Source: Escherichia coli
Lineage (GTDB): Bacteria > Pseudomonadota > Gammaproteobacteria > Enterobacterales > Enterobacteriaceae
Length of the DNA stretch: 64,000 nucleotides
Assembly (NCBI RefSeq): GCF_003334405.1
Contig: NZ_QOWM01000011.1
Strand: one strand, 5' to 3'
Both the position numbers and the translations under genes were made by a program. Shown here one piece after another: positions 1 to 64,000 of the stretch; within the stretch, counting starts at the first letter, position 1, and every line of letters starts with the position of its first letter. The notes under the pieces were generated by a model. The model searched no databases and was not told the origin of the DNA. It was given only the letters and a program-made list of their open reading frames with translations.

Positions 1-732
1 CGTTGGTGCGCCGAGGAAACCGCTACTGGTTACCGGCGCGCCGGTCGGATCTTCGCTTTTTAGCGTCGAATTACTGACCGGAAGAATGTCACCCTGCGGG
101 CCAGACACTGAACTTGTTCCCGCGCCACCGCTTAAATCGGGAGGTGCAGGCAGGGCGTAAGTCTGTTTGGCGACTGTGGTACAAGCCATACCAGGACCAG
201 AAAGCGAACCATCCTGGGCAACAATAATCGGATCGATACGAACTTTGGTGTTGTTTGACGTGTTAAGACGGTCAGCTGCCGCGCGAGAAAGTGAAATAAC
301 GCGGTCGTTGCCGTAAGGGCCGCGATCATTAATGCGCACCACGATCATTCGCCCGTTAGCCAGGTTAGTGATTCTGGCGTAGCTGGGGATCGGAAGCGTT
401 GGATGGGCTGCCGTCAGCTGTGTCGGATCGAATGCTTCGCCAGAGGCCGTCAGGTTACTGCCGGGTTCGGCATCATAGATTGCCGCCAGTCCCGCCTGGC
501 TAAATCGAGACGGATCCTGCACGATTTTGTAGCTTTTACCGTCGCGCTGGTAATCCTGATTTGCCGTCGCGTTCAGTGGTTCGAAACGCGGGTCCGCCCC
601 GCTAATTTCAACTATAGGGCCGTTACATACCGCAGGCTGCGGTACACTTACCGTCTGTTGCTGACCATCATCGCTTGTACATGCCGCGAGCATTCCTGCC
701 GCGATGCAGATCCCGAGCCACTGCTTACGCAT
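1..732 (-). CDS. rlpA: Septal ring lytic transglycosylase RlpA, N-terminal part only (gene runs off the window start)
   Basis: Reverse-complement translation from ATG at 732 gives MRKQWLGICIAAGMLAACTSDDGQQQ..., recognised as RlpA; not in ORF track because no stop codon lies inside the window; sits downstream of mrdB as expected. Confidence 0.85.
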   Translation of the reverse strand, partial: MRKQWLGICIAAGMLAACTSDDGQQQTVSVPQPAVCNGPIVEISGADPRFEPLNATANQDYQRDGKSYKIVQDPSRFSQAGLAAIYDAEPGSNLTASGEAFDPTQLTAAHPTLPIPSYARITNLANGRMIVVRINDRGPYGNDRVISLSRAAADRLNTSNNTKVRIDPIIVAQDGSLSGPGMACTTVAKQTYALPAPPDLSGGAGTSSVSGPQGDILPVSNSTLKSEDPTGAPVTSSGFLGAPT

Positions 733-742
733 TGCGCACCTC

Positions 743-1855
743 TTACACGCTTTTCGACAACATTTTCCTGTGGGTGTGGATTGACATTACAATCCCGAAC
801 CCAGCCATCAGCACAATTAGCGCCGATCCTCCATAACTGACCAGTGGGAGCGGAACCCCTACAACCGGCAGAATACCGCTTACCATACCAATATTTACGA
901 AGACATAAACGAATAATATCAGCATTAAGCCGCCAGCCATGACGCGACCAAAGGTGGTTTGCGCTCTGGCGGCTATCCACAGCCCGCGCATGATCAGCAG
1001 AATGTAGAGAGCGAGCAGAATCAGAATGCCCACTAATCCCAGCTCTTCCGCCAGTACCGCGAAGATAAAGTCAGTATGGCGTTCGGGGAGAAATTCAAGC
1101 TGTGACTGAGTGCCGTGCAGCCAGCCTTTGCCGCGTAATCCGCCGGAGCCAATAGCAATTTTAGACTGAATAATGTGATAGCCCGCGCCGAGTGGGTCTG
1201 ATTCCGGGTCCAGGAGCATCATTACGCGCTGGCGCTGGTAATCATGCATCAGGAAGAACCACAGAATCGGAATGAACGCCGCTACCAGCACTACTGCGAC
1301 GCCAATCAGACGCCAGCTAAGGCCAGAGAGGAACAGTACAAACAGACCGGAAAGCGCAACGAGGATTGATGTTCCCAGGTCAGGCTGTGCAGCCACCAGC
1401 AGCGTGGGCATAAATATCAGCACCAGCGCGATGCCAGTGTTCTTCAACGATGGCGGGCAAACGTCGCGGTTGATAAAGCGCGCAACCATCAGTGGTACGG
1501 CTATTTTGGCAATTTCCGACGGCTGAAAACGAACAATACCGAGGTCCAGCCAGCGTTGAGCACCTTTAGAGATGGCACCGAAAGCATCTACCGCCACCAG
1601 CAAAATAATACAGATGATATAGAGATAGGGGGCCCAGCCTTCATAAACGCGTGGAGGAATTTGCGCCATCACCACCATGATGACCAGACCCATCGCGATT
1701 TGGCCGATTTTACGCTCCATCATGCCAATATCCTGACCGCTGGCGCTCCAGATAACCAGGGCGCTGTAAACCAGCAATGCCAGTAAGATCAGCAGCATTG
1801 TGGGATCGAGATGGACTTTATCCCAGAATGTTTTTTTATTCGGATTATCCGTCAT
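743..1855 (-). CDS. mrdB: Peptidoglycan glycosyltransferase RodA (SEDS family)
   Basis: ORF track 370 aa, multi-pass membrane protein, recognised RodA sequence and length; immediately downstream of mrdA. Confidence 0.95.
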
Positions 1856-1857
1856 GA

Positions 1858-3759
1858 TTAATGGTCCTCCGCTGCGGCAACCGCTGGATTTTCCGCAGGC
1901 AGATCGGTGTTGTTATCACCCAGCATAATGTGGTCGAGGATCTGGCGCATCAGTGTACCAACCGCCGGACCCGCACCACCGTTCTCCAGAATCATGGCGA
2001 CAGCCACTTGCGGATTGTTGTATGGCGCAAAGGCGGTCATCAGTTTGTGGTCACGTAAACGCTCGGCAATTTTGTGCGCATTATAGGTTTCGTTCGCTTT
2101 CAGACCGAAGACCTGAGCGGTACCGGATTTCGCCGCAATTTTGTACGGTGCGCTAGCAAAGTATTTATGCGCCGTACCGTTAGGGCGGTTAGCAACACCG
2201 TACATACCGTCTTTCGCCAGCTCCCAGTAACCGGAATGAATATCGCCGACGGGCGGTTCATGCGGCTGTACCCATGGCACCTGTTTGCCGTCTTCGGCGG
2301 TGCTCATCAGCAAATGAGGAACCTTCACGATACCGTCATTAATCAGGATCATCAGTGCCTTACTCATCTGGATTGGGGTCGCTGTCCAGTAACCCTGACC
2401 GATACCAACCGGAATGGTGTCACCCTGATACCACGGTTTTTTAAAGCGTTTCTGTTTCCATTCGCGGGTAGGCATGTTGCCGGAACGTTCTTCCGCCAGG
2501 TCGATACCGGTGTAATGACCATAACCGAATTTACCCATCCATTCGGAGAGGCGATCGATCCCCATATCGTAGGCCACCTGATAGAAGAAGGTATCCGCAG
2601 ATTCTTCCAGCGATCTTGTGACATTCAGACGCCCGTGGCCCCATTTTTTCCAGTCACGATAACGTTTTTCCGAACCTGGCAGTTGCCACCAGCCTGGGTC
2701 AAACAGCGTCGTATTGCGCGTGATCACCCCGGCGCTCAATGCCGAAACCGCCACATAGGGTTTAACTGTAGACGCGGGAGGATAAACCCCCTGTGTGGCG
2801 CGGTTCACCAGCGGTGTATTCGGATCGTTCAACAAGGCGGAATAATCTTTGCTGGAGATACCGTCAACAAACAAGTTTGGGTCATAACTAGGCGTGGAAA
2901 CCAGCGCCAGCACCCCACCTGTACGCGGATCGGTGACTACCACAGCTGCGCGGCTACCCGCCAGCAGCGTTTCAATATATTGCTGGAGTTTGAGATCCAG
3001 CGTCAGGTAAATATCGTGTCCGGCTTGCGGTGGTACTTCTTTTAACTGGCGAATAACACGCCCACGGTTGTTAACTTCAACCTCTTCATAACCGGTCTGA
3101 CCGTGCAGCACATCTTCATAGTAACGCTCAATGCCCAGCTTACCGATATCATGCGTTGCCGCATAGTTGGCCAGTTTGCCGTCATTATTCAGGCGTTCGA
3201 CGTCTTTATCGTTGATTTTCGACACATAGCCGATGACGTGGGTCAACGCCGAACCGTAAGGATAGTAACGACGTTTATAGCCTTTAACTTCGACACCCGG
3301 AAAACGGTACTGATTGACGGCAAAGCGAGCTACTTGTACTTCGGTCAGGTTAGTTTTCACCGGAATAGAGGTGAAACGGTGTGAACGTGCGCGCTCTTTT
3401 CGGAATGCAGCAATATCGTCATCGGTCAGATCTACCACGCTGCGCAAAGCGTCCAGCGTTTGCTGCACGTTATCGACTTTCTCCGGCATCATTTCTATCT
3501 GGTAGATAGTGCGGTTGAGGGCCAGAGGGATACCGTTACGATCGTAGATAATGCCGCGGCTGGGCGCGATAGGCACCAGCTTAATGCGGTTTTCATTAGA
3601 GCGGGTCTGGTAGTCGGTAAAGCGAACAATTTGCAGATTATACAGGTTGGCGATAAGCACGCCGGTCAGCAGCAAAATCCCCAAAAAGGCGACCAGCGCC
3701 CGGCGCACAAACAGCGCGGACTCTGCCGTATAGTCGCGAAAAGAGTTCTGTAGTTTCAT
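1858..3759 (-). CDS. mrdA: Penicillin-binding protein 2 (transpeptidase)
   Basis: ORF track 633 aa; N-terminal TM anchor and transpeptidase motifs; length matches PBP2. Confidence 0.95.
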
Positions 3760-3789
3760 CCGCTGCGTTTTCTACTCAAAGCTCCCTTA

Positions 3790-4257
3790 TCACTCACGGT
3801 GATAAGGATGGTTGGTGGTGATGCTCCACGCCCGGTACAGACTCTCTGCGACCAGCACGCGAACCAGCGGATGGGGGAGGGTAAGCGCCGACAGCGACCA
3901 GCTCTGCTCAGCCGCCGCTTTACAGGCAGGCGACAACCCTTCAGGCCCGCCAATCAGTAGACTGACGTCGCGACCATCCAGCTTCCAGCGTTCCAGCTCA
4001 GCGGCTAACTGCGGCGTATCCCAGGGCTTGCCTGGAATATCGAGGGTGACAATGCGGTTTTTGCCTGCGGCCGCCAACATCTGCTCACCCTCTTTGTCGA
4101 GTATGCGCTTGATGTCCGCATTCTTGCCGCGTTTTCCGGCCGGAATTTCAATCAGCTCGAAGGGCATATCTTTCGGAAAACGACGCAGGTACTCGGTAAA
4201 ACCGGTTTGTACCCAGTCCGGCATTTTCGTTCCCACGGCGACAAGTTGCAGCTTCAC
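3790..4257 (-). CDS. rlmH: 23S rRNA (pseudouridine1915-N3)-methyltransferase RlmH
   Basis: ORF track 155 aa, recognised RlmH (SPOUT) sequence. Confidence 0.93.
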
Positions 4258-4260
4258 GCA

Positions 4261-4596
<336 letters not shown>

Positions 4597-4837
4597 TCAA
4601 ATAGATAAAAATGGTCTGTCAGTATACCTGAACCAGAGGCGATTTCGGGACAATTGTCGCCGAATCGGCTTTCGAAAGTGGGCTATCATCCCACCCCGCG
4701 CCGCAGATTGCATCGCCATTTTTGTAAAACAATTTCTACAAAGTCGTGTCTGGCGGAAAAAGTCTGGCTGCGGAGAATATCAGCCTGCCCGGGTCTGTCA
4801 ATGGTCGTTGCGGCTTACCCGTAAAAAAACAGAAAAG

Positions 4838-5449
4838 TCATGCATTCTCGACCCCGATGGCACGGCTATTGAGGACGCGTAGCGTCGCGAATTTTTGGTT
4901 GATATCAATGGCGCTCCAACACCCCTGGTCAACGCGAAAATGCCACATAGCCTCGGCAGGCATGCCAATTAAACGGGCGATTAACAGACTCAGTACACCC
5001 TGATGGCTGACGACTAAAATATTCTGATAGTGCTGAAATTCACTAAGCCTTGCGATAAAGCGTTCCACACGTTGCGAAAATGCCTGAAATCCTTCACCGT
5101 TCGTGGGGATTGCATGCTGCCAGTCATTGCACCACGCGCTATAGTTTTCGGCATCTTCTTGCATGAGGTCGCGATGATGTCGCATCTCCCAGTCGCCAAA
5201 AAACATTTCGTTGAGTTCAGGTATGATTTGCACGGGGAGCTGGCGGTCACTGAGAACCAGTCGCGCGGTATGCTGTGCCCGTTCCAGTTCACTGCATAAA
5301 ACCAGATCAAAGGAAACACCATGTAGCAGCGTATGCAGATTTTGCGCTTGCTCAATACCGCGCGCGGTCAGGGGGGTGGGCGCATGACCGCTGTAAAGAC
5401 CATCGATATTCGCTTGCGTTTCACCATGACGAATTAACCACAGTCGCAT
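4838..5449 (-). CDS. cobC: Adenosylcobalamin/alpha-ribazole phosphatase (histidine phosphatase family)
   Basis: ORF track 4838..5452 (204 aa); RHGET phosphohistidine motif; start placed at the second Met (MRLWLIRHG) from memory of the 203-aa protein. Confidence 0.88.
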   Translation of the reverse strand: MRLWLIRHGETQANIDGLYSGHAPTPLTARGIEQAQNLHTLLHGVSFDLVLCSELERAQHTARLVLSDRQLPVQIIPELNEMFFGDWEMRHHRDLMQEDAENYSAWCNDWQHAIPTNGEGFQAFSQRVERFIARLSEFQHYQNILVVSHQGVLSLLIARLIGMPAEAMWHFRVDQGCWSAIDINQKFATLRVLNSRAIGVENA

Positions 5450-5472
5450 CATGCCCTCCGTAACGACAGGTA

Positions 5473-6114
5473 TCAGCGATACAAGCCTTGTTGGTTAATG
5501 TAAGTCAGTACCGGTTCCGGCAATAAATCCTCACATGATTCACCGTTTTGCAAACGTTCGCGGATGATGGTCGCCGAGATGTTAAACCACGGCGTTTCAG
5601 CCAGATAAATTTTACCGGCAGGCTGAAGGTGAAGATCTTCCGGGTTATGTGTCAAATGATCTTCCAGCCATTGCTGGTATTGCGGTTGCGCCATTTCAAG
5701 TGGGTAACCTGGACGCCGACAGACGATCAAATGTGCATTGTCGAGTATCGTTTCGTATTCGTACCAGGTCGGAAAGGTCAGCAGTGAATCCTGACCAATA
5801 ATAAACGCCAGCGGCACGTCCGGTCCTTGTTCCTGCCGCCACTCTTTCAGTGTTTGCGCAGTGTAAGAGGGGGCATTGCGCTTTAGCTCGCGTTCATCAA
5901 GAGTAAATAATGGCTTGTCGGCAATCGCCAGTTCAAGCATGTGTTTACGCTGCACGCTGTTCGCTTCCGGCTGGGGACGATGCGGAGGAACATTATTAGG
6001 GATGATTGTGACCCGCGTCAGACCAATCAAATTCGCCAGCGTTTCCACGGGTTTTAGATGACCATAGTGCACCGGATCAAAGGTGCCGCCAAACAGAGCC
6101 TGTAAAGATTTCAT
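5473..6114 (-). CDS. nadD: Nicotinate-nucleotide adenylyltransferase
   Basis: ORF track 213 aa; [11 protein letters not shown] nucleotidyltransferase motif. Confidence 0.93.
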
Positions 6115-6115
6115 A

Positions 6116-7147
6116 TCAACCGTCGATAAATACGTCCGCCAGGGGTTTATGGCACAACAGAAGAGATAACCCTTCCAGCTCTGCCCACACTGACTGACCG
6201 TAATCTTGTTTGAGGGTGAGTTCCGTTCGTGTCAGGAGTTGCACGGCCTGACGTAACTGCGTCTGACTTAAGCGATTTAACGCCTCGCCCATCATGCCCC
6301 GGCGGTTCTGCCATACCCGATGCTTATCAAACAACGCACGCAGTGGCGTATGGGCAGACTGGCGTTTCAGGTTAACCAGTAACAACAGTTCACGTTGTAA
6401 TGTGCGCAACAAAATAACCGGTTCGCTGCCTTCCAGACGCAGTTGCTGAAGAATATGCAATGCGCGCTTACTTTTTCCCATCAACAAAGCATCAACCCAA
6501 TGAAAAGGGGTGAAATGCGCGGCATCATTCACCGCCTGTTCAACGCGCGGTAATGTCAATTTGCCGTCTGGCCAGAGCAGCGATAAACGCTCCAGTGCCT
6601 GAGCCAGCGCCAGCAGGTTACCTTCATAACAGTAGCAGAGCACCTGATTTGCCGCGTCATCCAGTTCTAAGTTGAGCTGTTTTGCGCGCGCAGCAACCCA
6701 GCGGGGAAGCTGAGCCTGCTCCGGTGTCTGACAGGTCACCTGCACGCTGCGATTCGCAAGCGCAGTAAACCAGGCGGCATTTTCTTGCGCTTTGCTTAAT
6801 TTATTACCGCGGACGATCAACAGCAGGTCGTCATGCAGAAGTCCGGTGAGTGTGAGAAGTTGCTCATTGATCGCCGCATTCGGTCCGTTTTCTGGTAACA
6901 ACAGCAATAGCGTTTGTCGACTGGCAAACAGACTCATAGCCTGGCATAACGAAAAGATCGCATTCCAGTCAGTGTTGGGATCAATGGAAAAAGTGTGGTG
7001 TTCTTCGAATCCTTGTGCCGCAGCTACCTGACGAACAGCGTCCTGGCTTTCCTGCAATAACAGAGGATCGTTACCAAGTAAAAGATACGCCGCGCGCAGC
7101 CCTTCATTGAGCTGCGCGCGGAGTTGTTCCGGGTACAACCGAATCAT
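6116..7147 (-). CDS. holA: DNA polymerase III delta subunit
   Basis: ORF track 343 aa, recognised HolA sequence; follows lptE with 1-nt overlap. Confidence 0.92.
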
Positions 7148-7728
7148 CAGTTACCCAGCGTGGTGGAGACGCGTGCAGGCGTTGCCGGAGTATCCGTTGT
7201 GGTCGACGTCTGTTCTTCGTCGGAACGAATATCCGCAGCACGGATGCTTGGCAGCTTACGAATCAGCTGTTCGGCAGCACGGTCGTACATCTCTTTTACG
7301 ATCATGTCTTGTTCGTTATCTTTCGCTAACGCCATTTGCGGGTTATCGAAGAACGAACGGAAGACTTTGGCGCTAATCGGGTAGATATCACGGCCGGGGA
7401 TCAACACGGTCGCATTAACCGTCATGATCATCTGATACTCTGCTGTTTGACCGTTACGGAATACCGATGCGGTATCTTTCGCGATGCTCACTTTACCCAA
7501 ACGCAAGGATGGAACGTCCTTACGCGTGGTTTCTTTATCAAGCAACTCGACACCATTCAGACGTAACTGGTTACGCACCGCACGGCTTAATGGCCCGTTC
7601 GGATCGCCTGAGTCCAGGATCATGACCTTCATAGTGGAAGGAACCTGCGTGGTATCACGCAGATGCCAGCCACACCCGGCGGTGATTAACACCGCCAGAG
7701 ATAACAACAATGTTGCCAGATATCGCAC
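7147..7728 (-). CDS. lptE: LPS-assembly lipoprotein LptE
   Basis: ORF track 193 aa; lipobox LITAGC near N-terminus; directly downstream of leuS. Confidence 0.93.
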
Positions 7729-7742
7729 GCTTCCTCCCGCGC

Positions 7743-10325
7743 TTAGCCAACGACCAGATTGAGGAGTTTACCTGGTACGTAAATCACTTTACGTACAGTA
7801 ACGCCATCAAGATATTTTGCTACCAGATGTTCCTGGCCAGCACGTTCGCGAACCTGTTCTTCCGTTGCGTCCACCGGAACGGTGATTTTGGCACGGACTT
7901 TACCGTTAACCTGCACCACGACCAGCGTGGAGTCTTCCACCATCGCTTTTTCGTCAGCAACCGGCCACGGCGCGTTGTCGATATCGCCTTCGCCTTTCAG
8001 TTCCTGCCACAGCGTGAAGCAGATGTGCGGGGTGAACGGGTTAAGCATACGGACAACGGCCAGCAGTGCTTCCTGCATCAGAGCGCGATCCTGCTCGCCA
8101 TCGGTTGGTGCTTTCGCCAGTTTGTTCATCAGCTCCATAATCGCCGCAATTGCGGTGTTGAAGGTCTGACGACGGCCGATATCATCGGTCACTTTAGCGA
8201 TCGTTTTATGCACATCGCGACGCAGCGCTTTCTGATTTTCAGTCAGCGCATCAACGTTCAGTGCCGCAACATCACCTTTTGCTGTGTGCTCGTAAACCAG
8301 TTTCCAGACACGTTTCAGGAAGCGGTTAGCCCCTTCCACACCGGATTCCTGCCATTCGAGAGTCATATCAGCCGGAGAAGCAAACATCATAAACAGACGA
8401 ACGGTGTCCGCGCCGTAACGTTCAACCATCACCTGCGGGTCGATACCGTTGTTCTTCGACTTGGACATTTTGCTCATGCCGGTATAAACCAGTTCATGGC
8501 CTGCCGCATCTTTCGCTTTCACGATACGGCCTTTCTCGTCACGTTCAACGATAGCATCAACCGGGGAAACCCAGTTACGTTCGCCGTTTTCGCCAACATA
8601 GTAGAAGGCATCTGCCAGCACCATACCCTGACACAGCAACTGTTTCGCTGGTTCGTCAGAGTTCACCATGCCTGCATCACGCATCAGTTTGTGGAAGAAG
8701 CGGAAGTAGAGCAGGTGCATAATGGCGTGTTCAATACCACCAATGTAGATATCCACCGGCAGCCAGTAGTTAGCCGCTTCGGAATCCAGCATACCTTCTT
8801 TGTACTGCGGGCAAGTGTAGCGCGCATAGTACCAGGAGGACTCCATAAAGGTGTCGAAAGTGTCGGTTTCACGCAGTGCTGGCATACCGTTAACGGTAGT
8901 TTTCGCCCACTCCGGATCTGCTTTAATCGGGCTGGTAATGCCGTCCATTACCACATCTTCCGGCAGGATCACCGGCAGCTGGTCGTCCGGGGTCGGCATT
9001 ACGGTACCGTCTTCCAGCGTCACCATCGGAATCGGCGCGCCCCAGTAACGCTGACGGGAAACACCCCAGTCGCGCAGGCGGTAGTTCACTTTACGCTCGC
9101 CAACGCCCATCGCAGTCAGTTTATCGGCGATGGCGTTGAAGGCCGCTTCATGGTCAAGACCGTTGAACTCGCCAGAGTTGAACAGCACGCCTTTTTCAGT
9201 CAGGGCTTGCTGAGAAAGATCTGGCTCAGAGCCGTCAGCTGCCAGGATAACCGGTTTGATGTTCAGGCCGTATTTAGAGGCAAACTCGTAGTCGCGCTGG
9301 TCGTGCCCCGGTACCGCCATAACTGCGCCCGTGCCGTACTCCATCAATACGAAGTTTGCTGCCCAAACGGGAATTTCTTCGCCCGTTAATGGGTGAACCG
9401 CTTTAAAGCCAGTATCGACGCCTTTTTTCTCCATCGTCGCCATTTCAGCTTCGGCAACTTTGGTGTTACGGCATTCGTCAATAAAGGCCGCCAGTTCAGG
9501 ATTATTTTCCGCCGCTTTCTGCGCCAGCGGATGACCCGCAGCTACCGCCAGGTAGGTACAACCCATAAAGGTGTCCGGGCGGGTAGTGTAAACGGTCAGC
9601 GTGTTGTCATAGTCGTTAACGTTGAAGGTGATCTCCACGCCTTCGGAACGACCGATCCAGTTACGCTGCATGGTTTTAACGGTGTCTGGCCAGTGATCCA
9701 GTTTATCCAGATCGTTGAGCAGCTCGTCAGCGTAAGCAGTGATTTTGATAAACCACTGCGGGATCTCTTTACGTTCAACTTTAGTATCGCAGCGCCAGCA
9801 GCAGCCGTCGATAACTTGTTCGTTCGCCAGTACGGTCTGGTCGTTCGGGCACCAGTTGACCGCAGAAGTCTTCTTATATACCAGGCCTTTTTTATACAGC
9901 TCGGTGAAGAATTTCTGTTCCCAACGGTAGTATTCCGGCGTACAGGTTGCCAGCTCGCGGCTCCAGTCATAACCAAAGCCCAGCATTTTGAGCTGGTTTT
10001 TCATATACGCGATGTTGTCGTACGTCCACGGTGCCGGAGCGGTGTTGTTTTTCACCGCCGCGCCTTCCGCAGGCAGACCAAACGCGTCCCAGCCGATCGG
10101 CTGCAGGACGTTTTTGCCCAGCATACGCTGGTAGCGGGCGATCACGTCACCGATGGTGTAGTTACGTACGTGGCCCATGTGTAGTCGACCAGAAGGATAG
10201 GGAAGCATAGACAGGCAGTAATACTTCTCTTTGCTCTCGTCTTCGGTTACTTCAAATGTGCGCTTCTCATCCCAATGAAGCTGTACTTTGGATTCTATCT
10301 CTTCCGGGCGGTATTGCTCTTGCAT
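7743..10325 (-). CDS. leuS: Leucyl-tRNA synthetase
   Basis: ORF track 7743..10466 (907 aa); HMGH and KMSKS class I motifs; start placed at internal Met ([15 protein letters not shown]) giving 860 aa, matching recalled LeuS length. Confidence 0.93.
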
Positions 10326-10559
10326 GGCAGCCAGTGGTCCTGTTTTCAATACGGCTACAAATGTAGCGTTGAGGTGGTTTTTCAGATCCGCATAGCATAG
10401 CCCAAACGTCCGCGTCAAAACAGCCTTTCGCGCACTCGACGTTGAAATGATGCCCGGATTATTCATACATTAATTTACAGAGTTTGTGGGCGTATTAGCA
10501 AAGCAAGGAACAAAGAACGTCTATTATTATAGTCAGTTAACGACCCGGGAGATGAAACG

Positions 10560-11042
10560 ATGAACAAGGTTGCTCAATATTACCGTGAACTGGTTGCGTC
10601 ACTGAGCGAACGCCTGCGCAATGGCGAACGTGATATCGACGCACTGGTGGAACAGGCGCGCGAGCGCGTAATAAAAACAGGGGAGTTAACGCGAACCGAG
10701 GTCGATGAGCTGACGCGAGCTGTCAGACGTGACCTGGAAGAGTTCGCCATGAGCTATGAAGAGAGCCTGAAAGAAGAATCTGACAGCGTCTTTATGCGGG
10801 TGATTAAAGAAAGCTTGTGGCAGGAGCTGGCAGACATCACCGATAAAACGCAGCTTGAATGGCGCGAAGTTTTCCAGGACCTCAATCATCATGGGGTTTA
10901 TCACAGCGGAGAAGTGGTCGGGCTGGGAAATCTGGTCTGCGAGAAATGTCACTTCCATCTCCCGATCTACACACCGGAAGTGCTGACGCTATGCCCGAAA
11001 TGTGGTCATGACCAGTTCCAGAGACGCCCGTTTGAGCCGTAA
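10560..11042 (+). CDS. ybeL: YbeL, DUF1451-family protein with C-terminal CxxC...CxxC zinc-ribbon
   Basis: ORF track 160 aa; paired cysteine motifs CEKC...CPKC. Confidence 0.88.
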   Translation: MNKVAQYYRELVASLSERLRNGERDIDALVEQARERVIKTGELTRTEVDELTRAVRRDLEEFAMSYEESLKEESDSVFMRVIKESLWQELADITDKTQLEWREVFQDLNHHGVYHSGEVVGLGNLVCEKCHFHLPIYTPEVLTLCPKCGHDQFQRRPFEP

Positions 11043-11075
11043 TAGTCTGATTTCGCACAGCAATAAAGAGAATAT

Positions 11076-11108
11076 GGGCCGAATGAAATTCCCCGGCCCT
11101 TGTTTTTA
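11076..11108 (+). terminator. Putative intrinsic terminator downstream of ybeL
   Basis: Hairpin gggccg(11076-81)/cggccc(11094-99) followed by T-rich run ttgttttta. Confidence 0.55.
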
Positions 11109-11111
11109 TCT

Positions 11112-12095
11112 CTACAGTAAATCTTCAGTCTCACGAATTTCCTGACTGACATCTCTGGTTCCGGATGACTGAACTTTACGATACAGGTCGAGAGCCTGTC
11201 GGAGATCGACAGGTCTTCCTTCTCCGTAGTGATACATAATGGCCAGGTTATACCAGGCAGTGGCGTCATTGCATTCAGCGGCTTTCGTAAACCATTCAAA
11301 GGCAGCCTGATAATCTTTCTCAACGCCTTGTCCGTGTTTATACATATAACCGATGTTGACGTAAGCGCCGACGCTCCCCTGAGCGGCAGCCTTCAGATAC
11401 CAGTACATCGCTTGCTTATAGTCCTGGTCCACCCCTTCGCCAGCGTTATAATCCCATGCAATTTGAAACTGGGCGTGCCGATTACCCTGCTGTGCGCTTT
11501 TCAAATACCAGAATGCGGCGAGTGTCTTGTTTTGAGCAACGCCTTTTCCGTCTTCATAAAGATCGGCCAGATTGTTTTGCGCGTCACTATGGCCTTGTAA
11601 TGCAGCTTGTTTGTACCAGAAAAATGCCAGCGCATAGTCTTTTGCGACTCCGTTGCCATTTCTGTACATCCACCCAAGATTATTTTGCGCATAAGACATT
11701 CCGCTCTCCGCGGCTATCTGATACCAGACAACCGCTTCTTTATAATTGGGGGCTTCTCCACGATCCAGTGTCCAGCCAAGGGCGTTGGAAGCGAAAGTAT
11801 GGCCTTGTAGGGCAGCTTTTTTCAGCCAGAAGATGGCTTGCTCATTATCTTTATGACGGCTTTTATCCTCGGTATACTTTTGCCCTAAGGAATACTGTGC
11901 TTCACAATGACCTTGCTCAGCGGCCAGCTTCAGCCAGTAAAAGGCTTTTTCGTCGTCCGGAGAATCAATTGCGCTATCGCGATTATAATAAAACCCAACA
12001 ATATATTGAGCCTCGCAATCGCCTTTTTCAGCACGTTCGATAATCTCATCTATTGATAAATTATCGCAGCAACTTGACGTGAAAATCATTATCAT
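11112..12095 (-). CDS. ybeQ: Sel1-like repeat (SLR/TPR-like) protein YbeQ, no signal peptide
   Basis: ORF track 327 aa; repeated A..W...AA.QG...AQ..LG..Y..G.GV motifs; true start may be 2 codons downstream. Confidence 0.88.
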   Translation of the reverse strand: MIMIFTSSCCDNLSIDEIIERAEKGDCEAQYIVGFYYNRDSAIDSPDDEKAFYWLKLAAEQGHCEAQYSLGQKYTEDKSRHKDNEQAIFWLKKAALQGHTFASNALGWTLDRGEAPNYKEAVVWYQIAAESGMSYAQNNLGWMYRNGNGVAKDYALAFFWYKQAALQGHSDAQNNLADLYEDGKGVAQNKTLAAFWYLKSAQQGNRHAQFQIAWDYNAGEGVDQDYKQAMYWYLKAAAQGSVGAYVNIGYMYKHGQGVEKDYQAAFEWFTKAAECNDATAWYNLAIMYHYGEGRPVDLRQALDLYRKVQSSGTRDVSQEIRETEDLL

Positions 12096-12252
12096 TTCCT
12101 TATGGTTGCAGATAAAACATATTATATTTTTATGTGTTCCATTTTTGCGTAAGCCTTATTTTATGCGTATTATGTCGCGTCAGAAAAGTATAAATAAACG
12201 AGCCTCGCAATGCGGCTAATATTCATTTAATGAATATTTAAGGATAAATTAT

Positions 12253-12960
12253 ATGGACATGGAGTCGCAAAAAATATTGTTTGCACTTTCCACTCCGATG
12301 GAAATACGCAATGAATGCTGTTTACCTTCGCATTCATCACCCAAAATGTATTTAGGTACATGCTTTTTTGACCTTTCTTCCTCATGGGGAATTGATGACC
12401 GTGATGACCTGCTGCGCACAATTCACCGAATGATCGATAACGGTCATGCCGCTCGGTTGGCAGGGTTTTATCACCGCTGGTTTCGTTATTCGCCATGTGA
12501 ATGGCGTGACTATCTTGCTGAACTAAATGAGCAAGGTCAGGCTTATGCGCAATTTGTCGCCAGCACCGCCGAATGCTGTGGCGAAGGGGGAATCAAAGCC
12601 TGGGATTATGTCCGGATGGGTTTTTTAAGCCGAATGGGCGTACTTAATAACTGGTTGAGCGAAGAAGAAAGTCTATGGATCCAGTCGCGCATTCATCTAC
12701 GGGCTCTACGTTATTATAGTAACTGGCGGCAATACTTTGCCGGTTATACCTTTGGTCGGCAATATTGGCAGTCTCCCGAAGATGATCATCTGCCTTTATT
12801 ACGCGAATTCTTAGCGCGTAAAGAATACGACGATTCCGGCAATGATATGTTTTATCAATTATTTGCCAGTGATGATGCGTATTACCCTACCTTGTCCTGG
12901 CAACCATTGGCTTACTATTCTGCATGCCCGGAAACGCTTAAGGATATGAGCGACCTATGA
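12253..12960 (+). CDS. ybeR: DUF1266-family protein YbeR
   Basis: ORF track 235 aa; clear paralog of the ORF at 15050..15757; stop overlaps djlB start (ATGA). Confidence 0.9.
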
Positions 12961-14384
12961 AAAATTGCTGGAAGATCCTCGATATAGAGGAAACGACTGA
13001 CGTCGATATTATCCGCCGCGCTTATCTGGCGCTGTTACCGTCCTTTCATCCAGAAACCGATCCGCAGGGTTTTAAACAACTTCGTCAGGCGTATGAGGAG
13101 GCGCTACGGATTGCGCAGTCGCCTGCTAAATCTGTTTGGCAACCAGAAGAATATGAGGTAGCAGAACATGAAATTCTGCTCGCCTTTCGTGCGTTACTTG
13201 CCTCTGATAGTGAACGTTTTCTGCCCTCCGCCTGGCAGCGATTCATTCAGCAATTAAATTATTGCTCGATGGAGGAGATTGATGAATTACGCTGGTCGCT
13301 GTGCACAATCGCCATGAACACTGCCCATTTATCCTTCGAGTGCGTGGTGTTATTAGCAGAAAGATTGCGGTGGTTACAGGAGGAAAATACCGGGGAAATA
13401 GACGAAGAAGAACTGGAATCCTTTTTATATGCCATTGCGAAGGGGAATGTTTTTAACTTCCAGACCATTCTGCATCTGCCCGTTGCCGTGCAAAATGACA
13501 CCATCGATTTTTACCAAATGTTCGCTCGGATTTGGTCATCGCATCCACAATGGCTGACATTGTATTTAGCGCAACATCGCGCAGTGATTATCCCCGATGA
13601 TGCAAAACTGCACAGAAATTTACTCCGCTGGTATAGCGCAGGTCGCCTGGATATCCCCGAACTTCTGGATTACGCCCAGTCATGGCGGGAAACTGAACCT
13701 GATAATGAAGATGCGCCTTATTATGAATACGCGCAACGCGTCTATTGTGGAGAAGGCGAAAGCCTGTTGGCAGAACTTTGTGACTACTGGCGCGAGTATC
13801 CCTCCACCCAGGCGGATGCTTTAATGTTGCAATGGTGCCGTCAGCATCGGGTCGATTATTACCCATTACTGGTGATGATGATTGAAGCGCGTGATCTGGT
13901 TAACGATCAGGGAAAACCGCTACTTTATGTCCCCGGCGACAGCGCCCGTACGCGTTTTCATTTATACGAAATACTCAGCGATGAAAAACTCTCTGCGCTG
14001 GGGCGTTCACTGGTCGAGATGGTTTTGCACAAAGGACGTAAGCCGCGGATCTCACTCACGCGTGATACAGAACATACCTTATGGCCATTATATCTAGTTG
14101 CCAAACAATTAGTGCAGGCCTGCCAACCTACAGAAGAATCATTAATGCCGATTGTGAGCCGCCTTGATGCAGAAAATCGTTGTCCACTGGAAGCATTAAT
14201 TATTCGTCGATTATTAATTCAGGCGGCGAATTTTACCGAGAAGCAAACTGTTGAACCGGAGCCGCAACCGCAGCCAATGCCCGTTGACGATGGTGGGCCA
14301 GGCTGTCTGGGCATCATTAAAATTATTTTCTATATTTTTATCTTTGCTGGTTTGATAGGGAAAATACTCCATCTGTTCGGGTGA
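12957..14384 (+). CDS. djlB: J-domain-like co-chaperone DjlB (YbeS) with C-terminal hydrophobic anchor
   Basis: ORF track 475 aa; N-terminal J-like region ...[21 protein letters not shown]...; C-terminal hydrophobic tail [23 protein letters not shown]. Confidence 0.88.
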
Positions 14385-14393
14385 CAGTCGACG

Positions 14394-14948
14394 TTAATGT
14401 GCGGGAAGCCCGGCAAGTAATCTTTCCGCATTTTTGTAATGTTGTTTGGCGGCCAGTTTTAACCATTTTTGAGATTCATAATGGTTAACATTAATACCTG
14501 AGCCATTTCTGTAGATCAAACCTAAAGTATATTGAGCATGAGCATACCCTTGTTCAGCTGCTTCCTTATACCAGAGAATTGCTTTACGGGTGTCGGGTTT
14601 GACCCCCAGACCTTTGAGGTAGATCCACCCCAGTTTACTTTGCGCGCGTGGATTTTCCTGTTCCGCTGATTGCTCATACCAGTATCTCGCCTGTGTATAA
14701 TCCAGTGGTTTACCGTCGCTACCATGAAGATAAAATTCTCCAAGGCGATATTGCGACGTTGAGTGACCATGAATCGCGGAAAGCTCCGTGGCTGCCGTGG
14801 TGAATGGAAGACTGCCCGGTGAGCTTAAATAATCAAAGGCATAATTCACCATGGCTTTATCACGCAACGTCGTTTTCTTGGGTTGGCTAATACAGGTAAT
14901 TGCTGCAACTATAAAAATTGCGAATATATACATTAATTTTTTATTCAT
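14394..14948 (-). CDS. ybeT: Sel1-like repeat protein YbeT with N-terminal signal/possible lipoprotein signal
   Basis: ORF track 184 aa; N-terminus [19 protein letters not shown]...; Sel1-like repeats. Confidence 0.88.
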
Positions 14949-15049
14949 GTGTGAATGCTTCGATTTTCTTTTTATTTTGAAAGCGTCAAGTTTATACTCA
15001 TCAATAATAAAAAAGTAGTCAGTTAATGCACTTAAGGGATTATTAACAA

Positions 15050-15757
15050 ATGAATAAGGAAGAACAATATCTTCTTTTTGCGCTTTCTGCGCCCATGGAA
15101 ATACTTAATCAGGGTTGCAAACCCGCGCATGACTCGCCAAAAATGTATACTGGGATAAAAGAATTCGAGCTCTCATCATCCTGGGGAATAAATAATCGTG
15201 ATGATTTAATTCAGACTATTTATCAGATGACTGATGATGGTCATGCCAATGATTTAGCTGGCTTATATCTGACATGGCATCGCTCTTCCCCTGAAGAGTG
15301 GAAAGCATTAATTGCTGGTGGCTCGGAGAGAGGGTTGATTTATACCCAATTCGTTGCCCAAACCGCTATGTGCTGTGGGGAAGGGGGAATCAAAGCCTGG
15401 GATTATGTTCGAATGGGGTTTCTGTCACGGGTCGGTGTGCTCAACAAGTGGCTGACGGAAGAAGAGAGTTTATGGCTGCAATCGCGCGTCTATGTACGAG
15501 CTCACCATTACTATCACAGCTGGATGCACTATTTTTCCGCCTATTCGTTAGGACGTCTCTACTGGCAATCTTCTCAGTGCGAAGACAACACTTCGCTACG
15601 CGAGGCGCTAACCCTGTACAAATACGATAGCGCCGGGAGTCGTATGTTCGAAGAGCTGGCAGCGGGAAGCGATCGTTTCTATGCCACGCTTCCCTGGCAG
15701 CCATTAACTGTCCAGTCTGAATGCCCGGTAACGCTTAAGGATGTGAGCGACCTATGA
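15050..15757 (+). CDS. ybeU: DUF1266-family protein YbeU (paralog of YbeR)
   Basis: ORF track 235 aa; aligns along its length with YbeR; stop overlaps djlC start. Confidence 0.9.
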
Positions 15758-17205
15758 AAACATGTTGGCAAATCCTCGAAATTGAAAGCACGACGCAAAT
15801 AGACATTATCCGCCAGGCTTATCTTGCTCGCTTACCGTTGTGTCATCCCGAAACCGATCCGCAAGGGTTTAAAGCATTACGCCAGGCCTATGAAGAGGCC
15901 CTGCGACTGGCGGTAAATCCTGTCGAGGAAGCAGATGATGAAGAAAAAGATGCTGCCGCTGAACATGAAATACTACGTGCATTCAGGACATTACTGGATT
16001 CAGAAAGTGATCGTTTTCAGCCTTCCGCCTGGCAGAAATTTATTCAGCAATTAAATACCTGGAACATGGAGGATGTCGATCAATTACGCTGGCCGCTGTG
16101 TGCAATCGCCATAGAAGCGCGATATCTTTCATTAAATTGTGCTTCTTTGCTGGCAGAGCGTTTGAACTGGCATTCATTTAATGACAGCGAAGGAATGGAT
16201 GAGGAAGAAAGGGAGGCTTTTCTTGAGGCCATTCAGGCTGGTGATTGTTTCGATTTCCTTAGCCTTCTGGAATATCCCATTGCGTTGCAGAACCAGACTG
16301 TTGAGTATTACTTCGCGCTGGAACGTTGCTGCCGTTACCATCCTGACTATGTCACTGCGTTTTTGGCGATGGAAGGTCCGTGGTTAATTCCTGATGATGC
16401 AAAGTTACATCGCAAACTGTTGCGCTGGTACAGCTCGGTGCAAACAGGTATGGCGGAACTCATTCCTGTCGCTCAACAGTGGCAAACGGAAGAACCAGAA
16501 AGCGAAGATGCCCGGTATTACTTGTGTGCACAACGTTTGTACTGCGGCGAGGGGGAAAGCCTGCTTGCCGATCTCTGCGCGTACTGGGAAAGTTACCCAT
16601 CTACACAAGCTGATAATTTGTTGTTGCAGTGGAGCAAGCGTCATTGCCCGGATTATTTCGCGTTATTAGTGATGGTTATCGAAGCGCGGAGCATGGTAGA
16701 TGCGCAAGGTCAACCGCTGAAATATGTTCCTGGTGAGAGCGCCCGGACGCGGCTGTTATGGGCGGAGATTTTACATAGCGGAAAATTATCGCCGTTAGGT
16801 CAATCGTTTATTGAGTCGTTATTCTTCAAGCGCAAAGCATGGGCGTGGTGGAAATCGAGAGTCGGTAGCGAGACAGAGCAAGATTCACCGTTCCTGGATT
16901 TGTATCGGGTAGCGGAACAGGTAGTACTTGAAGCGTTTCCGAAACAAGAGATGCTGGCCCGTCTTAATACAAGGCTGGAAGGCGGAGATGCTCATCCATT
17001 AGAGGCCATTGTCACCCGGATGCTTTTGACGAAAGTGAAACTCGAGCCGGAGGATGAAGATGTCGATGAGCCAACACCTGAAAATCATGAAGAAAAAAAT
17101 GATGAGGGTGAAAAACCACAGAGCATTACCAGCATTATCAAAATCAGTTTAACGGTGCTGGTGATAGGTTATGCTCTCGGCAAAATCGCGATGTTGTTTA
17201 GCTGA
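15754..17205 (+). CDS. djlC: J-domain-like co-chaperone DjlC (YbeV) with C-terminal hydrophobic anchor
   Basis: ORF track 483 aa; N-terminus nearly identical in pattern to DjlB ([10 protein letters not shown]); C-terminal hydrophobic segment. Confidence 0.88.
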
Positions 17206-17226
17206 CGATGTGTTTTTTGCGCCGAT

Positions 17227-17257
17227 GCCGGATGCAGCGTTTACGCCGCATCCGGCA
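17227..17257. repeat. REP (repetitive extragenic palindrome) element
   Basis: gccggatgcagcgtttacgccgcatccggca imperfect palindrome between convergent djlC and hscC. Confidence 0.7.
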
Positions 17258-17264
17258 GCCGTGT

Positions 17265-18935
17265 TTATGGGATCTCAATGGCTAAATAATCGCTCGCCCG
17301 CCGCCGAACTTCATCCACGCGGGCCATATCGTTTGACTGCAACGCCGCATCAAAATCGGTGATCACCCGGCCGATCTCTTCTCGCTCGTCACCCAGCGCC
17401 CGCGCCCACAACTCTTCCAGTTTGGCTTTAAAGGTGCGATTGATGAGCATATCGCGCGGATAAATTTTCAATGCGGATAACCGCGTCCGACTCTCTTCAA
17501 TCTGCTGCGCGCTCAATGTTACCGGGCTGTGGTTAATCACTCTGGACTTAACGCTGCCGTCTTCCAGAAGCACGTCAACTTCAAGCAACCCGTTGATATC
17601 ATAACTAAAGCGAATATCAATCGACTGATAAGCCCCGGTTTTCTTCAACGGCACATCGAAGGATTCCACCAGAATGTTGTTTTTAACTTTGTGGTTTTCT
17701 CCCTGATAGACGTTAACCGTAATTGAATCCTGTTCCGGGTGCATGGTTGAATAAGTTTCTACACGCGACACGGGCACAGTGGTGTTTCGTTCAATAATCG
17801 GCGAGAAAATGCCGGAAACGCCCTGGCGGTTAACTTCAACGCCCAACGAGTAAGGGCAAATATCAGTGAGGATTACCTCTTCAATATCTTCACTGCGTAA
17901 GCGGCAGGCGGCCTGGATTGCTGCGCCCAGCGCGACAATGGTGCTCGGATCGTAACTTTGATACGGTAATTTGCCAAACAGACGCACGGCGATTCGCTGC
18001 ACCAGCGGCATTTGTGACGCGCCGCCAACCAGCACCAGACTGTCGATTTGACTCGGCTTCAGACGCGCATCGCGCAACGCCTGTTCAATCGGCACTCGCA
18101 AGCGATTGAGCAGCGGCAACCACAAATCTTCCAGTTCGTTCTCGTAAAATTCGCATTCCCGCGTTTCTTCCTGATACTGCCAGCGAATGTGCAATGGCGA
18201 TTGATTGCTACATTTTGCCGCTTCCACACAGGCGTACAAGGCTGCCAGTTCACTCTCGTTAAGCGTGGTCCTGGCGACATCCGCGCGTTTTAAAACCTCA
18301 TCGACCAGCATATGGGTAAAATCTTCGCCACCAAGAAAGTTGTCGCCAGCGGAGGCGTGAACTTCAATCACCGGCGTGGCGTACTCAAGCACCGTAACGT
18401 CAAACGTGCCGCCACCGAGATCAAACACCAGCGAACGGGTATTTTGTTGGGTATGCAGGCCATACGCCATCGCAGCTGCTGTGGGTTCATTAATTAAGCG
18501 TACCGCATTTAACCCGGCTAACTCCGCTGCTAAACGGGTATGCTTGCGTTGTTCATCGCTGAAATAAGCCGGAACGGAGATCACCACATCTTTAATCGGA
18601 CGTTGCAGAAATTCTTCGGCATCTTCTTTTAATGAGCGTAATACCAAAGAGGACAGTTCTGGCGCGTTAAATGTGTCGCTGCCTAACCGCCAGTTGGTAT
18701 TACTGCCCATTGCACGTTTAAATAACGCTGCCGTTTTATCCGGATGCGAAGTACGCCGTGATACAGCCGGTTTTCCGACTAAAATATGATTATTTTCATC
18801 CATGCTAATTATGGATGGTGTTAAATATTCACCGAACTTATTTGGAATTAATTGCGCGGCACCGTCTTTCCAGACGGCAATTAAACTATTGGTAGTACCG
18901 AGATCGATACCAATGGCGAGTTCTGCATTATCCAT
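17265..18935 (-). CDS. hscC: Hsp70-family chaperone HscC
   Basis: ORF track 556 aa; Hsp70 ATPase signatures (IGIDLGTTNS, DLGGGTFD); length matches HscC. Confidence 0.93.
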   Translation of the reverse strand: MDNAELAIGIDLGTTNSLIAVWKDGAAQLIPNKFGEYLTPSIISMDENNHILVGKPAVSRRTSHPDKTAALFKRAMGSNTNWRLGSDTFNAPELSSLVLRSLKEDAEEFLQRPIKDVVISVPAYFSDEQRKHTRLAAELAGLNAVRLINEPTAAAMAYGLHTQQNTRSLVFDLGGGTFDVTVLEYATPVIEVHASAGDNFLGGEDFTHMLVDEVLKRADVARTTLNESELAALYACVEAAKCSNQSPLHIRWQYQEETRECEFYENELEDLWLPLLNRLRVPIEQALRDARLKPSQIDSLVLVGGASQMPLVQRIAVRLFGKLPYQSYDPSTIVALGAAIQAACRLRSEDIEEVILTDICPYSLGVEVNRQGVSGIFSPIIERNTTVPVSRVETYSTMHPEQDSITVNVYQGENHKVKNNILVESFDVPLKKTGAYQSIDIRFSYDINGLLEVDVLLEDGSVKSRVINHSPVTLSAQQIEESRTRLSALKIYPRDMLINRTFKAKLEELWARALGDEREEIGRVITDFDAALQSNDMARVDEVRRRASDYLAIEIP

Positions 18936-19018
18936 TGCATTTATATCTTGAAAGAAAAAGAGATAAACAGATTAAGACCACCCAGGTAACGCGTGGTGAT
19001 CTTAATCAATGACGTGTG

Positions 19019-19954
19019 TTAAGCGTAAAATTTCAGACGATCAGCCAGTAAATCAACAAAGCCCTGACGATCAACATCGACCATTACGGTGGCATTCGGT
19101 TTATTGCCTGTCAGATAATAATAATCAACAACCGTCATACCCTGGGTATATTTCCCCTGTGTTTCCACGCCAACCCAGCGCTCAACAGAGGTAAATAACT
19201 CCGGTTTCAACAGCCAGGCGATGGTGCATGGGTCATGCAGTGGTGCGCCGACAAAGCCCCATTTTTCGTCTTTATGATATTCGAGGAAGAAATCCAGCAG
19301 TTCGGCAACAATGGTTGAAACAGGGTTACCAATCGCGCGGAAACGCTCGGTGTCTTCAACGTGGATTTGTGCTTTATGAGTAACATCCAGACCGGCCATC
19401 ACCACCGGGATCCCTGACTGGAAGACAATTTCTGCCGCTTCCGGGTCAACGTAAATATTAAATTCAGCCGCAGGCGTCCAGTTACCCAGCCCCATAGCGC
19501 CACCCATAATCACGATACGGGCAATTTTGCTATGCAGTTCCGGATGGCTATTGAGCAGCAAGGCAACGTTAGTTTGCGGTCCGGTAGACACAATGGTGAC
19601 AGGTTCCGCACTTTCACGCAGCGTTTTCGCCATCAGCTCTACCGCCGTACAGTTTTGCGGTGCGAATGTCGGTTCCGGTAATGCCGGGCCGTCGAGACCG
19701 CTTTCGCCGTGCACATTGTCCGCGATAATCAACTCACGCATTAACGGTTTTACCGCGCCGCCTGCTACCGGAATATCGGTGCGATTAAGCAAGGTCAGCA
19801 TACGCAGAACATTGCGTAAGGTTTTTTCTGGTGTCTGGTTTCCGGCGGAAGACGTAATTGCTTTGACATCAAGCTCTGGTGAGGCGAGGGCGAGAACTAT
19901 TGCGATAGCGTCGTCATGACCTGGGTCGCAATCTAACAGAATTGGCAGTGCCAT
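19019..19954 (-). CDS. rihA: Pyrimidine-specific ribonucleoside hydrolase RihA
   Basis: ORF track 19019..19987 (322 aa); DCDPGHDD nucleoside hydrolase motif; start placed at internal Met ([15 protein letters not shown]) giving 311 aa. Confidence 0.9.
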
Positions 19955-20071
19955 TGTTGCTCCTTGTTGTGTGCTTCTTTGCGACAAGGGTAACGCCAGG
20001 ATGTAACAGATACGAGGGGCGAAACGATAAAGCGTGAGATGGCGCGCAATTGGGTATGCGCGCCAGAGTGA

Positions 20072-20797
20072 TTAATGCAGGATTTTCGCGAGGAAGTCTT
20101 TTGCGCGGTCCGATTTCGGATCATCGAAGAAAGCGTCTTTCGGCGAGTCTTCGACAATTTTACCCTCGTCCATAAAGATCACCCGATTCGCCACTTTACG
20201 GGCAAAGCCCATTTCGTGGGTCACCACCATCATGGTCATTCCTTCGTTCGCCAGTTCCACCATCACGTCCAGTACTTCGTTGATCATCTCCGGATCCAGC
20301 GCCGATGTCGGTTCGTCAAACAGCATCGCAATAGGATCCATACACAACGCGCGAGCGATTGCCACACGCTGCTGCTGACCGCCGGAAAGCTGCGCCGGAA
20401 ACTTATTGGCGTGAGCAGAAAGCCCGACACGCTCCAGCAGTTTCAGGGCTTTTTCACGAGCCGGCGCTTTATCGCGTTTAAGCACTTTCACCTGCGCCAG
20501 GGTCAGGTTTTCGATAATCGACAGATGAGGGAACAGCTCGAAATGCTGGAATACCATCCCGACGCGGGAACGCAGCTTTGCCAGATCGGTTTTCTTGTCG
20601 TTAACCACGATACCATCGACGGTGATTTCACCTTGCTGCACCGGTTCGAGGCCGTTGACGGTTTTAATCAGCGTTGATTTGCCGGAACCAGACGGGCCGC
20701 AAACCACCACCACTTCGCCTTTTTTCACTTCGGTTGAGCAGTCGGTCAGCACCTGAAAGTGACCATACCATTTTGAAACATTTTTCAGGGTAATCAT
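20072..20797 (-). CDS. gltL: Glutamate/aspartate ABC transporter ATP-binding protein
   Basis: ORF track 241 aa; Walker [13 protein letters not shown] signature LSGGQQQR. Confidence 0.93.
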
Positions 20798-21471
20798 TAT
20801 GCTGTCCTTCTTTTCAAGTAGCTGACCAACAACGACGCGCTAAGACTAATAACGAAATAAACAAATCCGGCAAACAGGATCATCTCAACCTGCGTACCAT
20901 CACGCTCACCAATGGTTGAGGCGGTACGGAAGAAATCGGCCAGGGATAACACATACACCAGTGAGGTATCCTGGAACAGTACGATGCCCTGAGTGAGCAG
21001 CAGCGGCACCATCGCGCGGAACGCCTGCGGCAGAATAATCAGTTTCATCGACTGCCAGTGAGTCATTCCCAACGCCAGCGCGGCGCTCGATTGACCACGA
21101 GAAATACTTTGAATACCAGCACGGATAATCTCTGAATAGTAGGCCGCTTCAAACATCGAAAACGCCACCATCGCCGAAATTAAACGGATATCATTTTTTG
21201 GCGATAATCCCAGCACGTTTTGCAGAAAACCCGGCACGATCAGGTAAAACCACAGCAAAACCATAACTAAAGGAATCGAGCGGAATACGTTAACGTAGGC
21301 TTTGGCAAACCACGCCACGGGCGCAAAGCTGGATAAACGCATCACCGCCAGCATCGTGCCCCACAAAATACCAATCACTACCGCCGTGACGGTGATTTTC
21401 AGGGTGATCACCAGCCCGTCGAGCAGATATGGCAGGGAAGGGACAATGGAACTCCAGTCAAACTCGTACAT
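20797..21471 (-). CDS. gltK: Glutamate/aspartate ABC transporter permease
   Basis: ORF track 224 aa, polar amino-acid permease; 1-nt overlap with gltL. Confidence 0.92.
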
Positions 21472-22211
21472 TATTTGCCCCCCATGTTGCCAGGCAGGCG
21501 AACTTTACGTTCAACCAGCGTCATCACCAGCATGATAAAAGCGTTAATCAACACATACGCCAGCGTAATGGCGGTAAACGACTCCCAGGCATGGGCTGAG
21601 TAATCGAGCAATTTACCCGCCTGCGCCGCCATATCCACCAGACCGATAGTCGAGGCGATGGCGGAGTTTTTCACCAGGTTCATCATCTCTGAGGTCATCG
21701 GCGGGACGATAACGCGATAAGCATTAGGCAGCAGTACGTATCGATAAGCCTGCGGTAGCGTCAGGCCCATCGCCAGCGCGGCATTTTTTTGCCCTCGCGG
21801 CAGCGACTGAATCGCGGCGCGTACCTGTTCGCAAACACGGGCGGCGGTAAACAGCCCCAGGCAGAGCATGGATGAAAGGAAAAACTGAATATTGGGATCC
21901 AGCTCGGCCTTAAACCACATGCCGATTTTCTCCGGCAGCAGCTCCGGGATCACCAGATACCAGGTAAAGAATTGCACAATCAACGGCACGTTGCGGAACA
22001 GTTCGACATACAACGTACCCAGACCAGAGAGAAAACGGTTTGGAACGGTACGTAAAATGCCGAAAAATGAACCGACGAGGAAAGCGATAATCCAGGCGCA
22101 GATCGACAAAGCGATCGTCACCTGAAAACCACTCCAGATCCAACCAAGATAGGTGGTGTTGCCGAACGGGGCTTGTTGTAAAAAAATACCCCAGTTCCAG
22201 TCTATAGACAT
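21471..22211 (-). CDS. gltJ: Glutamate/aspartate ABC transporter permease
   Basis: ORF track 246 aa; 1-nt overlap with gltK. Confidence 0.92.
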
Positions 22212-22221
22212 AAATCTACTC

Positions 22222-22384
22222 CAGAAAAAAGAGGGTAGCAGCGTTAACTGCTACCCTCGAAGATTGTTACCCAGCGTATTGCGGTTTTCAGGCCCGATGG
22301 GGAACGACCATCAGGCGTATAGTCTGTCCGTGCTACGTAACAATCGAGAGGGCTGGAATTTCCGCCCCTGGTTCTTGTAATTAG
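22222..22384 (-). ncRNA. sroC: SroC-like sRNA from the gltI-gltJ spacer (3' end at intrinsic terminator hairpin)
   Basis: Hairpin gagggtagcag/ctgctaccctc (22231-22258) followed on the minus strand by a T6 run, just upstream of the gltJ start; location matches recalled SroC. Boundaries approximate. Confidence 0.5.
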
Positions 22385-23289
22385 TTCAGTGCCTTGTCAT
22401 TCGGTTCTTTGAACAGTGCTTTCATTTCGTCTGACAGTTCGAAATTCATGTTCAGGTTTTTCGGCGGAATTGGATTTTTGAACCACTTATCAAACCATTT
22501 TTCCGCTTCACCGGAGGTCTGCACCTGAGCGATGGTGTCATCCATCAGCTTTTTGAACTGCGGATCATCTTTACGCAACATACAACCGTAGGCCTCCTGA
22601 GACTGCGGCTTGCCGACGATTTCCCAGTTGTCTGGTTTCTTCGCTTTCGCACGTTCACCGGCCAGCAGAGCGTCATCCATCATAAAGGCAACGGCACGAC
22701 CGCTTTCCAGGGTGCGGAAAGAGTCACCGTGATCTTTGGCGCTGATGATGCGCATATTCATTTTTTGCTCTTCATTCAGTTTGTTGAGCAAAACTTCAGA
22801 GGTAGTGCCGGAAGTGACGACTACGGCTTTGTCTTTCAGGTTGGCAAAATCTTTGATATCGCCACCCTTTTTGGTCAACAGGCGCGTACCGACCACGAAA
22901 ATAGTGTCAGAGAAAGCCGCCTGTTTTTGGCGTTCGACGTTGTTGGTGGTAGAACCACATTCAAAATCGAAAGTGCCGTTTTGCAGCAGTGGAATACGGT
23001 TTTGTGAGGTAATCGGAATCAGTTTTACCTGCAAGTCCGGTTTGTTGAGTTTCTTTTTCACTGCTTCAACAATGGCGTTGGAGTAATCCTGCGAGTAACC
23101 CACCACTTTTTGCTGATTGTCGTAATAAGAGAAAGGCACTGAAGATTCACGGTGACCGACGACAATCACACCGTTTTTGGCGATTTTGTCCAGAGTACTG
23201 CCCGCTGCCGGGGCGGCGTCATCTGCCTGTGCCAGTCCTGCGGAAAGCGCCAGGGCGAGGATTGCTGTGGCAGGTTTACGTAATTGCAT
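22381..23289 (-). CDS. gltI: Glutamate/aspartate periplasmic binding protein
   Basis: ORF track 22381..23364; start placed at internal Met (MQLRKPATAILALALSAGLAQA, signal peptide) giving 302 aa. Confidence 0.9.
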   Translation of the reverse strand: MQLRKPATAILALALSAGLAQADDAAPAAGSTLDKIAKNGVIVVGHRESSVPFSYYDNQQKVVGYSQDYSNAIVEAVKKKLNKPDLQVKLIPITSQNRIPLLQNGTFDFECGSTTNNVERQKQAAFSDTIFVVGTRLLTKKGGDIKDFANLKDKAVVVTSGTTSEVLLNKLNEEQKMNMRIISAKDHGDSFRTLESGRAVAFMMDDALLAGERAKAKKPDNWEIVGKPQSQEAYGCMLRKDDPQFKKLMDDTIAQVQTSGEAEKWFDKWFKNPIPPKNLNMNFELSDEMKALFKEPNDKALN

Positions 23290-23685
23290 ATCCAACTCCT
23301 TTATCTTCTGCGTTAAGAACGCATGGATACCCGTTGTGAGTGTTTGTGTTGTTATCGTCTGCAACTTTATTGTGCAGTGTTGTGCCTGTTAGGTAACATT
23401 TAGTTTGGCTAAATGTAAAGATATTGCTGTTTTATTGTTTGTTTTTGCGAGATGCGCCGCACCATTCCGAAGCAAAATTCTTAAAATGCACTCTTTTAGT
23501 GCTACCGCTGGATTACTGTGGTGCAACTAGGTTGTACTGATGCTGATTCAGGGTTTGCCTTGTATAACAAAGCAATAGATGTGCCAAAGTTGGATAGGAG
23601 AATATTGTTATCCGGATAATGCACTGATGCCGCATCCGGTGAGCGTGCCGAAATATGGGATGTATTCCGGCACGATAAGAAGGGA

Positions 23686-25224
23686 TTATTTACGTCGCTG
23701 ACGCAGACTCATCAACACAGCAGCAAAACCAAACAATGCCGTCAGCACCCACAGCGGCCAGTTGCCGGTACGTGCGTATGGTGTGAGTCCGGTGGTCGGC
23801 GTCACGTTAGTGGTTAACACCTCGCGGGTGAACTGCGGGATCATCGCCTGAATCTCACCCTGCGGGCCAATCACCGCCGTAATGCCGTTGTTGGTGCTGC
23901 GCAACAGTGGGCGCGCCAGCTCCAGCGCACGCATTCGCGCCATCTGGAAGTGTTGCCATGGACCAATAGATTTACCAAACCACGCATCGTTGGAGATAGT
24001 CAGCAGATAGTCGGTATCCGGGCGGAAGTTATCGCGCACTTGCTCGCCGAGAATGATCTCGTAGCAAATAGCCGCAGTAAGCTCAATACCATTTGCCGAC
24101 AGCGGCGGCTGGATATATGGCCCACGGCTGAACGACGACATCGGCAGATCAAAGAACGGTGCTAACGGACGCAGAATCGACTCCAGCGGGACAAACTCGC
24201 CAAACGGCACCAGATGGTTTTTGTTATAGCGATCGGCTGATTCGTAGCTGTACGGCGCACCTTTACCCAGCGTGATGATGGTGTTGTAGGTATCGTAGCG
24301 GTTCTGCTTATTGAGACGCGCGTCGACAATCCCGGTTACCAGCGAGCTACCTTTATCACGCAACTCACCGTCCAGTGCTTTGAGGAACGGTTGCTGATTA
24401 ATTTCCAGATCGGTTATCGCCGACTCCGGCCAGATAATCAACGATGATTTGCCCATCAGCGGTGCCGTTGCGTTGTAGTAAATCTTCAGCGTATTAAGAA
24501 GCTGGCCTTCGTCCCATTTCAGCGATTGCGGAATATCGCCCTGAACCATCGAAACCTGAATGGTTTTCTCCGGTTGTGGGGTAAACCACTGGATGTAACG
24601 CAGCGGGAAGGGAAGGGCAAACAGCACGACGGCCACCACCAGCGGACGCCAGTTGCGTTTGACCAACGCCAGTGCCAGCAGGCCACTAACCATCATCAGC
24701 AGGAAGTTAATGGCTTCCACGCCCATTATCGGTGCCAGCCCTTTTAACGGGCCATCAATCTGGCTATAGCCGAACTGTAACCACGGGAAGCCGGTCAGTA
24801 CCCAACCGCGCAGAAACTCGGTCACTTGCCAGAGGGCAGGGGCGGCAATCGCTACGCGCAGCCAGGTGGTTTTCGGCCACAGACGCGACAGCACGCCAGC
24901 AAACAGTCCGGTATACAGCGACAAATACGCCGCCAGCAGCACCACCAGGAAGATGTTAACCGGGCCAGGCATTCCGCCAAAGGTCGCGATGCTGACATAG
25001 ACCCAGTTAATACCGCTGCCAAAGAGGCCAAATCCCCAGCAAAAGCCAATAGCGGCAGACTGGAGTGGACGGCGGTTAAAGGTCAACGCCTGAAGCCCCA
25101 TCAGCGAAATAATCGCCGCAGGCCAGACGTCGTAAGGAGAGAAGGCCAGCGTTCCGCAGGCACCGAATAATAACGCCAGCAGCAGGCGAATGCGCTGGCG
25201 TTCAATTAATGAGGCAAAAGCCAT
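23686..25224 (-). CDS. lnt: Apolipoprotein N-acyltransferase
   Basis: ORF track 512 aa; membrane N-terminal half plus C-N hydrolase domain; length matches Lnt. Confidence 0.93.
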
Positions 25225-25248
25225 GTAGTTATCTATCCAGTTTCGGTT

Positions 25249-26127
25249 TTATTCATCCAGCTTCGGCTGGGGTGAGTCATCCGGGATTTTGACATGAACC
25301 TGAATAATACGCCGACTGTCGGCCATCGCCACTTTGAACTGGTAACCGTCGATGTCGATAGTTTCGCCACGCGCCGGAAGATGCCCAAATGCCTGCATCA
25401 CCAGACCACCGATAGTGTCGACTTCTTCATCGCTAAAGTGGGTGCCGAACGCTTCGTTGAAGTCTTCAATGGAAGCCAGTGCGCGTACGGTCCAGGTATG
25501 ACGACTCAGCTGACGGAAGTCGATATCATCTTCTTCGTCATACTCGTCTTCAATCTCACCAACAATCAGTTCCAGGATGTCTTCAATGGTCACCAGACCG
25601 GAAACCCCACCGAATTCGTCAATAACGATCGCCATGTGGTAACGCTGAGAGCGAAACTCTTTCAGCATCCGGTCTACGCGCTTACTTTCAGGAACGACAA
25701 CCGCCTGACGTAACACTTTGTCCATGCTGAAGGCTTCAGCATCGCTGCGCATAAACGGCAGCAAGTCTTTCGCCATCAGAATCCCTTCAATGTGATCTTT
25801 GTCTTCGCTAATCACCGGGAAACGTGAGTGGGCGGACTCGATGATGACATCAAGACATTCGTCCAGCGTCTGGTTGCGTTTCAGGGTAATCATCTGGGAG
25901 CGGGGGATCATGATGTCGCGAACGCGTTGGTCTGCGATGTCCATCACCCCTTCGAGCATATCGCGCGTATCTTCGTCGATAAGGTCGTTCTGCCCGGAAT
26001 CACGGATCAGCGCCAGCAGTTCGTCACGGTTTTTCGGTTCACCGTGGAAAAGTTGGCTGAGTAACAGGGAGAAAAATCCCTTCTTGTTGCTTATCGTGTC
26101 ACTACTGTGTGAATTGTCGTCGCTCAT
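25249..26127 (-). CDS. corC: Mg2+/Co2+ efflux-associated CBS-domain protein CorC (YbeX)
   Basis: ORF track 292 aa, recognised sequence. Confidence 0.92.
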
Positions 26128-26216
26128 GGCGTCGTATGGGTTCTCATGTTAGTTAATCAAAACGCCGTCGTTAATCACCAACGGCGGGGACGTCTGCCAG
26201 TCAAATGCCTGGCAAA

Positions 26217-26684
26217 TTATTCTTTCTCGGCAATGTACGGATCCTCATAGCCCAGAGCAAGCATAATCTCTGTTTCGAGGGCTTCCATTTCTTCTGCTTC
26301 GTCATCTTCGATGTGATCGTAACCTAACAAATGCAGACTGCCGTGCACCACCATATGCGCCCAGTGCGCCTCCAGTGGTTTGCCTTGCTCCTGAGCTTCC
26401 TTCTCAACCACCTGACGGCAGATAACCAGATCGCCCAGTAGCGACATTTCCATGCCAGGCGGCACTTCAAACGGGAAGGAGAGCACGTTGGTCGGCTTAT
26501 CCTTACCGCGATAGGTCAGATTCAGACTGTGGCTTTCGGCGGTATCGACCACGCGAATCGTCACTTCCGATTCTTCCTGAAACTGCGGGATCACCGCATT
26601 CAGCCATGTCTGAAACTGGCTCTCTTCCGGTAACCCGGAATTATCTTCACATGCCAGTTGTAAATCGAGGATCACCTGACTCAT
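26217..26684 (-). CDS. ybeY: Endoribonuclease YbeY (rRNA maturation)
   Basis: ORF track 155 aa; [11 protein letters not shown] metal-binding motif. Confidence 0.94.
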
Positions 26685-27721
26685 TTTTGTTCCTGTTCTT
26701 CGCGCTTGCGTTCTGCTGCCAGCGCCGCTTTTCGTTTTTGTTCGGCTTCTTCCCAGGCTTCATAGGCGTTAACGATACGCGCCACCACAGGGTGACGAAC
26801 CACGTCTTCGCTGTGGAAGAAGTTAAAGCTGATCTCTTCGACATCGGCCAGCACTTCGATGGCGTGACGTAAGCCTGATTTAGTATTACGCGGCAGGTCG
26901 ATCTGTGTGACGTCGCCGGTGATAACCGCTTTTGAGTTAAAACCGATACGGGTCAGGAACATCTTCATCTGTTCGATGGTGGTGTTCTGGCTCTCATCGA
27001 GAATGATAAACGCGTCGTTCAGCGTACGACCACGCATATAGGCCAGCGGTGCGACTTCAATAACGTTGCGCTCAATCAGTTTCTCGACTTTCTCAAAGCC
27101 CAGCATTTCAAACAGCGCGTCGTACAGCGGGCGCAGATACGGGTCTACTTTCTGGCTTAAATCGCCAGGCAGGAAGCCCAGTTTCTCACCGGCTTCTACT
27201 GCCGGACGAGTCAGCAGAATACGGCGAATTTCCTGACGCTCCAGGGCATCAACTGCCGCAGCCACTGCCAGGTAGGTTTTACCCGTACCCGCCGGGCCAA
27301 CGCCGAAGGTAATGTCATGGTCGAGAATATTGGCGATGTACTGCGCTTGGTTTGGCGTGCGCGGCTTAATTACGCCGCGTTTGGTTTTGATATTGACCGC
27401 TTTGCCGTACTCCGGCACGCTCTCCGCGCTTTGCTCCAGTACCCGCGCTTCTTTAATCGCAAGGTGGATCTGTTCCGGTTCGATATCCTGAATCTGACCG
27501 CGCATCGGGGCAGTATCGACATACAGGCTACGCAGAATGTCTGCCGCAGCGGTGACGCAAATCGGACGGCCGGTCAGTTTAAAGTGGTTATCGCGGCGAT
27601 TGATCTCGATGCCGAGACGGCGTTCGAGCTGCTTGATGTTGTCATCAAACGGGCCGCACAGGCTCAACAGACGCGCATTGTCTGCTGGCTCCAGGGTGAT
27701 TTCGCGAGTGTCTATGTTCAA
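26681..27721 (-). CDS. ybeZ: PhoH-like ATPase YbeZ
   Basis: ORF track 26681..27760 (359 aa); Walker A GPAGTGKT; start placed at TTG (caa at 27719-27721) giving 346 aa from memory of the annotated protein; the upstream ATG at 27760 is the alternative. Confidence 0.85.
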
Positions 27722-27873
27722 ACCGTTCCTCTTATCTGTATGCCGCCGGAAGCTGAACATTCACCGGCCTATAAGGAAATTATTCACGCCACAGGAAAAA
27801 GGCGCAAGCATTGCAATAAAGATGGGGATAAAGAGAGAAAAAACAAGGCCCACCGGAACGGCAGGCCTGAGAA

Positions 27874-29298
27874 TTACGGCTGATAATAACCCACGCCAAG
27901 GTCGTTTTCTTTGCGGGTACGGGCAATCACTGATTCCGGTGTTTCTGCCACGCGCAGACCCATTTCATCTTCAGTACGCACCACTTTACCGCGCAGAGAG
28001 TTCGGGTAGACGTCGGTAATTTCTACATCGACGAATTTACCGATCATATCCGGCGTGCCTTCGAAGTTGACCACGCGGTTATTTTCCGTACGCCCGGAAA
28101 GCTCCATGATGCTCTTACGCGATGTACCTTCTACCAGAATACGCTGGGTGGTGCCGAGCATCCGGCGGCTCCACGCCATCGCTTGCTGATTAATGCGCTC
28201 TTGCAGAATATACAGACGCTGCTTCTTCTCTTCTTCCGGAACATCATCAACCATATCGGCGGCTGGTGTACCCGGACGTGCAGAGAAGATAAAGCTGTAG
28301 CTCATGTCGAAATTGACGTCGGCAATCAGCTTCATCGTTTTCTCGAAGTCTTCGGTGGTTTCGCCAGGGAAGCCAACGATGAAATCAGAACTGATCTGAA
28401 TATCTGGACGCGCCGCACGCAGTTTACGGATGATCGCTTTGTACTCCAGCGCCGTATGGGTACGGCCCATCAGGTTCAGAATGCGATCGGAACCGCTCTG
28501 TACCGGCAGATGCAGGAAGCTCACCAGCTCCGGCGTGTCGCGATACACTTCGATGATATCGTCGGTGAATTCGATCGGATGGCTGGTGGTAAAGCGAATA
28601 CGATCGATCCCGTCGATCGCAGCAACCAGACGCAGCAGATCGGCAAACGATCCGGTGGTGCCGTCGTAGTTTTCACCACGCCAGGCGTTCACGTTCTGAC
28701 CGAGCAGGTTGACTTCACGCACGCCCTGAGCCGCAAGCTGGGCAATCTCAAACAGAATATCGTCGGACGGACGGCTTACCTCTTCACCACGGGTGTAAGG
28801 CACCACGCAGTAGGTGCAATATTTATTGCAGCCTTCCATGATGGAGACAAACGCGGTCGGCCCTTCGGCGCGCGGTTCCGGTAGACGGTCAAACTTCTCG
28901 ATTTCCGGGAAGCTGATATCTACAACCGGGCTGCGGTCGCCACGCACGGAGTTGATCATCTCCGGCAGACGGTGCAGCGTTTGCGGCCCAAAAATAATAT
29001 CGACATAGTGGGCGCGCTGGCGAATGTGCTCGCCTTCTTGCGATGCCACGCAGCCACCGACGCCGATAATCAGGTCTGGATTCTTCTCTTTTAACAGTTT
29101 CCAGCGACCCAACTGATGGAAGACTTTTTCCTGAGCCTTCTCGCGGATTGAGCAGGTGTTCAGCAGCAGCACATCCGCTTCTTCCGCCACGTCGGTCAGT
29201 TGATAGCCGTGGGTGGCATCCAGCAGATCGGCCATCTTCGATGAATCGTACTCGTTCATCTGACAGCCCCAGGTTTTAATATGGAGTTTTTTGGTCAT
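27874..29298 (-). CDS. miaB: tRNA-2-methylthio-N6-dimethylallyladenosine synthase (radical SAM)
   Basis: ORF track 474 aa; radical SAM CxxxCxxC (CNKYCTYC). Confidence 0.94.
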
Positions 29299-29443
29299 CG
29301 ACTTGCTCTTGCGAAATAGTAGCCAGGAATGCAGGGCGCATAGTGTAATGCTTTGCTGCCGTTGTGACCAGTATGAGCGTTATCAGCCCTTAGGGGTAAA
29401 AATCCTGTAAACTTAAAGCATATTGCTAACAGGATGATTGACC

Positions 29444-30619
29444 ATGACAAATCAACCAACGGAAATTGCCATTGTCGGCGGAGGAATGGTCGGCGGCGCA
29501 CTGGCGCTGGGGCTGGCACAGCACGGATTTGCGGTAACGGTGATCGAGCACGCAGAACCAGCGCCGTTTGTCGCTGATAGCCAACCGGACGTGCGGATCT
29601 CGGCGATCAGCGCGGCTTCGGTATCATTGCTTAAAGGGTTAGGGGTCTGGGATGCAGTACAGGCTATGCGTTGCCATCCTTACCGCAGACTGGAAACGTG
29701 GGAGTGGGAAACGGCGCATGTGGTGTTTGACGCCGCTGAACTTAAGCTACCGCTGCTTGGCTATATGGTGGAAAACACTGTCCTGCAACAGGCGTTGTGG
29801 CAGGCGCTGGAAGCGCATCCGAAAGTAACGTTACGTGTGCCAGGCTCGCTGATTGCGCTGCATCGCCATGATGATCTTCAGGAGCTGGAGCTGAAAGGCG
29901 GTGAAGTGATTCGCGCGAAGCTGGTGATTGGTGCCGACGGCGCAAATTCGCAGGTGCGGCAGATGGCGGGAATTGGCGTTCATGCATGGCAGTATGCGCA
30001 GTCGTGCATGTTGATTAGCGTCCAGTGCGAGAACGATCCCGGCGACAGCACCTGGCAGCAATTTACTCCGGACGGACCGCGTGCGTTTCTGCCGTTGTTT
30101 GATAACTGGGCATCGCTGGTGTGGTATGACTCTCCGGCGCGTATTCGCCAGTTGCAGAATATGAATATGGCACAGCTCCAGGCGGAAATCGCGAAGCATT
30201 TCCCGTCGCGTCTGGGTTACGTTACACCGCTTGCCGCTGGTGCGTTTCCGCTGACGCGTCGCCATGCGTTGCAGTACGTGCAGCCAGGGCTTGCGCTGGT
30301 GGGCGATGCCGCGCATACCATCCATCCGCTGGCGGGGCAGGGAGTGAATCTTGGTTATCGTGATGTCGATGCCCTGATTGATGTTCTGGTCAACGCCCGC
30401 AGCTACGGCGAAGCGTGGGCCAGTTATCCTGTCCTCAAGCGTTACCAGATGCGGCGCATGGCGGATAACTTCATTATGCAAAGCGGTATGGATCTGTTTT
30501 ATGCCGGATTCAGCAATAATCTGCCACCACTGCGTTTTATGCGTAATCTCGGGTTAATGGCGGCGGAGCGTGCTGGCGTGTTGAAACGTCAGGCGCTGAA
30601 ATATGCGTTAGGGTTGTAG
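29444..30619 (+). CDS. ubiF: Ubiquinone biosynthesis flavin monooxygenase UbiF
   Basis: ORF track 29438..30619; FAD-binding GGGMVG motif; start placed at MTNQPTEIAIVGGG (391 aa). Confidence 0.92.
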   Translation: MTNQPTEIAIVGGGMVGGALALGLAQHGFAVTVIEHAEPAPFVADSQPDVRISAISAASVSLLKGLGVWDAVQAMRCHPYRRLETWEWETAHVVFDAAELKLPLLGYMVENTVLQQALWQALEAHPKVTLRVPGSLIALHRHDDLQELELKGGEVIRAKLVIGADGANSQVRQMAGIGVHAWQYAQSCMLISVQCENDPGDSTWQQFTPDGPRAFLPLFDNWASLVWYDSPARIRQLQNMNMAQLQAEIAKHFPSRLGYVTPLAAGAFPLTRRHALQYVQPGLALVGDAAHTIHPLAGQGVNLGYRDVDALIDVLVNARSYGEAWASYPVLKRYQMRRMADNFIMQSGMDLFYAGFSNNLPPLRFMRNLGLMAAERAGVLKRQALKYALGL

Positions 30620-30629
30620 CCTTACAACA

Positions 30630-30720
30630 TTGCCGGATGCGTGCCAACCGTAGGTCGGATAAGACGCGGCAGCGTCGCATCCGACATTGAAGGATAAGAC
30701 GTGTCAACATCGCATTCGAC
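30630..30720. repeat. Cluster of REP elements (BIME) downstream of ubiF
   Basis: gccggatgcg..., taggtcggataagacgcg...cgtcgcatccgacat, ...cgcattcgacat palindromic units. Confidence 0.65.
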
Positions 30721-30741
30721 ATTGAATGAACGCAGAAAAGC

Positions 30742-30768
30742 AAAAAGCTCGCCGAAGCGAGCTTTTTT
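30742..30768 (-). terminator. Intrinsic terminator of the tRNA operon
   Basis: Hairpin agctcgc-cgaa-gcgagct (30746-30763) flanked by A and T runs, just downstream of the last tRNA on the minus strand. Confidence 0.6.
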
Positions 30769-30772
30769 AATG

Positions 30773-30847
30773 TGGCTGGGGTACGAGGATTCGAACCTCG
30801 GAATGCCGGAATCAGAATCCGGTGCCTTACCGCTTGGCGATACCCCA
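30773..30847 (-). tRNA. glnV: tRNA-Gln (anticodon CUG); glnV/glnX type
   Basis: 75 nt; revcomp TGGGGTATCGCCAAGCGGTAAGGCACCGGATTCTGATTCCGG...CCCCAGCCA; anticodon loop TTCTGAT. Only one CUG copy present, so glnV versus glnX is ambiguous. Confidence 0.93.
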
Positions 30848-30894
30848 ACAAATTGGTTTTGAATTTGCCGAACATATTCGACACATTCAGAATT

Positions 30895-30971
30895 TGGTGG
30901 CTACGACGGGATTCGAACCTGTGACCCCATCATTATGAGTGATGTGCTCTAACCAACTGAGCTACGTAGCC
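30895..30971 (-). tRNA. metU: tRNA-Met elongator (anticodon CAU)
   Basis: 77 nt; revcomp GGCTACGTAGCTCAGTTGGTTAGAGCACATCACTCATAATGATGGGGTCACAGGTTCGAATCCCGTCGTAGCCACCA. Confidence 0.93.
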
Positions 30972-30986
30972 AGATTGTTTCTTCGA

Positions 30987-31061
30987 TGGCTGGGGTACCT
31001 GGATTCGAACCAGGGAATGCCGGTATCAAAAACCGGTGCCTTACCGCTTGGCGATACCCCA
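30987..31061 (-). tRNA. glnU: tRNA-Gln (anticodon UUG); glnU/glnW type
   Basis: 75 nt; anticodon loop TTTTGAT in revcomp; only one UUG copy present, so glnU versus glnW is ambiguous. Confidence 0.93.
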
Positions 31062-31084
31062 TCCGTACAACGCTTTCTGGTGAA

Positions 31085-31169
31085 TGGTGCGGGAGGCGAG
31101 ACTTGAACTCGCACACCTTGCGGCGCCAGAACCTAAATCTGGTGCGTCTACCAATTTCGCCACTCCCGC
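31085..31169 (-). tRNA. leuW: tRNA-Leu (anticodon UAG)
   Basis: 85 nt with long variable arm; revcomp GCGGGAGTGGCGAAATTGGTAGACGCACCAGATTTAGGTTCTGG... Confidence 0.93.
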
Positions 31170-31178
31170 AAAAAAAGA

Positions 31179-31255
31179 TGGTGGCTACGACGGGATTCGA
31201 ACCTGTGACCCCATCATTATGAGTGATGTGCTCTAACCAACTGAGCTACGTAGCC
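31179..31255 (-). tRNA. metT: tRNA-Met elongator (anticodon CAU)
   Basis: 77 nt; identical in sequence to the tRNA at 30895..30971. Confidence 0.93.
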
Positions 31256-31634
31256 ATCTTTTTTTTCGCGATACCTTATCGGCGTTGCGGGGCGCATTAT
31301 GCGTATAGAGCCTTGCAGCGTCAACCTCTTTTTCAAGGAAAATTGCTCGAAAGTGACTGTTTGGTTAGGTTGCGAACAGCGTGGCGCTATATTCGTCAAT
31401 TATTGTTTACTTTGTGTTTTTTCCCACCCTACAGCCATTCTTTTGTCATACAGGATGAAATTCGGAATTTAACAATAGTGGTGGGAAATTAATCTATGAA
31501 ATACTGGCCTACAGTGATGAGTTGTCAAACAGTGATGTGGCAAACCCGGAACATTTCCTTACTGCATATCAGAATCAACAAGCACCTCAATAACTGAAAC
31601 AGCCCCGGATTTCACCGGGGCTGTTTCGCATTTC

Positions 31635-33299
31635 TTACTTATACGCCGACTGGTGAACACCAACCGCGCGACCAGACGGATCGTCCATTTTCTTGAACGC
31701 TTCATCCCATTCGATCGCTTTAGCGGAAGAACAAGCGACGGAAGGACCGCCCGGCACGCACTCAGCGGCGCTCGGAAGCGGGAATAGTTCTTCAAAGATC
31801 TCCCGATACAAGTACGCTTCTTTAGAGGTTGGCGTGTTGTACGGGAAGCGGAAGCGGGCAGTTTCCAGTTGCTGATCAGAAACCTGCTGCGCAGCCACTT
31901 CTTTCAGGGTGTCGATCCAACTGTAACCGACGCCATCGGAGAACTGCTCTTTCTGCCGCCAGGCCACGCTTGCAGGCAGATACGCTTCAAAACATTCACG
32001 CAGGATGTGTTTTTCCATTTTGCCGTTACCGCACATTTTATCCTGTGGGTTAATACGCATCGCCACATCAAGGAATTTTTTGTCGAGGAACGGAACGCGT
32101 GCTTCCACGCCCCAGGCTGACATCGCTTTGTTGGCACGCGCGCAGTCATACATATGCAGGGCCAGCAGTTTACGCACCGTCTCTTCATGCAGTTCTTTGG
32201 CATTCGGTGCTTTGTGGAAGTAAAGATAACCGCCGAACACTTCATCAGAACCTTCACCGGACAGCACCATTTTAATGCCCATCGCCTTGATCTTACGCGA
32301 CATTAAATACATCGGTGTTGAAGCGCGAATAGTGGTCACATCATAAGTTTCGATGTGGTAAATCACGTCGCGGATGGCATCCAGACCTTCCTGTACAGTG
32401 AAGTGAATTTCGTGATGCACCGTGCCCAGATGGTTTGCCACTTCCTGGGCTGCTTTCAGATCCGGTGAACCCGGCAGACCTACAGCAAAGGAGTGTAACT
32501 GCGGCCACCAGGCTTCAGAGCGTTCCTGATCTTCCACGCGACGGGCTGCGTATTTCTTGGTGATAGCGGAAATAATTGAGGAATCCAGACCACCAGAAAG
32601 CAGCACACCGTAAGGCACATCAGACATCAGATGGCTTTTAACTGAATCTTCCAGTGCCTGACGCAGCTCGTTTTTGTCGGTCACGTTATCTTTCACCGCA
32701 TCGTAGTCGAACCAGTCGCGATGATAGTAAGAACGGATTTCGCCGTCCTGGCTCCACAAATAGCTCCCCGCCGGGAACTCTTTAATCGTGCGGCAAACTG
32801 GCACCAGCGCTTTCATTTCTGAGGCCACATACAGCTGACCGTGTTCGTCATACCCCATATACAGTGGGATGATCCCCAGATGGTCGCGACCAATCAGGTA
32901 GGCATCTTTTTCGCTGTCGTACAGTGCAAAGGCAAACATGCCCTGCAAGTCGTCGAGAAATTCCGGCCCTTTTTCCTGATACAGCGCGAGGATCACTTCA
33001 CAGTCAGACCCGGTCTGGAACTGGTAACGATCGCCATATTCGGCGCGCAATGCCTGGTGGTTGTAGATTTCACCGTTTACCGCCAGTACGTGGGTTTTTT
33101 GTTGGTTGTAGAGAGGTTGCGCCCCCGCGTTAACGTCAACAATTGACAGACGTTCGTGGGCGAGAATGGCGTTATCGCTGGCATAAATACCGGACCAGTC
33201 CGGGCCACGATGACGCATCAGGCGTGACAGCTCGAGGGCTTTCTTACGCAGCTCAACTGCGTCTGTTTTGATATCGAATACGCCAAAAATTGAACACAT
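31635..33299 (-). CDS. asnB: Asparagine synthetase B (glutamine-hydrolysing)
   Basis: ORF track 31635..33380; start placed at internal Met (MCSIFGVFDIK, catalytic Cys2) giving 554 aa. Confidence 0.93.
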   Translation of the reverse strand: MCSIFGVFDIKTDAVELRKKALELSRLMRHRGPDWSGIYASDNAILAHERLSIVDVNAGAQPLYNQQKTHVLAVNGEIYNHQALRAEYGDRYQFQTGSDCEVILALYQEKGPEFLDDLQGMFAFALYDSEKDAYLIGRDHLGIIPLYMGYDEHGQLYVASEMKALVPVCRTIKEFPAGSYLWSQDGEIRSYYHRDWFDYDAVKDNVTDKNELRQALEDSVKSHLMSDVPYGVLLSGGLDSSIISAITKKYAARRVEDQERSEAWWPQLHSFAVGLPGSPDLKAAQEVANHLGTVHHEIHFTVQEGLDAIRDVIYHIETYDVTTIRASTPMYLMSRKIKAMGIKMVLSGEGSDEVFGGYLYFHKAPNAKELHEETVRKLLALHMYDCARANKAMSAWGVEARVPFLDKKFLDVAMRINPQDKMCGNGKMEKHILRECFEAYLPASVAWRQKEQFSDGVGYSWIDTLKEVAAQQVSDQQLETARFRFPYNTPTSKEAYLYREIFEELFPLPSAAECVPGGPSVACSSAKAIEWDEAFKKMDDPSGRAVGVHQSAYK

Positions 33300-33546
33300 A
33301 ACCTTCTCCGTTAACCTGGTATTTGTTGCTTGTTGTGTTTGCTTGTTTAAAAAAATGCCGCAAAGCAGCACTGTGCGCAAGCGATTTGGCGGTGAAAAAA
33401 TAAAAAACGTAATGGTGATTGTCGATTGGTGAAAAAAGGTCTGGTGTGAGGATATATTTATTGATGAATCGATAATTTTTAGCGGGTTTTATTGAATGTT
33501 TATATTTTACGGGGGCCAAATTGCTGACAAAGTGCGATTTGTTCAT

Positions 33547-33646
33547 GCCGGATGCGGCGTGAACGCCTTATCCGGCCTACAAAAGCATGAAAATTCAATA
33601 TATTGCAGGAGCTGCGTAGGCCTGATAAGCGTAGCGCATCAGGCAG
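33547..33646. repeat. Composite REP-spacer-REP element (BIME/RIP-like), copy 1
   Basis: gccggatgcggcgtgaacgccttatccggcctac ... aatatattgcagg ... gtaggcctgataagcgtagcgcatcaggca; inverted orientation relative to copies at 41896 and 49386. Confidence 0.7.
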
Positions 33647-33695
33647 TTTGGCGTTTGTCATCAGAGCCAACCACGTCCGCAGACGTGGTTGCTAT

Positions 33696-34448
33696 TCAGA
33701 TAACGTCGATTTCAGCGACTGACGGGTAAATCCAGCTGGGGCGGAAAGGCATACTGTCGATATCGTCGAGCGACGAAACACCAGAAAGCACCAGAATCGT
33801 CTCCAGACCTGCCTGGAAGCCGGCCAGAATATCGGTACGCAGGTTATCGCCGACAATCACCGTTTCTTCCGAATGCGCCTGCATTTTGTTTAATGCTGCG
33901 CGGATGATCCACGGGCTGGGCTTACCAACATAGAACGGTTTGCGCCCGGAGATTTTCTCAATCCCTGCACACAACGCGCCACAAGCGGGATAAAAACCGC
34001 GCCCGTGGGTGTCCGGATTGGTGGCGATAAAACGTGCACCGTTAGCGACGAAATAGGCTGCTTTATGCATCATGTCCCAGTTGTAGGAACGCGTTTCGCC
34101 AACAATCACGAAATCAGGGTTCACATCGGTAATAGTGAAACCGGCTTTGTACAGTTCATGAATCAGTGCGCCTTCGCCCACCACATACGCTTTCTTGCCT
34201 TCCTGGCGACGCAGGAAATCGGCAGTCGCCATCGCAGAGGTATAAAACACGCTGTCAGGTACATCGACACCTGCGGTGGCAAAGCGGTTCGCCAGATCTT
34301 GCCCAGTCTGCGAAGGATAGTTGGTCAGCAACACCAGCGGCAGGCCTTTATCCATAATCCCGTGCAAAAATTCCGCTGCACCCGGTACGGCGACGTTATC
34401 GTGCATCAGCACGCCGTCGATATCGCAAATTACATTTTTAATGGTCAT
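33696..34448 (-). CDS. umpH: UMP phosphatase (HAD superfamily)
   Basis: ORF track 250 aa; HAD motif DIDGVL; last gene of the nag operon. Confidence 0.92.
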   Translation of the reverse strand: MTIKNVICDIDGVLMHDNVAVPGAAEFLHGIMDKGLPLVLLTNYPSQTGQDLANRFATAGVDVPDSVFYTSAMATADFLRRQEGKKAYVVGEGALIHELYKAGFTITDVNPDFVIVGETRSYNWDMMHKAAYFVANGARFIATNPDTHGRGFYPACGALCAGIEKISGRKPFYVGKPSPWIIRAALNKMQAHSEETVIVGDNLRTDILAGFQAGLETILVLSGVSSLDDIDSMPFRPSWIYPSVAEIDVI

Positions 34449-34495
34449 GGACTACCCAGAATATTGACAACAATAAGCGCCACTATAAAAGCACA

Positions 34496-35716
34496 TTAAT
34501 TTTCCAGCAAATGCTGGAGCAAAATACCGTTGAGCATGGCGCGTTTTACCAGCGCAAAAGCGCCGATTGCCGAGCGGTGATCCAGCTCAGAACGTACCAC
34601 CGGCAGATTAGTGCGAAACGCCTTCAGCGCCTGGGTATTAATGCAGCTTTCAATAGCAGGGAGCAGCACTTTATCGGCTTCGGTGATTTCACCGGCAATA
34701 ACAATTTTTTGCGGATTAAATAAGTTGATAGCAATGGCGATGGTTTTACCCAGATGACGACCGACATACTCAATTACTTCCGACGCCAGACTATCGCCTT
34801 TGTTCGCGGCTTTGCAGATAGTTTTGATGGTGCAGTCGTCCAGCGGCACGCGGCTCTGGTAGCCCTGCTTTAACAGATTCAACACCCGTTGTTCAATGGC
34901 AGCGTTGGCAGCGATAGTTTCCAGGCAGCCAAAGTTGCCGCAGTGGCAGCGTTCACCCAGCGGTTCGACCTGAATATGGCCAATTTCACCGACGTTGCCG
35001 TTGCGGCCAATAAAAATGCGCCCGTTAGAGATAATCCCGGCCCCGGTTCCGCGATGGACACGCACCAGAATGGAGTCTTCGCAATCCTGACTTGCACCGA
35101 AGTAGTGCTCCGCCAGCGCCAGACTACGGATATCGTGACCAACGAAACAGGTCACTTTAAAACGTTCTTCCAGAGCTTCTACCAGCCCCCAGTTTTCTAC
35201 CTGAATATGCGGCATGTAATGAATTTTGCCGCTGTCCGGGTCAACAAGCCCTGGCAGGATCACCGAAATCGCGATCAGCTCGCGCAGTTTGCGCTGGTAG
35301 CTATCAATAAACTGAGCAATGGCATTCAACAGGGCATGTTCCAGCGTTTGCTGGGTACGTTCCGGCAGCGGGTAATGTTCTTCTGCCAGCACTTTGCTGC
35401 TGAGATCAAACAGAGTGATGGTGGCGTCATGACGACCAAGCCGTACGCCGATTGCGTGGAAATTGCGGGTTTCGGTGACGATGGAGATAGCGCGGCGGCC
35501 CCCGGTGGAGGCCTGCTGATCAACTTCTTTGATCAGCCCGCGTTCGATAAGCTGACGCGTAATTTTGGTTACGCTGGCGGGGGCAAGCTGGCTTTGCTCG
35601 GCAATCTGAATCCGCGAGATTGGCCCGTACTGGTCAATCAGGCGATAAACCGCCGCGCTGTTAAGCTGTTTTACGAGATCAACATTACCTATCTGAGCTT
35701 GTCCGCCTGGTGTCAT
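34496..35716 (-). CDS. nagC: N-acetylglucosamine repressor (ROK family)
   Basis: ORF track 406 aa; N-terminal HTH, ROK domain. Confidence 0.93.
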   Translation of the reverse strand: MTPGGQAQIGNVDLVKQLNSAAVYRLIDQYGPISRIQIAEQSQLAPASVTKITRQLIERGLIKEVDQQASTGGRRAISIVTETRNFHAIGVRLGRHDATITLFDLSSKVLAEEHYPLPERTQQTLEHALLNAIAQFIDSYQRKLRELIAISVILPGLVDPDSGKIHYMPHIQVENWGLVEALEERFKVTCFVGHDIRSLALAEHYFGASQDCEDSILVRVHRGTGAGIISNGRIFIGRNGNVGEIGHIQVEPLGERCHCGNFGCLETIAANAAIEQRVLNLLKQGYQSRVPLDDCTIKTICKAANKGDSLASEVIEYVGRHLGKTIAIAINLFNPQKIVIAGEITEADKVLLPAIESCINTQALKAFRTNLPVVRSELDHRSAIGAFALVKRAMLNGILLQHLLEN

Positions 35717-35724
35717 ACTTTCTC

Positions 35725-37733
<2,009 letters not shown>

Positions 37734-38065
37734 TATTCACCTCAATAAGTAAAATGTAAGCCGTTGGCGGATTAGGCATCTTTAAGCGTAACCTGGATTT
37801 GCGCAGACAGGCGTCAATCCGACCTGATTTTTTGAATGATAAAATAAGTTTTCTGGTTTAGCCAGTAAAAGGGAGTGATGATAACGATATTTGGTGACAA
37901 AACTCACAAAAGACACGCGTTTAATTTGCGATACGAATTAAATTTTCACACACTCTGTAGCAGATGATCTAACAATCTGATTACAGAACATCGGCAGTAC
38001 AATTTGCAGCAAAATAAAAATACGGCTTGAAACGAGCCAAATAGGGTTCTCGTAGGGGGAATAAG
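37734..38065. promoter_or_regulatory. Divergent nagB / nagE promoter-operator region
   Basis: 332-bp AT-rich spacer between divergently transcribed nagB and nagE; NagC operators and a CRP site are expected here from established knowledge but were not mapped base-by-base. Confidence 0.4.
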
Positions 38066-40012
38066 ATGAATATTTTAGGTTTTTTCCAGCGACTCGGTAG
38101 GGCGTTACAGCTCCCTATCGCGGTGCTGCCGGTGGCGGCACTGTTGCTGCGATTCGGTCAGCCAGATTTACTTAACGTTGCGTTTATTGCCCAGGCGGGC
38201 GGTGCGATTTTTGATAACCTCGCATTAATCTTCGCCATCGGTGTGGCATCCAGCTGGTCGAAAGACAGCGCTGGTGCGGCGGCGCTGGCGGGTGCGGTAG
38301 GTTACTTTGTGTTAACCAAAGCGATGGTGACCATCAACCCAGAAATTAACATGGGTGTACTGGCGGGTATCATTACCGGTCTGGTTGGTGGCGCAGCCTA
38401 TAACCGTTGGTCCGATATTAAACTGCCGGACTTCCTGAGCTTCTTCGGCGGCAAACGCTTTGTGCCGATTGCCACCGGATTCTTCTGCCTGGTGCTGGCG
38501 GCCATTTTTGGTTACGTCTGGCCGCCGGTACAGCACGCTATCCATGCAGGCGGCGAGTGGATCGTTTCTGCGGGCGCGCTGGGTTCCGGTATCTTTGGTT
38601 TCATCAACCGTCTGCTGATCCCAACCGGTCTGCATCAGGTACTGAACACCATCGCCTGGTTCCAGATTGGTGAATTCACCAACGCGGCGGGTACGGTTTT
38701 CCACGGTGACATTAACCGCTTCTATGCCGGTGACGGCACCGCGGGGATGTTCATGTCCGGCTTCTTCCCGATCATGATGTTCGGTCTGCCGGGTGCGGCG
38801 CTGGCGATGTACTTCGCAGCACCGAAAGAGCGTCGTCCGATGGTTGGCGGTATGCTGCTTTCTGTTGCTGTTACTGCGTTCCTGACCGGTGTGACTGAGC
38901 CGCTGGAATTCCTGTTCATGTTCCTTGCTCCGCTGCTGTACCTCCTGCACGCACTGCTGACCGGTATCAGCCTGTTTGTGGCAACGCTGCTGGGTATCCA
39001 CGCGGGCTTCTCTTTCTCTGCGGGGGCTATCGACTACGCGTTGATGTATAACCTGCCGGCCGCCAGCCAGAACGTCTGGATGCTGCTGGTGATGGGCGTT
39101 ATCTTCTTCGCTATCTACTTCGTGGTGTTCAGTTTGGTTATCCGCATGTTCAACCTGAAAACGCCGGGTCGTGAAGATAAAGAAGACGAGATCGTTACTG
39201 AAGAAGCCAACAGCAACACTGAAGAAGGTCTGACTCAACTGGCAACCAACTATATTGCTGCGGTTGGCGGCACTGACAACCTGAAAGCGATTGACGCCTG
39301 TATCACCCGTCTGCGCCTTACAGTGGCTGACTCTGCCCGCGTTAACGATACGATGTGTAAACGTCTGGGTGCTTCTGGGGTAGTGAAACTGAACAAACAG
39401 ACTATTCAGGTGATTGTTGGCGCGAAAGCAGAATCCATCGGCGATGCGATGAAGAAAGTCGTTGCCCGTGGTCCGGTAGCCGCTGCGTCAGCTGAAGCAA
39501 CTCCGGCAACTGCCGCGCCTGTAGCAAAACCGCAGGCTGTACCAAACGCGGTATCTATCGCGGAGCTGGTATCGCCGATTACCGGTGATGTCGTGGCACT
39601 GGATCAGGTTCCTGACGAAGCATTCGCCAGCAAAGCGGTGGGTGACGGTGTGGCGGTGAAACCGACAGATAAAATCGTCGTATCACCAGCCGCAGGGACA
39701 ATCGTGAAAATCTTCAACACCAACCACGCGTTCTGCCTGGAAACCGAAAAAGGCGCGGAGATCGTCGTCCATATGGGTATCGACACCGTAGCGCTGGAAG
39801 GTAAAGGCTTTAAACGTCTGGTGGAAGAGGGTGCGCAGGTAAGCGCAGGGCAACCGATTCTGGAAATGGATCTGGATTACCTGAACGCTAACGCCCGCTC
39901 GATGATTAGCCCGGTGGTTTGCAGCAATATCGACGATTTCAGTGGCTTGATCATTAAAGCTCAGGGCCATGTTGTGGCGGGTCAAACACCGCTGTATGAA
40001 ATCAAAAAGTAA
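38066..40012 (+). CDS. nagE: PTS N-acetylglucosamine-specific EIICBA component
   Basis: ORF track 648 aa; membrane EIIC followed by EIIB and EIIA domains. Confidence 0.93.
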   Translation: MNILGFFQRLGRALQLPIAVLPVAALLLRFGQPDLLNVAFIAQAGGAIFDNLALIFAIGVASSWSKDSAGAAALAGAVGYFVLTKAMVTINPEINMGVLAGIITGLVGGAAYNRWSDIKLPDFLSFFGGKRFVPIATGFFCLVLAAIFGYVWPPVQHAIHAGGEWIVSAGALGSGIFGFINRLLIPTGLHQVLNTIAWFQIGEFTNAAGTVFHGDINRFYAGDGTAGMFMSGFFPIMMFGLPGAALAMYFAAPKERRPMVGGMLLSVAVTAFLTGVTEPLEFLFMFLAPLLYLLHALLTGISLFVATLLGIHAGFSFSAGAIDYALMYNLPAASQNVWMLLVMGVIFFAIYFVVFSLVIRMFNLKTPGREDKEDEIVTEEANSNTEEGLTQLATNYIAAVGGTDNLKAIDACITRLRLTVADSARVNDTMCKRLGASGVVKLNKQTIQVIVGAKAESIGDAMKKVVARGPVAAASAEATPATAAPVAKPQAVPNAVSIAELVSPITGDVVALDQVPDEAFASKAVGDGVAVKPTDKIVVSPAAGTIVKIFNTNHAFCLETEKGAEIVVHMGIDTVALEGKGFKRLVEEGAQVSAGQPILEMDLDYLNANARSMISPVVCSNIDDFSGLIIKAQGHVVAGQTPLYEIKK

Positions 40013-40060
40013 TCTGCTTTATGCCTGATGCGACGCTTGAGCGTCGCATCCAACAATGAC

Positions 40061-40094
40061 AAGCGGTGGAGATCTTCTCTGCCGCTTTTTTTTT
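40061..40094 (+). terminator. Intrinsic terminator of nagE
   Basis: Hairpin agcgg...ccgct (40062-40086) followed by a T9 run; preceded by a REP-like palindrome at 40025-40050. Confidence 0.7.
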
Positions 40095-40214
40095 CATCAA
40101 TCATCCCCATAATCCTTGTTAGATTATCAATTTTAAAAAACTAACAGTTGTCAGCCTGTCCCGCTTATAAGATCATACGCCGTTATACGTTGTTTACGCT
40201 TTGAGGAATCCACG

Positions 40215-41879
40215 ATGAGTGAGGCAGAAGCCCGCCCGACTAACTTTATCCGTCAGATCATCGATGAAGATCTGGCCAGTGGTAAGCACACCACAGTACA
40301 CACCCGTTTCCCGCCGGAGCCGAATGGCTATCTGCATATTGGCCATGCGAAATCTATCTGCCTGAACTTCGGGATCGCCCAGGACTATAAAGGCCAGTGC
40401 AACCTGCGTTTCGACGACACTAACCCGGTAAAAGAAGATATCGAGTATGTTGAGTCGATCAAAAACGACGTAGAGTGGTTAGGTTTTCACTGGTCTGGTA
40501 ACGTCCGTTACTCCTCCGATTATTTTGATCAGCTCCACGCCTATGCGATCGAACTGATCAATAAAGGCCTGGCGTACGTTGATGAACTGACGCCGGAACA
40601 GATCCGCGAATACCGCGGCACCCTGACGCAACCGGGTAAAAACAGCCCGTACCGCGACCGCAGCGTTGAAGAGAACCTGGCGCTGTTCGAAAAAATGCGT
40701 GCCGGTGGTTTTGAAGAAGGTAAAGCCTGCCTGCGTGCGAAAATCGACATGGCTTCACCGTTTATCGTGATGCGCGATCCGGTGCTGTACCGTATTAAAT
40801 TTGCTGAACACCACCAGACTGGCAACAAGTGGTGCATCTACCCGATGTACGACTTCACCCACTGCATCAGCGATGCCCTGGAAGGTATTACGCACTCTCT
40901 GTGTACGCTTGAGTTCCAGGACAACCGTCGTCTGTACGACTGGGTACTGGACAACATCACGATTCCTGTTCACCCGCGCCAGTATGAGTTCTCGCGCCTG
41001 AATCTGGAATACACCGTGATGTCCAAGCGTAAGTTGAACCTGCTGGTGACCGACAAGCACGTTGAAGGCTGGGATGACCCGCGTATGCCGACCATTTCCG
41101 GTCTGCGTCGTCGTGGTTACACTGCGGCTTCTATTCGTGAGTTCTGCAAACGCATCGGCGTGACCAAGCAGGACAACACCATTGAGATGGCGTCGCTGGA
41201 ATCCTGCATCCGTGAAGATCTCAACGAAAATGCGCCGCGCGCAATGGCGGTTATCGATCCGGTGAAACTGGTTATCGAAAACTATCAGGGCGAAGGCGAA
41301 ATGGTTACCATGCCGAACCATCCGAACAAACCGGAAATGGGCAGCCGTCAGGTGCCGTTTAGCGGTGAGATTTGGATTGATCGCGCCGATTTCCGCGAAG
41401 AAGCTAACAAGCAGTACAAACGTCTGGTGCTGGGTAAAGAAGTGCGTCTGCGTAATGCTTATGTGATTAAGGCAGAACGCGTCGAGAAAGATGCCGAAGG
41501 TAATATCACCACCATCTTCTGTACTTATGACGCCGATACCTTAAGCAAAGATCCGGCAGATGGTCGTAAAGTCAAAGGTGTTATTCACTGGGTGAGCGCG
41601 GCACATGCGCTGCCGGTTGAAATCCGTTTGTATGACCGTCTGTTCAGCGTGCCTAACCCAGGTGCTGCGGATGATTTCCTGTCGGTGATTAACCCGGAAT
41701 CGCTGGTGATCAAACAGGGCTTTGCTGAACCGTCGCTGAAAGATGCGGTTGCGGGTAAAGCATTCCAGTTTGAGCGTGAAGGTTACTTCTGCCTCGATAG
41801 CCGCCATTCTACGGCGGAAAAACCGGTATTTAACCGCACCGTTGGGCTGCGTGATACCTGGGCGAAAGTAGGCGAGTAA
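40215..41879 (+). CDS. glnS: Glutaminyl-tRNA synthetase
   Basis: ORF track 554 aa; HIGH motif ([14 protein letters not shown]) and VMSKR. Confidence 0.95.
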
Positions 41880-41895
41880 TTTTAAGTTTCGCTAT

Positions 41896-42057
41896 GCCGG
41901 ATGGGGCGTTTACGTCGCATCCGGCAAGGAACAGACAAACAGTTTCAAACGCTAAATTGCCTGATGCGCTACGCTTATCAGGCCTACATGATCTCTGCAA
42001 TATATTGAGTTTGCGTGCTTTTGTAGGCCGGATAAGGCGTTCACGCCGCATCCGGCA
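41896..42057. repeat. Composite REP-spacer-REP element (BIME/RIP-like), copy 2, with an extra leading REP
   Basis: REP units at 41896-41926, 41958-41988 and 42023-42057; central part near-identical to the element at 49386-49484. Confidence 0.7.
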
Positions 42058-42437
42058 AGAAACAGCAAACAATCCAAAACGCCGCGTTCAGCGGCGTTTT
42101 TTCTGCTTTTCTTCGCGAATTAATTCCGCTTCGCAATTTATCCATAAAATAAATTTAAAATAACAAAACATAATTAAATAAAATGTAACCGCTTTCATCT
42201 TGCTGGAATTTCACGCTTTTATTCTTCTGCAAGCCTTTCAACCGCAAACTTAAGCCTTGTAACAAAAATCATCAAAATATGTGCGGTTGCTCATGTTCTT
42301 ACATTCTGGTTACAGAAAGAGATTGATAATTCGCGTCGCGAAAAATAGTCTGTTCCTGTAGTCAGCGAGACTTTTCTCAACGCTACTTTTTTAATTTTTA
42401 TTTTTTCGCTGTTCACCTTTGGTGCAGCAATTTATAC

Positions 42438-42449
42438 GTCAAAGAGGAT
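42438..42449 (+). promoter_or_regulatory. chiP ribosome-binding region overlapping the presumed ChiX sRNA pairing site
   Basis: cgtcaaagagga immediately 5' of the chiP ATG (42456); recalled to be complementary to the ChiX seed. Not verified by computation. Confidence 0.4.
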
Positions 42450-42455
42450 TAACCC

Positions 42456-43862
42456 ATGCGTACGTTTAGTGGCAAACGTAGTACGCTGGCGCTGGCTATC
42501 GCCGGTGTTACAGCAATGTCGGGCTTTATGGCAATGCCGGAGGCTCGCGCCGAAGGATTCATCGACGATTCAACCTTAACCGGCGGTATCTATTACTGGC
42601 AGCGTGAACGCGACCGTAAAGATGTTACCGACGGCGACAAATACAAAACCAACCTTTCTCACTCCACCTGGAATGCCAACCTCGATTTTCAGTCCGGTTA
42701 TGCTGCTGATATGTTCGGCCTTGATATTGCTGCGTTTACGGCGATTGAAATGGCGGAAAACGGCGACAGCTCCCACCCGAACGAAATCGCGTTTTCAAAA
42801 AGTAATAAAGCCTATGACGAAGACTGGTCCGGCGACAAAAGCGGTATAAGCCTGTATAAAGCTGCGGCCAAATTTAAAAACGGTCCGGTTTGGGCGAGGG
42901 CAGGTTACATTCAGCCAACTGGTCAAACGCTGTTAGCGCCGCACTGGAGCTTTATGCCAGGTACTTATCAGGGGGCGGAAGCCGGGGCGAATTTTGATTA
43001 CGGCGATGCTGGTGCGTTGAGTTTCTCCTACATGTGGACCAACGAATACAAAGCGCCGTGGCATCTGGAAATGGATGAGTTTTATCAGAACGATAAAACC
43101 ACCAAAGTTGATTATCTGCACTCCTTTGGGGCGAAATACGACTTCAAAAATAACTTCGTACTGGAAGCGGCATTTGGTCAGGCGGAAGGGTATATCGATC
43201 AATATTTTGCCAAAGCCAGCTACAAATTTGATATCGCCGGTAGCCCGTTAACCACCAGCTACCAGTTCTACGGTACCCGAGATAAAGTTGACGATCGCAG
43301 CGTCAACGACCTTTATGACGGCACCGCCTGGCTGCAAGCGTTGACCTTTGGTTACCGGGCGGCTGACGTAGTGGATTTGCGCCTCGAAGGCACCTGGGTT
43401 AAGGCTGACGGTCAGCAGGGATACTTCCTGCAACGTATGACTCCAACCTACGCTTCCTCAAACGGTCGCCTGGATATCTGGTGGGATAACCGTTCTGACT
43501 TCAACGCCAACGGCGAAAAAGCGGTCTTCTTCGGTGCGATGTATGACCTGAAAAACTGGAATCTTCCAGGCTTCGCCATCGGCGCTTCCTACGTTTACGC
43601 ATGGGATGCTAAACCTGCGACCTGGCAGAGCAATCCGGATGCGTACTACGACAAAAACCGGACTATTGAAGAGTCTGCCTACAGCCTGGATGCGGTCTAT
43701 ACCATTCAGGACGGTCGCGCCAAAGGCACGATGTTCAAACTGCATTTCACCGAATACGACAACCACTCCGACATCCCAAGCTGGGGCGGTGGTTACGGCA
43801 ACATCTTCCAGGATGAGCGTGACGTGAAATTTATGGTAATCGCACCATTCACCATCTTCTGA
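42456..43862 (+). CDS. chiP: Chitoporin (outer-membrane chitooligosaccharide porin)
   Basis: ORF track 468 aa; signal peptide and C-terminal aromatic residue (beta-barrel). Confidence 0.92.
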
Positions 43863-43911
43863 TGCCCGACGCGGCAGGTTTTGTGCCTGCCGCACGTTTG
43901 AGGAATTTGCT

Positions 43912-44238
43912 ATGAAAAAACTGATTCTCATCGCCATAATGGCATCGGGGCTGGTAGCTTGTGCGCAATCAACCGCGCCACAGGAAGACAGTCGTCTGAA
44001 AGAGGCATACAGCGCCTGTATCAACACCGCACAAGGTTCGCCAGAAAAAATTGAAGCCTGCCAGAGCGTGTTAAACGTGCTGAAGAAAGAGAAACAACAT
44101 CAGCAGTTTGCCGACCAGGAAAGTTTACGCGTACTGGATTATCAGCAGTGTCTGCGTGCAACGCAAACCGGAAATGATCAGGCGGTGAAAGCCGATTGTG
44201 ATAAAGTCTGGCAGGAAATACGCAGTAATAACAAATAA
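43912..44238 (+). CDS. chiQ: Lipoprotein ChiQ
   Basis: ORF track 108 aa; lipobox LVAC. Confidence 0.9.
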   Translation: MKKLILIAIMASGLVACAQSTAPQEDSRLKEAYSACINTAQGSPEKIEACQSVLNVLKKEKQHQQFADQESLRVLDYQQCLRATQTGNDQAVKADCDKVWQEIRSNNK

Positions 44239-44276
44239 GTGAGAGCTGTAACTCTCGCTTTTCTTATTTCCCTTGC

Positions 44277-44308
44277 ATAAAAAAGCCAACCCGCAGGTTG
44301 GCTTTTCT
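44277..44308. terminator. Bidirectional intrinsic terminator between convergent chiQ and fur
   Basis: Stem gccaacc(44285-91)/ggttggc(44296-302) flanked by an A run and a T run; an additional hairpin gagag/ctctc lies at 44241-44256. Confidence 0.6.
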
Positions 44309-44321
44309 CGTTCAGGCTGGC

Positions 44322-44768
44322 TTATTTGCCTTCGTGCGCATGTTCATCTTCGCGGCAATCGCCTTCGGCACAGTGACCGTAAAGATAGAGACTGTGGTTA
44401 GTCAGGCGAATGCCATGTTTTGCGGCAATTTCACGCTGACGCGCTTCGATGGAATCATCACTAAATTCGATAACCTTGCCGCAGTCGAGGCAGATCAGGT
44501 GATCGTGGTGATGTTGCTGTGTCAGTTCAAATACGGATTTACCGCCTTCAAAATTGTGGCGGGTGACGATACCAGCGTCGTCAAACTGGTTCAGTACGCG
44601 ATATACCGTAGCCAGACCAATTTCTTCACCCATATCGATCAGACGTTTGTATAAATCTTCCGCACTGACGTGATGGTTGTCCGGCTCCTGAAGAACTTCC
44701 AGGATTTTTAAACGAGGAAGCGTTACTTTCAGGCCAGCTTTCTTTAGGGCGGTATTGTTATCAGTCAT
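44322..44768 (-). CDS. fur: Ferric uptake regulator
   Basis: ORF track 148 aa, recognised Fur sequence (HHHDHLICLDCGKVIEF). Confidence 0.96.
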   Translation of the reverse strand: MTDNNTALKKAGLKVTLPRLKILEVLQEPDNHHVSAEDLYKRLIDMGEEIGLATVYRVLNQFDDAGIVTRHNFEGGKSVFELTQQHHHDHLICLDCGKVIEFSDDSIEARQREIAAKHGIRLTNHSLYLYGHCAEGDCREDEHAHEGK

Positions 44769-44847
44769 GCGGAATCTGTCCTGTTACTAAGCGGTTCACT
44801 TCATTAGAAGAAGTGACAGAATTTGCTCTTGAGATAATGCGTATCAT
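44761..44847 (-). CDS. uof: Upstream-of-fur leader peptide (28 aa)
   Basis: Last 28 codons of ORF 44761..44997 read MIRIISRANSVTSSNEVNRLVTGQIPHD; overlaps the fur start by 8 nt. Confidence 0.7.
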   Translation of the reverse strand: MIRIISRANSVTSSNEVNRLVTGQIPHD

Positions 44848-44851
44848 TATA
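44833..44851 (-). promoter_or_regulatory. Fur box-like palindrome in the fur/uof promoter (autoregulation)
   Basis: gataatgcgtatcattata resembles the Fur box consensus GATAATGATAATCATTATC. Confidence 0.5.
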
Positions 44852-45056
44852 GAATTGCCACGCCTAAATGAAAACCACAAGTCCCTGGCAAATATTGTTA
44901 ATAAAAACGTGGCACAGCTTACATTTACAACGGCAAGGCCACTTGAACACCGGGACATTGTACAGGTACAACAGCAAAAGTTACAAATTTGTAGCAATTA
45001 TTTTGATTGGCATTATCTATTAATACGGCGTAGACATGAGTCTACGCCGCATCACA

Positions 45057-45587
45057 TCAGGCATTGAGAATTTCGTCGAGATGCAACTCTTCAGAAATCT
45101 GTTTAACCCATTTTTCTACACGTTCAGCGGTCAGTTCCGGCTGACGGTCTTCGTCGATAGCCAGACCGACAAAGTGGTCGTCATCTGCCAGACCTTTTGA
45201 TGCTTCGAAATGATAGCCCGCAGTTGGCCAGTGACCAACGATGGTTGCACCGCGCGGTTCAATGATGTCGCGGATGGTGCCCAATGCGTCGCAGAAATAT
45301 TCGGCGTAATCTTCCTGGTCACCACAACCAAACAGCGCAACCAGTTTGCCGTTGAAATCAATCTCTTCGAGAGTCGGGAAGAAGTCATCCCAGTCACACT
45401 GCGCTTCGCCGTAATACCAGGTTGGGATGCCCAGCAGCAGAATGTCATAAGCTTCCAGATCTTCTTTGCTGCTTTTTGCAATGTCATGGACATCGGCAAC
45501 GTCTTTACCAAGCTGTTTTTGAATCATTTTTGCGATATTTTCGGTATTACCGGTGTCGCTGCCGAAAAAGATGCCAGTGATAGCCAT
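45057..45587 (-). CDS. fldA: Flavodoxin 1
   Basis: ORF track 45057..45704; start placed at internal Met ([16 protein letters not shown]) giving 176 aa. Confidence 0.93.
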
Positions 45588-45726
45588 GAGTGAAATAACC
45601 TCTTGAAACTTATTGAAATGGGGGTGGAAAATTGCCCACGGATAAAGGCAATCATAGCAGAACAGGCAGTCTTGCGGAATCAGCAAACGAGCAGGACTGC
45701 ACACTGTGCTACATGAAAGTGGAAAT

Positions 45727-46020
45727 TTAAACGATGCCCTGACTACGCAGCGCCGCCAGTTGCTGCATTAACATCTCTTCGATCAGTTCGCTACGGCTCA
45801 TATTGCGCGACTCCGCCAGCTCGTTCAGCGCCTCGACAGCTTCCGCGTTCAGCTTCAGTTCGACACGCTTAAGGCCACGTACTTTGTCGCGTTTTAGCTG
45901 GTTGCGTTTATTAATACGCAGCTGTTCATCGCGCGAAAGCGGATTAGTTTTCGGTCGTCCCGGTCGACGCTCGTGCGCGAACAGATCTAATGTCGTACGG
46001 TCCGTTTGTTCTTTGGCCAT
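45727..46020 (-). CDS. ybfE: YbfE, small ribbon-helix-helix-like protein (recalled as LexA-regulated)
   Basis: ORF track 45727..46089; start placed at [14 protein letters not shown] (97 aa); C-terminal region resembles a CopG/RHH fold. Confidence 0.8.
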
Positions 46021-46159
46021 GATCTTGGTGACTTCGGGGGAAACAATCAGCCAGGCCTCTGCCCGGATGGATAGCGCGCCATAATACATCAGCGCGATGA
46101 GTCACGCCAACGCCCACGCGCGGAAAGCGACGCGGACGCTGGGTTTTTAATCAGTTGCG

Positions 46160-46924
46160 TTAATCATTGAGATAGCGACGGATAGCGCGTAATACCGCAT
46201 CCGGTTTTTCAGCATGGACCCAGTGACCCGCGCCTGCAATCACATGCGCCCGTGCCTGTGGAAATTGAGCCAGTAAATCATCACGGTACTGCTCGCTAAC
46301 ATACGGAGAATTGCCGCCAGGGATAAACAGGGCAGGGTGATCCCATGCCGGGATTTTCTCCCAACCTACAATATGCGGATACTGATCCCACAATACCGGC
46401 ACGTTAAAGCGCCACTCCCCGTCAACAAAAGATTTCAGCAGAAACTGAATCACCCCTTCTTCATTAAGATGCTGGCGCATTATTGCTGCTGCTTGCTGGC
46501 GAGTTTGTGCGTCCGATTCACTGACCGCGTTGATAGCCGCAAAAATCTCATCATGACGGCGTACGTGATAGTCGACCGGCGCGATATCGATCGCCACCAG
46601 TTTATCGATGCGATCGGAGGCTAGTGCAGTAAGTGCCATTACCGCTTTACCGCCCATGGAGTGACCGATAAATGTTGCTTTGTCGATCTGCTGTGCATCC
46701 AGAGTATCAACAAGATCCTGCGCCATCGCCGGGTAATTCATTACCGGATCTCTCGGTGAAAGACCGTGGTTACGCATATCAACCTGGATGATATTGTGAT
46801 CGTTTACCAGATCGCGAGCCAGTACGCCAAGGTTGTCGAGGCTGCCAAACAGACCGTGGACAAGAACGATGGGAGAATTATTGTGCTGGTTTTGTGCAGT
46901 TTGCGCGCGGATATTCAATTTCAT
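46160..46924 (-). CDS. ybfF: Alpha/beta-hydrolase esterase YbfF
   Basis: ORF track 254 aa; GHSMGG nucleophile elbow. Confidence 0.92.
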   Translation of the reverse strand: MKLNIRAQTAQNQHNNSPIVLVHGLFGSLDNLGVLARDLVNDHNIIQVDMRNHGLSPRDPVMNYPAMAQDLVDTLDAQQIDKATFIGHSMGGKAVMALTALASDRIDKLVAIDIAPVDYHVRRHDEIFAAINAVSESDAQTRQQAAAIMRQHLNEEGVIQFLLKSFVDGEWRFNVPVLWDQYPHIVGWEKIPAWDHPALFIPGGNSPYVSEQYRDDLLAQFPQARAHVIAGAGHWVHAEKPDAVLRAIRRYLND

Positions 46925-47108
46925 GGCAAAGTTCTTTTTTTCGCGTTGTCGGGTTAGGGTATTATGTTGACCATTGTGCCACAGGGCTGCAACAAATAAG
47001 GTTTATTCCGAGTTTTTCTGCAAGCCAGGCTTGACGCTATCCGCTGCCGGGATTTATTCATATACTCCTGGCGACTTGTATTCAGCTAAGACACTGCACT
47101 GGATTAAG

Positions 47109-47654
47109 ATGAAAACGATTGAAGTTGATGATGAACTCTACAGCTATATTGCCAGCCACACTAAGCATATCGGCGAGAGCGCATCCGACATTTTACGGCG
47201 TATGTTGAAATTTTCCGCCGCATCACAGCCTGCTGCTCCGGTGACGAAAGAGGTTCGCGTTGCGTCACCTGCTATCGTCGAAGCGAAGCCGGTCAAAACG
47301 ATTAAAGACAAGGTTCGCGCAATGCGTGAACTTCTGCTTTCGGATGAATACGCAGAGCAAAAGCGAGCGGTCAATCGCTTTATGCTGCTGTTGTCTACAC
47401 TATATTCTCTTGACGCCCAGGCGTTTGCCGAAGCAACGGAATCGTTGCACGGTCGTACACGCGTTTACTTTGCGGCAGATGAACAAACGCTGCTGAAAAA
47501 TGGTAATCAGACCAAGCCGAAACATGTGCCAGGCACGCCGTATTGGGTGATCACCAACACCAACACCGGCCGTAAATGCAGCATGATCGAACACATCATG
47601 CAGTCGATGCAATTCCCGGCGGAATTGATTGAGAAGGTTTGCGGAACTATCTAA
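47109..47654 (+). CDS. seqA: Negative modulator of replication initiation SeqA
   Basis: ORF track 46974..47654; start placed at internal Met ([17 protein letters not shown]) giving 181 aa. Confidence 0.93.
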
Positions 47655-47679
47655 AACGTTGCAGACAAAGGACAAAGCA

Positions 47680-49320
47680 ATGGCAATCCACAATCGTGCA
47701 GGCCAACCTGCACAACAGAGTGATTTGATTAACGTCGCCCAACTGACGGCGCAATATTATGTACTGAAACCAGAAGCAGGGAATGCGGAGCACGCGGTGA
47801 AATTCGGTACTTCCGGTCACCGTGGCAGTGCAGCGCGCCACAGCTTTAACGAGCCGCACATTCTGGCGATCGCTCAGGCAATTGCTGAAGAACGTGCGAA
47901 AAACGGCATCACTGGCCCTTGCTATGTGGGTAAAGATACTCACGCCCTGTCCGAACCTGCATTCATTTCCGTTCTGGAAGTGCTGGCAGCGAACGGCGTT
48001 GATGTCATTGTGCAGGAAAACAATGGCTTCACCCCGACGCCTGCCGTTTCCAATGCCATCCTGGTTCACAATAAAAAAGGTGGCCCGCTGGCAGACGGTA
48101 TCGTGATTACACCGTCCCATAACCCGCCGGAAGATGGTGGAATCAAATACAATCCGCCAAATGGTGGCCCGGCTGATACCAACGTCACTAAAGTGGTGGA
48201 AGACAGGGCCAACGCACTGCTGGCCGATGGCCTGAAAGGCGTGAAGCGTATCTCCCTCGACGAAGCGATGGCATCCGGTCATGTGAAAGAGCAGGATCTG
48301 GTGCAGCCGTTCGTGGAAGGTCTGGCCGATATCGTTGATATGGCCGCGATTCAGAAAGCGGGCCTGACGCTGGGCGTTGATCCGCTGGGCGGTTCCGGTA
48401 TCGAATACTGGAAGCGTATTGGCGAGTATTACAACCTCAACCTGACTATCGTTAACGATCAGGTCGATCAAACCTTCCGCTTTATGCACCTTGATAAAGA
48501 CGGCGCGATCCGTATGGACTGCTCCTCCGAGTGTGCGATGGCGGGCCTGCTGGCACTGCGTGATAAGTTCGATCTGGCGTTTGCTAACGACCCGGATTAT
48601 GACCGTCACGGTATCGTCACTCCGGCAGGTTTGATGAATCCGAACCACTACCTGGCGGTGGCAATCAATTACCTGTTCCAGCATCGTCCGCAGTGGGGCA
48701 AAGATGTTGCCGTCGGTAAAACGCTGGTTTCATCTGCGATGATCGACCGTGTGGTCAACGACTTGGGCCGTAAACTGGTAGAAGTCCCGGTAGGTTTCAA
48801 ATGGTTTGTCGATGGTCTGTTCGACGGCAGCTTCGGCTTTGGCGGCGAAGAGAGTGCAGGGGCTTCCTTCCTGCGTTTCGACGGCACGCCGTGGTCCACC
48901 GACAAAGACGGCATCATCATGTGTCTGCTGGCGGCGGAAATCACCGCTGTCACCGGTAAGAACCCGCAGGAACACTACAACGAACTGGCAAAACGCTTTG
49001 GTGCGCCGAGCTACAACCGTTTGCAGGCAGCTGCGACTTCCGCACAAAAAGCGGCGCTGTCTAAGCTGTCTCCGGAAATGGTGAGCGCCAGCACCCTGGC
49101 AGGTGACCCGATCACCGCGCGCCTGACTGCTGCTCCGGGCAACGGTGCTTCTATTGGCGGTCTGAAAGTGATGACTGACAACGGCTGGTTCGCCGCGCGT
49201 CCGTCAGGCACGGAAGACGCATATAAGATCTACTGCGAAAGCTTCCTCGGTGAAGAACATCGCAAGCAGATTGAGAAAGAAGCGGTTGAGATTGTTAGCG
49301 AAGTTCTGAAAAACGCGTAA
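47680..49320 (+). CDS. pgm: Phosphoglucomutase
   Basis: ORF track 47629..49320; start placed at [13 protein letters not shown] (546 aa); phosphoserine motif region TPSHNP. Confidence 0.94.
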
Positions 49321-49332
49321 ACACATTTAATA

Positions 49333-49366
49333 AAAAAAGGGCGGTCGCAAGATCGCCCTTTTTTAC
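49333..49366 (+). terminator. Intrinsic terminator of pgm
   Basis: Hairpin gggcggtc-gcaa-gatcgccc followed by a T6 run. Confidence 0.65.
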
Positions 49367-49385
49367 GTATGACAAACACAGAATT

Positions 49386-49484
49386 GCCTGATGCGCTACG
49401 CTTATCAGGCCTACGAGGATGGTGCAATATATTGAATTTAAGCGATTTTGTAGGCCGGATAAGGCGTTCACGCCGCATCCGGCA
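49386..49484. repeat. Composite REP-spacer-REP element (BIME/RIP-like), copy 3
   Basis: gcctgatgcgctacgcttatcaggcctac ... gcaatatattga ... gtaggccggataaggcgttcacgccgcatccggca; near-identical to 41958-42057. Confidence 0.7.
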
Positions 49485-49533
49485 AAAACAACGAACACTT
49501 TGTCAACAAACTGAGTAGCTCAAGGAAATCCCA

Positions 49534-50028
49534 ATGAAGACCAACAGGAGTCTGGTCGTCATAGTGTCACTAATTACCGCCACATTACTGCTGACTGCAT
49601 GCGCCCAACCTGAACAATCATCATTAGCTGGCGACTGGTTACTGACCCCTAAAGATAAAACCAGAGGATTAACGGGTAGCATTGCGGTAAATATTGCACC
49701 TTTCCGGTGTAAGACAAATTGCCGTGGTGATAACTTACCTGATAATACCCGCCGCTGGCAGTTGTCAGGCGGGAACGAAAAAGAACTTACTTATCTTCAT
49801 AATATGTCAGCACAAGAAAAGGTCGGTTTAAATCCCGGTTGGCAATGCTACACCTCATTTTTTATGCGGGTTTGCCAGGGCAAGCCCGGCACTCGACCGA
49901 TAGTCAATGAGGATTATGTCAGCGAAAGCGGATTTTTTGGCTCGATGATGCATGTCGGGATTATTGAGTTACGACGCTGCCAGTCAGAAAATTGCCAGCA
50001 AGAATTGAAAGCGATAAATACACATTAA
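49534..50028 (+). CDS. ybfP: Lipoprotein YbfP
   Basis: ORF track 164 aa; lipobox LLLTAC. Confidence 0.88.
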   Translation: MKTNRSLVVIVSLITATLLLTACAQPEQSSLAGDWLLTPKDKTRGLTGSIAVNIAPFRCKTNCRGDNLPDNTRRWQLSGGNEKELTYLHNMSAQEKVGLNPGWQCYTSFFMRVCQGKPGTRPIVNEDYVSESGFFGSMMHVGIIELRRCQSENCQQELKAINTH

Positions 50029-50068
50029 AATAGTGAGTCCGGGAATGAAACCCGGACCTGAACATGTC

Positions 50069-50827
50069 TTATTGCGTGAATGTTTCTTTCATTTGATACT
50101 GCATTTCCCAGAGTTCAGTAAGCGAAATAACTTTTCTTGTTCTTGCTTCTTCACTTTGTACCCATAAGAAAGGGTAGAACGTGAAGGCTTCCGTTGCCGA
50201 TAATTTTATTACGTCTTCTCGCCATTGCTGCCATCGTACATTTTCATAGAAGGTATCTAAATCACCGGATAATGCCCACTGAAGAAACTCAGAATATCCA
50301 ACTTCCAGACTTTCCCAATTCAGCGTATCTGGCGCAAAATAATAAACGCAGCCAGTATCTTCCCCAAGATCGCCACCATTAAGAGCAAAAATTCCCCCTG
50401 CGACATCGTCAGCGATGGGTAAAGCCCGCACGCCTGCGAATTCAGGGCGTTGTGTCCAACTTACTGGATCTCGTGGCAACCGGGGGTGACCAGATCCTGC
50501 TATGCGTAACCAACCATTATCAATCAGCAGACCTCCGGAGCCATAGACAAGCGCACCCATCGGTGATTTTGTTGTCACCTGTAATTGATAAAGTGCGGTT
50601 TCGGCTAAATCTTTATTAACCGGTAAGAGTTCGGTATGGTTTGTGGCGTCTTTTAACCAGTTCTGGATTATTGGCCAGGCTGAATCTTCAGTATTTACTA
50701 ACTGATTCATTTCACGCATCGCTACTTGCTCCTTGTGTGCTACGGTGTCATTTATGATGAGGAATTGTATGGAACATTTTTTAAATATTAAGTTCCTTAT
50801 ATTTGAATAAAAAATGACTTTATCCAT
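50069..50827 (-). CDS. ybfG: YbfG-like DUF2625-family protein, reading frame intact over 252 codons
   Basis: ORF track 252 aa; family assignment from memory. I recall this locus as a pseudogene in K-12, so intactness here should be checked. Confidence 0.65.
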   Translation of the reverse strand: MDKVIFYSNIRNLIFKKCSIQFLIINDTVAHKEQVAMREMNQLVNTEDSAWPIIQNWLKDATNHTELLPVNKDLAETALYQLQVTTKSPMGALVYGSGGLLIDNGWLRIAGSGHPRLPRDPVSWTQRPEFAGVRALPIADDVAGGIFALNGGDLGEDTGCVYYFAPDTLNWESLEVGYSEFLQWALSGDLDTFYENVRWQQWREDVIKLSATEAFTFYPFLWVQSEEARTRKVISLTELWEMQYQMKETFTQ

Positions 50828-50842
50828 ACATTGCCACTTTTT

Positions 50843-50986
50843 TCAAAGCATAAACCGATACCCAATACCGGTTTCAGTAATAAAATGGCGAGGCCGGGCC
50901 GGATCCTGTTCCAGTTTTTGTCGCAGATGCCCCATATAATTACGCAAATAGTTGCTGTGTTCGATCGCGTTTAGACCCTACATCTG
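50843..50986 (-). pseudogene. ybfI: Fragment homologous to the 3' end of kdpE (ybfI-like gene remnant)
   Basis: About 90% nucleotide identity to 55178-55320 (the last ~48 codons of kdpE), e.g. tcaaagcataaaccgata[c/g]ccaataccggtttcagtaat[a/g]aaatggcg; no intact ORF. Confidence 0.65.
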
Positions 50987-51024
50987 CCGGATGCGGCATA
51001 AATAACGAACTATTTGCCAACAAA

Positions 51025-51058
51025 CAGAAAGGGCGATCATTCAATCGCCCTTTTTTAC
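51025..51058. terminator. Terminator hairpin downstream of potE
   Basis: Stem gggcga(51031-36)/tcgccc(51045-50) with flanking A run and T6 run; adjacent REP-like gccggatgcggcat at 50986-51000. Confidence 0.5.
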
Positions 51059-51067
51059 TTTGTTTTA

Positions 51068-52387
51068 TTAACCGTGTTTATTTTTCAGTTCAAAGCGTGG
51101 TGATACCAGACCATACAGTGTCCAACCAAGGAAGGTCACGATGGAACCGTACAGCATGGCTTCTTCCCCGGATGAGTACAGCGCATAAAAGCTATACATC
51201 GCGCCAACAAAAGCAACAAAGTTTGCAACTTTCGCTTTTGAGGGGGGCACATTAGCGACCTTCTGAATAATGACTAATGCCGCCATTGACAGAATATACG
51301 GAATGATATTGGTCACCACGGCCAGGTTAACCAGCACGTTGAACTGACTGTTTAGCGACGGGCTAATGGTCATCAGTGCCAATCCACTCTGAATAATCAC
51401 AATGGTCAACATTCCCTGCACCGGTGCATCCACTTTGGTTACACGGGAGAAAATTTTAGGGAAGTAGCCTTCATCAGATGAAGATTTAAACACCTGGGCA
51501 ATGGTGAACTGCCAGCCAAGTAGCGAACCGCAGCAGGACATCACCATCAGCGCCATAATGACTTTACCCACTTCCGGCGTGAACATCTGCGCGAAGGCCA
51601 GACCAAATGGTGCCGTTGAATTTGCCAGCTCCATATTTGGCACAATCCCGGCAATCACGTTGGTGGAGACGATATAAATCACCGCCGCACCTAACGTACC
51701 GCCGAGTACCGCGATTGGCACATTACGTTCCGGGTTTTCCACTACATCAGTATTCGCACACGCAGACTCCAGACCAAGAAAAGCCCACAGCGTCATAGCG
51801 ATGGAAGAACCTACCGCACTGAAGAACGGTGCATGATGCGGATTCCAGGAATCAACGTACAGCGTCGGGCTAAACCAGAACCAGCCAATAATGCACAGAC
51901 CGACGACCGGAATAATGACCCCCCACACGGTAATGCTACTGATTTGCCCGGTAATGCGCGCACCACCAAAGTTAGCCACGGTACAAATCCACAGCACCCC
52001 GATGGTCGCAAGACCAATCTGCACTGGCGACAAACTCGCGCCGAGCAGTTCGGTGCCGTAACCAACCGCCGAAATAGCAATCGCGACGTTAGCAATCAGC
52101 AGTGAGACGCCGTAGGTATAGTTCGCCATAAAGTTACCGGATTTACCGAAAGCATACTCGGCATAACCGCCCATACCGCCTGATTTACGGCTGAACATAC
52201 CGCATTTTGCGAATGCCCATGCCAGTGCCATTGAGCCTACGGCTGTCACCAGCCAGGAGATAATTGAGATTGTCCCGACTTCGGCAAGCTTTGTCGGCAG
52301 CATGATGATACCGGAGCCCATCATGTTGACCATCGTCAGTATGGTTAACTGAACGACGCCCATTTTGTTCGATTTAGCCTGACTCAT
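51068..52387 (-). CDS. potE: Putrescine:ornithine antiporter
   Basis: ORF track 439 aa, APC-family transporter; 4-nt overlap with speF. Confidence 0.94.
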   Translation of the reverse strand: MSQAKSNKMGVVQLTILTMVNMMGSGIIMLPTKLAEVGTISIISWLVTAVGSMALAWAFAKCGMFSRKSGGMGGYAEYAFGKSGNFMANYTYGVSLLIANVAIAISAVGYGTELLGASLSPVQIGLATIGVLWICTVANFGGARITGQISSITVWGVIIPVVGLCIIGWFWFSPTLYVDSWNPHHAPFFSAVGSSIAMTLWAFLGLESACANTDVVENPERNVPIAVLGGTLGAAVIYIVSTNVIAGIVPNMELANSTAPFGLAFAQMFTPEVGKVIMALMVMSCCGSLLGWQFTIAQVFKSSSDEGYFPKIFSRVTKVDAPVQGMLTIVIIQSGLALMTISPSLNSQFNVLVNLAVVTNIIPYILSMAALVIIQKVANVPPSKAKVANFVAFVGAMYSFYALYSSGEEAMLYGSIVTFLGWTLYGLVSPRFELKNKHG

Positions 52388-54582
52388 AATTTTTCCCCTT
52401 TCAACAGGGTGCTTTGCGCATCACGAGGCTTGATGACATAGCACCAAACTTGCTTACGACCATCATGTTCTTCGATATAGACACCCTGCAGCTCCGGTGC
52501 AAAACCTGGCAGCAGGTTGATCCCTTCTTCCAGAGCGCTGAAGTAACGCAGAACAGCACCACCCCAGATTTCACCCGGAACAACACACAGCACACCCGGA
52601 GGATAAGGAAGCGCACCTTCGGCAGCGATACGGCCTTCTGCATCCGGCAGACGAACCAGTTCCACTTCACCGCGTAAATAGGCGTAGTTGGCTTCTTGCG
52701 GATTCATGCTGACGCGTGGGAAGTGCTCCTTACGGAACATCTCTTTTTGCAGTTGTTTCACGTTGTGGCGGGCATACAAATCATGCATTTCCTGACACAA
52801 CTGACGCAGGGTATAACCGGCGTAGCGCTCTTCATGCTGTTTGTAGATGGAAGGTAGCACTTCTGCTAATGGCGCGTCGGACTCAAGCAGTTTTTCGAAG
52901 CGTACCAGCAGGGCAACAAGTTGCTGAAGTTTGGCCATATCTTCTGCCGGAGTCAGCAGGAAGAGGATGGAGTTAAGATCGCATTTTTCCGGCACTACGC
53001 CATTTTCGCGCAGGAAGTTAGCAAGAATCGTCGCGGGTACACCGAACGCTTCATATTCGCCGTTACGTGCATCAATACCTGGGGTTGTCAGCAACAGTTT
53101 GCATGGATCGACAAAGTATTGATTCTCTGCATAGCCTTCAAAAGAATGCCAGTGTTCCCCTGGTACAAACTGGAAGAAGCGCAGATCAACCGCAATTTGC
53201 GCTGTTTCATACGACTGCCAGGGTTTACCATCCACCAGTTCAGGTACGAACGGACGAATATGCTGACAGTTATCGAGGATCAGTTTGCGGGCATTAATGC
53301 CATTTACCACACAATCCATCCACATATTACGACCGCTGACACCTTCATGCATTTTGGCGTTGATATCCAGTGCGGCAAACAGCGGATAGAACGGGCTGGT
53401 GGAGGCGTGCATCATAAAGGCGTTGTTCATGCGTTTGTGCGGTACATAACGCTGTTGCCCTTTGATGTGGCTGTCTTTTTTATGAATTTGTGAAGTCTGA
53501 GAAAAACCAGCCTGTTGTTTATGCACAGATTGCGTAACCAGAATACCCGGATCGTTCTCATTAAGATCCAGCAACAGCGGCGAACAGTCCGCCATCATCG
53601 GAATAAACTGTTCATAGCCGACCCATGCTGAGTCAAACAGGATGTAGTCACACAGATGACCAATTTTATCCACCACTTGGCGGGCGTTATAAATCGTACC
53701 GTCGTAGGTGCCTAACTGAATCACAGCGAGGCGGAAAGGACGAGCCTCTTTTGCCCGCTGCGGTGCGACTTCCGCGATCAGCTCACGCAGGTAACTTTCT
53801 TCAAAACAGTGCGCATCAATGCCACCGATAAAGCCATACGGGTTACGTGCCGTTTCCAGATAAACCGGTGTTGCACCAGCCTGTAGCAACGCTCCGTGGT
53901 GGTTAGATTTGTGGTTATTGCGATCAAACAGCACCAGATCACCCGGTGTTAGCAGGGCGTTTAAAACCACTTTGTTAGAAGATGAAGTGCCATTTAAAAC
54001 GAAGTAGGTTTTATCGGCATTAAACACTTTTGCCGCATGTTGCTGTGCAATGCATGGCGCGCCTTCGTGAATCAGCAGATCGCCCATCGCTACGTCGGCG
54101 TTGCACAAGTCGGCACGGAACAGCGCCTCACCAAAGTATTCCACAAACTGATTCCCCGCCGGATGGCGACGGAAAAATTCGCCGCCCTGATGACCAGGGC
54201 AATCAAACGCGCTGTTACCTTGATTGACATAATCGACCAGTGCGCGGAAGAAAGGTGGGCGCAGTTGAGTTTCATAATGGCTGGCAGCGGTTTCTAACTG
54301 GCGACCATAAAATTCTCGTCGCGATTCGCAATTCTCAAAGACACCCGAAATACGGGGCAAATACTCTGCGGGTACACGTTCTTGATTTTCAGTAGCAATA
54401 AATACCGGGATGCCATAACCCGTGGCATCGATTTCATCGAGTTTTCCGCATGTAACATCGTTGAGCGATAAAACTATTGCCGCCACATCGATATTACGAC
54501 TTTCATTAATGTAGATACATTCTCGCTGCGTGGTAAAACAGTCCGGGCAAGAATCACTAACCGCAATTTTTAATTTTGACAT
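52384..54582 (-). CDS. speF: Inducible ornithine decarboxylase
   Basis: ORF track 732 aa, recognised fold-I PLP decarboxylase sequence and length. Confidence 0.94.
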   Translation of the reverse strand: MSKLKIAVSDSCPDCFTTQRECIYINESRNIDVAAIVLSLNDVTCGKLDEIDATGYGIPVFIATENQERVPAEYLPRISGVFENCESRREFYGRQLETAASHYETQLRPPFFRALVDYVNQGNSAFDCPGHQGGEFFRRHPAGNQFVEYFGEALFRADLCNADVAMGDLLIHEGAPCIAQQHAAKVFNADKTYFVLNGTSSSNKVVLNALLTPGDLVLFDRNNHKSNHHGALLQAGATPVYLETARNPYGFIGGIDAHCFEESYLRELIAEVAPQRAKEARPFRLAVIQLGTYDGTIYNARQVVDKIGHLCDYILFDSAWVGYEQFIPMMADCSPLLLDLNENDPGILVTQSVHKQQAGFSQTSQIHKKDSHIKGQQRYVPHKRMNNAFMMHASTSPFYPLFAALDINAKMHEGVSGRNMWMDCVVNGINARKLILDNCQHIRPFVPELVDGKPWQSYETAQIAVDLRFFQFVPGEHWHSFEGYAENQYFVDPCKLLLTTPGIDARNGEYEAFGVPATILANFLRENGVVPEKCDLNSILFLLTPAEDMAKLQQLVALLVRFEKLLESDAPLAEVLPSIYKQHEERYAGYTLRQLCQEMHDLYARHNVKQLQKEMFRKEHFPRVSMNPQEANYAYLRGEVELVRLPDAEGRIAAEGALPYPPGVLCVVPGEIWGGAVLRYFSALEEGINLLPGFAPELQGVYIEEHDGRKQVWCYVIKPRDAQSTLLKGEKL

Positions 54583-54839
54583 TTTTCATCTCTTTATTTT
54601 AGGTAATAGCAGGTCCTCAATTTCTCGAATGAGAAATCGATCGTGCCGGAAAAAAGCAAAGTTACCCCGCTGATAAATAAATCAGGTAGATTGCTTTTTT
54701 CAGAATGCAGAAACCCTTACCAGTCAGGTGGCTGATAATACAAGGGTTAACAGAGAATGAGCACTGCGGAATACAGGCATATGCCTGTAATACAGAGAGT
54801 CAGGAAGACCTGTACGCTGAAGTGCCCTTAGTCGGTAGA

Positions 54840-54944
54840 CTAACGGGCATTGAAGAAGTGAAAGTCGAAGCTATTGCGATGAGCAAACTTCATAATATGA
54901 GTTGTCCGCCTTATATGGGGCATAGTGCGGCTGTTATTTTCCAT
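54840..54944 (-). CDS. speFL: speF leader peptide SpeFL (34 aa, ornithine-sensing arrest peptide)
   Basis: Revcomp of 54840-54944 reads ATG GAA AAT AAC AGC CGC ACT ATG CCC CAT ATA AGG CGG ACA ACT CAT ATT ATG AAG TTT GCT CAT CGC AAT AGC TTC GAC TTT CAC TTC TTC AAT GCC CGT TAG = MENNSRTMPHIRRTTHIMKFAHRNSFDFHFFNAR; not in ORF track (too short). Confidence 0.75.
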   Translation of the reverse strand: MENNSRTMPHIRRTTHIMKFAHRNSFDFHFFNAR

Positions 54945-55115
54945 TTAATTTACCTTTCCTGATGTGAATGAAGGTGAAGATATTCTATCCAGGAAATACG
55001 GTTGAACTGTGAAGGTGATCAATAAAAAATGATCAATCTTAATTTATTTAATGATGAGCTTTTTACTCAGTAATATAAAATATTGAATTGTTATTTTTGT
55101 GTGTTGTTTAAGATA

Positions 55116-55143
55116 AAAAGCCGTATTTATTATTACGGCTTTA
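55116..55143. terminator. Terminator hairpin downstream of kdpE (end of kdp operon)
   Basis: aaagccgta-tttatta-tacggcttt with flanking A and T runs, 35 bp past the kdpE stop. Confidence 0.6.
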
Positions 55144-55177
55144 ATTAATAAAAGGCAGGCTGTATTAAAATTAATAT

Positions 55178-55855
55178 TCAAAGCATAAACCGATAGCCAA
55201 TACCGGTTTCAGTAATGAAATGGCGTGGGCGGGCGGGATCCTGTTCCAGTTTTTGTCGCAGATGTCCCATATAAATACGCAAATAGTGACTGTGTTCGAC
55301 CGCGTTTGGCCCCCACACCTGGTTAAGGAGCTGGCGCTGGGTGAGTACTTTTCCGGCATTGTTGAGCAGCACCGCCAGCAGGCGGAACTCAATTGGTGTG
55401 AGATGCACCTCTTCCTCACCCCGGTGAATCACGCGGGCGGCTAAATCGACGGTAACATCGGAAAATTTTACCAGCGGATCGGGCGCGGTGGTGGCAGAGT
55501 GGCGGCGTAATGCGACGCGCAGACGGGCCTGCAATTCGCCAATGCCAAACGGCTTACTCAGATAATCATCCGCTCCGGCATCCAGCGCGGCGATTTTGTC
55601 GCTCTCTTCGCTGCGTGCGGAAAGCACAATCACCGGCACCGCGCTCCACTGGCGCAGGTCGCGGATAAACTCAATCCCATCACCATCGGGCAGGCCGAGA
55701 TCGAGAATAATCAAATCTGGCTTACGGGTTGCCGCTTCCAGCAAGCCGCGTTGCAGCGTTTCGGCCTCAAAGACGCGCATCCCGTCGCCCTCCAGCGCCG
55801 TGCGCAGAAAGCGACGAATAGCCTGTTCATCTTCAACAATCAGAACGTTTGTCAC
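55178..55855 (-). CDS. kdpE: Response regulator KdpE (OmpR family)
   Basis: ORF track 225 aa; receiver domain ([17 protein letters not shown]) plus winged-helix domain. Confidence 0.95.
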   Translation of the reverse strand: MTNVLIVEDEQAIRRFLRTALEGDGMRVFEAETLQRGLLEAATRKPDLIILDLGLPDGDGIEFIRDLRQWSAVPVIVLSARSEESDKIAALDAGADDYLSKPFGIGELQARLRVALRRHSATTAPDPLVKFSDVTVDLAARVIHRGEEEVHLTPIEFRLLAVLLNNAGKVLTQRQLLNQVWGPNAVEHSHYLRIYMGHLRQKLEQDPARPRHFITETGIGYRFML

Positions 55856-58536
55856 ATATCCTCATGAAATTCTTCAAGTTCAGGGGCAGTTTGCTGGGGA
55901 AGTGTAACACGAAAACAGGCACCACCTTCCGGTCGGTTGAACGCGGTAATAGTGCCCCCGTGTACATCCACTATCGCCCGACAAATTGCCAGTCCAAGCC
56001 CTACCCCCGGTACTGCCGACTCTTTATTCCCGCGAGCAAACTTATCAAATATCGTCTGCTCCTGGCCTGGCGGAAGACCGGGGCCGTTATCCCAGACATC
56101 CAGTTGTAGATTTTCGCCCTCAACGTGGGCATCGATACCAATTTCGGCCTGCGCACCCGCATATTTCACCGCGTTCTCCAGCAGATTAATCAGCACCCGT
56201 TCAAAGAGTGGCCCGTCAACGTGGATTAAGGTCAGCGGTTCTGGCAGAGAAAGATTGATGGGCGACGATAAACCCGGTTCCAGCATTTGCAGCGCGCTGC
56301 CGACTACTTCTTCCAGCGTTAACCACTCTTTCTTCAAATTAAAGCCGCCGGACTGAATTCGCGCCATATCCAGTAGATTATTCACCAGTCGGGTAGTGTT
56401 CAGCACATGCTGACGGATCTCGCTGGCCTGGCGGGCGTGGGGTGATCCTTCGCTTGCCAGATCGAGCGTTAAGATTTCTGCCTGACCAAACAGCACCGTA
56501 AGCGGCGTGCGTAAATCATGCGAAAGCGCCGCCAGCAGGGCGTTGCGGATCTGTTCACGTTCGCTTGCCATCCGCGCCTGTTCTTCGCTGGCGGTTAACG
56601 TCAGCCGCTCAAGGGCATTGGCGACTAACAGCGTAAACGTCTCCAGCAGGCGCTGCTGTTCCGGGATCATCAACTGGCGCAGATTCCCCGGCTCCACCAC
56701 CACCAGCCCGTAGGTTTTCTCGCCGCTTTTTAGCGGCAAAATCTGGTACGGTACACCGGGTAACGTGTCGGTGCCCGCGCCCGCAGGCAGGCCTTTATCA
56801 AAACTCCACTGCGCGATGGCATCGTCCCACGGCGTCATTCCTTGCGGATGTGTTAACGGCTGCAATTTACCGTTGTCATCGGGCAACAACACCTGACTGC
56901 GGGCATGAAACGTGGAGGCAATAAATTGTTCGCTGGTGGCAGCGATATCCTGCGGACTGCGGCCCACCGCCAGAGCTTTCGACATTTCATATAAGTGCCG
57001 TGTGCGTTGCTCGCGGTAACGGGCTACCCGCGCCTGATAACGCACGCCAGCAGTAAGGTTCCCGATCACCAGCCCGACGGTTAACATCACCGCGAAGGTC
57101 AGCAGATATTGCACATCAGAGACGGCGAGCGTGCCGCGTGGGGCGATAAAAAAGAGATCGAAACTCACTACATTAATGACGGTGGCAACCACTGAAGGCC
57201 AGCGTCCATAAAATAGCGCCACCACCACCACGCCAAGCAGATACAGCATCACCAGGTTGGCGGCATCAAACGCCATCAGCCACTGCATGGCAATTAAGGT
57301 GATAACGGCGCATAACGCGGCGGCAACCACGCATCCCTGAATTTGTACACGCCACTTGTCTTTAAAAGAGCGGTTATCCGGCGCGTTGTTAATCGTGCGG
57401 GCGGGTGGTTCATCAAGCGCGACCAGCACCTGATCGAGATCGGGGGCGATGCGCGCCAGTCGGTCAGCAAACGTTTCCCGACGCCACCAGCGGCGCGAGG
57501 CCGGGCGACCGAGAATAATCTTGCCGAGATTATGTTCACGGGCATAACGCACTACCGCTTTCTCTTCCGCTGGATCAGAAAGTGTTGCCGTCTCCGCGCC
57601 CAGTTCCTGCGCCAGACGTAAGGCGCTGAGAATTGCCCGACGTTTTTTTTCCGGTAAGCGGTGCAGGGCAGGGGTTTCAACATACACCGCGTGCCAGACG
57701 CTACCCAGCCGTGACGCCAGCCGCGCCGCTGCGCGGACCAGTTTTTCGCTGCCGGTGTTATGGCCGATGCATAAAAGGATCGCGTCGCGCGTGTGCCACA
57801 CTTTCTCTTCGCCAGGATGCCCCCGCCAGGCGCGCATTTGCTCATCAACGCGATCGGCAGTACGGCGCAGTGCCAGTTCGCGCAGGGCGATCAGATTACC
57901 TTTGCGGAAAAAATGTTCAATGGCGCGCTCCGCCTGCCCGGCAATATAGACTTTGCCTTCTTTCAGCCGCTGGCGCAGATCGTCCGGGGGCAAGTCCACC
58001 AGCACCACGTCGTCGGCGGCATCGAAAAAAGGATCGGGCACGGTTTCCCGTACCTGAATTCCGGTGACGCCGCTGACCACATCATTCAGACTTTCCAGAT
58101 GCTGAACGTTGACGGTAGTGAAAACATCAATGCCAGCTTCCAGCAGTTCTTCGATATCCTGCCAGCGTTTGGGATGACGGGAACCTGGCGCATTACTGTG
58201 CGCCAGTTCGTCCATTAAGATCAGCGCCGGGCGGCGGGCGAGGGCGGCATCGAGATCAAACTCGCTGATATGCCGCCCACGGTACGCCTGGCGTTTTAAC
58301 GGCAGAACAGCCAGCCCTTCCAGCATGGCGGCGGTATCTTTTCGCCCGTGGGTTTCTACCACGCCAACCACAATATCCAGCCCTTGCGCCCGCAGTCGCT
58401 GGGCTTCTGCCAGCATCGCCCAGGTCTTCCCGACGCCTGCACAGGCACCGAAGAAAACTTTCAGCTTCCCCCGATGCGGCGCGGCAGTTTGTTCCAGCAG
58501 ACGATCGGGGTCGGGACGTAAGGGTTCGTTATTCAT
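55852..58536 (-). CDS. kdpD: Sensor histidine kinase KdpD
   Basis: ORF track 55852..58578; start placed at [16 protein letters not shown] (894 aa); histidine kinase and Usp-like domains. Confidence 0.93.
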
Positions 58537-59101
58537 CAAGTTTATCCAGCGCCAGATTGAGTTCAACAATGTTGACAACCGGCTGGCCGATATATTTCAC
58601 CAGCGGTTGTTGGCTGTATTTTGCGATCAGTTGCGTGAGCTGTTCAACGCTGAGATTACGCGCTTTCGCCACGCGTGGGATTTGCCAGGCCGCCGCTTGC
58701 GGGGTGATATTATTGTCCAGCCCGCTTGCCGATGCCGTCACCAGTTCAACCGGAACGCTCGCGCTGGCATCCGGGTTAGCGGCCCGTAATGCAGCAACGC
58801 GTGCGGCTATTAGTTTATCCAGCTCAGGGTTACTGACCGCCAGATTGCTCCCGCCAGAAGCCTGTGGATTATAGGGCATTTCTGCCGTTGCCGACGGGCG
58901 ACCATGAAAATAGCCGTTGCCGGTAAAATTCTGCCCGATTAATGCCGAACCGCGCACCGTATCACCTTCACGAATCAACGAACCATTGGCCTGCCAGGGA
59001 AACCACCATTGCCCCAGTACGGTGGTCAGCAGCGGGTAAACGCCGCCAGTAATCAATAACAGAAAGATAAATGTTGATAATGCCGGACGTAATCCACTCA
59101 T
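58529..59101 (-). CDS. kdpC: K+-transporting ATPase subunit KdpC
   Basis: ORF track 58529..59125; start placed at [15 protein letters not shown] (190 aa). Confidence 0.92.
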
Positions 59102-59109
59102 GGTAAACC

Positions 59110-61158
59110 TCACACCAGACCGCAAACGGTCAGCAGTAAATCAATGACTTTGATACCGATAAACGGCACCAGCAGCCCACCCAGACCGTAAATCCATAAG
59201 TTACGGCGCAACATGGCAGAAGCGGTAAGCGGTTTATAACTCACGCCTTTTAACGCCAGGGGAATCAAAAAGACGATAATCAAGGCGTTGAAAATCACCG
59301 CACTGAGGATTGCGGAGTCGGGCGAATGCAGGCACATGATGTTCAGCGCATTTAACTGCGGATACGTTGCCGCGAATGCCGCCGGAATAATGGCGAAGTA
59401 TTTCGCCACATCGTTGGCAATGCTGAAGGTGGTCAGCGAGCCACGGGTCATCAGCATCTGTTTGCCAATGTGCACCACCTCGATCAACTTGGTCGGGTTA
59501 GAGTCGAGATCGACCATATTGCCCGCCTCTTTCGCCGCCTGGGTGCCGGAGTTCATCGCCACCGCGACATCTGCCTGCGCCAGCGCCGGAGCATCGTTGG
59601 TGCCGTCGCCGGTCATCGCTACCAAACGACCTTCCGCCTGATACTGACGGATCAATGCCAGCTTGGCCTCCGGTGTCGCTTCGGCGAGAAAATCATCGAC
59701 ACCCGCTTCCGCAGCAATCGCGGCGGCAGTCAGACGGTTATCGCCGGTAATCATCACCGTTTTAATGCCCATTTTGCGCAGCTGGGCGAAGCGCTCTTTA
59801 ATACCGCCTTTGACGATATCTTTCAGCGCAATAACGCCCAGCACACGAGAACCTTCCACCACCACCAGCGGCGTGGCTCCCTGACGCGCAACCTGATCGA
59901 CTTTTTGATCAACATCGGTAGGGAAGTGACCACCGTTAGCCTCAACATGGCGACGAATGGCATCGACAGAACCTTTACGGATCATGCGGTTGTCGATGTT
60001 GATCCCGCTCATCCGGCTTTGCGCAGTAAACGGTACAAAGGTGGCATGGAGCGACTGCACATCGCGCTCGCGCAGGTTAAAACGCTGCTTGGCGAGGATC
60101 ACAATACTGCGGCCTTCCGGCGTTTCATCAGCCAGCGAAGCCAGTTGTGCGGCGTCAGCCAGCGTTTTTTCATCCACGCCCTGCGCGGGGATAAACTCCG
60201 ACGCCTGACGGTTACCGAGTGTGATGGTGCCGGTTTTATCCAGTAGCAGAACGTCAACGTCACCTGCCGCTTCAACTGCACGTCCGCTGGTGGCAATCAC
60301 ATTCGCGCCTAGCATCCGGCTCATCCCGGCGACGCCGATCGCTGACAACAGGCCGCCAATAGTGGTTGGGATCAGACAGACCAGCAGCGCCACCAGTACC
60401 GTTACGCTGACTGCATTACCGCCCCACGCGGAAAACGGCCACAGCGTGGCGGTTGCCAGTAAAAAGACGATAGTCAGGGCAATCAGCAGAATGGTCAGGG
60501 CAATTTCGTTCGGCGTTTTGCGTCGCTGTGCGCCTTCCACCATCGCGATCATCCGATCCAGAAATGTCTCGCCGGGGTTAACGCTACACTCAATCACCAG
60601 CCAGTCAGAAAGAATACGCGTGCCGCCGGTGACGGAGGCAAAATCGCCGCCGGATTCACGGATCACCGGTGCCGATTCCCCGGTGATGGCGCTTTCATCG
60701 ACCGATGCACCCCCTTCAATAACTTCACCATCGCAGGGGATAATATCGCCAGCTTCTACCAGTACGATATCGCCTTTACGAAGTTGGTCGGCAGGAACTT
60801 TGTCCGCCGCAGCGCCATATTTCGGCTCACGCAGCTTGCGGGCAAAGGCAGTTTTTTTCACCCCTTTCAGACTGTTGGCCTGCGCTTTACTGCGGCCTTC
60901 TGCCAGCGCCTCGGCGAAATTAGCGAACAGTACGGTGATCCACAGCCAACCGCTAATGGCCGCGCTAAACAGCGCATTGCCGGGCATCGCACCGCTTGCC
61001 ATCGCGATGCTAATACAGGTGGTCAGCAGACTGCCGATCCAGACGATAAACATCACCGGATTGCGCCATTGCGCCTGCGGGTTTAATTTTTTCACCGCTT
61101 CTTTCAGCGCCTGAACGACAAGTGTTGGTTCGAATAGCGCCAGTTGTTTACGACTCAT
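59110..61158 (-). CDS. kdpB: K+-transporting P-type ATPase catalytic subunit KdpB
   Basis: ORF track 682 aa; P-type ATPase motifs DKTGTIT and TGDN. Confidence 0.95.
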
Positions 61159-61180
61159 ATTCAGTGCTCACTCAATATCA

Positions 61181-62854
61181 TCAGGAGAGATATTCCGCCA
61201 CCGGACCAAGCGCCAGGGCAGGGATAAAGGTCAGTGCGCCAACCAGCAACACGGTGCCGATTAACAGGCCAACAAACAGCGGGCCGTGCGTTGGCAGCGT
61301 GCCGGAGCTGGCGGCTTGGCTCTTTTTACTCACCAGCGAACCGGCAATTGCCATCACCGGGATAATCACCCCGAAGCGACCGACAAACATGCAGAACGCC
61401 AGTAAACAGTTCCAGAACGGAGAGTTGGCGCTTAATCCGGCAAAGGCGCTGCCGTTGTTGTTAGCGGCGGATGACACGGCGTACAGCACTTCGCTAAAAC
61501 CATGCGGGCCAGGGTTGAGCATGGCGCTACGTCCGGCGTCGGTCATCATCGCCAACGCCGCGCCCATCAGCACCAGCGTCGGGGTAACCAGAATTGCCAG
61601 TGCAGTCAGTTTCATCTCGCGTACGTCGATTTTTTTACCCAGATATTCCGGTGTACGACCAATCATCAGCCCGGCAATAAACACCGCCAGCAGGACAAAC
61701 AGCATCATGCCGTAAAGACCAGAACCGACACCGCCGAACACCACTTCACCAATTTGCATCAGCCACATCGGCACCATGCCACCGAGAGCGGTAAACGAAT
61801 CATGCATCGCAATCACCGCGCCACAGGAAGCCGCCGTCGTCACGACCGCAAACAGGCTACTGACCAGCACGCCGAAACGGCTCTCTTTACCTTCCATATT
61901 GATGCTGCTGTCCGTGCCCAGTGCCAGCAGATGAGGATTACCCTGAACTTCTGCCCACATCACCACGCCTACGCAGATGACAAAAATCACTGACATCGCC
62001 CACAGCAACATGCGCCCCTGGCGGCGATCGCCCGTCACTTCACCAAAGGCAAAGCACAGCGCCGTTGGGATCAAGAAGATCGCCAGCATCTGCACGAAGT
62101 TGGTCAGTGCGGTTGGGTTTTCAAACGGATGCGACGAGTTGGCATTAAAGAAGCCACCGCCGTTAGTACCGAGCATCTTGATCGCTTCCTGAGAAGCTAC
62201 AGGCCCCATGGGTAACAGCTGTTGCGCTCCTTCAACGGTATTCACAGCCTGATAAGGCAGAAAGTTTTGCAGCGCACCTTGTTGAATAAAAAACAGTGCA
62301 ATCAACAACGCCACAGGGACTAGCACCCATAACGTGATGCGTAGCAGATCGACCCAGGCATTCCCGAGCGTGCTCATGCTCTGGCGGGTAAACGCACGGA
62401 TGAGGGCAAAAATCACCGCAATCCCGCTGGCGGCAGAAAGAAAGTTTTGCACCGTTAAGCCCGCCATCTGGCTGAAATAGCTCAACGTGGTTTCACCGCT
62501 ATAAGATTGCCAGTTGGTATTGGTGACAAAGCTGACGGCGGTATTCAGCGCCAGATCCCACGACAGCCCTGGCAACTGCTGTGGATTAAGCGGCAGATAG
62601 TGCTGACCGAGCAACATAAAAAACAGCACCGCCAGCCCCAGCATGTTCAGGCCGAGAATGGCACAAAGATATTGCTTCCAGTTCATCTCACGGTCAGAGA
62701 CGCCAAGTGCGCGAAAAAGTACGCGCTCAACGCCCGTTGTACCGGGAAGAGGAATGTCATTAATCAGCCGCGCCAGCCCGCTGCCTAAAGGACGCGCCAG
62801 CACCATTAACACCAGTAAAAACGTGGCGATCAGTAAGAACCCTTGCGCAGCCAT
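61181..62854 (-). CDS. kdpA: K+-transporting ATPase channel subunit KdpA
   Basis: ORF track 61181..62998; start placed at [16 protein letters not shown] (557 aa); start codon overlaps the kdpF stop by 1 nt. Confidence 0.93.
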
Positions 62855-62943
62855 CAGAACGCCTCCGCATTGATCAGGGCATAAACCAGATAACCCAGTA
62901 ATAAAAACACCAGCAATACGCCGGTTATCACGCCTGCACTCAC
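62854..62943 (-). CDS. kdpF: KdpF small membrane peptide (29 aa, GTG start)
   Basis: Last 29 codons of ORF 62854..63057: [29 protein letters not shown] with GTG (cac at 62941-62943) as initiator. Confidence 0.75.
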
Positions 62944-63016
62944 AGTGCACCTCCAGTGGCCTAAAAGTGATACCGGAAGGGTAGAATTCTGGCTGCAAAG
63001 ATTTCGCAAAAATCTG

Positions 63017-63047
63017 CGGGCGGGGTGTAAAAAAAGTATAAAAATGG
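63017..63047 (-). promoter_or_regulatory. KdpE-binding site of the kdpFABC promoter
   Basis: Revcomp reads CCATTTTTATACTTTTTTTACACCCCGCCCG, matching the KdpE operator as I recall it; about 75 bp upstream of the kdpF start. Confidence 0.5.
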
Positions 63048-63255
63048 CAAAAGCCATGATTTAACTAATGTTTAGTATTAATTTAACTTTTGTGTAACTT
63101 AATTACAGGATGAATGTAAATAAACCATCAATAAGCAAAAATAAGTGGTCGGATGAGTAGTAAAATTACACAAAAGGCGGTACTATTTTCATCAGATAAA
63201 CAAATTCATTTTTCCGGTGCCATTCACCGGGTAGATACAAAAGGGGGAGAAAAGT

Positions 63256-63462
63256 ATGGAACTCTACAGAGAATATCCTGCATGGCTTATCTTTTTACGC
63301 CGTACTTATGCGGTTGCAGCGGGCGTTCTGGCGCTGCCTTTCATGCTTTTCTGGAAAGACCGCGCCCGCTTTTACAGCTACCTGCATCGCGTCTGGTCGA
63401 AAACCAGCGATAAACCGGTGTGGATGGATCAGGCCGAAAAGGCAACTGGTGATTTTTATTGA
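63256..63462 (+). CDS. ybfA: Small protein YbfA (DUF2517), hydrophobic central segment
   Basis: ORF track 68 aa [40 protein letters not shown]... Confidence 0.85.
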
Positions 63463-63484
63463 TTGCTGAGTTTTGAATACATTG

Positions 63485-63516
63485 AAAACCGCCAGCGGAA
63501 ACGCTGGCGGTTTTTT
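63485..63516 (+). terminator. Intrinsic terminator of ybfA
   Basis: Hairpin ccgccagcg-gaaa-cgctggcgg (63489-63510) followed by a T6 run. Confidence 0.75.
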
Positions 63517-63704
63517 GTATCAGGAAGATGTTCAGAGGAATATTTAGACATCGTTATACCAATCGAAACATATATTCATGAAATATATATAAATATTTTC
63601 CTAATTGTTCTTATCTGACAGATATCTCACTTAAGGCTTTCTTATAAATCTGTAGGGTTTCGCCTGTCAGCAGACAAATAACCCGATAAAACAAGGATGA
63701 GCAG

Positions 63705-64000
63705 ATGAGCGGAAAACCGGCGGCGCGTCAGGGCGACATGACGCAGTATGGCGGTAGCATTGTCCAGGGTTCAGCCGGGGTACGCATCGGTGCCCCCACC
63801 GGCGTGGCCTGTTCGGTGTGCCCCGGCGGGGTGACGTCCGGCCATCCGGTCAATCCGCTGCTCGGTGCAAAGGTCCTTCCCGGTGAAACCGACATCGCCC
63901 TGCCCGGCCCGCTGCCGTTCATTCTCTCCCGCACCTACAGCAGTTACCGGACAAAAACGCCCGCGCCGGTGGGGAGCCTCGGCCCCGGCTGGAAAATGCC
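63705..64000 (+). CDS. rhsC: Rhs-family protein, N-terminal 98 codons only (rhsC-like; continues past the window end)
   Basis: ATG at 63705 gives MSGKPAARQGDMTQYGGSIVQGSAGVRIGAPTGVACSVCPGGVTSGHPVNPLLGAKVLPGETDIALPGPLPF..., recognised conserved Rhs N-terminus; GC-rich relative to the AT-rich upstream spacer; absent from the ORF track because no stop lies in the window. Confidence 0.8.
   Translation, partial: MSGKPAARQGDMTQYGGSIVQGSAGVRIGAPTGVACSVCPGGVTSGHPVNPLLGAKVLPGETDIALPGPLPFILSRTYSSYRTKTPAPVGSLGPGWKM

Follow-up and report, generated by a model that had tools for sequence, protein, structure and literature searches.

A five-gene metT tRNA operon in Escherichia coli: assembly collapse is somewhat more likely than recent deletion of tandem tRNA-Gln genes

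The tandem tyrT-tyrV (supF) genes are a classical case of instability through unequal exchange. Tandem genes are also found in the metT operon of E. coli K-12, historically the supB-E tRNA operon, for which the MG1655 annotation gives seven genes in the order metT-leuW-glnU-glnW-metU-glnV-glnX. Within K-12, glnU is identical in sequence to glnW, glnV to glnX, and metT to metU. This transcription unit is essential and contains all K-12 genes for the Gln(UUG) and Leu(UAG) anticodons (PMC11480407). The K-12 metT transcript is reported to be processed by RNase P, and its terminator to have an inhibitory role (PMC2241853).

Here, we report on a version of this operon with five genes, located in a 64-kb stretch of E. 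coli DNA that was analysed as a whole and is referred to below as the window. The operon itself, its tandem Gln genes, variation by one tRNA gene copy and deletion between short repeats are already established, and the five-gene sequence is already public. None of the papers searched describes the five-gene metT allele.

The metT operon of the window and its K-12 counterpart

The window array lies between ubiF and asnB and is transcribed towards ubiF, as judged by collinearity with annotated genomes (Table 1). Over the full 64 kb of the window, ARAGORN identified exactly five tRNA genes; all of them are minus-strand and fall between positions 30773 and 31255, and the Rfam tRNA model returned the same five and no extra one. 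In the direction of transcription the operon reads Met-Leu(UAG)-Gln(UUG)-Met-Gln(CUG), the spacers measuring 9, 23, 15 and 47 nt. The original prediction, made from the sequence alone, had placed five minus-strand tRNA genes with these spacers between ubiF and asnB, and it is borne out by both programs and by the annotation of near-identical genomes; neither program detected a further tRNA-Gln gene in the interval. A sigma-70 promoter upstream of the array and a Rho-independent terminator after the last Gln gene were both predicted, the latter as a hairpin followed by a T run on the correct strand for the operon. The locus is the ordinary metT tRNA operon of E. coli, in which a single promoter and a single terminator bound one polycistronic transcript; its array has five genes, not seven with tandem Gln duplicates.

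Table 1. Features of the metT locus in window coordinates. The ubiF and asnB coordinates were transferred from E. coli ECCTRSRTH03, a collinear genome that differs from the window by 6 SNPs in 41 kb
Feature	Position	Strand	Basis	Remarks
tRNA-Met(CAU), elongator	31179..31255	-	ARAGORN and Rfam	First gene, metT equivalent; 77 nt; identical to K-12 metT/metU
tRNA-Leu(UAG)	31085..31169	-	ARAGORN and Rfam	leuW equivalent; 85 nt; identical to K-12 leuW
tRNA-Gln(UUG), single	30987..31061	-	ARAGORN	K-12 counterpart is the tandem glnU-glnW
tRNA-Met(CAU), elongator	30895..30971	-	ARAGORN and Rfam	metU equivalent
tRNA-Gln(CUG), single	30773..30847	-	ARAGORN	K-12 counterpart is the tandem glnV-glnX
Predicted sigma-70 promoter (TTGACG, 17 nt, CATAAT)	31296..31324	-	Consensus scan, 10/12 matches	
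Rho-independent terminator (AAAAAGCTCGC-TTCG-GCGAGCTTTTT)	30742..30767	-	Terminator scan	Matches K-12 downstream of glnX
ubiF, flanking gene	29444..30619	+	ECCTRSRTH03 annotation	
asnB, flanking gene	31635..33299	-	ECCTRSRTH03 annotation	

Outside the operon, nothing unexpected was seen in the window: there is a REP-type tandem repeat of two 35-bp copies that separates ubiF from the operon terminator (30657-30726), the sroC sRNA (22223-22385, minus strand), and a weak match to the ES036 sRNA that is barely above threshold (33581-33623, plus strand).

The operons of the window and K-12 differ by the missing Gln units and by one spacer SNP. All five tRNA genes of the window are 100% identical to their K-12 counterparts, the 120 nt on either side of the array, promoter and terminator included, are identical, and the four retained spacers match those of K-12 except for one SNP in the 47-nt spacer. 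At the UUG tandem, one Gln-UUG gene is missing together with the 34-nt glnU-glnW spacer TCTTCTTCGAGTAAGCGGTTCACCGCCCGGTTAT, a total of 109 bp; at the CUG tandem, one Gln-CUG gene is missing together with the 37-nt glnV-glnX spacer ATTTATTCAAGACGCTTACCTTGTAAGTGCACCCAGT, a total of 112 bp, and the window array is 221 bp shorter than that of K-12. The single Gln(UUG) gene is preceded by the 23-nt spacer that precedes glnU in K-12 and followed by the 15-nt spacer that follows glnW, and the single Gln(CUG) gene still has the 47-nt spacer before it and the terminator-side flank after it. The Gln genes are identical over 75 bases, and the crossover could lie at any of them.

The seven genes that the original prediction had given for K-12 agree in number and order with the MG1655 annotation, and its observation that each Gln isoacceptor is single in the window corresponds to the loss of exactly one repeat unit per tandem. 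It had further proposed that homologous recombination between the tandem copies deleted one gene of each kind. The loss of one unit per tandem is in keeping with this proposal; for repeats of 75 bp lying 34-37 bp apart, the route to be expected in the cell is less the classical RecA one than RecA-independent slippage or template switching, or unequal sister exchange (PMC7145654).

Distribution of reduced alleles and the ancestral state

Junction-spanning queries at each Gln tandem were applied to 5,426 complete E. coli genomes. The glnU-glnW junction was found in 5,359 of these genomes (67 were without it) and the glnV-glnX junction in 5,268 (158 without), and the seven-gene form accounts for about 96% or more of the collection. 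A 1.3-kb query carrying the five-gene array matched 43 genomes in one place at a coverage of at least 80%; among the 40 of these matches that were listed, 13 records have five genes, 17 have six, and ten have two to four. Two- or three-gene metT operons occur in the records of MC1061 (NZ_CP195014.1), ST648 (NZ_CP008697.1) and IAL7250 (NZ_CM130729.1), and also in HS13-1, GF47, AVS0947 and IPCEC48.

Four complete genomes, ECCTRSRTH03, FDAARGOS_1077, CEA106S and STK39-3-E, are 100% identical to the window over 1,301 bp, and the NCBI pipeline annotates in each of them the same five tRNAs. Over 41 kb, ECCTRSRTH03 lies 6 SNPs from the window, CEA106S 10, and FDAARGOS_1077 and STK39-3-E about 170. 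Strain ML35, which has seven genes, lies 5 SNPs from the window over the same 41 kb and is as close as any five-gene genome. No flanking SNP in these 41 kb unites the five-gene genomes against ML35, and at one variable site the window goes with ML35. The five-gene form is not common to close relatives: when a 12-kb locus-anchored query was used to rank genomes by the similarity of their flanks, 58 of the top 60 have seven genes, one has five, and one, JKHS016, has eight. For the FDAARGOS_1077 haplotype, the nearest neighbours, namely the other 39 of the top 40 genomes, all have seven genes. Among the 98 genomes with flanks closest to the window or to FDAARGOS_1077 there was no six-gene genome, 97 having seven genes and one eight.

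The spacers are informative about where the reduced alleles came from. The window array equals the ML35 array minus two units, with the same retained spacers. The five- and six-gene alleles of ST131 equal the JJ1886 array minus units and have ST131's own spacers, the five-gene allele sharing its ST131-specific features, a T run of 10 nt and a 48-nt spacer, with seven-gene JJ1886. A six-gene allele derived from K-12 retains the K-12 spacer variant. Since the spacer variants of every reduced allele are those of the background in which it is found, the alleles arise in place; the five-gene form is neither old nor spread by recombination, and arises repeatedly at the tips of the tree. Within ST131, genomes with five, six and seven genes are 0-2 SNPs apart in 24.6 kb, too few to show a clade; 118UI does not belong to ST131.

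A single five-gene allele that arose once and then spread between backgrounds by homologous recombination could account for the identical arrays of the window, ECCTRSRTH03, CEA106S, FDAARGOS_1077 and STK39-3-E, the last two of which sit on flanks about 170 SNPs away. However, these identical arrays also equal the local seven-gene allele minus two units, and the ST131 five-gene and K-12-derived six-gene alleles have the spacers of ST131 and K-12, respectively. That the reduced alleles keep the spacers of their own backgrounds largely refutes such a spread, and we regard it as extremely improbable.

Two structural differences were seen around the locus. A 438-nt ORF annotated as a hypothetical protein (WP_000943484.1) lies between the metT promoter region and asnB in ST131 and some other genomes, for example in AVS0543 (L013, 13193-13630) and JJ1886 (L136, 1845-2282), and is absent from the window near 31330-31630 and from K-12-like strains. 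In CEA106S (L007, 7085-8536), an IS1A element takes the place of the ybeQ-to-hscC segment that is present in the window and ECCTRSRTH03.

The state from which these arrays departed was approached with a pattern scan of one genome per bacterial species, which yielded 120 loci across Enterobacterales, 109 of them with arrays judged complete. The seven-gene arrangement is the commonest, at 51 of the 109 species-level arrays, and occurs in Citrobacter, Enterobacter, Kluyvera, Atlantibacter, Klebsiella indica, Pantoea, Erwinia and the E. coli representative. Six-gene forms come second (18 with one CUG copy and 15 with one UUG copy), and eight-gene forms next. The five-gene order was found in only two of the 109 arrays, those of Escherichia whittamii Sa2BVA5 (L088, 83-565) and a Pluralibacter metagenome-assembled genome. 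A single CUG copy characterizes five Buttiauxella species, five of seven Serratia species and three Chimaeribacter species, and a single UUG copy about seven Erwinia species; these genus-consistent six-gene forms include that of Serratia rubidaea, whose genome is complete. Because six-gene forms are consistent at the level of the genus, Gln copy number in the metT operon clearly does change over evolutionary time, and seven genes are the ancestral state from which that change starts. The scan also brought to light unusual gene orders, with Gln(ttg) and Gln(ctg) adjacent in the Tenebrionibacter and Enterobacteriaceae LSJC7 arrays, a Met-Met order in Mixta tenebrionis, and a Gln(ttg) gene placed after the CUG genes in Pantoea sp. 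1.19.

The original prediction had also allowed that this lineage never underwent the duplication. A five-gene allele that is old or ancestral, whether because the Gln duplications never took place or because the form identifies a lineage of its own within E. coli, would be in line with the two species-level arrays that share the five-gene order, but we consider it very improbable. The seven-gene form is the commonest in Enterobacterales and almost all E. coli genomes have it. Seven genes are also present in dozens of genomes whose flanks hardly differ from those of the window, and in ML35, with the same retained spacers. Moreover, the supporting E. whittamii record is a SPAdes draft at 8.6x coverage, with the same real-or-collapsed ambiguity as the window. 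The seven-gene relatives with near-identical flanks, ML35 and the shared spacers refute the never-duplicated reading.

Assembly collapse and genuine deletion

The loss of exact single units with the outer spacers kept fits a repeat-mediated deletion, and assembly collapse predicts the same. We consider it somewhat more likely that the five-gene state of the window is an assembly collapse of two short tandem repeats than that it is a recent deletion. Each Gln pair is a 75-bp exact repeat around a unique spacer of 34 or 37 bp, which would make a small loop in the assembly graph. If an assembler passed through such loops too few times, both would tend to vanish together, and the strain would really carry seven genes. 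Collapse, raised in the original prediction only as something to check, is on the population evidence the leading explanation. The main text of the Unicycler paper yielded nothing on loops.

The population evidence begins with the coupling of the two losses. Were they independent, 1.95 genomes would be expected to lack both junctions, compared with 13-20 observed (odds ratio 8.7-16, P from 4e-8 to 1e-15), and independent real events predict about 113 six-gene genomes per five-gene genome. The reduced alleles are also unevenly spread over sequencing projects: the AVS, GF, IPCEC and CEA series make up about half of the 40 reduced alleles listed (of 43), and 140 rows sampled evenly from the collection contain none of these series.

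Operon versions that lack a tRNA-Gln(UUG) gene are found in the AVS, GF and IPCEC series and in MC1061, ST648, IAL7250 and HS13-1, and most of them are also without tRNA-Leu(UAG). In ST648, the junction search found no UUG gene anywhere in the record. As the operon is essential and is the sole K-12 source of these anticodons, records without tRNA-Gln(UUG) cannot be correct; although classed as ‘complete’ in RefSeq, they must be misassembled at the metT locus. The existence of such non-viable records means that collapse at this locus does occur in ‘complete’ RefSeq genomes. We infer that the losses in the window most likely happened in the computer, not in the cell.

Two other tandem arrays show the same kind of loss. 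The alaW-alaX (K-12 2518041-2518231) and glyV-X-Y (K-12 4392360-4392658) tandems resemble the Gln pairs in having identical genes of approximately 76 bp, 35-39 bp apart, and in losing exact units; they differ in locus and amino acid, and their one-copy alleles fall partly in the same assemblies. A one-copy alaWX allele is present in 133 of the 5,426 complete genomes (names were taken from the 60 of the 133 that were listed) and a one-copy glyVXY allele in 15. The latter comprise six genomes of the TUM series, two Stanford laboratory strains (MC1061 and OV2) and one O104:H4 strain, 2011C-3493, among others, and their distribution looks project-dependent. Several assemblies are short at more than one array: MC1061 combines a two-gene metT operon with one alaWX and one glyVXY copy, HS13-1 combines a two-gene metT operon with one glyVXY copy, and OV2, PapRG-04-4 and TUM2820 each have one alaWX and one glyVXY copy. 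The overlap of the glycine and alanine one-copy alleles has a P value of about 3e-5. Under independence, 0.05 genomes would be expected to be single at glnUW, glnVX and alaWX together; ECCTRSRTH03, the closest five-gene relative of the window, has a single alaWX copy.

Recent deletion in the cell, by slipped misalignment, template switching or unequal sister-chromatid exchange between the 75-bp Gln genes, is the main rival reading, which we hold to be less probable than collapse; it would make the reduced alleles recurrent, and rare through weak selection for translation capacity. Besides the exact units lost and outer spacers retained, deletion is supported by the spacer variants that each reduced allele shares with its own background. 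RecA-independent deletion between close direct repeats of less than 200 bp is well documented in E. coli (PMC7145654), strains of the species have been reported to differ by plus or minus one tRNA gene copy (PMC4539685), and altered tRNA copy numbers are tolerated (PMC11480407). Between genera, Gln copy number shows fixed differences, in accordance with real change, and the five-gene form, which retains all four anticodons, would be viable. FDAARGOS_1077, one of the five-gene records, is an FDA-ARGOS reference-grade assembly. A reciprocal eight-gene allele exists in JKHS016 (NZ_CP147059.1; L011, 526-1338), where three Gln(UUG) genes stand in tandem and the 34-nt spacer recurs without any change. 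It may be either the reciprocal product of unequal exchange or an assembler's miscount of the loop, and is equally explicable as the second.

The other tandem arrays also furnish arguments for deletion. Not every array of ECCTRSRTH03 is collapsed: the valU-X-Y triple, whose spacers are as short as those of the Gln pairs, is intact, which argues against a blanket k-mer collapse in this assembly and keeps genuine deletion alive. Its lysT-valT-lysW-valZ-lysY-lysZ-lysQ operon is intact as well, but has spacers of 130-150 nt; closer repeats are the more prone to slippage and to assembler errors alike, so that this operon says little for either reading. For the similar alaWX tandem, four or five separately deposited records of EDL933/ATCC 43894 all agree on one copy, as do other O157:H7 strains, which suggests a genuine heritable loss in this lineage. 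The list of one-copy alaWX genomes mixes O157:H7 strains with obviously collapsed assemblies such as MC1061.

Against genuine deletion at the metT locus, double losses stand 7-10 times above independence, six-gene intermediates are missing from the backgrounds concerned, nothing points to inheritance within a clade, and the reduced alleles cluster by project beside alleles that are non-viable. The coupling could in principle come from selection on tRNA-Gln dosage or from one template switch across the 700-bp array. In the latter case, the five-gene form would be real and recurrent, each event removing a unit at both tandems, and natural lineages would live at half the tRNA-Gln dosage, at a low frequency set by mutation-selection balance; we think this unlikely. 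Assembly collapse remains our preferred reading of the window.

Implications and comparison with known systems

Under collapse or deletion alike, the promoter would drive one polycistronic precursor ending at the terminator, and the five-gene state is ordinary and matters little for biology. If the allele is real, gene dosage would be halved for both tRNA-Gln species and unchanged for tRNA-Met and tRNA-Leu(UAG), and an anticodon suppressor of the supE/supB type would come at the cost of the only wild-type copy. The suggestion in the original prediction that tRNA-Gln copy number bears on the supE/supB suppressor loci and on codon-usage balance would be reasonable. The eLife paper on translational redundancy does not mention the Gln genes.

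The consequences are greater for the use of genome collections. For each small tandem tRNA array that we examined, roughly 1-3% of ‘complete’ E. coli assemblies are short, whether miscounted or genuinely variable, and a few are without essential tRNA genes altogether. Because arrays are short in some ‘complete’ assemblies, tRNA gene counts drawn from assemblies should be verified against reads before they enter analyses of codon usage or of how tRNA genes evolve.

Of the described systems, RecA-independent deletion between short repeats in E. coli (PMC7145654) resembles the window in the repeat length of less than 200 bp, the close spacing and the loss of one unit. Those deletions were measured in the laboratory, whereas the event in the window is deduced from an assembled sequence and may not be cellular. 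The K-12 metT operon is like that of the window in position, promoter, terminator and gene order, and differs in having two copies of each Gln gene where the window has one.

Follow-up and report, generated by a model that had tools for sequence, protein, structure and literature searches.

BIME-1 is the subclass of bacterial interspersed mosaic elements, themselves derived from REPs, that occurs in single copy; it was first described between 1991 and 1993 in E. coli and its relatives. Two synonyms are in use: RIP, the 'repetitive IHF-binding palindromic element', which was reportedly described in E. coli K-12 by Oppenheim et al. in 1993, and RIB, the 'reiterative ihf BIME', which was reportedly described in E. 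coli K-12 by Boccard and Prentki in 1993 (said to be EMBO J 12:5019). The RAYT (tnpA-REP) gene of K-12 is yafM, which lies elsewhere in that genome and not beside the elements studied here. BIME-1 elements have a published length of ~140 bp (PMC3333891, PMC1187871, PMC2817692), and binding of IHF by their L linker has been reported for the family (PMC3333891; PMC2817692).

Two further systems resemble BIME-1. BIME-2 elements are likewise extragenic and strain-variable and are built from REPs in alternating orientation; however, they are tandem arrays in which Y REPs are combined with Z2 REPs and the linkers are short (S, s, l and r), whereas the elements studied here carry Z1, have the long L linker and occur singly. 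Only for BIME-2 has strong cleavage by gyrase been documented. REPINs, or REP doublets (e.g. the R0 family of Pseudomonas fluorescens), also consist of two inverted REPs and a spacer in a unit of ~90-150 bp, and the proposed REPIN mobiliser is RAYT, a domesticated IS200/IS605-like Y1 transposase (PMC3333891, PMC2817692). A REPIN uses the same REP type twice around a spacer without a known protein site, whereas BIME-1 pairs two REP types around a conserved, IHF-binding linker.

Here we analyse three composite repeats in a 64-kb stretch of E. coli DNA (the window; K-12 equivalent ~699-715 kb). The BIME-1 definition (PMC3333891, PMC1187871, PMC2817692) fits the window copies point by point, with no difference of substance. 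We conclude, with a probability of about 0.9, that the three stretches are copies of BIME-1 (RIP/RIB), including the IHF, RNA and RAYT roles proposed for that element. Nothing in this is new: BIME-1/RIP/RIB is already known, and its anatomy, IHF binding, 3′-end location and strain variation have all been published. The practical value lies in annotation, and the result carries little weight as discovery.

Anatomy of the three copies

The window contains exactly three copies of the composite repeat, at 33546-33645 (inverted), 41958-42057 and 49385-49484, which is within 1 nt of where the original prediction had placed them. In each copy a 30-nt Z1-type REP is followed by a 35-nt linker and an inverted 35-nt Y-type REP, and the GTAG/CTAC tails of both REPs point to the linker (...CAGGCCTAC-[35 nt]-GTAGGCCGG..., 3/3 copies). 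The REPs were typed by BLAST (blastn-short) with Y and Z1 consensi that were set down after the sequences had been seen, and against these consensi each site gave 35/35 for the Y type and 30/30 for the Z1 type. That the two arms of a copy differ in REP type, at 35 vs 30 nt, is readable straight from the sequence. A self-repeat search found one unit at each of the three sites and a tandem array at none. All features are collected in Table 1.

The REP arms are identical across the three copies at 65/65 positions, and the linkers have 23-25 of 35 bases in common, the invariant TGCAATATATTGA among them. Ungapped pairwise identities over the 100-nt core are 90, 90 and 88; copies 2 and 3, which had been called nearly identical, are instead the least similar pair (88/100 overall, 23/35 in the linker). 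The mean column identity of the three-copy alignment is 88% over ~136 nt, and the self-repeat search of the window found the same copy pairs again, with copies 1 and 3 paired over 141 nt at 85% (33521-33661 with 49369-49509). The three composite REP-spacer-REP repeats are thus real, having been both aligned and recovered by self-repeat search. Their likeness runs past the REP palindromes into the linker and flanks, so the outcome that would have refuted the original prediction, a likeness confined to the short palindromes, did not occur. Including the conserved flanks, the whole unit measures ~132-147 bp in the three window copies; it is longer than 100 bp because the flanks are conserved across the BIME-1 family, and the ~100 bp first given for the element holds for the REP-linker-REP core. 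With zero mismatches, the 13-mer TGCAATATATTGA occurs exactly three times in the 64 kb, always within the three elements, and at ≤2 mismatches it has 9 matches in the window vs 1.9 expected, a count reached by 0/100 shuffles.

Copy 1 occupies the gap between the stop codon of umpH/nagD and the region upstream of asnB, copy 2 part of the 3′ untranslated region of glnS ahead of the terminator of that gene, and copy 3 the interval between the pgm terminator and ybfP. The gene context predicted for the three sites (behind umpH/nagD and ahead of asnB for copy 1, behind glnS for copy 2 and behind pgm for copy 3) agrees with NC_000913.3. The corresponding MG1655 positions are ~699.47, ~707.88 and ~715.31 kb. 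In copy 1 the order Z1 to L to Y runs on the minus strand, as does transcription of umpH. In all three window copies, Z1 to L to Y follows the transcription of the gene upstream. The MG1655 RefSeq annotation lists no repeat_region features between 690 and 718 kb. Because inverted tail-to-tail Y and Z1 REPs, a conserved ~35-nt linker, and single, extragenic copies at 3′ ends are the published anatomy of BIME-1 (RIP/RIB), the BIME/RIP-like interpretation in the original prediction is supported.

Table 1. Coordinates of the repeat elements, their parts and neighbouring terminators (window positions)
Feature	Position	Strand	Basis
BIME-1 copy 1, whole unit with flanks	33516..33662	-	alignment, repeat search, family consensus flanks
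Copy 1 Y-type REP	33546..33580	+	BLAST, 35/35 to Y consensus
Copy 1 L linker, 35 nt	33581..33615	-	
Copy 1 IHF-like 13-mer ATTCAATATATTG	33593-33605	+	
Copy 1 Z1-type REP	33616..33645	-	BLAST, 30/30
BIME-1 copy 2, whole unit	41941..42072	+	alignment, repeat search, family consensus
Copy 2 Z1-type REP	41958..41987	+	BLAST, 30/30
Copy 2 L linker	41988..42022	+	
Copy 2 IHF-like 13-mer ACTCAATATATTG	41998-42010	-	
Copy 2 Y-type REP	42023..42057	-	BLAST, 35/35
BIME-1 copy 3, whole unit	49369..49515	+	alignment, repeat search, family consensus
Copy 3 Z1-type REP	49385..49414	+	BLAST, 30/30
Copy 3 L linker	49415..49449	+	
Copy 3 IHF-like 13-mer ATTCAATATATTG	49425-49437	-	
Copy 3 Y-type REP	49450..49484	-	BLAST, 35/35
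glnS intrinsic terminator, 10-bp stem + T run	42076..42106	+	terminator scan
pgm intrinsic terminator, GGGCGGTC-GCAA-GATCGCCC then TTTTTT	49336..49366	+	read from sequence; repeat search
Extra Y-type REP, directly after glnS stop	41893..41934	-	87% to Y; repeat search + BLAST
Solitary Y-type REP, near-perfect palindrome	17226..17257	.	repeat search + BLAST
Z2-like REP (30650-30690), then degenerate second copy (30686-30725)	30650..30725	-	repeat search + BLAST
Solitary Z2-like REP	40022..40053	+	repeat search + BLAST

The IHF-type site in the linker

The core had been said to contain an IHF-type site. We found zero matches to the exact IHF consensus WATCAANNNNTTR in the three cores, but a 12/13 match, as A[T/C]TCAATATATTG, is present in all three linkers. 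Matches of this level occur at chance frequency in the window (58 found, 55 of them elsewhere, vs 53 expected), and the match was therefore not counted as evidence, sequence alone being no proof of binding. We also compared copy 1 (CAAAAGCATGAAAATTCAATATATTGCA) by eye with the H′ IHF site of phage lambda attP (AAAAAAGCATTGCTTATCAATTTGTTGCA). The two are alike in having an A tract, GCAT, a spacer and a WATCAA-like hexamer, followed by four free bases and then TTG(CA), with similar spacing. They are unlike at the second position of the hexamer, which is T or C in the elements and A in lambda.

Distribution of the family

An exact-pattern scan of species-representative genomes returned at least 125 further copies in at least 120 stretches, nearly all from Escherichia and Pseudocitrobacter. 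Among the matches listed, the stretches came from E. albertii (23), E. whittamii (22), Escherichia sp. MOD1-EC7003 (17), E. coli (14) and Pseudocitrobacter (34), with single ones in Enterobacter and Citrobacter. The consensus of 128 family copies shows conservation of the linker core and outer flanks, with variation concentrated at the REP loops. The conserved linker core reads TGCAATaTATTGAATTtGC...TTTT, and when pairs were chosen independently of this core, 24/26 among the matches listed carried it in a form altered at one or two positions. Linker length is tightly held: among the matches listed, which come from related genomes, 146/151 tail-to-tail pairs have linkers of 34-36 nt (35 nt in 108/151, 34 nt in 28/151 and 36 nt in 10/151).

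Placement at gene 3′ ends

All three window copies follow a gene 3′ end, those of umpH, glnS and pgm (3/3). Among the matches listed, 93 copies have ORF-called genes on both sides; the flanking genes are convergent at 56 of these, co-directional at 34 and divergent at 3, set against a baseline at the same loci of 9-11% convergent, 59-70% co-directional and 19-32% divergent. At least one gene 3′ end is faced by 90/93 of these copies among the matches listed. The family shows a strong preference for the 3′ ends of genes. Orientation in the co-directional contexts among the matches listed was split 22:12 (binomial p = 0.12), and we therefore claim no orientation bias.

Given that each element comes directly behind a stop codon, and given the strong enrichment of the family at 3′ ends, the elements could themselves terminate transcription of umpH/nagD, glnS and pgm. 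The REP hairpins are stable on folding, and work cited in PMC2817692 ties BIMEs to transcription attenuation and Rho-dependent termination; Espeli et al. (2001) is a further reference. Folded as single strands on the strand of the upstream gene, the units have minimum free energies of -41.5 to -44.1 kcal/mol with z-scores of -3.7 to -4.8, and each unit is able to fold stably. However, a T run follows the REP hairpins at none of the sites, canonical intrinsic terminators stand separately after copy 2 and before copy 3, and strains without the element retain the same terminators. On these grounds the terminator reading, which is very unlikely, was rejected.

The separate terminators also set the relation of the BIME-1 copies to transcripts. 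The glnS terminator lies after copy 2, which is therefore inside the glnS transcript; the pgm terminator precedes copy 3, which is therefore transcribed by read-through only. The terminator scan overlooked the pgm terminator, probably because the A/T extension of its stem absorbs part of the T run. Since copy 3 lies after the terminator, an RNA-level role for this copy is doubtful. The functions offered in the original prediction (mRNA stabiliser, terminator, gyrase site, IHF site, recombination) proved too broad for the BIME-1 subtype: strong gyrase binding belongs to BIME-2, and termination at 2/3 sites is the work of a separate intrinsic terminator.

Small-RNA models in Rfam

Two Rfam families filed as sRNA genes touch the elements. 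These are RF02751, ES036 (CssrF), and RF02564, naRNA4 (CssrE), the first hairpin of which aligns with the Y REP of the window elements; in the window only copy 1 passes the ES036 threshold and no copy passes that of naRNA4. Copy 1 matches ES036 at 33581-33623 (+) with 41.1 bits vs a gathering score of 37.6, and the Y REPs match naRNA4 below threshold, with 31-42.5 bits vs 59.5. CssrF corresponds to a northern band of ~290 nt in Shigella (PMC3071730), and the REP-derived naRNA4 is reported to aid nucleoid condensation together with HU (PMC6907758). The linker or the whole element could thus be an sRNA gene, either ES036/CssrF or a trans-acting nucleoid-associated RNA like naRNA4.

We consider this very unlikely. 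The consensus of the ES036 model is the BIME-1 linker plus the Z1 tail, aligned base for base, and therefore an ES036 match only restates family membership. Copies 2 and 3 score below the ES036 threshold (28.9 and 24.7 bits, respectively), and at 3/3 sites the ES036 model runs antisense to the gene upstream. Near the elements we found no promoter-like site pointing into them: the one at copy 1 is ~90 bp off, on the strand opposite to umpH, and the single one at copy 2 is downstream of the glnS terminator, neither facing the element. The Shigella band maps downstream of yhbZ and to the strand of that gene, as would suit a 3′ fragment of the yhbZ mRNA protected by a REP better than an independent gene. 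Judged from sequence, the elements give no sign of an independent transcription unit. The sRNA-gene reading was rejected given that ES036 is a linker model, its orientation is antisense and no promoter faces the elements. As BIME-1 copies, the three stretches should be labelled as repeat elements, and labels as sRNA genes or as sites regulating asnB, glnS or pgm should be avoided; the ES036/CssrF model is in effect a BIME-1 linker model and will match many Escherichia intergenic regions.

Strain variation at the three sites

Among 5,426 E. coli genomes we found both filled and empty alleles at asnB-nagD and at glnS, in agreement with the published presence or absence of BIME-1 at a given locus among E. 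coli isolates (PMC1187871). The asnB-nagD allele is 570 bp long in ~42% of the 5,426 genomes and ~430 bp in the remainder; 170 nt of the filled allele stand where the empty one has 30 nt of unrelated sequence. The filled and empty glnS alleles show a difference of 131 bp, with a Y REP at either end, the two in direct orientation. One of these is the extra Y-type REP after the glnS stop, which the original list of REPs had missed; the Y arm of copy 2 repeats it in direct orientation 131 bp later, and it is the sole REP remaining in strains without copy 2. The resulting three-REP cluster goes beyond a plain BIME-1, and the difference between copy 2 and the empty allele appears to be an exchange between the two direct Y REPs. 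The pgm site has three structural alleles. The segment downstream varies among them, whether the repeat is there or not, and alleles that have the repeat also differ in their downstream genes from those that lack it.

Variation of this kind, together with a size of ~100-150 bp, inverted terminal arms and many dispersed copies, is what would be expected of MITEs, that is, IS deletion derivatives with terminal inverted repeats and target-site duplications, mobilised by a DDE transposase. The probability of this is close to nil. The two arms belong to different REP types (35 and 30 nt) and are not IS ends, and no target-site duplication was seen between filled and empty sites at asnB-nagD and glnS, where the changes are instead the 170-for-30-nt swap and the difference between direct Y REPs. 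In addition, the mechanism in the literature for the BIME-1 family is the single-strand Y1 transposase RAYT (PMC3333891). The MITE reading was rejected on the lack of target-site duplication and the two types of REP arm.

An edge of the variable block found between pgm and kdpE/potE falls exactly at copy 3. It is conceivable, if unlikely, that BIME-1 may mark or promote break points of strain-variable segments and that a linker transcript may have a nucleoid role in trans; support for either idea goes no further than coincidence of position. Outgroup sequence bearing on the polarity of the filled and empty alleles was sought among the matches listed: the 120 stretches from other Escherichia species covered the asnB-nagD, glnS and pgm sites in 0 cases, and the sole match to these sites was a contig of E. 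coli that contaminates a Collinsella MAG.

Proposed mechanism

Following published work on the family, the L linker on double-stranded DNA would bind one IHF dimer at the 12/13 site, preceded by the A tract, and IHF would sharply bend the DNA between the two REP palindromes. Each copy would therefore give the end of a transcription unit a fixed site for a nucleoid protein. The affinity of BIME-1 for gyrase is expected from the literature to be only weak, unlike that of BIME-2. Published work on Dps and on supercoiling contributed nothing particular to BIME-1. In a transcribed copy, such as copy 2 in the glnS 3′ UTR, the G+C-rich REP hairpins would block 3′-to-5′ exonucleases and may also dampen read-through, as the literature suggests. 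Copy 3 is beyond the pgm terminator and therefore would act mainly at the DNA level. Copies may be spread, lost or rearranged through the REP-associated tyrosine transposase (RAYT, TnpA-REP), whose published targets are GTAG-tagged REP hairpins on single-stranded DNA, in addition to ordinary REP-REP recombination. The filled and empty alleles compared here bear no clean signature of insertion, and each difference may be either a gain or a loss.

Other REPs in the window

The original prediction also listed simple REPs at five places. Those at 17226-17257, 30650-30690 (with its degenerate neighbour) and 40022-40053 are real, the first being of the Y type and the others Z2-like. The entry at 23602 corresponds only to a degenerate REP-like palindrome (23610-23640), and that at 50986 is a 13-nt half-REP remnant (50985-50997). 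A partial REP head is also present at 30631-30641, beside the Z2-like REP.

Similarity of the three elements

From about 33,500 to at least 51,500, the window maps to E. coli K-12 MG1655 (NC_000913.3) at a constant offset of +665,878, and the MG1655 gene context at this offset agrees with the sites where the original prediction had placed three REP-spacer-REP elements (copies 1 to 3, see table). The tRNA cluster holds five tRNA genes versus seven in MG1655 (glnX-glnV-metU-glnW-glnU-leuW-metT), which shifts the offset to K-12 by 221 bp and indicates that the window comes from a non-K-12 E. coli strain.

An unbiased self-repeat search of the window returned copies 2 and 3 as repeat D6 (41946-42061 vs 49373-49488), copies 1 and 3 as repeat I1 (33521-33661 vs 49369-49509; 141 nt, 85%), and copies 1 and 2 as repeats I2 and I3 (94-95%). 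When all three were aligned, copy 1 as its reverse complement, column identity averaged 88% over ~136 nt. Ungapped pairwise identities over the 100-nt core were 90, 90 and 88, and copies 2 and 3, which had been described as nearly identical, proved to be the least similar pair. The three copies agree at all 65 REP positions, the linkers have 23-25 positions of 35 nt in common, and the 13-mer TGCAATATATTGA, searched with zero mismatch, occurs exactly three times in the 64 kb, and every occurrence falls within an element. Because the linkers match and TGCAATATATTGA is confined to the three elements, we conclude that these regions are alike beyond their short REP palindromes, and the self-alignment thus bears out the original prediction on this point. 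The accompanying list of simple REP units held only in part, as the entry at 50986 is a 13-nt half, that at 23602 is a degenerate palindrome, and a Y-type REP beside copy 2 (41893-41934) had been missed.

Anatomy and identity

Read as in copies 2 and 3, the unit consists of a 30-nt Z1-type REP (TGCCTGATGCGCTACGCTTATCAGGCCTAC), a 35-nt linker and a 35-nt inverted Y-type REP (GTAGGCCGGATAAGGCGTTCACGCCGCATCCGGCA), typed with Y and Z1 consensuses chosen after the three sequences had been read; the sequence itself shows that the arms belong to two different REP types. Both REPs point their tails, CTAC and GTAG, inward to the linker, which begins with a variable 8 nt, followed by the invariant TGCAATATATTGA and a semi-conserved stretch with a TTTT end. 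Read on the other strand, the core is A[T/C]TCAATATATTG and agrees with the IHF consensus WATCAANNNNTTR at 12 of 13 positions in all three copies; no exact match to WATCAANNNNTTR was found in the three cores. Because one-mismatch matches to WATCAANNNNTTR occur in the window at chance frequency (58 observed versus 53 expected), the consensus match is no evidence in itself. We take the A tract, the GCAT and the spacing upstream of the core to recall the lambda H' IHF site, as a lead only.

Every defining feature of BIME-1 in the literature that sequence can address is present in copies 1 to 3. This supports the BIME/RIP-like interpretation, and we put the probability that the three elements are BIME-1 at about 97%. 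The initial observation is confirmed, and the elements are of an already known kind.

Coordinates of the elements and associated features (window positions unless a fetched stretch, L-number, is named)
Feature	Coordinates	Context or remark
Copy 1	33546-33645	inverted; between umpH (nagD) and asnB, both genes minus strand (MG1655 gene context); MG1655 ~699,424-699,523
Copy 2	41958-42057	after glnS (MG1655 gene context); MG1655 ~707,836-707,935
Copy 3	49385-49484	after pgm, before ybfP (MG1655 gene context); MG1655 ~715,263-715,362
RF02751 match, copy 1	33581-33623 (+)	linker
RF02751 match, copy 2	41980-42022 (-)	
RF02751 match, copy 3	49407-49449 (-)	
glnS intrinsic terminator	42076-42106	downstream of copy 2
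pgm terminator	49336-49366	upstream of copy 3; GGGCGGTC-GCAA-GATCGCCC then TTTTTT, read from sequence
Hairpin similar to pgm terminator	51028-51058	near ybfI/potE end
Terminator-like hairpin with T run	33354-33372 (-)	downstream of copy 1
tRNA cluster	30776-31255	~30.8-31.3 kb
145-nt direct repeat	50842-50986; 55177-55321	ybfI pseudogene fragment; kdpE 3' end
sroC	22223-22385 (-)	full length
Direct-repeat blocks	12543-13315; 15340-16112	
Short repeats related to these blocks	11581-11852; 11655-14650	
Tandem L-linker array, L009	6980-7310	
Tandem L-linker array, L110	9465-9760	
Tandem L-linker array, L115	2705-3275	
Tandem L-linker array, L118	7894-8505	
Tandem L-linker array, L119	13953-14315	

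The BIME-1 family in related genomes

An exact search of one genome per species with the pattern GGCCTAC-N5-13-GCAATWWATTGA-N12-22-GTAGGCC returned at least 125 copies on at least 120 DNA stretches. Among the matches listed, 23 stretches came from E. albertii, 22 from E. whittamii, 17 from Escherichia sp. MOD1-EC7003, 8 and 6 from two genomes named E. coli, 13, 16 and 5 from three Pseudocitrobacter genomes, and 1 each from three Enterobacter species and one Citrobacter MAG; the remaining listed matches were short contigs of unrelated taxa. BIME-1 was seen on very short contigs of Desulfosporosinus, Alkalicoccobacillus, Methylobacterium and a Collinsella MAG (fetched stretches L030, L076, L078 and L102-L104). 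The Collinsella stretch L104 is 100% identical to the pgm-ybfP region of the window, and BIME-1 contigs in unrelated taxa look like E. coli contamination of public assemblies.

In the consensus of 128 aligned copies (...ctgatgacaaacGcaaaAtTGCCTGATGCGCTaCGCTTATCAGGCCTACangnntncTGCAATaTATTGAATTtGCangaTTTTGTAGGCCGGATAAGGCGTTnACGCCGCATCCGGCAtgaAcaangcgcActttgtcagCaatc), the variable positions inside the REPs are the hairpin loops, and conserved sequence extends outside the REPs, which makes the true unit ~132-147 bp long and not 100. The linker measured 35 nt in 108, 34 nt in 28 and 36 nt in 10 of the 151 tail-to-tail REP pairs found in 983 kb of fetched sequence. Of the 26 pairs that the core requirement did not pick, 24 still have a core differing by one or two changes, so that ascertainment bias in the scan is partly removed. 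In E. albertii and Escherichia sp. MOD1-EC7003, units with the L-type linker were also observed in arrays of three to six copies with periods of ~107-162 bp; these arrays carry the "single-copy" BIME-1 linker in tandem, as do so-called atypical BIMEs.

Placement relative to genes and transcripts

Gene calling was crude and accepted any non-overlapping ORF of 100 codons or more. The flanking genes were convergent for 56, co-directional for 34 and divergent for 3 of the 93 listed copies with a gene on both sides, against a baseline of 9-11%, 59-70% and 19-32%, respectively, for other gene pairs in the same loci (chi-square p < 1e-48, a nominal value since some copies are orthologous and not independent). 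Copies 1 to 3 each follow the 3' end of a gene and all run from Z1 through L to Y along the direction of the upstream gene; across the family the orientation bias is 22:12 (p = 0.12), and we claim no preference.

The glnS terminator comes after copy 2, which places this copy and the extra REP inside the glnS 3' untranslated region, and the pgm terminator precedes copy 3, so that copy 3 is transcribed by read-through only. A simple terminator scan did not pick up the pgm terminator, probably because an A/T stem extension takes up part of its T run. A similar hairpin (AAAGGGCG...CGCCCTTTTTTAC, 81% identical) lies near the ybfI/potE end. Another terminator-like hairpin precedes the asnB start codon by 55-73 nt and could be the true nag operon transcript end or part of the asnB leader. 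That copies 1 to 3 are themselves terminators is weakly supported, as no T run follows any REP stem of the three copies.

On the strand of the upstream gene, the three units fold at -41.5 to -44.1 kcal/mol (z-scores -3.7 to -4.8), and the predicted structure is either a pair of REP hairpins or a single long hairpin in which Z1 pairs with Y and the linker forms the loop. A reading of the copies as an sRNA gene draws on copy 1, which scores 41.1 bits with the Rfam family RF02751 (ES036/CssrF), above the gathering score of 37.6; the matches at copies 2 and 3 fall under that score. The RF02751 consensus, however, can be aligned base by base to the L linker of BIME-1 together with the Z1 tail, and the sRNA reading finds little support. 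We suggest that RF02751 is best read as a repeat model, and that it does not argue for an sRNA gene at these sites. CssrF was defined by a northern band of ~290 nt in Shigella, located on the yhbZ strand and downstream of that gene (PMC3071730), and this band would fit a REP-protected mRNA 3' fragment. The naRNA4 family (RF02564) gave sub-threshold matches on every Y REP.

What BIME-1 copies do at these sites is less certain and is drawn from the literature on the family. In the most likely account, each copy would provide, where a transcription unit ends, a fixed site for IHF to bind and bend the DNA between two cruciform-prone palindromes, and the REP hairpins of copy 2 should slow exonucleolytic decay from the glnS mRNA 3' end. 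Strong gyrase cleavage is a property of BIME-2 (PMC6379681; PMC1475751).

Strain polymorphism and spread

Matches to the copy 2 query are present in all 5,426 complete E. coli genomes, where no more than 40 matching pieces were counted for any record. At asnB-nagD, a flank-only query gave two allele sizes, 570 bp (the window and K-12) versus ~430 bp (e.g. O157:H7); the filled allele occurs in 2,279 of the 5,426 genomes, and in the empty allele 170 bases are swapped for 30 unrelated bases. Empty glnS alleles have one Y-type REP, and the terminator comes immediately after it. The filled and empty glnS alleles differ by 131 bp, bounded by direct Y REPs at 41893 and 42024, which is consistent both with loss through recombination of one Y REP with the other and with insertion beside a resident REP. 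At pgm, potE follows directly without a BIME in FORC_029, BIME-1 and then kdpE follow in O145 strain RM12367, and the window has BIME-1 and then ybfP-ybfG-ybfI-potE-speF. Because the pgm neighbors differ in RM12367 and FORC_029, copy 3 borders a block that varies among strains (ybfP-ybfG-ybfI, potE-speF). A 145-nt direct repeat (90%) was also observed, with the ybfI pseudogene fragment as its first copy and the kdpE 3' end as its second. No target-site duplication was seen at asnB-nagD, glnS or pgm in the allele comparison, and a reading of the copies as MITEs is weakly supported.

REP-associated Y1 transposases (RAYTs) bind GTAG-tagged REP hairpins in single-stranded DNA and cut at inverted REPs and in linkers, an activity proposed as a route of REP spread and rearrangement (PMC3333891). 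Copies 1 to 3, as BIME-1 elements, probably arose and are reshuffled through RAYT activity and REP-REP recombination. In vitro, E. coli TnpA-REP has been assayed for cleavage and strand transfer on BIME-2 and partial BIMEs. We consider the account as a whole, joining BIME-1 identity with the IHF-site, RNA and spread steps, very likely to be correct.

Other features of the window

The window also carries the sroC sRNA (RF00369, 174.8 bits), which is unrelated to the BIME-1 elements. Elsewhere, three collinear direct-repeat blocks of 232, 220 and 171 nt (72-77%), spaced 2797 bp apart, suggest a pair of paralogous genes or a gene duplicated in tandem, and short repeats related to these blocks were found as well.

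Follow-up and report, generated by a model that had tools for sequence, protein, structure and literature searches.

The small RNA ChiX, also named SroB, MicM or RybC, is a trans-encoded and Hfq-dependent RNA, and in E. coli MG1655 its gene lies about 200 kb from chiP, the gene of the chitoporin. It is known that chiP is continuously repressed by ChiX as long as chitosugars are missing, that the chb mRNA induced by chitobiose base-pairs with ChiX and brings about its decay, and that chiP is also repressed at the transcriptional level by NagC (PMC4098024). [quoted passage not shown] Hfq speeds the annealing of ChiX to an RNA that is, letter for letter, the leader of the locus studied here from position 42358 onwards (PMC5606850). 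Among the bacterial examples of target mimicry, i.e. of regulation by an RNA decoy, the ChiX/chiP/chbBC circuit is widely cited.

We analysed a stretch of 64,000 nucleotides of E. coli DNA (the window), in which the genes around the site are, in order, glnS, chiP, chiQ, fur/uof and fldA. The window is K-12-like, with 3 mismatches in the 8,001 positions of this region in comparison to E. coli K-12 MG1655 (NC_000913.3), and MG1655 coordinates are obtained by adding 665,878 to those of the window. We consider it very highly probable that positions 42437-42448 are the ChiX binding site of the E. coli chiP (ybfM) mRNA, and none of the analyses run gave evidence that contradicts this identity. The ChiX site on chiP is already known, there is nothing novel about the window itself, and the rediscovery of the circuit adds no new knowledge, its value for the window being a correct annotation. 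The biology invoked by the original prediction for this locus, namely that ChiX silences the chitoporin and that a decoy induced by chitosugars relieves the silencing, agrees with the published picture (PMC4098024). Seen in this way, the site would be an operator-like RNA element that keeps the E. coli chitoporin silent until chitosugars appear.

The site upstream of chiP and its predicted duplex with ChiX

The features at the 5' end of chiP and downstream of it are as follows.

42437-42448, + strand: ChiX target site CGTCAAAGAGGA in the chiP mRNA leader (sequence, co-fold, window ranking, conservation)
42438-42448, + strand: conserved core of the ChiX site (alignment of orthologous leaders)
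42443-42448, + strand: putative chiP Shine-Dalgarno sequence AGAGGA (read from the sequence and assigned by its consensus)
42456-43862, + strand: chiP coding sequence, 468-aa chitoporin (open reading frame list; RefSeq annotation chitoporin ChiP)
43912-44238, + strand: chiQ lipoprotein gene, 3' of chiP (open reading frame list, annotation)

The 12-mer CGTCAAAGAGGA occurs once in the window, on the + strand, and no second match with up to one mismatch was found on either strand of the 64 kb; by simple arithmetic, chance alone would give about 0.008 exact copies of a 12-mer in 128 kb. Its context in the window is ...AATTTATACGTCAAAGAGGATTAACCCATGCGTACG... The sequence that the original prediction had named is indeed there and upstream of the gene, but it had been placed one position too far downstream, since 42438-42449 reads GTCAAAGAGGAT. 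Neither is it flush with the start codon as had been proposed: a 7-nt spacer (TTAACCC, 42449-42455) separates it from the ATG at 42456. The site overlaps the ribosome-binding region of the chiP/ybfM orthologue, and AGAGGA lies wholly within it, 7 nt 5' of the ATG.

The partner RNA is not encoded in the window, as had been predicted. An Rfam scan at the gathering thresholds returned sroC, five tRNAs and ES036 and no ChiX/sroB anywhere in the 64 kb, and the window holds no reverse-strand copy of the ChiX seed. The ChiX sequence, an 84-nt query, was taken from another E. coli genome. It is found with 100% identity, in one copy each, between ybaK and ybaP in 5,423 of 5,426 complete E. coli genomes, and judging from these genomes chiX is almost certainly present in the source genome of the window as well. 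The ybaK-ybaP locus is the Rfam family sroB (RF00368), which it matches with 82 bits at a gathering score of 44, and AAAUUCCUCUUUGAC is written in upper case, i.e. as highly conserved, in the sroB consensus. The ChiX printed in PMC5606850 is the same 84-nt sequence as the one we used for co-folding. The seed that the original prediction had named, UCCUCUUUGACG, corresponds exactly to nucleotides 45-56 of ChiX.

Full-length ChiX was co-folded with the chiP leader (+1 to +30 of the open reading frame) using an energy model without Hfq, and the net gain (ddG) was calculated as the minimum free energy of the dimer minus those of the monomers. The co-fold consists of 12 out of 12 contiguous Watson-Crick pairs, ChiX U45-G56 with A42448-C42437, and there are no other intermolecular pairs; the 5' hairpin and the terminator of ChiX are retained. 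The site is complementary to the single-stranded seed of ChiX (UCCUCUUUGAC[G]) without interruption, and the predicted duplex buries the Shine-Dalgarno sequence of chiP. The net gain is -19.9 kcal/mol, as compared to -4.9 +/- 2.3 kcal/mol for 300 dinucleotide shuffles of the leader (best -12.4; the real site has z = -6.6) and to a mean of -3.9 +/- 2.3 kcal/mol for 3,994 sliding windows of 128 nt on both strands of the 64 kb. The top four of these 3,994 windows, with -17 to -21 kcal/mol, all hold the chiP site. The match of ChiX at chiP is far beyond chance. The duplex postulated by the original prediction is thus strongly favourable in its pairs and its energy, and it ranks first in the window.

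The runner-up partners, 62657-62761 (+), 47733-47805 (-) and 1090-1164 (-), were rejected as co-fold artefacts: they are long and discontinuous, and they unzip the hairpins of ChiX. Similarly, a plain duplex prediction with full-length ChiX gave an interaction of 70 nt, which is meaningless as this method disregards intramolecular structure.

A few other RNA elements were seen along the way. In the window there is a sroC RNA at 22223-22385 on the - strand (Rfam, 175 bits), a cluster of five tRNA genes at 30776-31255 on the - strand, and an ES036 (CssrF) match at 33581-33623 on the + strand whose score, 41.1, is just above the gathering score of 37.6. SroC is a sponge of GcvB that is excised from the gltIJKL mRNA (PMC10.1101/2021.04.25.441314), i.e. 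the same window holds another mRNA-derived sRNA sponge besides the ChiZ RNA discussed below. In E. coli O157, close to chiX and flanked by ybaQ and copA (positions 2882-2959 of locus L001), both strands match the REP-derived naRNA4 (CssrE).

How well the site and the ChiX seed are conserved

Within E. coli, 5,400 of the 5,425 genomes in which the region is present have an exact copy of a 31-nt stretch comprising the site and the ATG, and the frequent variant seen with a longer query concerns codon 3 of chiP, outside the site. Beyond the species, we scanned species representatives, which gave 80 chiP loci from about 20 genera of Enterobacteriaceae with ChiP proteins that are 83-99% identical. 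The 11-mer GTCAAAGAGGA is kept in 74 of these 80 loci, and the spacing from the site and its Shine-Dalgarno sequence to the ATG is 6-8 nt in all 80. When 75 distinct leaders are aligned, GTCAAAGAGGA is the most conserved non-coding block, with 90-100% per column as opposed to 20-70% in the flanks. GTCAAA, the half that is not part of the Shine-Dalgarno sequence, is conserved as well as the Shine-Dalgarno half, i.e. the conservation of this best-kept block of the untranslated region (74/80 species) goes beyond what a Shine-Dalgarno sequence requires. In the same alignment the NagC operator at 42325-42347, to which we return below, has 60-90% identity per column, which is a moderate conservation.

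The first base of the site, C42437, behaves differently from the rest; it is kept in only about 60% of the leaders and is A or T in 25 of the 80 species. For comparison, ChiX loci of other genomes were reached via the neighbouring gene ybaP, which gave eight loci representing seven distinct YbaP sequences. The seed AAAUUCCUCUUUGACGGGCC is identical in all eight wherever it is covered (L211 ends at a contig edge, so that only CUCUUUGACGGGCC is visible there), and the 5' hairpin of ChiX is variable among the fetched loci. We found no covariation between position 1 of the site and nucleotide 56 of ChiX: G56 is kept in the two genera checked, Pseudocitrobacter and Kluyvera, where the site starts with A. 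Note that the ChiX and chiP loci of Pseudocitrobacter vendiensis come from the same assembly and those of Kluyvera from different species. There is no support from covariation over the 11-bp core because both partners are invariant there. As judged from these alignments, the conserved interaction is an 11-bp one and the pair C42437-G56 is a lineage-specific bonus of Escherichia-type sequences. The pairing over 12 bases that was originally proposed is therefore complete in the window; outside Escherichia-, Salmonella- and Klebsiella-type sequences 11 of the 12 pairs are conserved.

Five loci deviate from this pattern (L048, L049, L059, L066 and L057). They belong to Kosakonia sacchari, K. pseudosacchari, K. 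oryziphila, K. arachidis and to a metagenome-assembled genome (MAG) labelled 'Proteobacteria bacterium', the ChiP of which shares 98% identity with those of the four Kosakonia species. The site in these genomes, found 19-8 nt 5' of the match start at 2501 in the fetched loci, is CGTC[C/T]AGAAGGA (CGTCCAGAAGGA or CGTCTAGAAGGA), which differs from CGTCAAAGAGGA by three substitutions in the otherwise invariant core. With canonical ChiX, the Kosakonia-type leaders reach a predicted ddG of -7.6 to -10.9 kcal/mol only, as compared to a median of -18.0 over all loci. We tentatively put forward, as a possibility that we consider rather unlikely, that in this clade either the ChiX seed has co-evolved (the predicted form being UCCUUYUGGACG) or chiP has escaped silencing by ChiX. 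The C/T polymorphism would be neutral if its partner is a G, so it fits the compensated seed UCCUUYUGGACG and is no proof of it. A metagenome scan with AAATTCCTTYTGGAC gave at least 120 stretches, and among the matches listed none was ChiX-like (no terminator, no similarity). The list of YbaP homologues, which goes down to about 67% identity, had no Kosakonia or Enterobacter among the matches listed, seven contig look-ups via YbaP neighbours gave the canonical seed each time, and a literature search for Kosakonia together with ChiX found nothing relevant. If the seed has co-evolved, three compensatory changes would have arisen naturally in the seed of an sRNA with multiple targets, which would be rare; if silencing has been lost, chiP would be free of ChiX in the plant-associated Kosakonia. 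A site and a seed that are near-invariant over about 20 genera, with one clade departing, may provide a handle on the evolution of sRNA-target pairs, and we point to this clade for that reason.

Two further variants were observed in single genomes. A Leclercia MAG (L050) has one central substitution, CGTCAATGAGGA, in the site 19-8 nt 5' of the chiP start at 2440, which is either a real variant or an error of the MAG. In E. coli strain E3 from poultry (L213, NZ_CM130010.1) chiP carries an IS1A insertion a few codons after its start, from about window position 42468 onwards, so that the porin gene is disrupted and the ChiX site and the ChiZ region are intact.

Silencing, decoys and alternative readings of the site

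The elements that surround the site in the chiP leader and within the gene are the following.

42323-42351, + strand: probable sigma-70 promoter of chiP, -35 TTGATA, 17-nt spacer, -10 TAGTCT (read by eye; transcript start at 42358)
42325-42347, + strand: NagC operator GATAATTCGCGTCGCGAAAAATA, 'ybfM proximal' (identical to the site in PMC3098098 Table 1)
42358-42455, + strand: chiP 5' untranslated region, annotated as the ncRNA chiZ (b4808), a ChiX sponge (NC_000913.3 708236-708333)
42386-42407, + strand: U/A-rich tract CTTTTTTAATTTTTATTTTTTC, candidate Hfq rim-binding element of a Class II sRNA target (sequence; putative role)
42746, + strand: peak of a bicyclomycin-sensitive Rho termination region within chiP (MG1655 708624; PMC7815308 Supplementary file 2)

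The proposed course of silencing can be outlined on this map. Single-stranded UCCUCUUUGACG of ChiX (nt 45-56) would pair over 12 bp with CGUCAAAGAGGA, which spans -19 to -8 of chiP; the Shine-Dalgarno sequence would be covered, and therefore the 30S subunit could not bind and no chitoporin would be made. The untranslated chiP RNA would then be open to Rho-dependent termination inside the gene, which would lower chiQ. Polarity on chiQ was reportedly described by Bossi et al. in 2012, and chiQ is expected to be affected by it. With chitosugars present, repression by NagC would be lifted and ChbR would induce the chb operon, whose chbB-chbC spacer mimic would pair with ChiX, lead to ChiX decay and set chiP free. 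In addition, a short 5' fragment of chiP that bears the site (ChiZ) could titrate ChiX. The Rho region at MG1655 708624 has a Rho score of 4.4 and a significance of 1e-11, and a 'chiPQ' mRNA was probed in the same study (PMC7815308). This region is about 290 nt into chiP, a position that is consistent with Rho reinforcing the silencing by ChiX.

The NagC operator would add transcriptional control to the same chitosugar switch. GATAATTCGCGTCGCGAAAAATA is located between the putative -35 and -10 elements and overlaps the chiP promoter. Among the calls of a generic promoter scan there was none for the chiP promoter; our reading of it by eye is consistent with the 5' end of chiZ annotated at 42358. 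With NagC operator, sRNA target, ChiZ sponge and Rho-dependent termination, chiP may be viewed as a regulatory hub.

Further upstream, at 42105-42140 and about 220 nt 5' of the chiP start, there are two direct copies, CTTCGCGAATTA and CTTCGCAATTTA, 18 nt apart, that resemble half of a NagC-type box (cf. CTTAATTATCTTCGCGAATTATT of the distal chbB site); we speculate that they might be a distal operator for looping. The glnS-chiP spacer also has two REP-like palindromic units at 41893-42072 (direct repeats of 42 nt with 86% identity), each of which is built as an inverted repeat around GCCGGATG...CATCCGGC, and 3' of them, at 42076-42100, a perfect 10-bp hairpin followed by a T-run that resembles a glnS terminator.

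It has to be considered whether the site is chiefly the active part of ChiZ, i.e. of an abundant 5' fragment that titrates and destabilises ChiX, with the translational repression of chiP coming second. The annotation of chiZ over 42358-42455 fits such a reading, as does the Term-seq 3' end just past the site, at MG1655 708334 (window 42456), which is listed with the same sequence in PMC7815308; the transcript from the chiP start to this 3' end is assigned to the window through the identity with MG1655. A ChiZ fragment of about 90 nt accumulates upon deletion of chiX in an Hfq- and Rho-dependent manner, and overexpression of ChiZ lowers ChiX and raises chiP mRNA and chiP-lacZ only when chiX is present (PMC7815308). 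However, the two roles are compatible and the same study regards ChiZ as following from the target site. Deletion of chiX strongly de-represses chiP-derived RNA (PMC7815308), and the overlap with the Shine-Dalgarno sequence at a fixed spacing in 80 of 80 species would be needless for a pure sponge. We therefore regard a mainly sponge-like site as improbable, and since ChiZ carries the ChiX site and sponges ChiX, the 12-mer is rather both the target and the active part of the sponge. The original prediction was right about the mRNA target, and its description of the site lacked the ChiZ sponge role and Rho termination.

A different ligand, such as Hfq binding directly, another sRNA or a protein, could in principle be what the block is kept for, in which case the pairing with ChiX would be incidental. 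This idea draws on the long U/A tract near the site in the leader and on another system in which Hfq can repress translation by direct binding to a ribosome-binding site (PMC5006887). We consider it very improbable, as no other Rfam family maps at the site, the conserved block is the complement of the ChiX seed base for base with coinciding edges, and the deletion of ChiX alone de-represses chiP (PMC7815308).

Least likely of all, to the point of being hardly credible, is a mere coincidence, i.e. a strong Shine-Dalgarno sequence preceded by neutral bases whose complementarity to ChiX has no regulatory effect: ribosome binding alone would explain AGAGGA, which is half of the 12-mer, and 24 of 100 shuffles of the 64 kb gave at least one match when one mismatch was allowed, but chance would give the exact 12-mer only about 0.008 times in the window, GTCAAA is kept just as well as the Shine-Dalgarno half in about 20 genera between two variable flanks and the seed is equally invariant, the decoy has CGUCAAAGAG without being a ribosome-binding site, and the compensatory-mutation experiments cited in PMC7815308 contradict it.

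Comparison with the known ChiX partners and with other porin-silencing sRNAs

We return to the reading of 42437-42448 as the ChiX site of chiP and compare it to the known systems. In as much as the ChiX-chiP system of E. coli and Salmonella (RF00368) is concerned, the locus is identical to it, and its leader is the chiP RNA that was used in vitro in the published work. The 12-mer is also the ChiX-pairing part of ChiZ (Adams et al. 2021, PMC7815308).

The similarities to the chbBC decoy, or 'trap mRNA', are only partial. In E. coli the chbB-chbC spacer has CGUCAAAGAG and, after it, 7 bases that are complementary to ChiX nt 38-44, with a ddG of -17.2. The 10-mer CGUCAAAGAG is common to the decoy and the chiP site and the same ChiX bases are paired. 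Unlike the chiP site, the decoy lies outside the window (at about 1.821 Mb in MG1655), it is not a ribosome-binding site, and it has 7 extra pairs (ChiX nt 38-44) after a 2-nt bulge. The outcome is different too, since pairing with the decoy leads to decay of ChiX as opposed to silencing of a target (PMC4098024).

The pairs MicA-ompA and MicF-ompF resemble ChiX-chiP in that a trans-encoded Hfq sRNA pairs over or beside the Shine-Dalgarno sequence of an mRNA for an outer-membrane protein, and MicA-ompA is discussed alongside ChiX-chiP in PMC7815308. There are two differences between ChiX and the other porin-silencing sRNAs. Firstly, ChiX belongs to the Class II sRNAs: it engages Hfq at the proximal and distal faces, and the ChiX target does so at the rim. 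Secondly, ChiX is constitutive, and it is controlled by RNA decoys and not by its own transcription.

Follow-up and report, generated by a model that had tools for sequence, protein, structure and literature searches.

The stretch of Escherichia coli DNA analyzed here (64,000 nt, hereafter the window) carries the fldA-uof-fur region on its minus strand. The fur coding sequence (148 aa; 44322-44768, minus) is annotated in RefSeq and in K-12 and scores 309 bits against NCBIfam NF006999. Upstream of it lies fldA (45587-45057, minus), whose transcripts can read through into uof-fur. The 288-bp minus-strand spacer between the two genes contains the ATG of uof, a 28-codon leader ORF (44761-44847, minus; ATG 44847-44845, TGA 44763-44761) that RefSeq names "uof: fur leader peptide" and whose 28 sense codons encode MIRIISRANSVTSSNEVNRLVTGQIPHD. 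The ends given for uof in the initial annotation, which was made from the letters of the window alone, are exact. Its naming of uof, fur, and a Fur box agrees with RefSeq, with the K-12 annotation, and with the curated NCBIfam equivalog NF011344, "fur leader peptide," against which the uof peptide scores 85.2 bits (cutoff 71). Elsewhere, Enterobacter-type ORFs reach 55.6 bits with this model and more distant ORFs 31.6 and 20.2 bits, all below the cutoff.

The region is K-12-like, and nothing sets it apart from the K-12 uof-fur leader. We found a single difference from K-12 in 1601 nt, an identical uof peptide, and the gene order fldA-uof-fur-chiQ-chiP; in K-12 MG1655, uof is b4637, annotated as "RyhB-regulated fur leader peptide," and fur is b0683. 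An 801-nt query has a match in 5425 of 5426 complete E. coli genomes at an identity of at least 97.7%, and "uof: fur leader peptide" is annotated between fldA and fur in all records listed for these matches. The K-12 leader was reportedly described by Vecerek, Moll and Blasi in 2007. The locus is thus an already described and annotated E. coli uof-fur leader with its Fur operator, and the finding is not new.

As the initial annotation noted, uof and fur overlap by 8 nt (ATGACTGA, 44761-44768, minus; the fur ATG is at 44768). It took this overlap to imply translational coupling, and here the geometry gives less than was read from it. The uof TGA is built from fur codons 2-3 (ACT GAY), and the same is true in 78 of 81 loci, species without a uof ORF included. 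Because the TGA is made by conserved fur codons, the overlap is no independent sign of coupling; any open ORF in the uof frame must therefore stop there. Coupling of uof to fur, targeting by RyhB, and Fur autoregulation are stated in the secondary literature, and uof-lacZ and coupling experiments have been published, which we cite as they are relayed by the papers that refer to them.

The codon that supplies the T of the uof TGA, fur codon 2 (Thr, ACT; 44765-44763), is itself kept in 78 of 81 loci. ACT is also found in Pantoea, Erwinia, and Dickeya, all of which are without uof, so this synonymous site is constrained by something besides the uof stop. In Enterobacter asburiae, fur codon 2 is ACA and the leader ORF extends to 49 codons.

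The uof start was also said to lie inside a near-consensus Fur box, and a consensus mismatch scan bears this out. Read in the fur sense on the minus strand, the 19-mer at 44833-44851 (TATAATGATACGCATTATC) departs from the consensus GATAATGATAATCATTATC at three positions (16/19) and has the uof ATG as its positions 5-7; its plus-strand form, GATAATGCGTATCATTATA, has four mismatches to the same consensus. It is the best match in the 64-kb window and the sole site there with three or fewer mismatches. By analytic calculation 0.01 such sites are expected per window, and none appeared in 100 dinucleotide-preserving shuffles. The self-complementarity of the box is 12/19, and the surrounding block, TATAATGAnACGCATTA, is conserved in Enterobacteriaceae and some Erwiniaceae. 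A Fur ChIP-exo study of strain KO11 assigned an iron-replete peak to the uof,fur unit and classed it as "intragenic," that is, inside uof. One paper labels the site a Fur box and places it over the Pfura -10 and both fur starts inside uof.

Some further observations concern Fur-box-like sequences in the window. Two matches with four mismatches lie at 12081-12099 (5′ end of ybeQ, K-12 676539) and at 19114-19132 (in rihA, K-12 683572); with about 0.13 such sites expected per window, two are slightly above chance. A weaker site with five mismatches (44999-45017, minus, GATAATGCCAATCAAAATA) sits just 5′ of the upstream promoter described below and falls in a block conserved across genera, ATAGnTAAnnCCAATnAAAATAATTGCTACAAATTTGTAAC. 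We take this site to resemble the OxyR site reported for fur. As RNA, in the long transcript, the dyad of the Fur box (44834-44850) is predicted to fold as AUAAUG-AUACG-CAUUAU and so to pair the uof AUG, whose predicted unpaired probability is 0.09; the stem is weak and A-U rich.

A consensus scan of positions 44700-45120 found only two sigma-70-type promoters, both on the minus strand and each correctly placed 5′ of a mapped transcription start site (TSS). The proximal one, TTTTCA-17-TATAAT, matches the consensus at 10 of 12 positions. Its -35 element (TTTTCA, 44869-44874, minus) belongs to the conserved GTTTTCATTT block, and after the 17-nt spacer comes the -10 element (TATAAT, 44846-44851, minus), whose last two bases together with G44845 form the uof ATG. 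The upstream promoter, TTGTAA-18-TACAAT ("Puof"; 44957-44986, minus), matches at 9 of 12 positions and is invariant across 16 genera.

TSSs were taken from the genome-wide table of Kim et al. 2012 (PMC3415461, Table S1), with window positions obtained as the NC_000913.2 coordinate − 665101 and verified against the printed 51-mers. The most-used TSS in that dataset is 44838 (NC_000913.2 709939, minus), the A that ends TATAATGATACGCA, which leaves fur a 70-nt 5′ UTR and falls within uof codon 4, 9 nt beyond the first base of the uof ATG. Relative to this start the Fur box extends from -13 to +6, a placement classically associated with occlusion. Two starts assigned to uof lie upstream, one at 44950 (710051, minus), whose transcript carries the uof AUG, and a minor one at 44981 (710082, minus). 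The read counts, 46 for the proximal start against 8 and 5 for these two, come from a single dataset and its conditions and may under-represent the OxyR/SoxS-induced upstream promoters. Two papers place the Pfur starts within uof and Puof upstream, and read-through or co-transcription from ybfE-fldA into uof-fur is stated in the literature. A further 5′ end in the same table, at 44775 (709876, minus; 28 reads), lies 7 nt from the start codon of fur and has no promoter-like site in front of it. It may represent processing or a fur mRNA that is nearly leaderless.

Since TSS 44838 lies 3′ of the uof AUG, the proximal transcript cannot encode full-length uof. Only transcripts that start at 44950 or 44981, or that read through from fldA, contain the uof AUG. 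This bears on the proposal in the initial annotation that transcriptional autoregulation and leader translation converge on a few tens of nucleotides. As a statement about geometry the proposal stands, in that DNA bases are shared. It does not carry over to the RNA: the transcripts that the operator would occlude, those from TSS 44838, lack the uof AUG, and occlusion by Fur and translation of uof would therefore act on different transcripts.

To place these elements in an evolutionary context, we fetched the fur loci of 80 species, from Escherichia to Erwinia, Dickeya, Edwardsiella, and Hafnia. Four leader blocks are conserved or invariant across genera: the upstream promoter (AATTGCTACAAATTTGTAAC…CTGTACAAT), the proximal -35 region (GTTTTCATTT), the Fur box (TATAATGAnACGCATTA), and the fur ribosome binding site (RBS; AACAGGAC…CCGCATGACTGA). 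The ORF follows another pattern. One of 28-29 codons with the 8-nt overlap is found in Escherichia, most Citrobacter, Enterobacter, Kosakonia, Kluyvera, Phytobacter, Leclercia, and a few others. Salmonella arizonae and three others have 16 codons, with a stop 27 nt before fur, because of a 1-nt deletion in a hairpin loop. The ORF is 14 codons long in Klebsiella oxytoca and Raoultella, 13 in Atlantibacter, and 4 in Pantoea. Mangrovibacter and Cedecea have 23-26 codons and an ATGA overlap with fur, and the leader ORF of Buttiauxella and Dryocola is fused in frame to fur. The conservation expected of the small ORF was thus found in part: it is kept in about half of Enterobacteriaceae leaders and is truncated, frame-shifted, or fused in the remainder. 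The uof ORF is lineage-restricted, whereas the promoters, the operator, and the hairpin are broadly conserved.

In Buttiauxella, Dryocola, and one Enterobacter sp., use of the ATG in TATAATG would extend the Fur N-terminus by 22-23 residues, with no stop in between. An extension of this kind argues against this ATG as a start codon in these species.

Within the intact ORFs, the two halves behave differently. Among 23 distinct intact-frame 87-mers, no codon periodicity is seen over codons 2-15 (entropy 0.70, 0.52, and 0.61 at positions 1, 2, and 3), and the nucleotides of codons 16-26 hardly vary. The uof frame is stop-free in 23/23 of these sequences; the other frames contain stops in 23/23 and 13/23. 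In a wider set of 65 distinct leaders, the ATG frame runs open as far as the fur start in 43, and the control frames do so in 1 and 27; shared ancestry confounds these counts, and indels that break the frame turn up repeatedly (Salmonella arizonae, Klebsiella/Raoultella, Atlantibacter, and others). The open ATG frame reaches fur in three different registers, with spacing classes of 79, 82, and 85 nt that are multiples of 3 apart. The comparison fits the idea that translation, rather than the peptide, matters in evolution.

Folding and covariation point to a hairpin within the leader, UCACUUC-UUCUAAU-GAAGUGA, at 44796-44816 (minus), which corresponds to uof codons 11-17. Other genera have a hairpin at the same place built from other stems (ACUUCC/GGAAGU, GCUCC/GGAGC, CGCUCA/UGAGCG, GCCC/GGGC, and CUCCC/GGGGG). 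We built a covariance model from the leader and realigned 81 loci to it. In this alignment, which is thus fitted to the model, all eight of the eight hairpin pairs have changes on both sides; cells with two-sided changes number 41, compared to 10.7±2.9 in shuffles (0/500 reach 41) and at most 14 in any slid register, and 87% of hairpin cells are paired, compared to 34-51% in slid registers. A control based on contiguous pairs with G-U allowed was dropped as too permissive, as 83% of shuffles reached 5 bp. Rfam has no family over 44760-44960. The variable and the invariant columns of uof map onto the hairpin, and the hairpin is retained in species with a broken uof frame. Judged from these alignments, a hairpin in the fur leader is retained independently of the uof ORF.

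An in-frame GUG at 44797-44799, 31 nt before the fur ATG, falls in the 3′ arm of this hairpin and opens a 12-codon version of uof, VNRLVTGQIPHD. This version would be on the short transcript, and the GUG is without a Shine-Dalgarno sequence. Most Enterobacteriaceae loci have GTG at -31, some of them despite a disrupted 28-codon frame, and conservation of the hairpin stem may be all that keeps it in place.

The hairpin is not followed by a U-run, and a scan of 44700-45120 found no terminator-like sites; an attenuation-type arrangement of the trpL kind was not found in this interval. Folding gave no unusual overall stability of the leader (z = 0.26), and in neither the long nor the short transcript did it give a strong occlusion of the fur RBS that translation of uof could relieve. 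Shine-Dalgarno matches are weak for both genes (uof, -3.6 kcal/mol; fur, -4.0 kcal/mol).

For RyhB, the leader offers a short complementary motif. GAGCAA (44823-44828, minus) complements RyhB nt 42-47 (UUGCUC), which include G44 and C45, the two bases whose swap is reported in the literature to abolish regulation of uof and fur. The motif is 3′ of both the uof AUG and TSS 44838 and is therefore on both transcript classes. When K-12 RyhB was run against the leader with unrestricted RNAduplex, the output consisted of long artefactual duplexes, and 33% of shuffles were equally good. Seed-restricted duplexes were not distinctive either, with a best value of -13.8 kcal/mol against a shuffle mean of -17.1. 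One paper remarks that the RyhB-uof model is not predictable. RyhB is reported in the literature to lower the short fur mRNA and not the long uof-fur mRNA.

The other factor linked to this leader is MiaB, a tRNA methylthiolase that the literature connects with decoding of a UCA codon in uof. Codon 6 is TCA (UCA in the mRNA; 44830-44832, minus), one of five UNN sense codons in the ORF, and is said in the literature to need MiaB-modified tRNA-Ser. Enterobacter, Kosakonia, and Phytobacter have CCA or CCG at this position, and UCA is not conserved beyond Escherichia and Citrobacter. The miaB gene itself is in the window, at 27874-29298, about 16 kb from uof, and is identical to K-12.

Compared to known systems, the operator resembles classical Fur iron-box operators over -10/+1 of iron-repressed promoters, with its 16/19 match at -13 to +6 of a mapped TSS. 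It differs from them in that fur itself is the regulated gene and in that the operator holds a leader-ORF start that is transcribed only from upstream promoters. The leader is also akin to thrL and ivbL, the GcvB-targeted leader peptides, in that the downstream gene is reportedly controlled indirectly, through an sRNA that acts on a short ORF ahead of it. Unlike those leaders, uof is without an attenuator terminator (0 sites), and its reported link to fur is coupling via the overlapping stop and start. The fur loci of Yersinia enterocolitica, Klebsiella, Salmonella arizonae, and Pantoea have in common with E. coli both promoters, the Fur box, the leader hairpin, and the RBS block of fur, but in them the 28-codon ORF is absent or truncated; uof is stated in the literature to be absent in Y. 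enterocolitica.

Taken as a whole, the locus is in our estimate, with a probability of roughly 85%, the known fldA-uof-fur regulatory region with its elements layered on one another. Sequence and published mapping show that the 19-bp Fur operator covers both the -10 hexamer and position +1 of the proximal sigma-70 promoter, which Fe-Fur would repress by occlusion. On the longer mRNAs, following the literature, the 28 codons would be translated up to the UGA inside AUGACUGA, leading to initiation at the weak fur RBS. When iron is scarce, RyhB and MiaB-dependent decoding of UCA would lower translation of uof and hence of fur, again as the literature has it. Two further steps follow from the arrangement itself. 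On the long transcripts the Fur box comes about 100 nt after the start, where Fur could presumably act only as a roadblock. On the short transcript, which is without uof, RyhB would have to act through mRNA stability, in agreement with the literature report on the two mRNAs.

The alternative that survives best, although we consider it rather unlikely, is that the uof ATG is mainly a by-product of TATAATG. The ORF would then be a lineage-restricted overlay with a minor role, and Fur would be made mostly from the short transcript, controlled by Fur occlusion, RyhB-driven decay, and the conserved leader hairpin. The position of the major TSS, 44838, downstream of the uof AUG speaks for this reading, as does the reported effect of RyhB on the short and not the long mRNA. 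TATAATG is, moreover, invariant even where the ORF has 4 codons (Pantoea) or 13-16 codons or is fused to fur, and the lack of codon periodicity goes together with a pattern of variation that fits a conserved stem and a variable loop. Set against it are the published uof-lacZ and coupling experiments, as reported in citing papers, and the ATG frame that is open to fur "three times" as often as the controls (43/65 vs. 1/65 and 27/65). The 79/82/85-nt spacing classes, differing by multiples of 3, and the invariance across genera of the upstream promoters that would transcribe the AUG also tell against it. A related statement, that the deeply conserved units are the two promoters, the Fur operator, and the covarying stem-loop, and that uof is an overlay restricted to some lineages, found on a minority of transcripts, with an AUG that exists only since a G follows TATAAT, strikes us as possible but somewhat doubtful.

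We rejected a third reading, in which uof is a small protein with its own sequence-dependent function, as highly improbable. The C-terminal half, EVNRLATGQIPHD, is nearly invariant, and the variation in codons 16-26 favors the third codon position (entropy 0.27 vs. 0.08 and 0.08), as a functional peptide would predict. This half, however, coincides with two elements that keep their nucleotide sequence even in species with a broken frame, the hairpin 3′ arm and the invariant RBS block of fur; the N-terminal half is free to vary, and the ORF has been lost or shifted repeatedly.

A reading of the palindrome as AT-rich promoter sequence with no functional Fur operator could appeal to the 6 of 19 bases that are the -10 hexamer, to a self-complementarity of merely 12/19, and to fur autoregulation being described as limited. 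It is scarcely credible given the 16/19 match at 0.01 expected per window, the conservation of the non-hexamer part GAnACGCATTA as well, the iron-replete ChIP-exo peak assigned to uof,fur, and the literature label "Fur box."

Enterobacteria have Fur as their master regulator of iron, and the uof-fur pair serves as a textbook example of indirect sRNA control via a leader ORF. Annotations and publications already cover the ORF, the Fur box, and the link to RyhB, and the useful part of the present analysis is a clarification of the locus that begins with the layered arrangement favored above. The same few bases serve as operator, -10 hexamer, and leader start codon, and autorepression and uof-dependent translation therefore fall on different mRNAs. 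The uof ORF, in turn, is far less conserved than the promoter, the operator, and the leader hairpin. Should the ORF prove to be an overlay, coupling through uof would account for no more than a minor share of the Fur made in E. coli and other Enterobacteriaceae, and post-transcriptional control would come mainly from the hairpin and from decay of the short mRNA driven by RyhB.

Follow-up and report, generated by a model that had tools for sequence, protein, structure and literature searches.

The Escherichia coli gene ybfE encodes a conserved putative ribbon-helix-helix regulator, and its LexA box is weak, lies upstream of the promoter and is intact in three genera

The gene studied here lies in a 64-kb stretch of DNA, which was analysed as a whole and is called the window below. 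The coordinates 45727-46020 correspond exactly to the RefSeq coding sequence of ybfE, which specifies 97 aa from the ATG at 46020 and carries the product name 'LexA regulated protein'. The earlier note on this DNA had named the gene ybfE; its quoted peptide is contained in the ORF and the MG1655 annotation agrees. The NCBIfam equivalog NF008671 (PRK11675) matched YbfE over its full length at 169.1 bits, above the curated cutoff of 62. A 701-bp stretch around ybfE was 100% identical to MG1655, and the window represents an E. coli K-12-like chromosome. Of the 5426 complete E. coli genomes, 5425 contain a match to the ybfE stretch, and the gene is single-copy and chromosomal. Thus far the feature is a known gene, and the gene, the ribbon-helix-helix (RHH) nature of its product and its LexA box are already in the literature and annotation. 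The features discussed below are as follows.

45727-46020, minus strand: ybfE coding sequence (ORF list, RefSeq annotation, NCBIfam NF008671 at 169 bits, and the operon structure obtained by RNA-seq in PMC4161252)
45754-45867, minus strand: RHH domain, residues 52-89 of YbfE (Pfam RHH_1, PDB profile matches, AF2 and Foldseek)
45880-46002, minus strand: basic N-terminal arm, residues 7-47 of YbfE (family alignment and AF2)
46081-46110, minus strand: σ70 promoter of ybfE, with the -35 hexamer TTGGCG (46110-46105), an 18-nt spacer and the -10 hexamer TATTAT (46086-46081)
46104-46144, minus strand: GC-rich hairpin at the ybfF 3' end, whose 5' stem contains the CAG arm of the LexA box and which also overlaps the ybfE -35 hexamer
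46137-46156, minus strand: LexA box 20-mer AACTGATTAAAAACCCAGCG, with CTG at 46154-46152 and CAG at 46141-46139; an exact CTG-N10-CAG with a heterology index (HI) of 10.82
46151-46153, minus strand: TGA in the left arm of the box, which serves as the ybfF stop codon in most other genera and shares the frame of the earlier E. coli TAA

The annotated gene order around ybfE is chiP, chiQ, fur, uof, fldA, ybfE, ybfF, seqA and pgm. The two neighbours of ybfE encode an esterase (ybfF) and a flavodoxin (fldA), and the order ybfF-(DUF2788)-ybfE-fldA is maintained out to Shewanella. The bracketed gene, which encodes a small DUF2788 membrane protein, was observed between ybfF and ybfE at about 1269-1490 of the Aeromonas (L084) and Shewanella (L085) loci. 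In these two genera, a promoter-like sequence, TGATGTGATATATTCGCGCC, which resembles the enterobacterial ybfE -10 hexamer and discriminator, is located upstream of the DUF2788 gene instead. A 73-aa ORF between ybfE and fldA of Yersinia was considered as a counterpart of the Shewanella DUF2788 gene and was found to be unrelated.

The C-terminal part of YbfE had been said in the earlier note to resemble CopG/Arc-type RHH domains, and this was borne out by Pfam, by profile comparison with the PDB and by the predicted structure. Pfam RHH_1 (PF01402) matched residues 52-89 with an E-value of 2.9e-10, covering model positions 1-38 of 39. When 23 diverse relatives of YbfE were scanned, the same model matched 6 at E<=1e-3 and 13 at E<=0.1. 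The family profile built from these 23 relatives was searched against the PDB and returned RHH proteins: a CopG-family regulator (7by2, E=1.3e-4), the NikR RHH domain, YiiF, CopG, ParG, AvtR and Arc, together with the RHH antitoxins Rv0298 and EndoAI. The AF2 model of YbfE had a mean pLDDT of 87.7, with values of 96-98 over residues 31-90, and contained an extended segment at about residues 51-57 followed by helices at residues 59-71 and 76-93. Since a monomer was modelled, the segment of residues 51-57 is extended but unpaired. The best Foldseek matches in the PDB were CopA(SO) (6iya), Arc (1bdv), CopG (1b01/1ea4) and NikR (2hza), and AmrZ, AtaR, TacA and VapB were also found. The superpositions gave target-normalised TM scores of up to 0.84 and rmsd values of 0.8-1.6 Å over ~40 residues with 18-34% identity, and their E-values were above 0.1, which would be anticipated for a domain of only 40 residues. 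By analogy with CopG, Arc and NikR, YbfE is most likely a dimeric transcriptional regulator.

The best-conserved part of the YbfE family is the N-terminal half (DRTT.DLF...), in which G21-R22-P23 are nearly invariant in the family alignment. The basic helix formed by residues 30-47 of the N-terminal arm was predicted with pLDDT values of 96-97. The GRP core appears to resemble an AT-hook, judging from its residues; the Pfam scan reported no AT-hook match in YbfE. The family is small, with 83 representatives at the 50% clustering level (E<=1e-3), and all relatives that could be placed are gammaproteobacterial, reaching as far as Yersinia, Proteus, Arsenophonus, Aeromonas and Shewanella. Some of the protein cluster representatives P0139, P0140 and P0147 are chimeric or frameshifted, and the ribosomal protein L11-like C-terminus of P0140 explains spurious matches to L11. 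Plasmid-borne CopB-like paralogues of YbfE were sought by tblastn against 72,556 plasmids, which returned only mis-binned chromosomal records, and this candidate was dropped. Quality problems were noted among the plasmid records H13-H17, H21, H22, H24 and L086: several PLSDB entries of 4-5 Mb that are labelled 'plasmids' represent entire chromosomes, and CP043024.1 (L086, 28.8 kb) is a copy of the chromosomal ybfF-ybfE region riddled with indels.

Upstream of ybfE, a search of 45650-46350 for σ70-like sites gave a single one on the ybfE strand, TTGGCG-18-TATTAT. The -10 hexamer is directly followed by the GC-rich discriminator GGCGCGC, and the transcription start site (TSS) is predicted near 46074. 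An identical TTGGCG-18-TATTAT is listed for ybfE among the constitutive promoters of the RpoD holoenzyme identified by genomic SELEX (PMC3946193). When 28 genera, among them Erwinia and Pantoea, were aligned, the promoter and its discriminator GGCGCGCT (46074-46081) were nearly invariant, and the -10 hexamer and discriminator were still present in Yersinia and Proteus. It was reported from RNA-seq that ybfE-fldA-uof-fur forms one complex operon with three promoters, and that the ybfE promoter is used by log-phase cells and switched off when they become stationary (PMC4161252). At this locus, the dominant conserved control element is this σ70 promoter and the GC-rich discriminator that belongs to it, which fits the reported log-phase expression. 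Taken with the loss of promoter activity in stationary phase, the discriminator suggests possible stringent (ppGpp/DksA) control. Between the promoter and the gene, the 5' UTR contains conserved sequence (TTGTTTCCCCGAAG, TTGTTTCCCCGAAGTCAC). The block TTGTTTCCCCGAAGTCAC (46025-46045, minus strand) lies just upstream of a weak Shine-Dalgarno region, was conserved across Enterobacteriaceae in the alignment, and may serve as an operator or have a part in translation.

An exact CTG-N10-CAG was found at 46139-46154 (CTGGGTTTTTAATCAG on the plus strand), 119-134 nt upstream of the A of the ybfE ATG. The earlier note had reported no such box within 140 bp upstream and had supposed that the site might lie further off or that the SOS regulation of ybfE might be a mistake; both explanations are wrong, because the published box is inside the 140 bp that had been searched, and the false negative is corrected here. 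To score the site, a Lewis-type HI matrix was made from a set of 18 published operators of E. coli (PMC3009722), and both strands of the 64 kb were scanned. The ybfE 20-mer, with an HI of 10.82, was the best among about 128,000 position-strands in the window and was under the regulon threshold of ~15. This value agrees with the published HI of 11 for the ybfE box (PMC11228462). The next-best sites in the window had an HI of 11.28 and then 13.0. The former (CACGGTACAAATCCACAGCA, 51977-51996, plus strand) has no CTG triplet and is presumably a chance match. The scan of 45700-46400 that had been proposed for LexA boxes gave this one site at 10.82, and no other site in that interval reached an HI below 15.4. 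A search of a collection of papers for the exact sequence string of the box gave no match.

With the base composition of the window, the chance of an HI of 10.82 or lower is 4.75e-6 per position-strand. Sites as good would accordingly number about 0.6 in a window of 64 kb, about 44 in a genome and 0.001 in an intergenic region of 139 bp. Leave-one-out HI values of accepted weak operators were 11.4 for ftsK, 11.8 for dinB, 12.6 for polB and 12.8 for dinG. The ybfE LexA box falls within the range of these weak operators, and its strength is marginal. Counting of the bare CTG-N10-CAG pattern was rejected as evidence and HI scoring was used instead, because the pattern is over-represented, with 30 matches in the window against 12.6 expected from dinucleotide shuffles. 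The excess is likely attributable to the frequent CTG (Leu) and CAG (Gln) codons, and the bare pattern is a poor test for a LexA box in coding-dense E. coli DNA.

The operators of LexA in E. coli are known to overlap or adjoin the -35 hexamer, the -10 hexamer or the start site. The ybfE box is located at -63 to -82 (centre about -72) relative to the predicted TSS, with 26 bp between it and the -35 hexamer. Relative to that TSS, it neither overlaps nor adjoins the promoter. Judging from this geometry, a box at about -72 appears to be badly placed to occlude RNA polymerase.

The conservation of the box was evaluated with 80 orthologous loci, one genome per species, of which 68 were resolved for the counts of box and stop codon. 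A core, TGATTAAAAA, was present at the homologous position nearly everywhere. CTG and CAG were both intact in only 15 of the 68 loci, namely three of Escherichia (HI 10.8), 11 of Citrobacter (HI 13.5) and Yokenella (HI 15.1), and the box is therefore not conserved as an operator across the related genera. Salmonella arizonae has CAT in place of CAG, Enterobacter has TTG in place of CTG, and Kluyvera has ATG and CAT at the two triplet positions; the CAG arm is absent from the box position of Klebsiella spallanzanii and Raoultella. In Yersinia, Proteus, Aeromonas and Shewanella, the sequence upstream of ybfE contained no box, the best HI being 17-20. A survey of SOS genes in S. Typhimurium listed weak boxes for dinG (10.1), uvrD (11.5), yigN (8.7) and polB, and none for ybfE (PMC8072944). 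E. albertii and one further Escherichia species have the same 20-mer as E. coli although the flanking bases vary, and this identity within Escherichia could reflect selection. The name 'LexA regulated protein' is given by NF008671 to orthologues that have no box, e.g., those of Yersinia (L082) and Shewanella (L085), and it looks like an over-propagated label.

The core TGATTAAAAA appears to be kept for reasons unrelated to LexA, because in 49 of the 68 resolved loci its TGA is the ybfF stop codon, located exactly at the equivalent of 46151-46153; in 14 more loci the stop lies no more than 4 nt away. The E. coli ybfF has an earlier in-frame TAA at 46160-46162, three codons upstream of this old stop. 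As a result of the acquisition of the earlier TAA, the TG in the CTG of the box is now supplied by the old stop (46153-46151), and the E. coli esterase lacks the last three residues that are present in, e.g., Citrobacter. Escherichia ybfF genes in general end at TAA or TAG three codons before those of most Enterobacteriaceae.

The other arm of the box coincides with the hairpin at the ybfF 3' end. On the sense strand, the hairpin at 46104-46144 had a folding energy of -29.4 kcal/mol (z=-3.8), and none of 200 shuffled sequences was as stable, whereas the opposite strand gave a z of only -0.5 (-0.46). Across 71 distinct orthologous sequences, the mean fold z was -2.4 for the sense strand and -1.4 for the antisense strand, and a comparable hairpin was found in most, but not all, Enterobacteriaceae. 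RNAalifold gave five pairs with no compensatory change, and no shared covarying helix was detected between ybfF and ybfE. The idea of a conserved covarying RNA element was rejected on this result, and the bias toward the sense strand was not seen in all genera. An intrinsic terminator in the antisense direction (the hairpin followed by TTTTTAATCA on the plus strand) was also rejected, because its fold was no better than shuffled sequences (z=-0.46). An Rfam search of 45000-47200 returned only a chance match to a snoRNA. The hairpin comes directly after the ybfF stop and has an A-run in front of it but no U-run behind it. It may be a 3'-end or terminator structure of ybfF.

The assignment of ybfE to the LexA regulon by Fernandez de Henestrosa and colleagues was reportedly based on Northern blotting of lexA+, lexA(Def) and lexA(Ind-) strains. 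Later papers (e.g., PMC11002266) trace the place of ybfE in the regulon to Fernandez de Henestrosa et al. (2000) and to Courcelle et al. (2001), and the description of ybfE as SOS-regulated in the earlier note agrees with what annotation and literature say. When wild type was compared with lexA3 under AZT, ybfE was induced 4.0-fold, its lexA dependence was 0.74 (none) and its SspA dependence was 2.9; the authors described the ybfE LexA box as weak and the expression as 'not lexA-dependent' (PMC11228462). In a ciprofloxacin time course of K-12, ybfE mRNA was not induced (PMC11002266), and in EHEC treated with ciprofloxacin the values for ybfE in the SOS protein/transcript table were 1.0 and -1.3 (PMC11125564). 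In Salmonella, ybfE was unresponsive to the mutagen MX (PMC2225428) and was upregulated by nalidixic acid, with no SOS box found (PMC8072944). After UV irradiation, ybfE was one of 14 SOS promoters followed with promoter-GFP fusions, and it was excluded as an outlier with a low signal and atypical kinetics (PMC5999292). The authors of that study proposed an alternative sigma factor for ybfE, a proposal not easily squared with the binding of RpoD holoenzyme in SELEX (PMC3946193). Recent transcriptomics thus give the LexA dependence of ybfE no support. Together with a box that is weak, off the promoter and intact in three genera, the recent RNA-seq with lexA3 makes direct LexA control doubtful.

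Taken together, these results would be explained as follows. On the predicted structure, YbfE would be a 97-aa DNA-binding protein in which a basic N-terminal arm, composed of the GRP motif and a helix, precedes a C-terminal RHH domain. A LexA dimer on the box at 46137-46156 would be separated from the -35 hexamer by 26 bp, and occlusion of RNA polymerase from such an upstream site would not be expected. The box itself would have been assembled from sequence kept for other purposes, namely the ancestral ybfF stop codon, the A-run behind this stop and the stem of the 3' hairpin. We consider it probable that ybfE encodes a known RHH regulator on which LexA control is at most a minor, lineage-specific overlay, and that 'LexA regulated protein' is a misnomer for most orthologues. 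The overlay is placed so low because the box is weak and off the promoter and has both triplets in three genera only. The NCBI name, which is applied out to Shewanella, rests on this box. YbfE can be regarded as a highly conserved putative regulator whose gene heads the fldA-fur operon. The discovery value is small and nothing is new in kind; what is new is the evidence on the weakness, the position, the make-up and the three-genus range of the box.

A bolder version, which we put forward only tentatively and hold to be somewhat less likely than its negation, is that YbfE is a non-SOS, growth-phase-coupled RHH regulator with an AT-hook-like arm that controls the essential flavodoxin/fur operon. 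If so, the ancient linkage to fldA from Escherichia to Shewanella would be due to a role of YbfE in the control of the fldA/fur operon. The box in Escherichia and Citrobacter would then have arisen by accident from the ybfF stop codon, the A-run and the terminator stem, and as a result the family name would have been propagated in error across the Gammaproteobacteria.

It is unlikely that ybfE is a genuine SOS gene which LexA directly represses at 46137-46156 until DNA damage relieves the repression. Such control could act, for example, through a block to read-through from ybfF, an unmapped upstream promoter or a distortion of the upstream DNA. The TSS near 46074 is a predicted one, and a second promoter that overlaps the box may exist. 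The sole detectable promoter, which is conserved and supported by SELEX, has its -35 hexamer 26 bp downstream of the box. The site is an exact CTG-N10-CAG and the best LexA-like site of the window, with an HI comparable to those of polB, dinB, dinG and ftsK, but about 44 sites this good are expected per genome by chance. It is conserved within Escherichia and confined to three genera, whereas Salmonella keeps the weak boxes of other SOS genes. Reviews and the NCBI annotation place ybfE in the LexA regulon, and the gene served as an SOS promoter reporter after UV (PMC5999292). The induction by AZT speaks for an SOS gene, but it occurred with no lexA dependence (0.74-fold; PMC11228462), and the induction by nalidixic acid in Salmonella occurred with no detectable box (PMC8072944), S. 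arizonae having CAT for CAG. Neither ciprofloxacin (PMC11002266, PMC11125564) nor MX (PMC2225428) induced ybfE.

The earlier note had also mentioned antitoxin domains. That YbfE acts as the RHH antitoxin in a type II toxin-antitoxin system is very improbable and is effectively refuted by gene context. RHH proteins are often antitoxins, and YbfE shows a weak likeness to BrnA (NF047399) and to the PDB antitoxins Rv0298 and EndoAI, with a fold like those of CopA(SO), AtaR, TacA and VapB. However, no toxin partner is adjacent, the flanking genes being those for the esterase YbfF and the flavodoxin FldA in an order that is constant from E. coli to Shewanella, and the BrnA match, at 21.4 bits, is far under the cutoff of 60. 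The conservation of the family peaks in the basic N-terminal arm, not in a C-terminal toxin-binding tail, and the gene is a single-copy, chromosomal one in 5425 of 5426 E. coli genomes. Equally hard to credit is a 120-aa product starting at the ATG at 46089, from which the frame is open in the ORF list and which many automated gene calls use (many database entries have 119-136 aa, and one such cluster has 1016 members): the 97-aa form is right because that ATG (46089-46087) falls within the promoter, between the -35 and -10 hexamers and upstream of the predicted TSS, and because the poorly conserved sequence between the ATGs at 46089 and 46020 contains non-triplet indels across genera, and it is this form that fits RefSeq and NF008671 (model positions 1-94 of 95 with residues 1-94) and the start at MAKEQ... 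at which all orthologues align.

Among known LexA targets, the closest to ybfE are polB, dinB, dinG and ftsK, whose weak operators are likewise 20-mers of the CTG-N10-CAG type with similar heterology (11.4-12.8 compared with 10.8 for ybfE). These four operators are known to overlap or adjoin their own promoters. The ybfE box differs from them in lying 26 bp upstream of the -35 hexamer. Furthermore, the boxes of polB and dinG are retained in Salmonella, whereas that of ybfE has been lost in Salmonella and most other genera.

As for the protein, the strand-helix-helix module of CopG (1b01/2cpg), Arc (1bdv) and the N-terminal domain of NikR (1q5v/2hza) is shared with YbfE by profile and by predicted fold. 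YbfE differs from CopG and Arc, which have no such extension, in its conserved basic N-terminal extension of 50 residues containing the GRP motif and the helix of residues 30-47. A further likeness may exist to the RepB/CopB repressors of plasmids (PF10723, RepB-RCR_reg), since PF10723 is among the precomputed Pfam annotations of YbfE orthologues. PF10723 matched 2 of the 23 YbfE relatives at E<=1e-3 (best 2.2e-7), and in the Pfam scan E. coli YbfE did not match it at E<=10. The PF10723 proteins and YbfE would both be small repressors composed of a basic arm and an RHH domain. The two differ in context: RepB/CopB belong to plasmid replication, whereas ybfE is a chromosomal gene with fixed synteny.

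Follow-up and report, generated by a model that had tools for sequence, protein, structure and literature searches.

Zhang et al. (PMC3113570, PMC3482391) connected the SUKH superfamily with nuclease toxins that belong to polymorphic toxin systems. For the immunity protein Tdi1 orphan genes have been described: orphan Tdi genes are about 10 times commoner than the toxin, encode proteins with 61-65% identity to the cognate immunity protein and are equally protective (PMC10470768). Neither Pfam nor NCBIfam assigns a function to the family DUF2625, and a literature search by this family name returned no paper. Its Escherichia coli member is ybfG. Since RefSeq annotates both an intact and an interrupted state of this gene, its status as intact gene or pseudogene is already known from public annotation, and in a published study a K-12 strain with ybfG knocked out served as the neutral 'pseudogene' control.

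The window, i.e. the whole stretch of 64,000 nucleotides of E. coli DNA that was analysed, contains at 50069..50827 on the minus strand an uninterrupted frame of 252 codons with an ATG start, as given by the ORF listing with translations. An earlier note on this DNA had reported this continuous frame, its membership of DUF2625 and its position convergent with ybfP and alongside a kdpE fragment, and all three statements were confirmed. The Pfam model PF10946 (DUF2625) is covered almost completely, residues 40-238 of the 252-codon frame matching model positions 1-206 of 207 (E = 1.5e-87 to 2.7e-87), and the curated NCBIfam equivalog NF008494 with its 216 positions is matched from 1 to 216 with 512.7 bits (cutoff 278). 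Substantially longer homologues, named in the earlier note as a possible sign of truncation, were not encountered; full-length members of the family measure 214-229 aa. In an alignment of 82 DUF2625 members 19 positions are invariant and a further 38 nearly invariant, and all of them, Trp70 and Gly109 included, are present in the YbfG of the window. The claim of an intact 252-aa product thus stood with respect to intactness and had to be revised with respect to length, the real CDS most likely being the 216 codons that begin at an inner ATG (Table 1).

The interval between pgm and kdpE occurs in at least three layouts across E. coli: pgm-ybfP-ybfG-kdpE'-potE-speF-kdpE in the window and in K-12, pgm-potE-speF-speFL-kdpE in Nissle 1917, and pgm-ybfP-kdpE in isolate KK05-19, where REP-like sequence takes the place of ybfG. 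The kdpE' relic is identical to the resident kdpE (55177..55321) at 131 of 145 positions (90%) and is best read as the marker of an old rearrangement junction. This duplicate of the kdpE 3' end between ybfG and potE, together with the different layouts, suggests that speF-potE may have entered by recombination at the kdpE end. The neighbouring ybfP is also low in G+C (45.5%, GC3 45%). Since it occurs in some strains without ybfG, the two genes were probably not acquired as a single unit. A link to rhsC was considered and rejected, as the window ends before the rhsC locus.

Table 1. Features of the ybfG region, in coordinates of the window
Feature	Position	Strand	Remarks
ybfP lipoprotein gene	49534..50028	+	Convergent neighbour of ybfG; given as context, no link to ybfG implied
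G+C-rich hairpin	50036..50058		Between ybfP and ybfG; terminator-like for ybfG (sequence scan)
ybfG CDS	50069..50719	-	Most likely CDS, 216 codons + stop; intact DUF2625 protein, predicted cytoplasmic SUKH-like fold
Codon 109	50393..50395	-	Gly here, Val in K-12; window 50394 C, K-12 A
Codon 70	50510..50512	-	TGG (Trp) here, TAG (amber) in K-12; window 50511 C, K-12 T
36-codon in-frame 5' extension	50720..50827	-	5' UTR and promoter region, most likely untranslated
Shine-Dalgarno motif AAGGAG	50729..50734	-	9 nt upstream of the inner ATG (50719..50717); read from sequence
Sigma-70-like site TTAATA-16-TACAAT	50791..50764	-	Overlaps the sigma-E-like promoter; sequence scan
Sigma-E-like promoter	50769..50796	-	GGAACTT 50796..50790, 16 nt spacer, TCCAT 50773..50769; read from sequence
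kdpE' relic	50842..50986	-	145 nt; last 44 codons + stop of kdpE

The AlphaFold2 model of YbfG (pLDDT 93.2, pTM 0.90) is a compact soluble domain with the alpha+beta fold of SUKH proteins, and no N-terminal hydrophobic, signal-like segment is apparent on reading the sequence. The structures most similar to it are those of genuine immunity proteins, namely the DUF1851 immunity protein Tdi1 of a Bacteroides T6SS Ntox15 effector (8g0k_D, score 12.8) and the Agrobacterium T6SS immunity protein Atu4351 (6itw_A, 11.3). SUKH proteins come next, with Lin2918 (2icg, 8.8), a Smi1/Knr4 family protein (3d5p, 8.0), YobK of B. subtilis (2prv, 8.0), Knr4 (5j1b, 6.2), the RhsPI immunity protein (8bd1_B, 5.2) and Syd (3ffv, 4.7). 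This match of the predicted fold places DUF2625 with the SUKH-type immunity proteins. At the sequence level the SMI1_KNR4 Pfam model gave sub-threshold matches on the ADDxxGGxF core and hairpin, with E = 0.14 for YbfG and 0.029 for the best of the 82 members. Searching the PDB by sequence with the profile of the family gave no significant match, Foldseek against AFDB50 gave only DUF2625 proteins among the best 50 matches listed and thereby no functional clue, and with the PADLOC defence-system models 0 families were obtained at E <= 1.

The genomic neighbourhoods of about 86 DUF2625 loci were surveyed for partner genes. In Clostridium homopropionicum (locus L045) the DUF2625 gene begins 22 nt after the end of an Rhs protein that has 1,975 aa or more, with RHS repeats and core-end motif. 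The C-terminal tail of this Rhs protein, about 110 aa long, matches DNase_NucA_NucB (PF14040), and orphan Rhs-CT cassettes follow the DUF2625 gene. In further Clostridium arrays DUF2625 is preceded by a full-length Rhs protein with 2,563 aa or more (L100) or by a 302-aa orphan Rhs-CT with PF14040 (L098 and L099), and these arrays also hold Rhs-ribonuclease/Barstar and Tox-REase-7 cassettes. A toxin-domain HMM of 112 aa matched directly upstream of DUF2625 in Paenibacillus dendritiformis (L103, 5671..6009, E 1.8e-52), where the toxin is truncated by IS110; at the same place a C-terminal remnant lies in C. pasteurianum (L101/L102, 6792..6971) and two frameshifted remnants lie on a C. butyricum megaplasmid (L108, 5726..5978). 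None of these remnants had been called as a gene, and each lies beside an intact DUF2625 gene. They look like stages in which the toxin is being lost and its immunity gene preserved, as one would expect on the way to an orphan immunity gene. PF14040 was thus found directly before DUF2625, on the same strand, in four Clostridium species and one Paenibacillus, and on these sequences we regard the Firmicute loci as decisive for the toxin link of the family. As every case with an adjacent toxin comes from a Firmicute, a single ancestral module could underlie them all.

By HMM search, no toxin domain was detected in the window or in the approximately 75 Gram-negative DUF2625 loci, and no toxin gene or remnant adjoins ybfG in the window. 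Clustering of the neighbours of more than 80 loci yielded no partner gene conserved across genera, synteny being confined to single genera, and a Pfam scan of 179 pooled neighbours returned mostly unrelated genes besides a few immunity-type families (SUFU, SMI1_KNR4 twice, Ank twice). The missing toxin fits an orphan status of the gene in E. coli and at the other Gram-negative loci, with which it is compatible and of which it is no proof. The PF14040 domain itself is widespread, with about 50-65% identity across phyla, and occurs in contexts labelled RHS, PT-HINT and 'filamentous haemagglutinin', including a Salmonella VgrG-PAAR-Rhs (T6SS) locus and an enterobacterial CdiA locus. In Salmonella enterica (L104, 6001..7115) an orphan PF14040 cassette downstream of a PAAR-Rhs T6SS effector is paired with DUF6707, and in Enterobacteriaceae RIT711 (L107, 6001..7205) such a cassette downstream of CdiA is paired with an unannotated 171-aa protein that has no Pfam match. 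Both partners are candidate alternative immunity families for the PF14040 domain. With hhalign, DUF6707 showed no similarity to DUF2625, and the 171-aa protein a weak match to its core (E 3e-4, probability 39%). The Salmonella toxin DNA matches E. coli DNA in the Rhs core only, and no toxin was found that E. coli YbfG would meet.

We consider it moderately probable that YbfG acts as an orphan immunity protein of the SUKH/Tdi1-like kind, with NucA/NucB-type DNase toxins carried by Rhs proteins as its targets. We infer that the 216-aa protein, predicted to be cytoplasmic, would bind and neutralise a PF14040 DNase domain, thereby protecting the cell, and that the toxin met by E. coli would come from competitors, at the C-terminal end of Rhs, CdiA or other polymorphic toxins of this sort. 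In Firmicutes DUF2625 would represent the cognate immunity gene directly downstream of the toxin domain; in E. coli and most Gram-negatives the toxin would be gone and the protective gene alone would remain. E. coli would have gained ybfG horizontally, into the variable pgm-kdpE interval, and would transcribe it from its own promoter, which in K-12 would respond to sigma-E overexpression. The gene would be dispensable and often lost, as in K-12, which lost it through the Trp70 amber mutation and also carries Gly109Val. Several observations count against this reading, among them the lack of a toxin at the Gram-negative loci and of a partner gene conserved across genera, and the existence of SUKH-fold proteins that are not immunity proteins. 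Moreover, DUF2625 is conserved with 45-55% identity across phyla, which is unusually high for an immunity protein, an objection that the precedent of the Tdi1 orphans softens (PMC10470768). The Enterobacteriaceae PF14040 toxins are also paired with non-DUF2625 proteins at the two loci examined. In addition, an AlphaFold2 fusion of a cognate Clostridium toxin, a linker and the immunity protein, computed with a block-diagonal alignment, reached a pTM of 0.67; as this value is near our own estimate for an undocked pair (about 0.63, as compared with about 0.83 for a docked one), the fusion model leaves binding unsupported.

In K-12 MG1655 a DUF2625 pseudogene, annotated by RefSeq with an 'internal stop', occupies the same position. 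The window and MG1655 are colinear over 7.2 kb with three differing bases, two of which fall into ybfG, so that 649 of 651 coding bases are identical. DNA identity at ybfG is 99.8% over 1,201 bp, and the identical chromosomal position together with the near-identical DNA identifies the gene as the ortholog of K-12 ybfG. The third and last difference lies inside speF (window 53367, C here, T in K-12). Because Trp70 (Trp106 of the 252-codon frame) is nearly invariant in the 82-sequence alignment and Gly109, part of the ADDxxGG motif, is invariant in the family, K-12 ybfG is judged to bear two damaging changes, Trp70 amber and Gly109Val. The K-12 locus was therefore rightly named a pseudogene in the earlier note, and an intact, identical K-12 gene was not found. 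Its division into the fragments ybfG and ybfH, given in the note as a condition, is due to a single nonsense mutation and to no frameshift.

For allele counting in 5,426 complete E. coli genomes we used 55-nt megablast queries with the SNP at their centre, so that no 28-nt seed word could match without including the variable position. The Trp allele of codon 70 was detected in 1,284 genomes and the amber allele in 365; for codon 109 the Gly allele was present in 1,423 and the Val allele in 355. Sixty of the 365 amber genomes were listed, and these are mostly named K-12 laboratory strains, e.g., MG1655, W3110, DH10B, DH5a, C600, MC4100, J53 and TOP10. A divergent intact allele with 96% identity, from strain S1-IND-02-A, has kept both Trp70 and Gly109. 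The numerical excess of the Trp allele, its presence in the divergent allele and the near-invariance of the residue across the family identify Trp70, on comparative grounds, as the ancestral state. With an intact form that is ancestral and common, the interpretation put forward in the earlier note holds, and so does its proposal that this is the right allele for functional study, given the intact Trp70 and Gly109; the allele is, however, common and already annotated, and no rarity attaches to it.

The ybfG segment was present at a coverage of at least 80% in 1,771 of the 5,426 complete genomes, i.e. in about one third (33%), and in a scan of one genome per species it was absent from the representatives of other Escherichia species. 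The same scan, which covered bacterial and archaeal species, gave no relative closer than about 54% identity outside E. coli, the closest homologues belonging to genera such as Pantoea, Kosakonia and Erwinia. The sole 100% match in the species scan (tblastn, all 216 residues) is a contig of 1,899 bp (JAIJJM010000630.1) in a 'Collinsella sp.' MAG, which is probably E. coli contamination. The GC3 of ybfG is 37%, as against about 58-60% in its neighbours pgm and potE. Based on this low GC3 and the distant homologues outside E. coli, ybfG looks horizontally acquired, and it also looks dispensable. Among 50,697 phage records no YbfG homologue was detected by tblastn, and within the plasmid records matches were restricted to large, mostly non-mobilizable plasmids. 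The gene has been inactivated independently at least three times: in K-12, in strain 200177 by an internal deletion with frameshift, and in strain CFSAN051542 by an IS1 near codon 6, the duplicated 9-bp target being equivalent to 50696..50704 of the window. Between two intact alleles dN/dS is 0.27, calculated from the small sample of 10 synonymous and 10 non-synonymous codon differences, and this suggests that ybfG may be under some constraint.

The motif GGAACTT-16 nt-TCCAT upstream of ybfG, which we take to resemble the -35 and -10 elements of sigma-E promoters, is a candidate promoter of the gene. Transient overexpression of sigma-E in MG1655 raised ybfH-ybfG (b0691-b0690) 3.9- and 25.2-fold, and ybfH is marked in the respective table as found in an earlier study by Rhodius (PMC2731931). 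This induction was seen in K-12 although ybfG is a pseudogene there. In a Shigella study ybfG appears with a ratio of 0.43 in a table of PhoP-regulated genes (PMC5775216).

The sigma-E response would also be expected if YbfG were a SUKH-fold housekeeping or stress protein without a role in toxin immunity, the toxin linkage in Firmicutes being a secondary recruitment. Such a protein could belong to the sigma-E regulon and have a binding partner within the cell, in the way that SecY is bound by Syd, or it could inhibit a nuclease of the cell itself. The majority of DUF2625 genes occur singly, between genes of unrelated kinds (GNATs, methyltransferases, regulators), and the strong conservation with its 19 invariant positions would agree with this as well. 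A general cellular role is, however, less expected of a gene that two thirds of E. coli and the other Escherichia species representatives lack, that has been repeatedly inactivated and whose loss in K-12 has no known consequence, the K-12 knockout even serving as a neutral control. Considering further that immunity proteins head the structural matches and that DUF2625 follows the same toxin domain in each of the five Firmicute species, we rate a housekeeping or stress role as rather unlikely.

It is also conceivable that ybfG no longer has a function in E. coli and, left over from an old horizontal transfer, drifts towards loss, the copy in the window having merely been spared so far. The patchy distribution, the recurrent independent inactivation by nonsense and missense changes, deletion and IS1 insertion, and the absence of a partner toxin would all follow from such a history. 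Against it count the low dN/dS of two alleles with 20 differing codons, in which all family-invariant residues are kept, the retention of the Trp70 frame in 1,284 genomes and that of a good Shine-Dalgarno motif, a promoter and a terminator, as well as inducible transcription. For these reasons we consider drift to loss improbable.

The immunity reading, which we prefer, can be extended to a broadly neutralising orphan immunity protein under sigma-E envelope-stress control, a proposal that we regard as speculative and doubtful at best. If it were true, an envelope-damaging attack would switch on protection against the incoming DNase effector, which would make ybfG an innate immunity gene of a 'danger-sensing' type, one that laboratory K-12 happens to lack.

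The position of the promoter-like elements also bears on the start codon, since a sigma-E-like element inside the 36-codon extension, i.e. downstream of the outer ATG, argues that this ATG is unused. The nearly invariant N-terminal Met of the 82 aligned sequences corresponds to the inner Met (M1), the start annotated by PGAP in K-12 and other strains. No homologue and no curated model reaches into the extension, which has a G+C content of 30.6% as against 44.4% in ybfG. A 252-aa product with a 36-residue N-terminal extension, for which only the frame that is open from 50827 here and in the 96%-identical allele and one UniProt/AFDB entry of 252 aa could be cited, is extremely improbable and was rejected on this start-site, composition and family-alignment evidence, to which are added the lack of a Shine-Dalgarno motif before the outer ATG (bases read by eye), the full-length alignment of NF008494 to the inner Met and the beginning of the Pfam match at residue 40.

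For work on DUF2625 in E. coli we advise taking the allele that encodes 216 aa with Trp70 and Gly109 from a strain other than K-12, because K-12 carries a nonsense mutation in the gene and, in addition, a missense change that affects an invariant position. Knockouts of ybfG in K-12 remain valid as neutral controls, and K-12 itself would be a naturally sensitised prey for the toxins considered here. Taken alone, the distinction between intact gene and pseudogene changes nothing; what is gained is a candidate function of DUF2625 that can be put to the test, namely immunity to Rhs-borne NucA/NucB-type DNase toxins. An intact ybfG combined with probable orphan immunity is a useful, if unsurprising, annotation.

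A comparison with the described systems allows YbfG to be delimited more precisely. K-12 ybfG/ybfH (b0690/b0691) shares the locus between ybfP and potE, the promoter region and the flanks, and differs by TAG at codon 70 and Val109; the window has neither change and encodes the full 216-aa protein. From Tdi1/DUF1851 (8g0k_D; Atu4351, 6itw), which is distinguished by an unusual 'insertion into the toxin core' mechanism, YbfG is separated by a sequence identity of 11-13% and the lack of a DUF1851 Pfam match. The partners differ too, Ntox15/Tde in the case of Tdi1 and, as a candidate, PF14040 of the NucA/NucB type on Rhs proteins in the case of DUF2625, so that YbfG belongs to the Tdi1 family neither by sequence nor by pairing with Ntox15 (Tde). 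The SUKH-1 proteins (Smi1/Knr4; YobK, RhsPI) are shorter, with about 130-160 aa as compared with about 216 aa and extra elements in DUF2625, and DUF2625 obtains no significant E-value with SUKH profiles. Furthermore, some proteins of the SUKH fold, like Syd and Smi1/Knr4, are not immunity proteins. Acquired interbacterial defence clusters differ in arrangement, as E. coli ybfG is a single gene in a chromosomal indel, with no array and no obvious mobile element, and its protection is a prediction. In some genomes, however, DUF2625 is arrayed with the immunity-type genes SUFU, Ank, SMI1_KNR4 and Imm53, and with orphan immunity genes and such clusters ybfG shares its stand-alone, toxin-less occurrence, its apparent horizontal acquisition, its patchy distribution and a predicted protective role.
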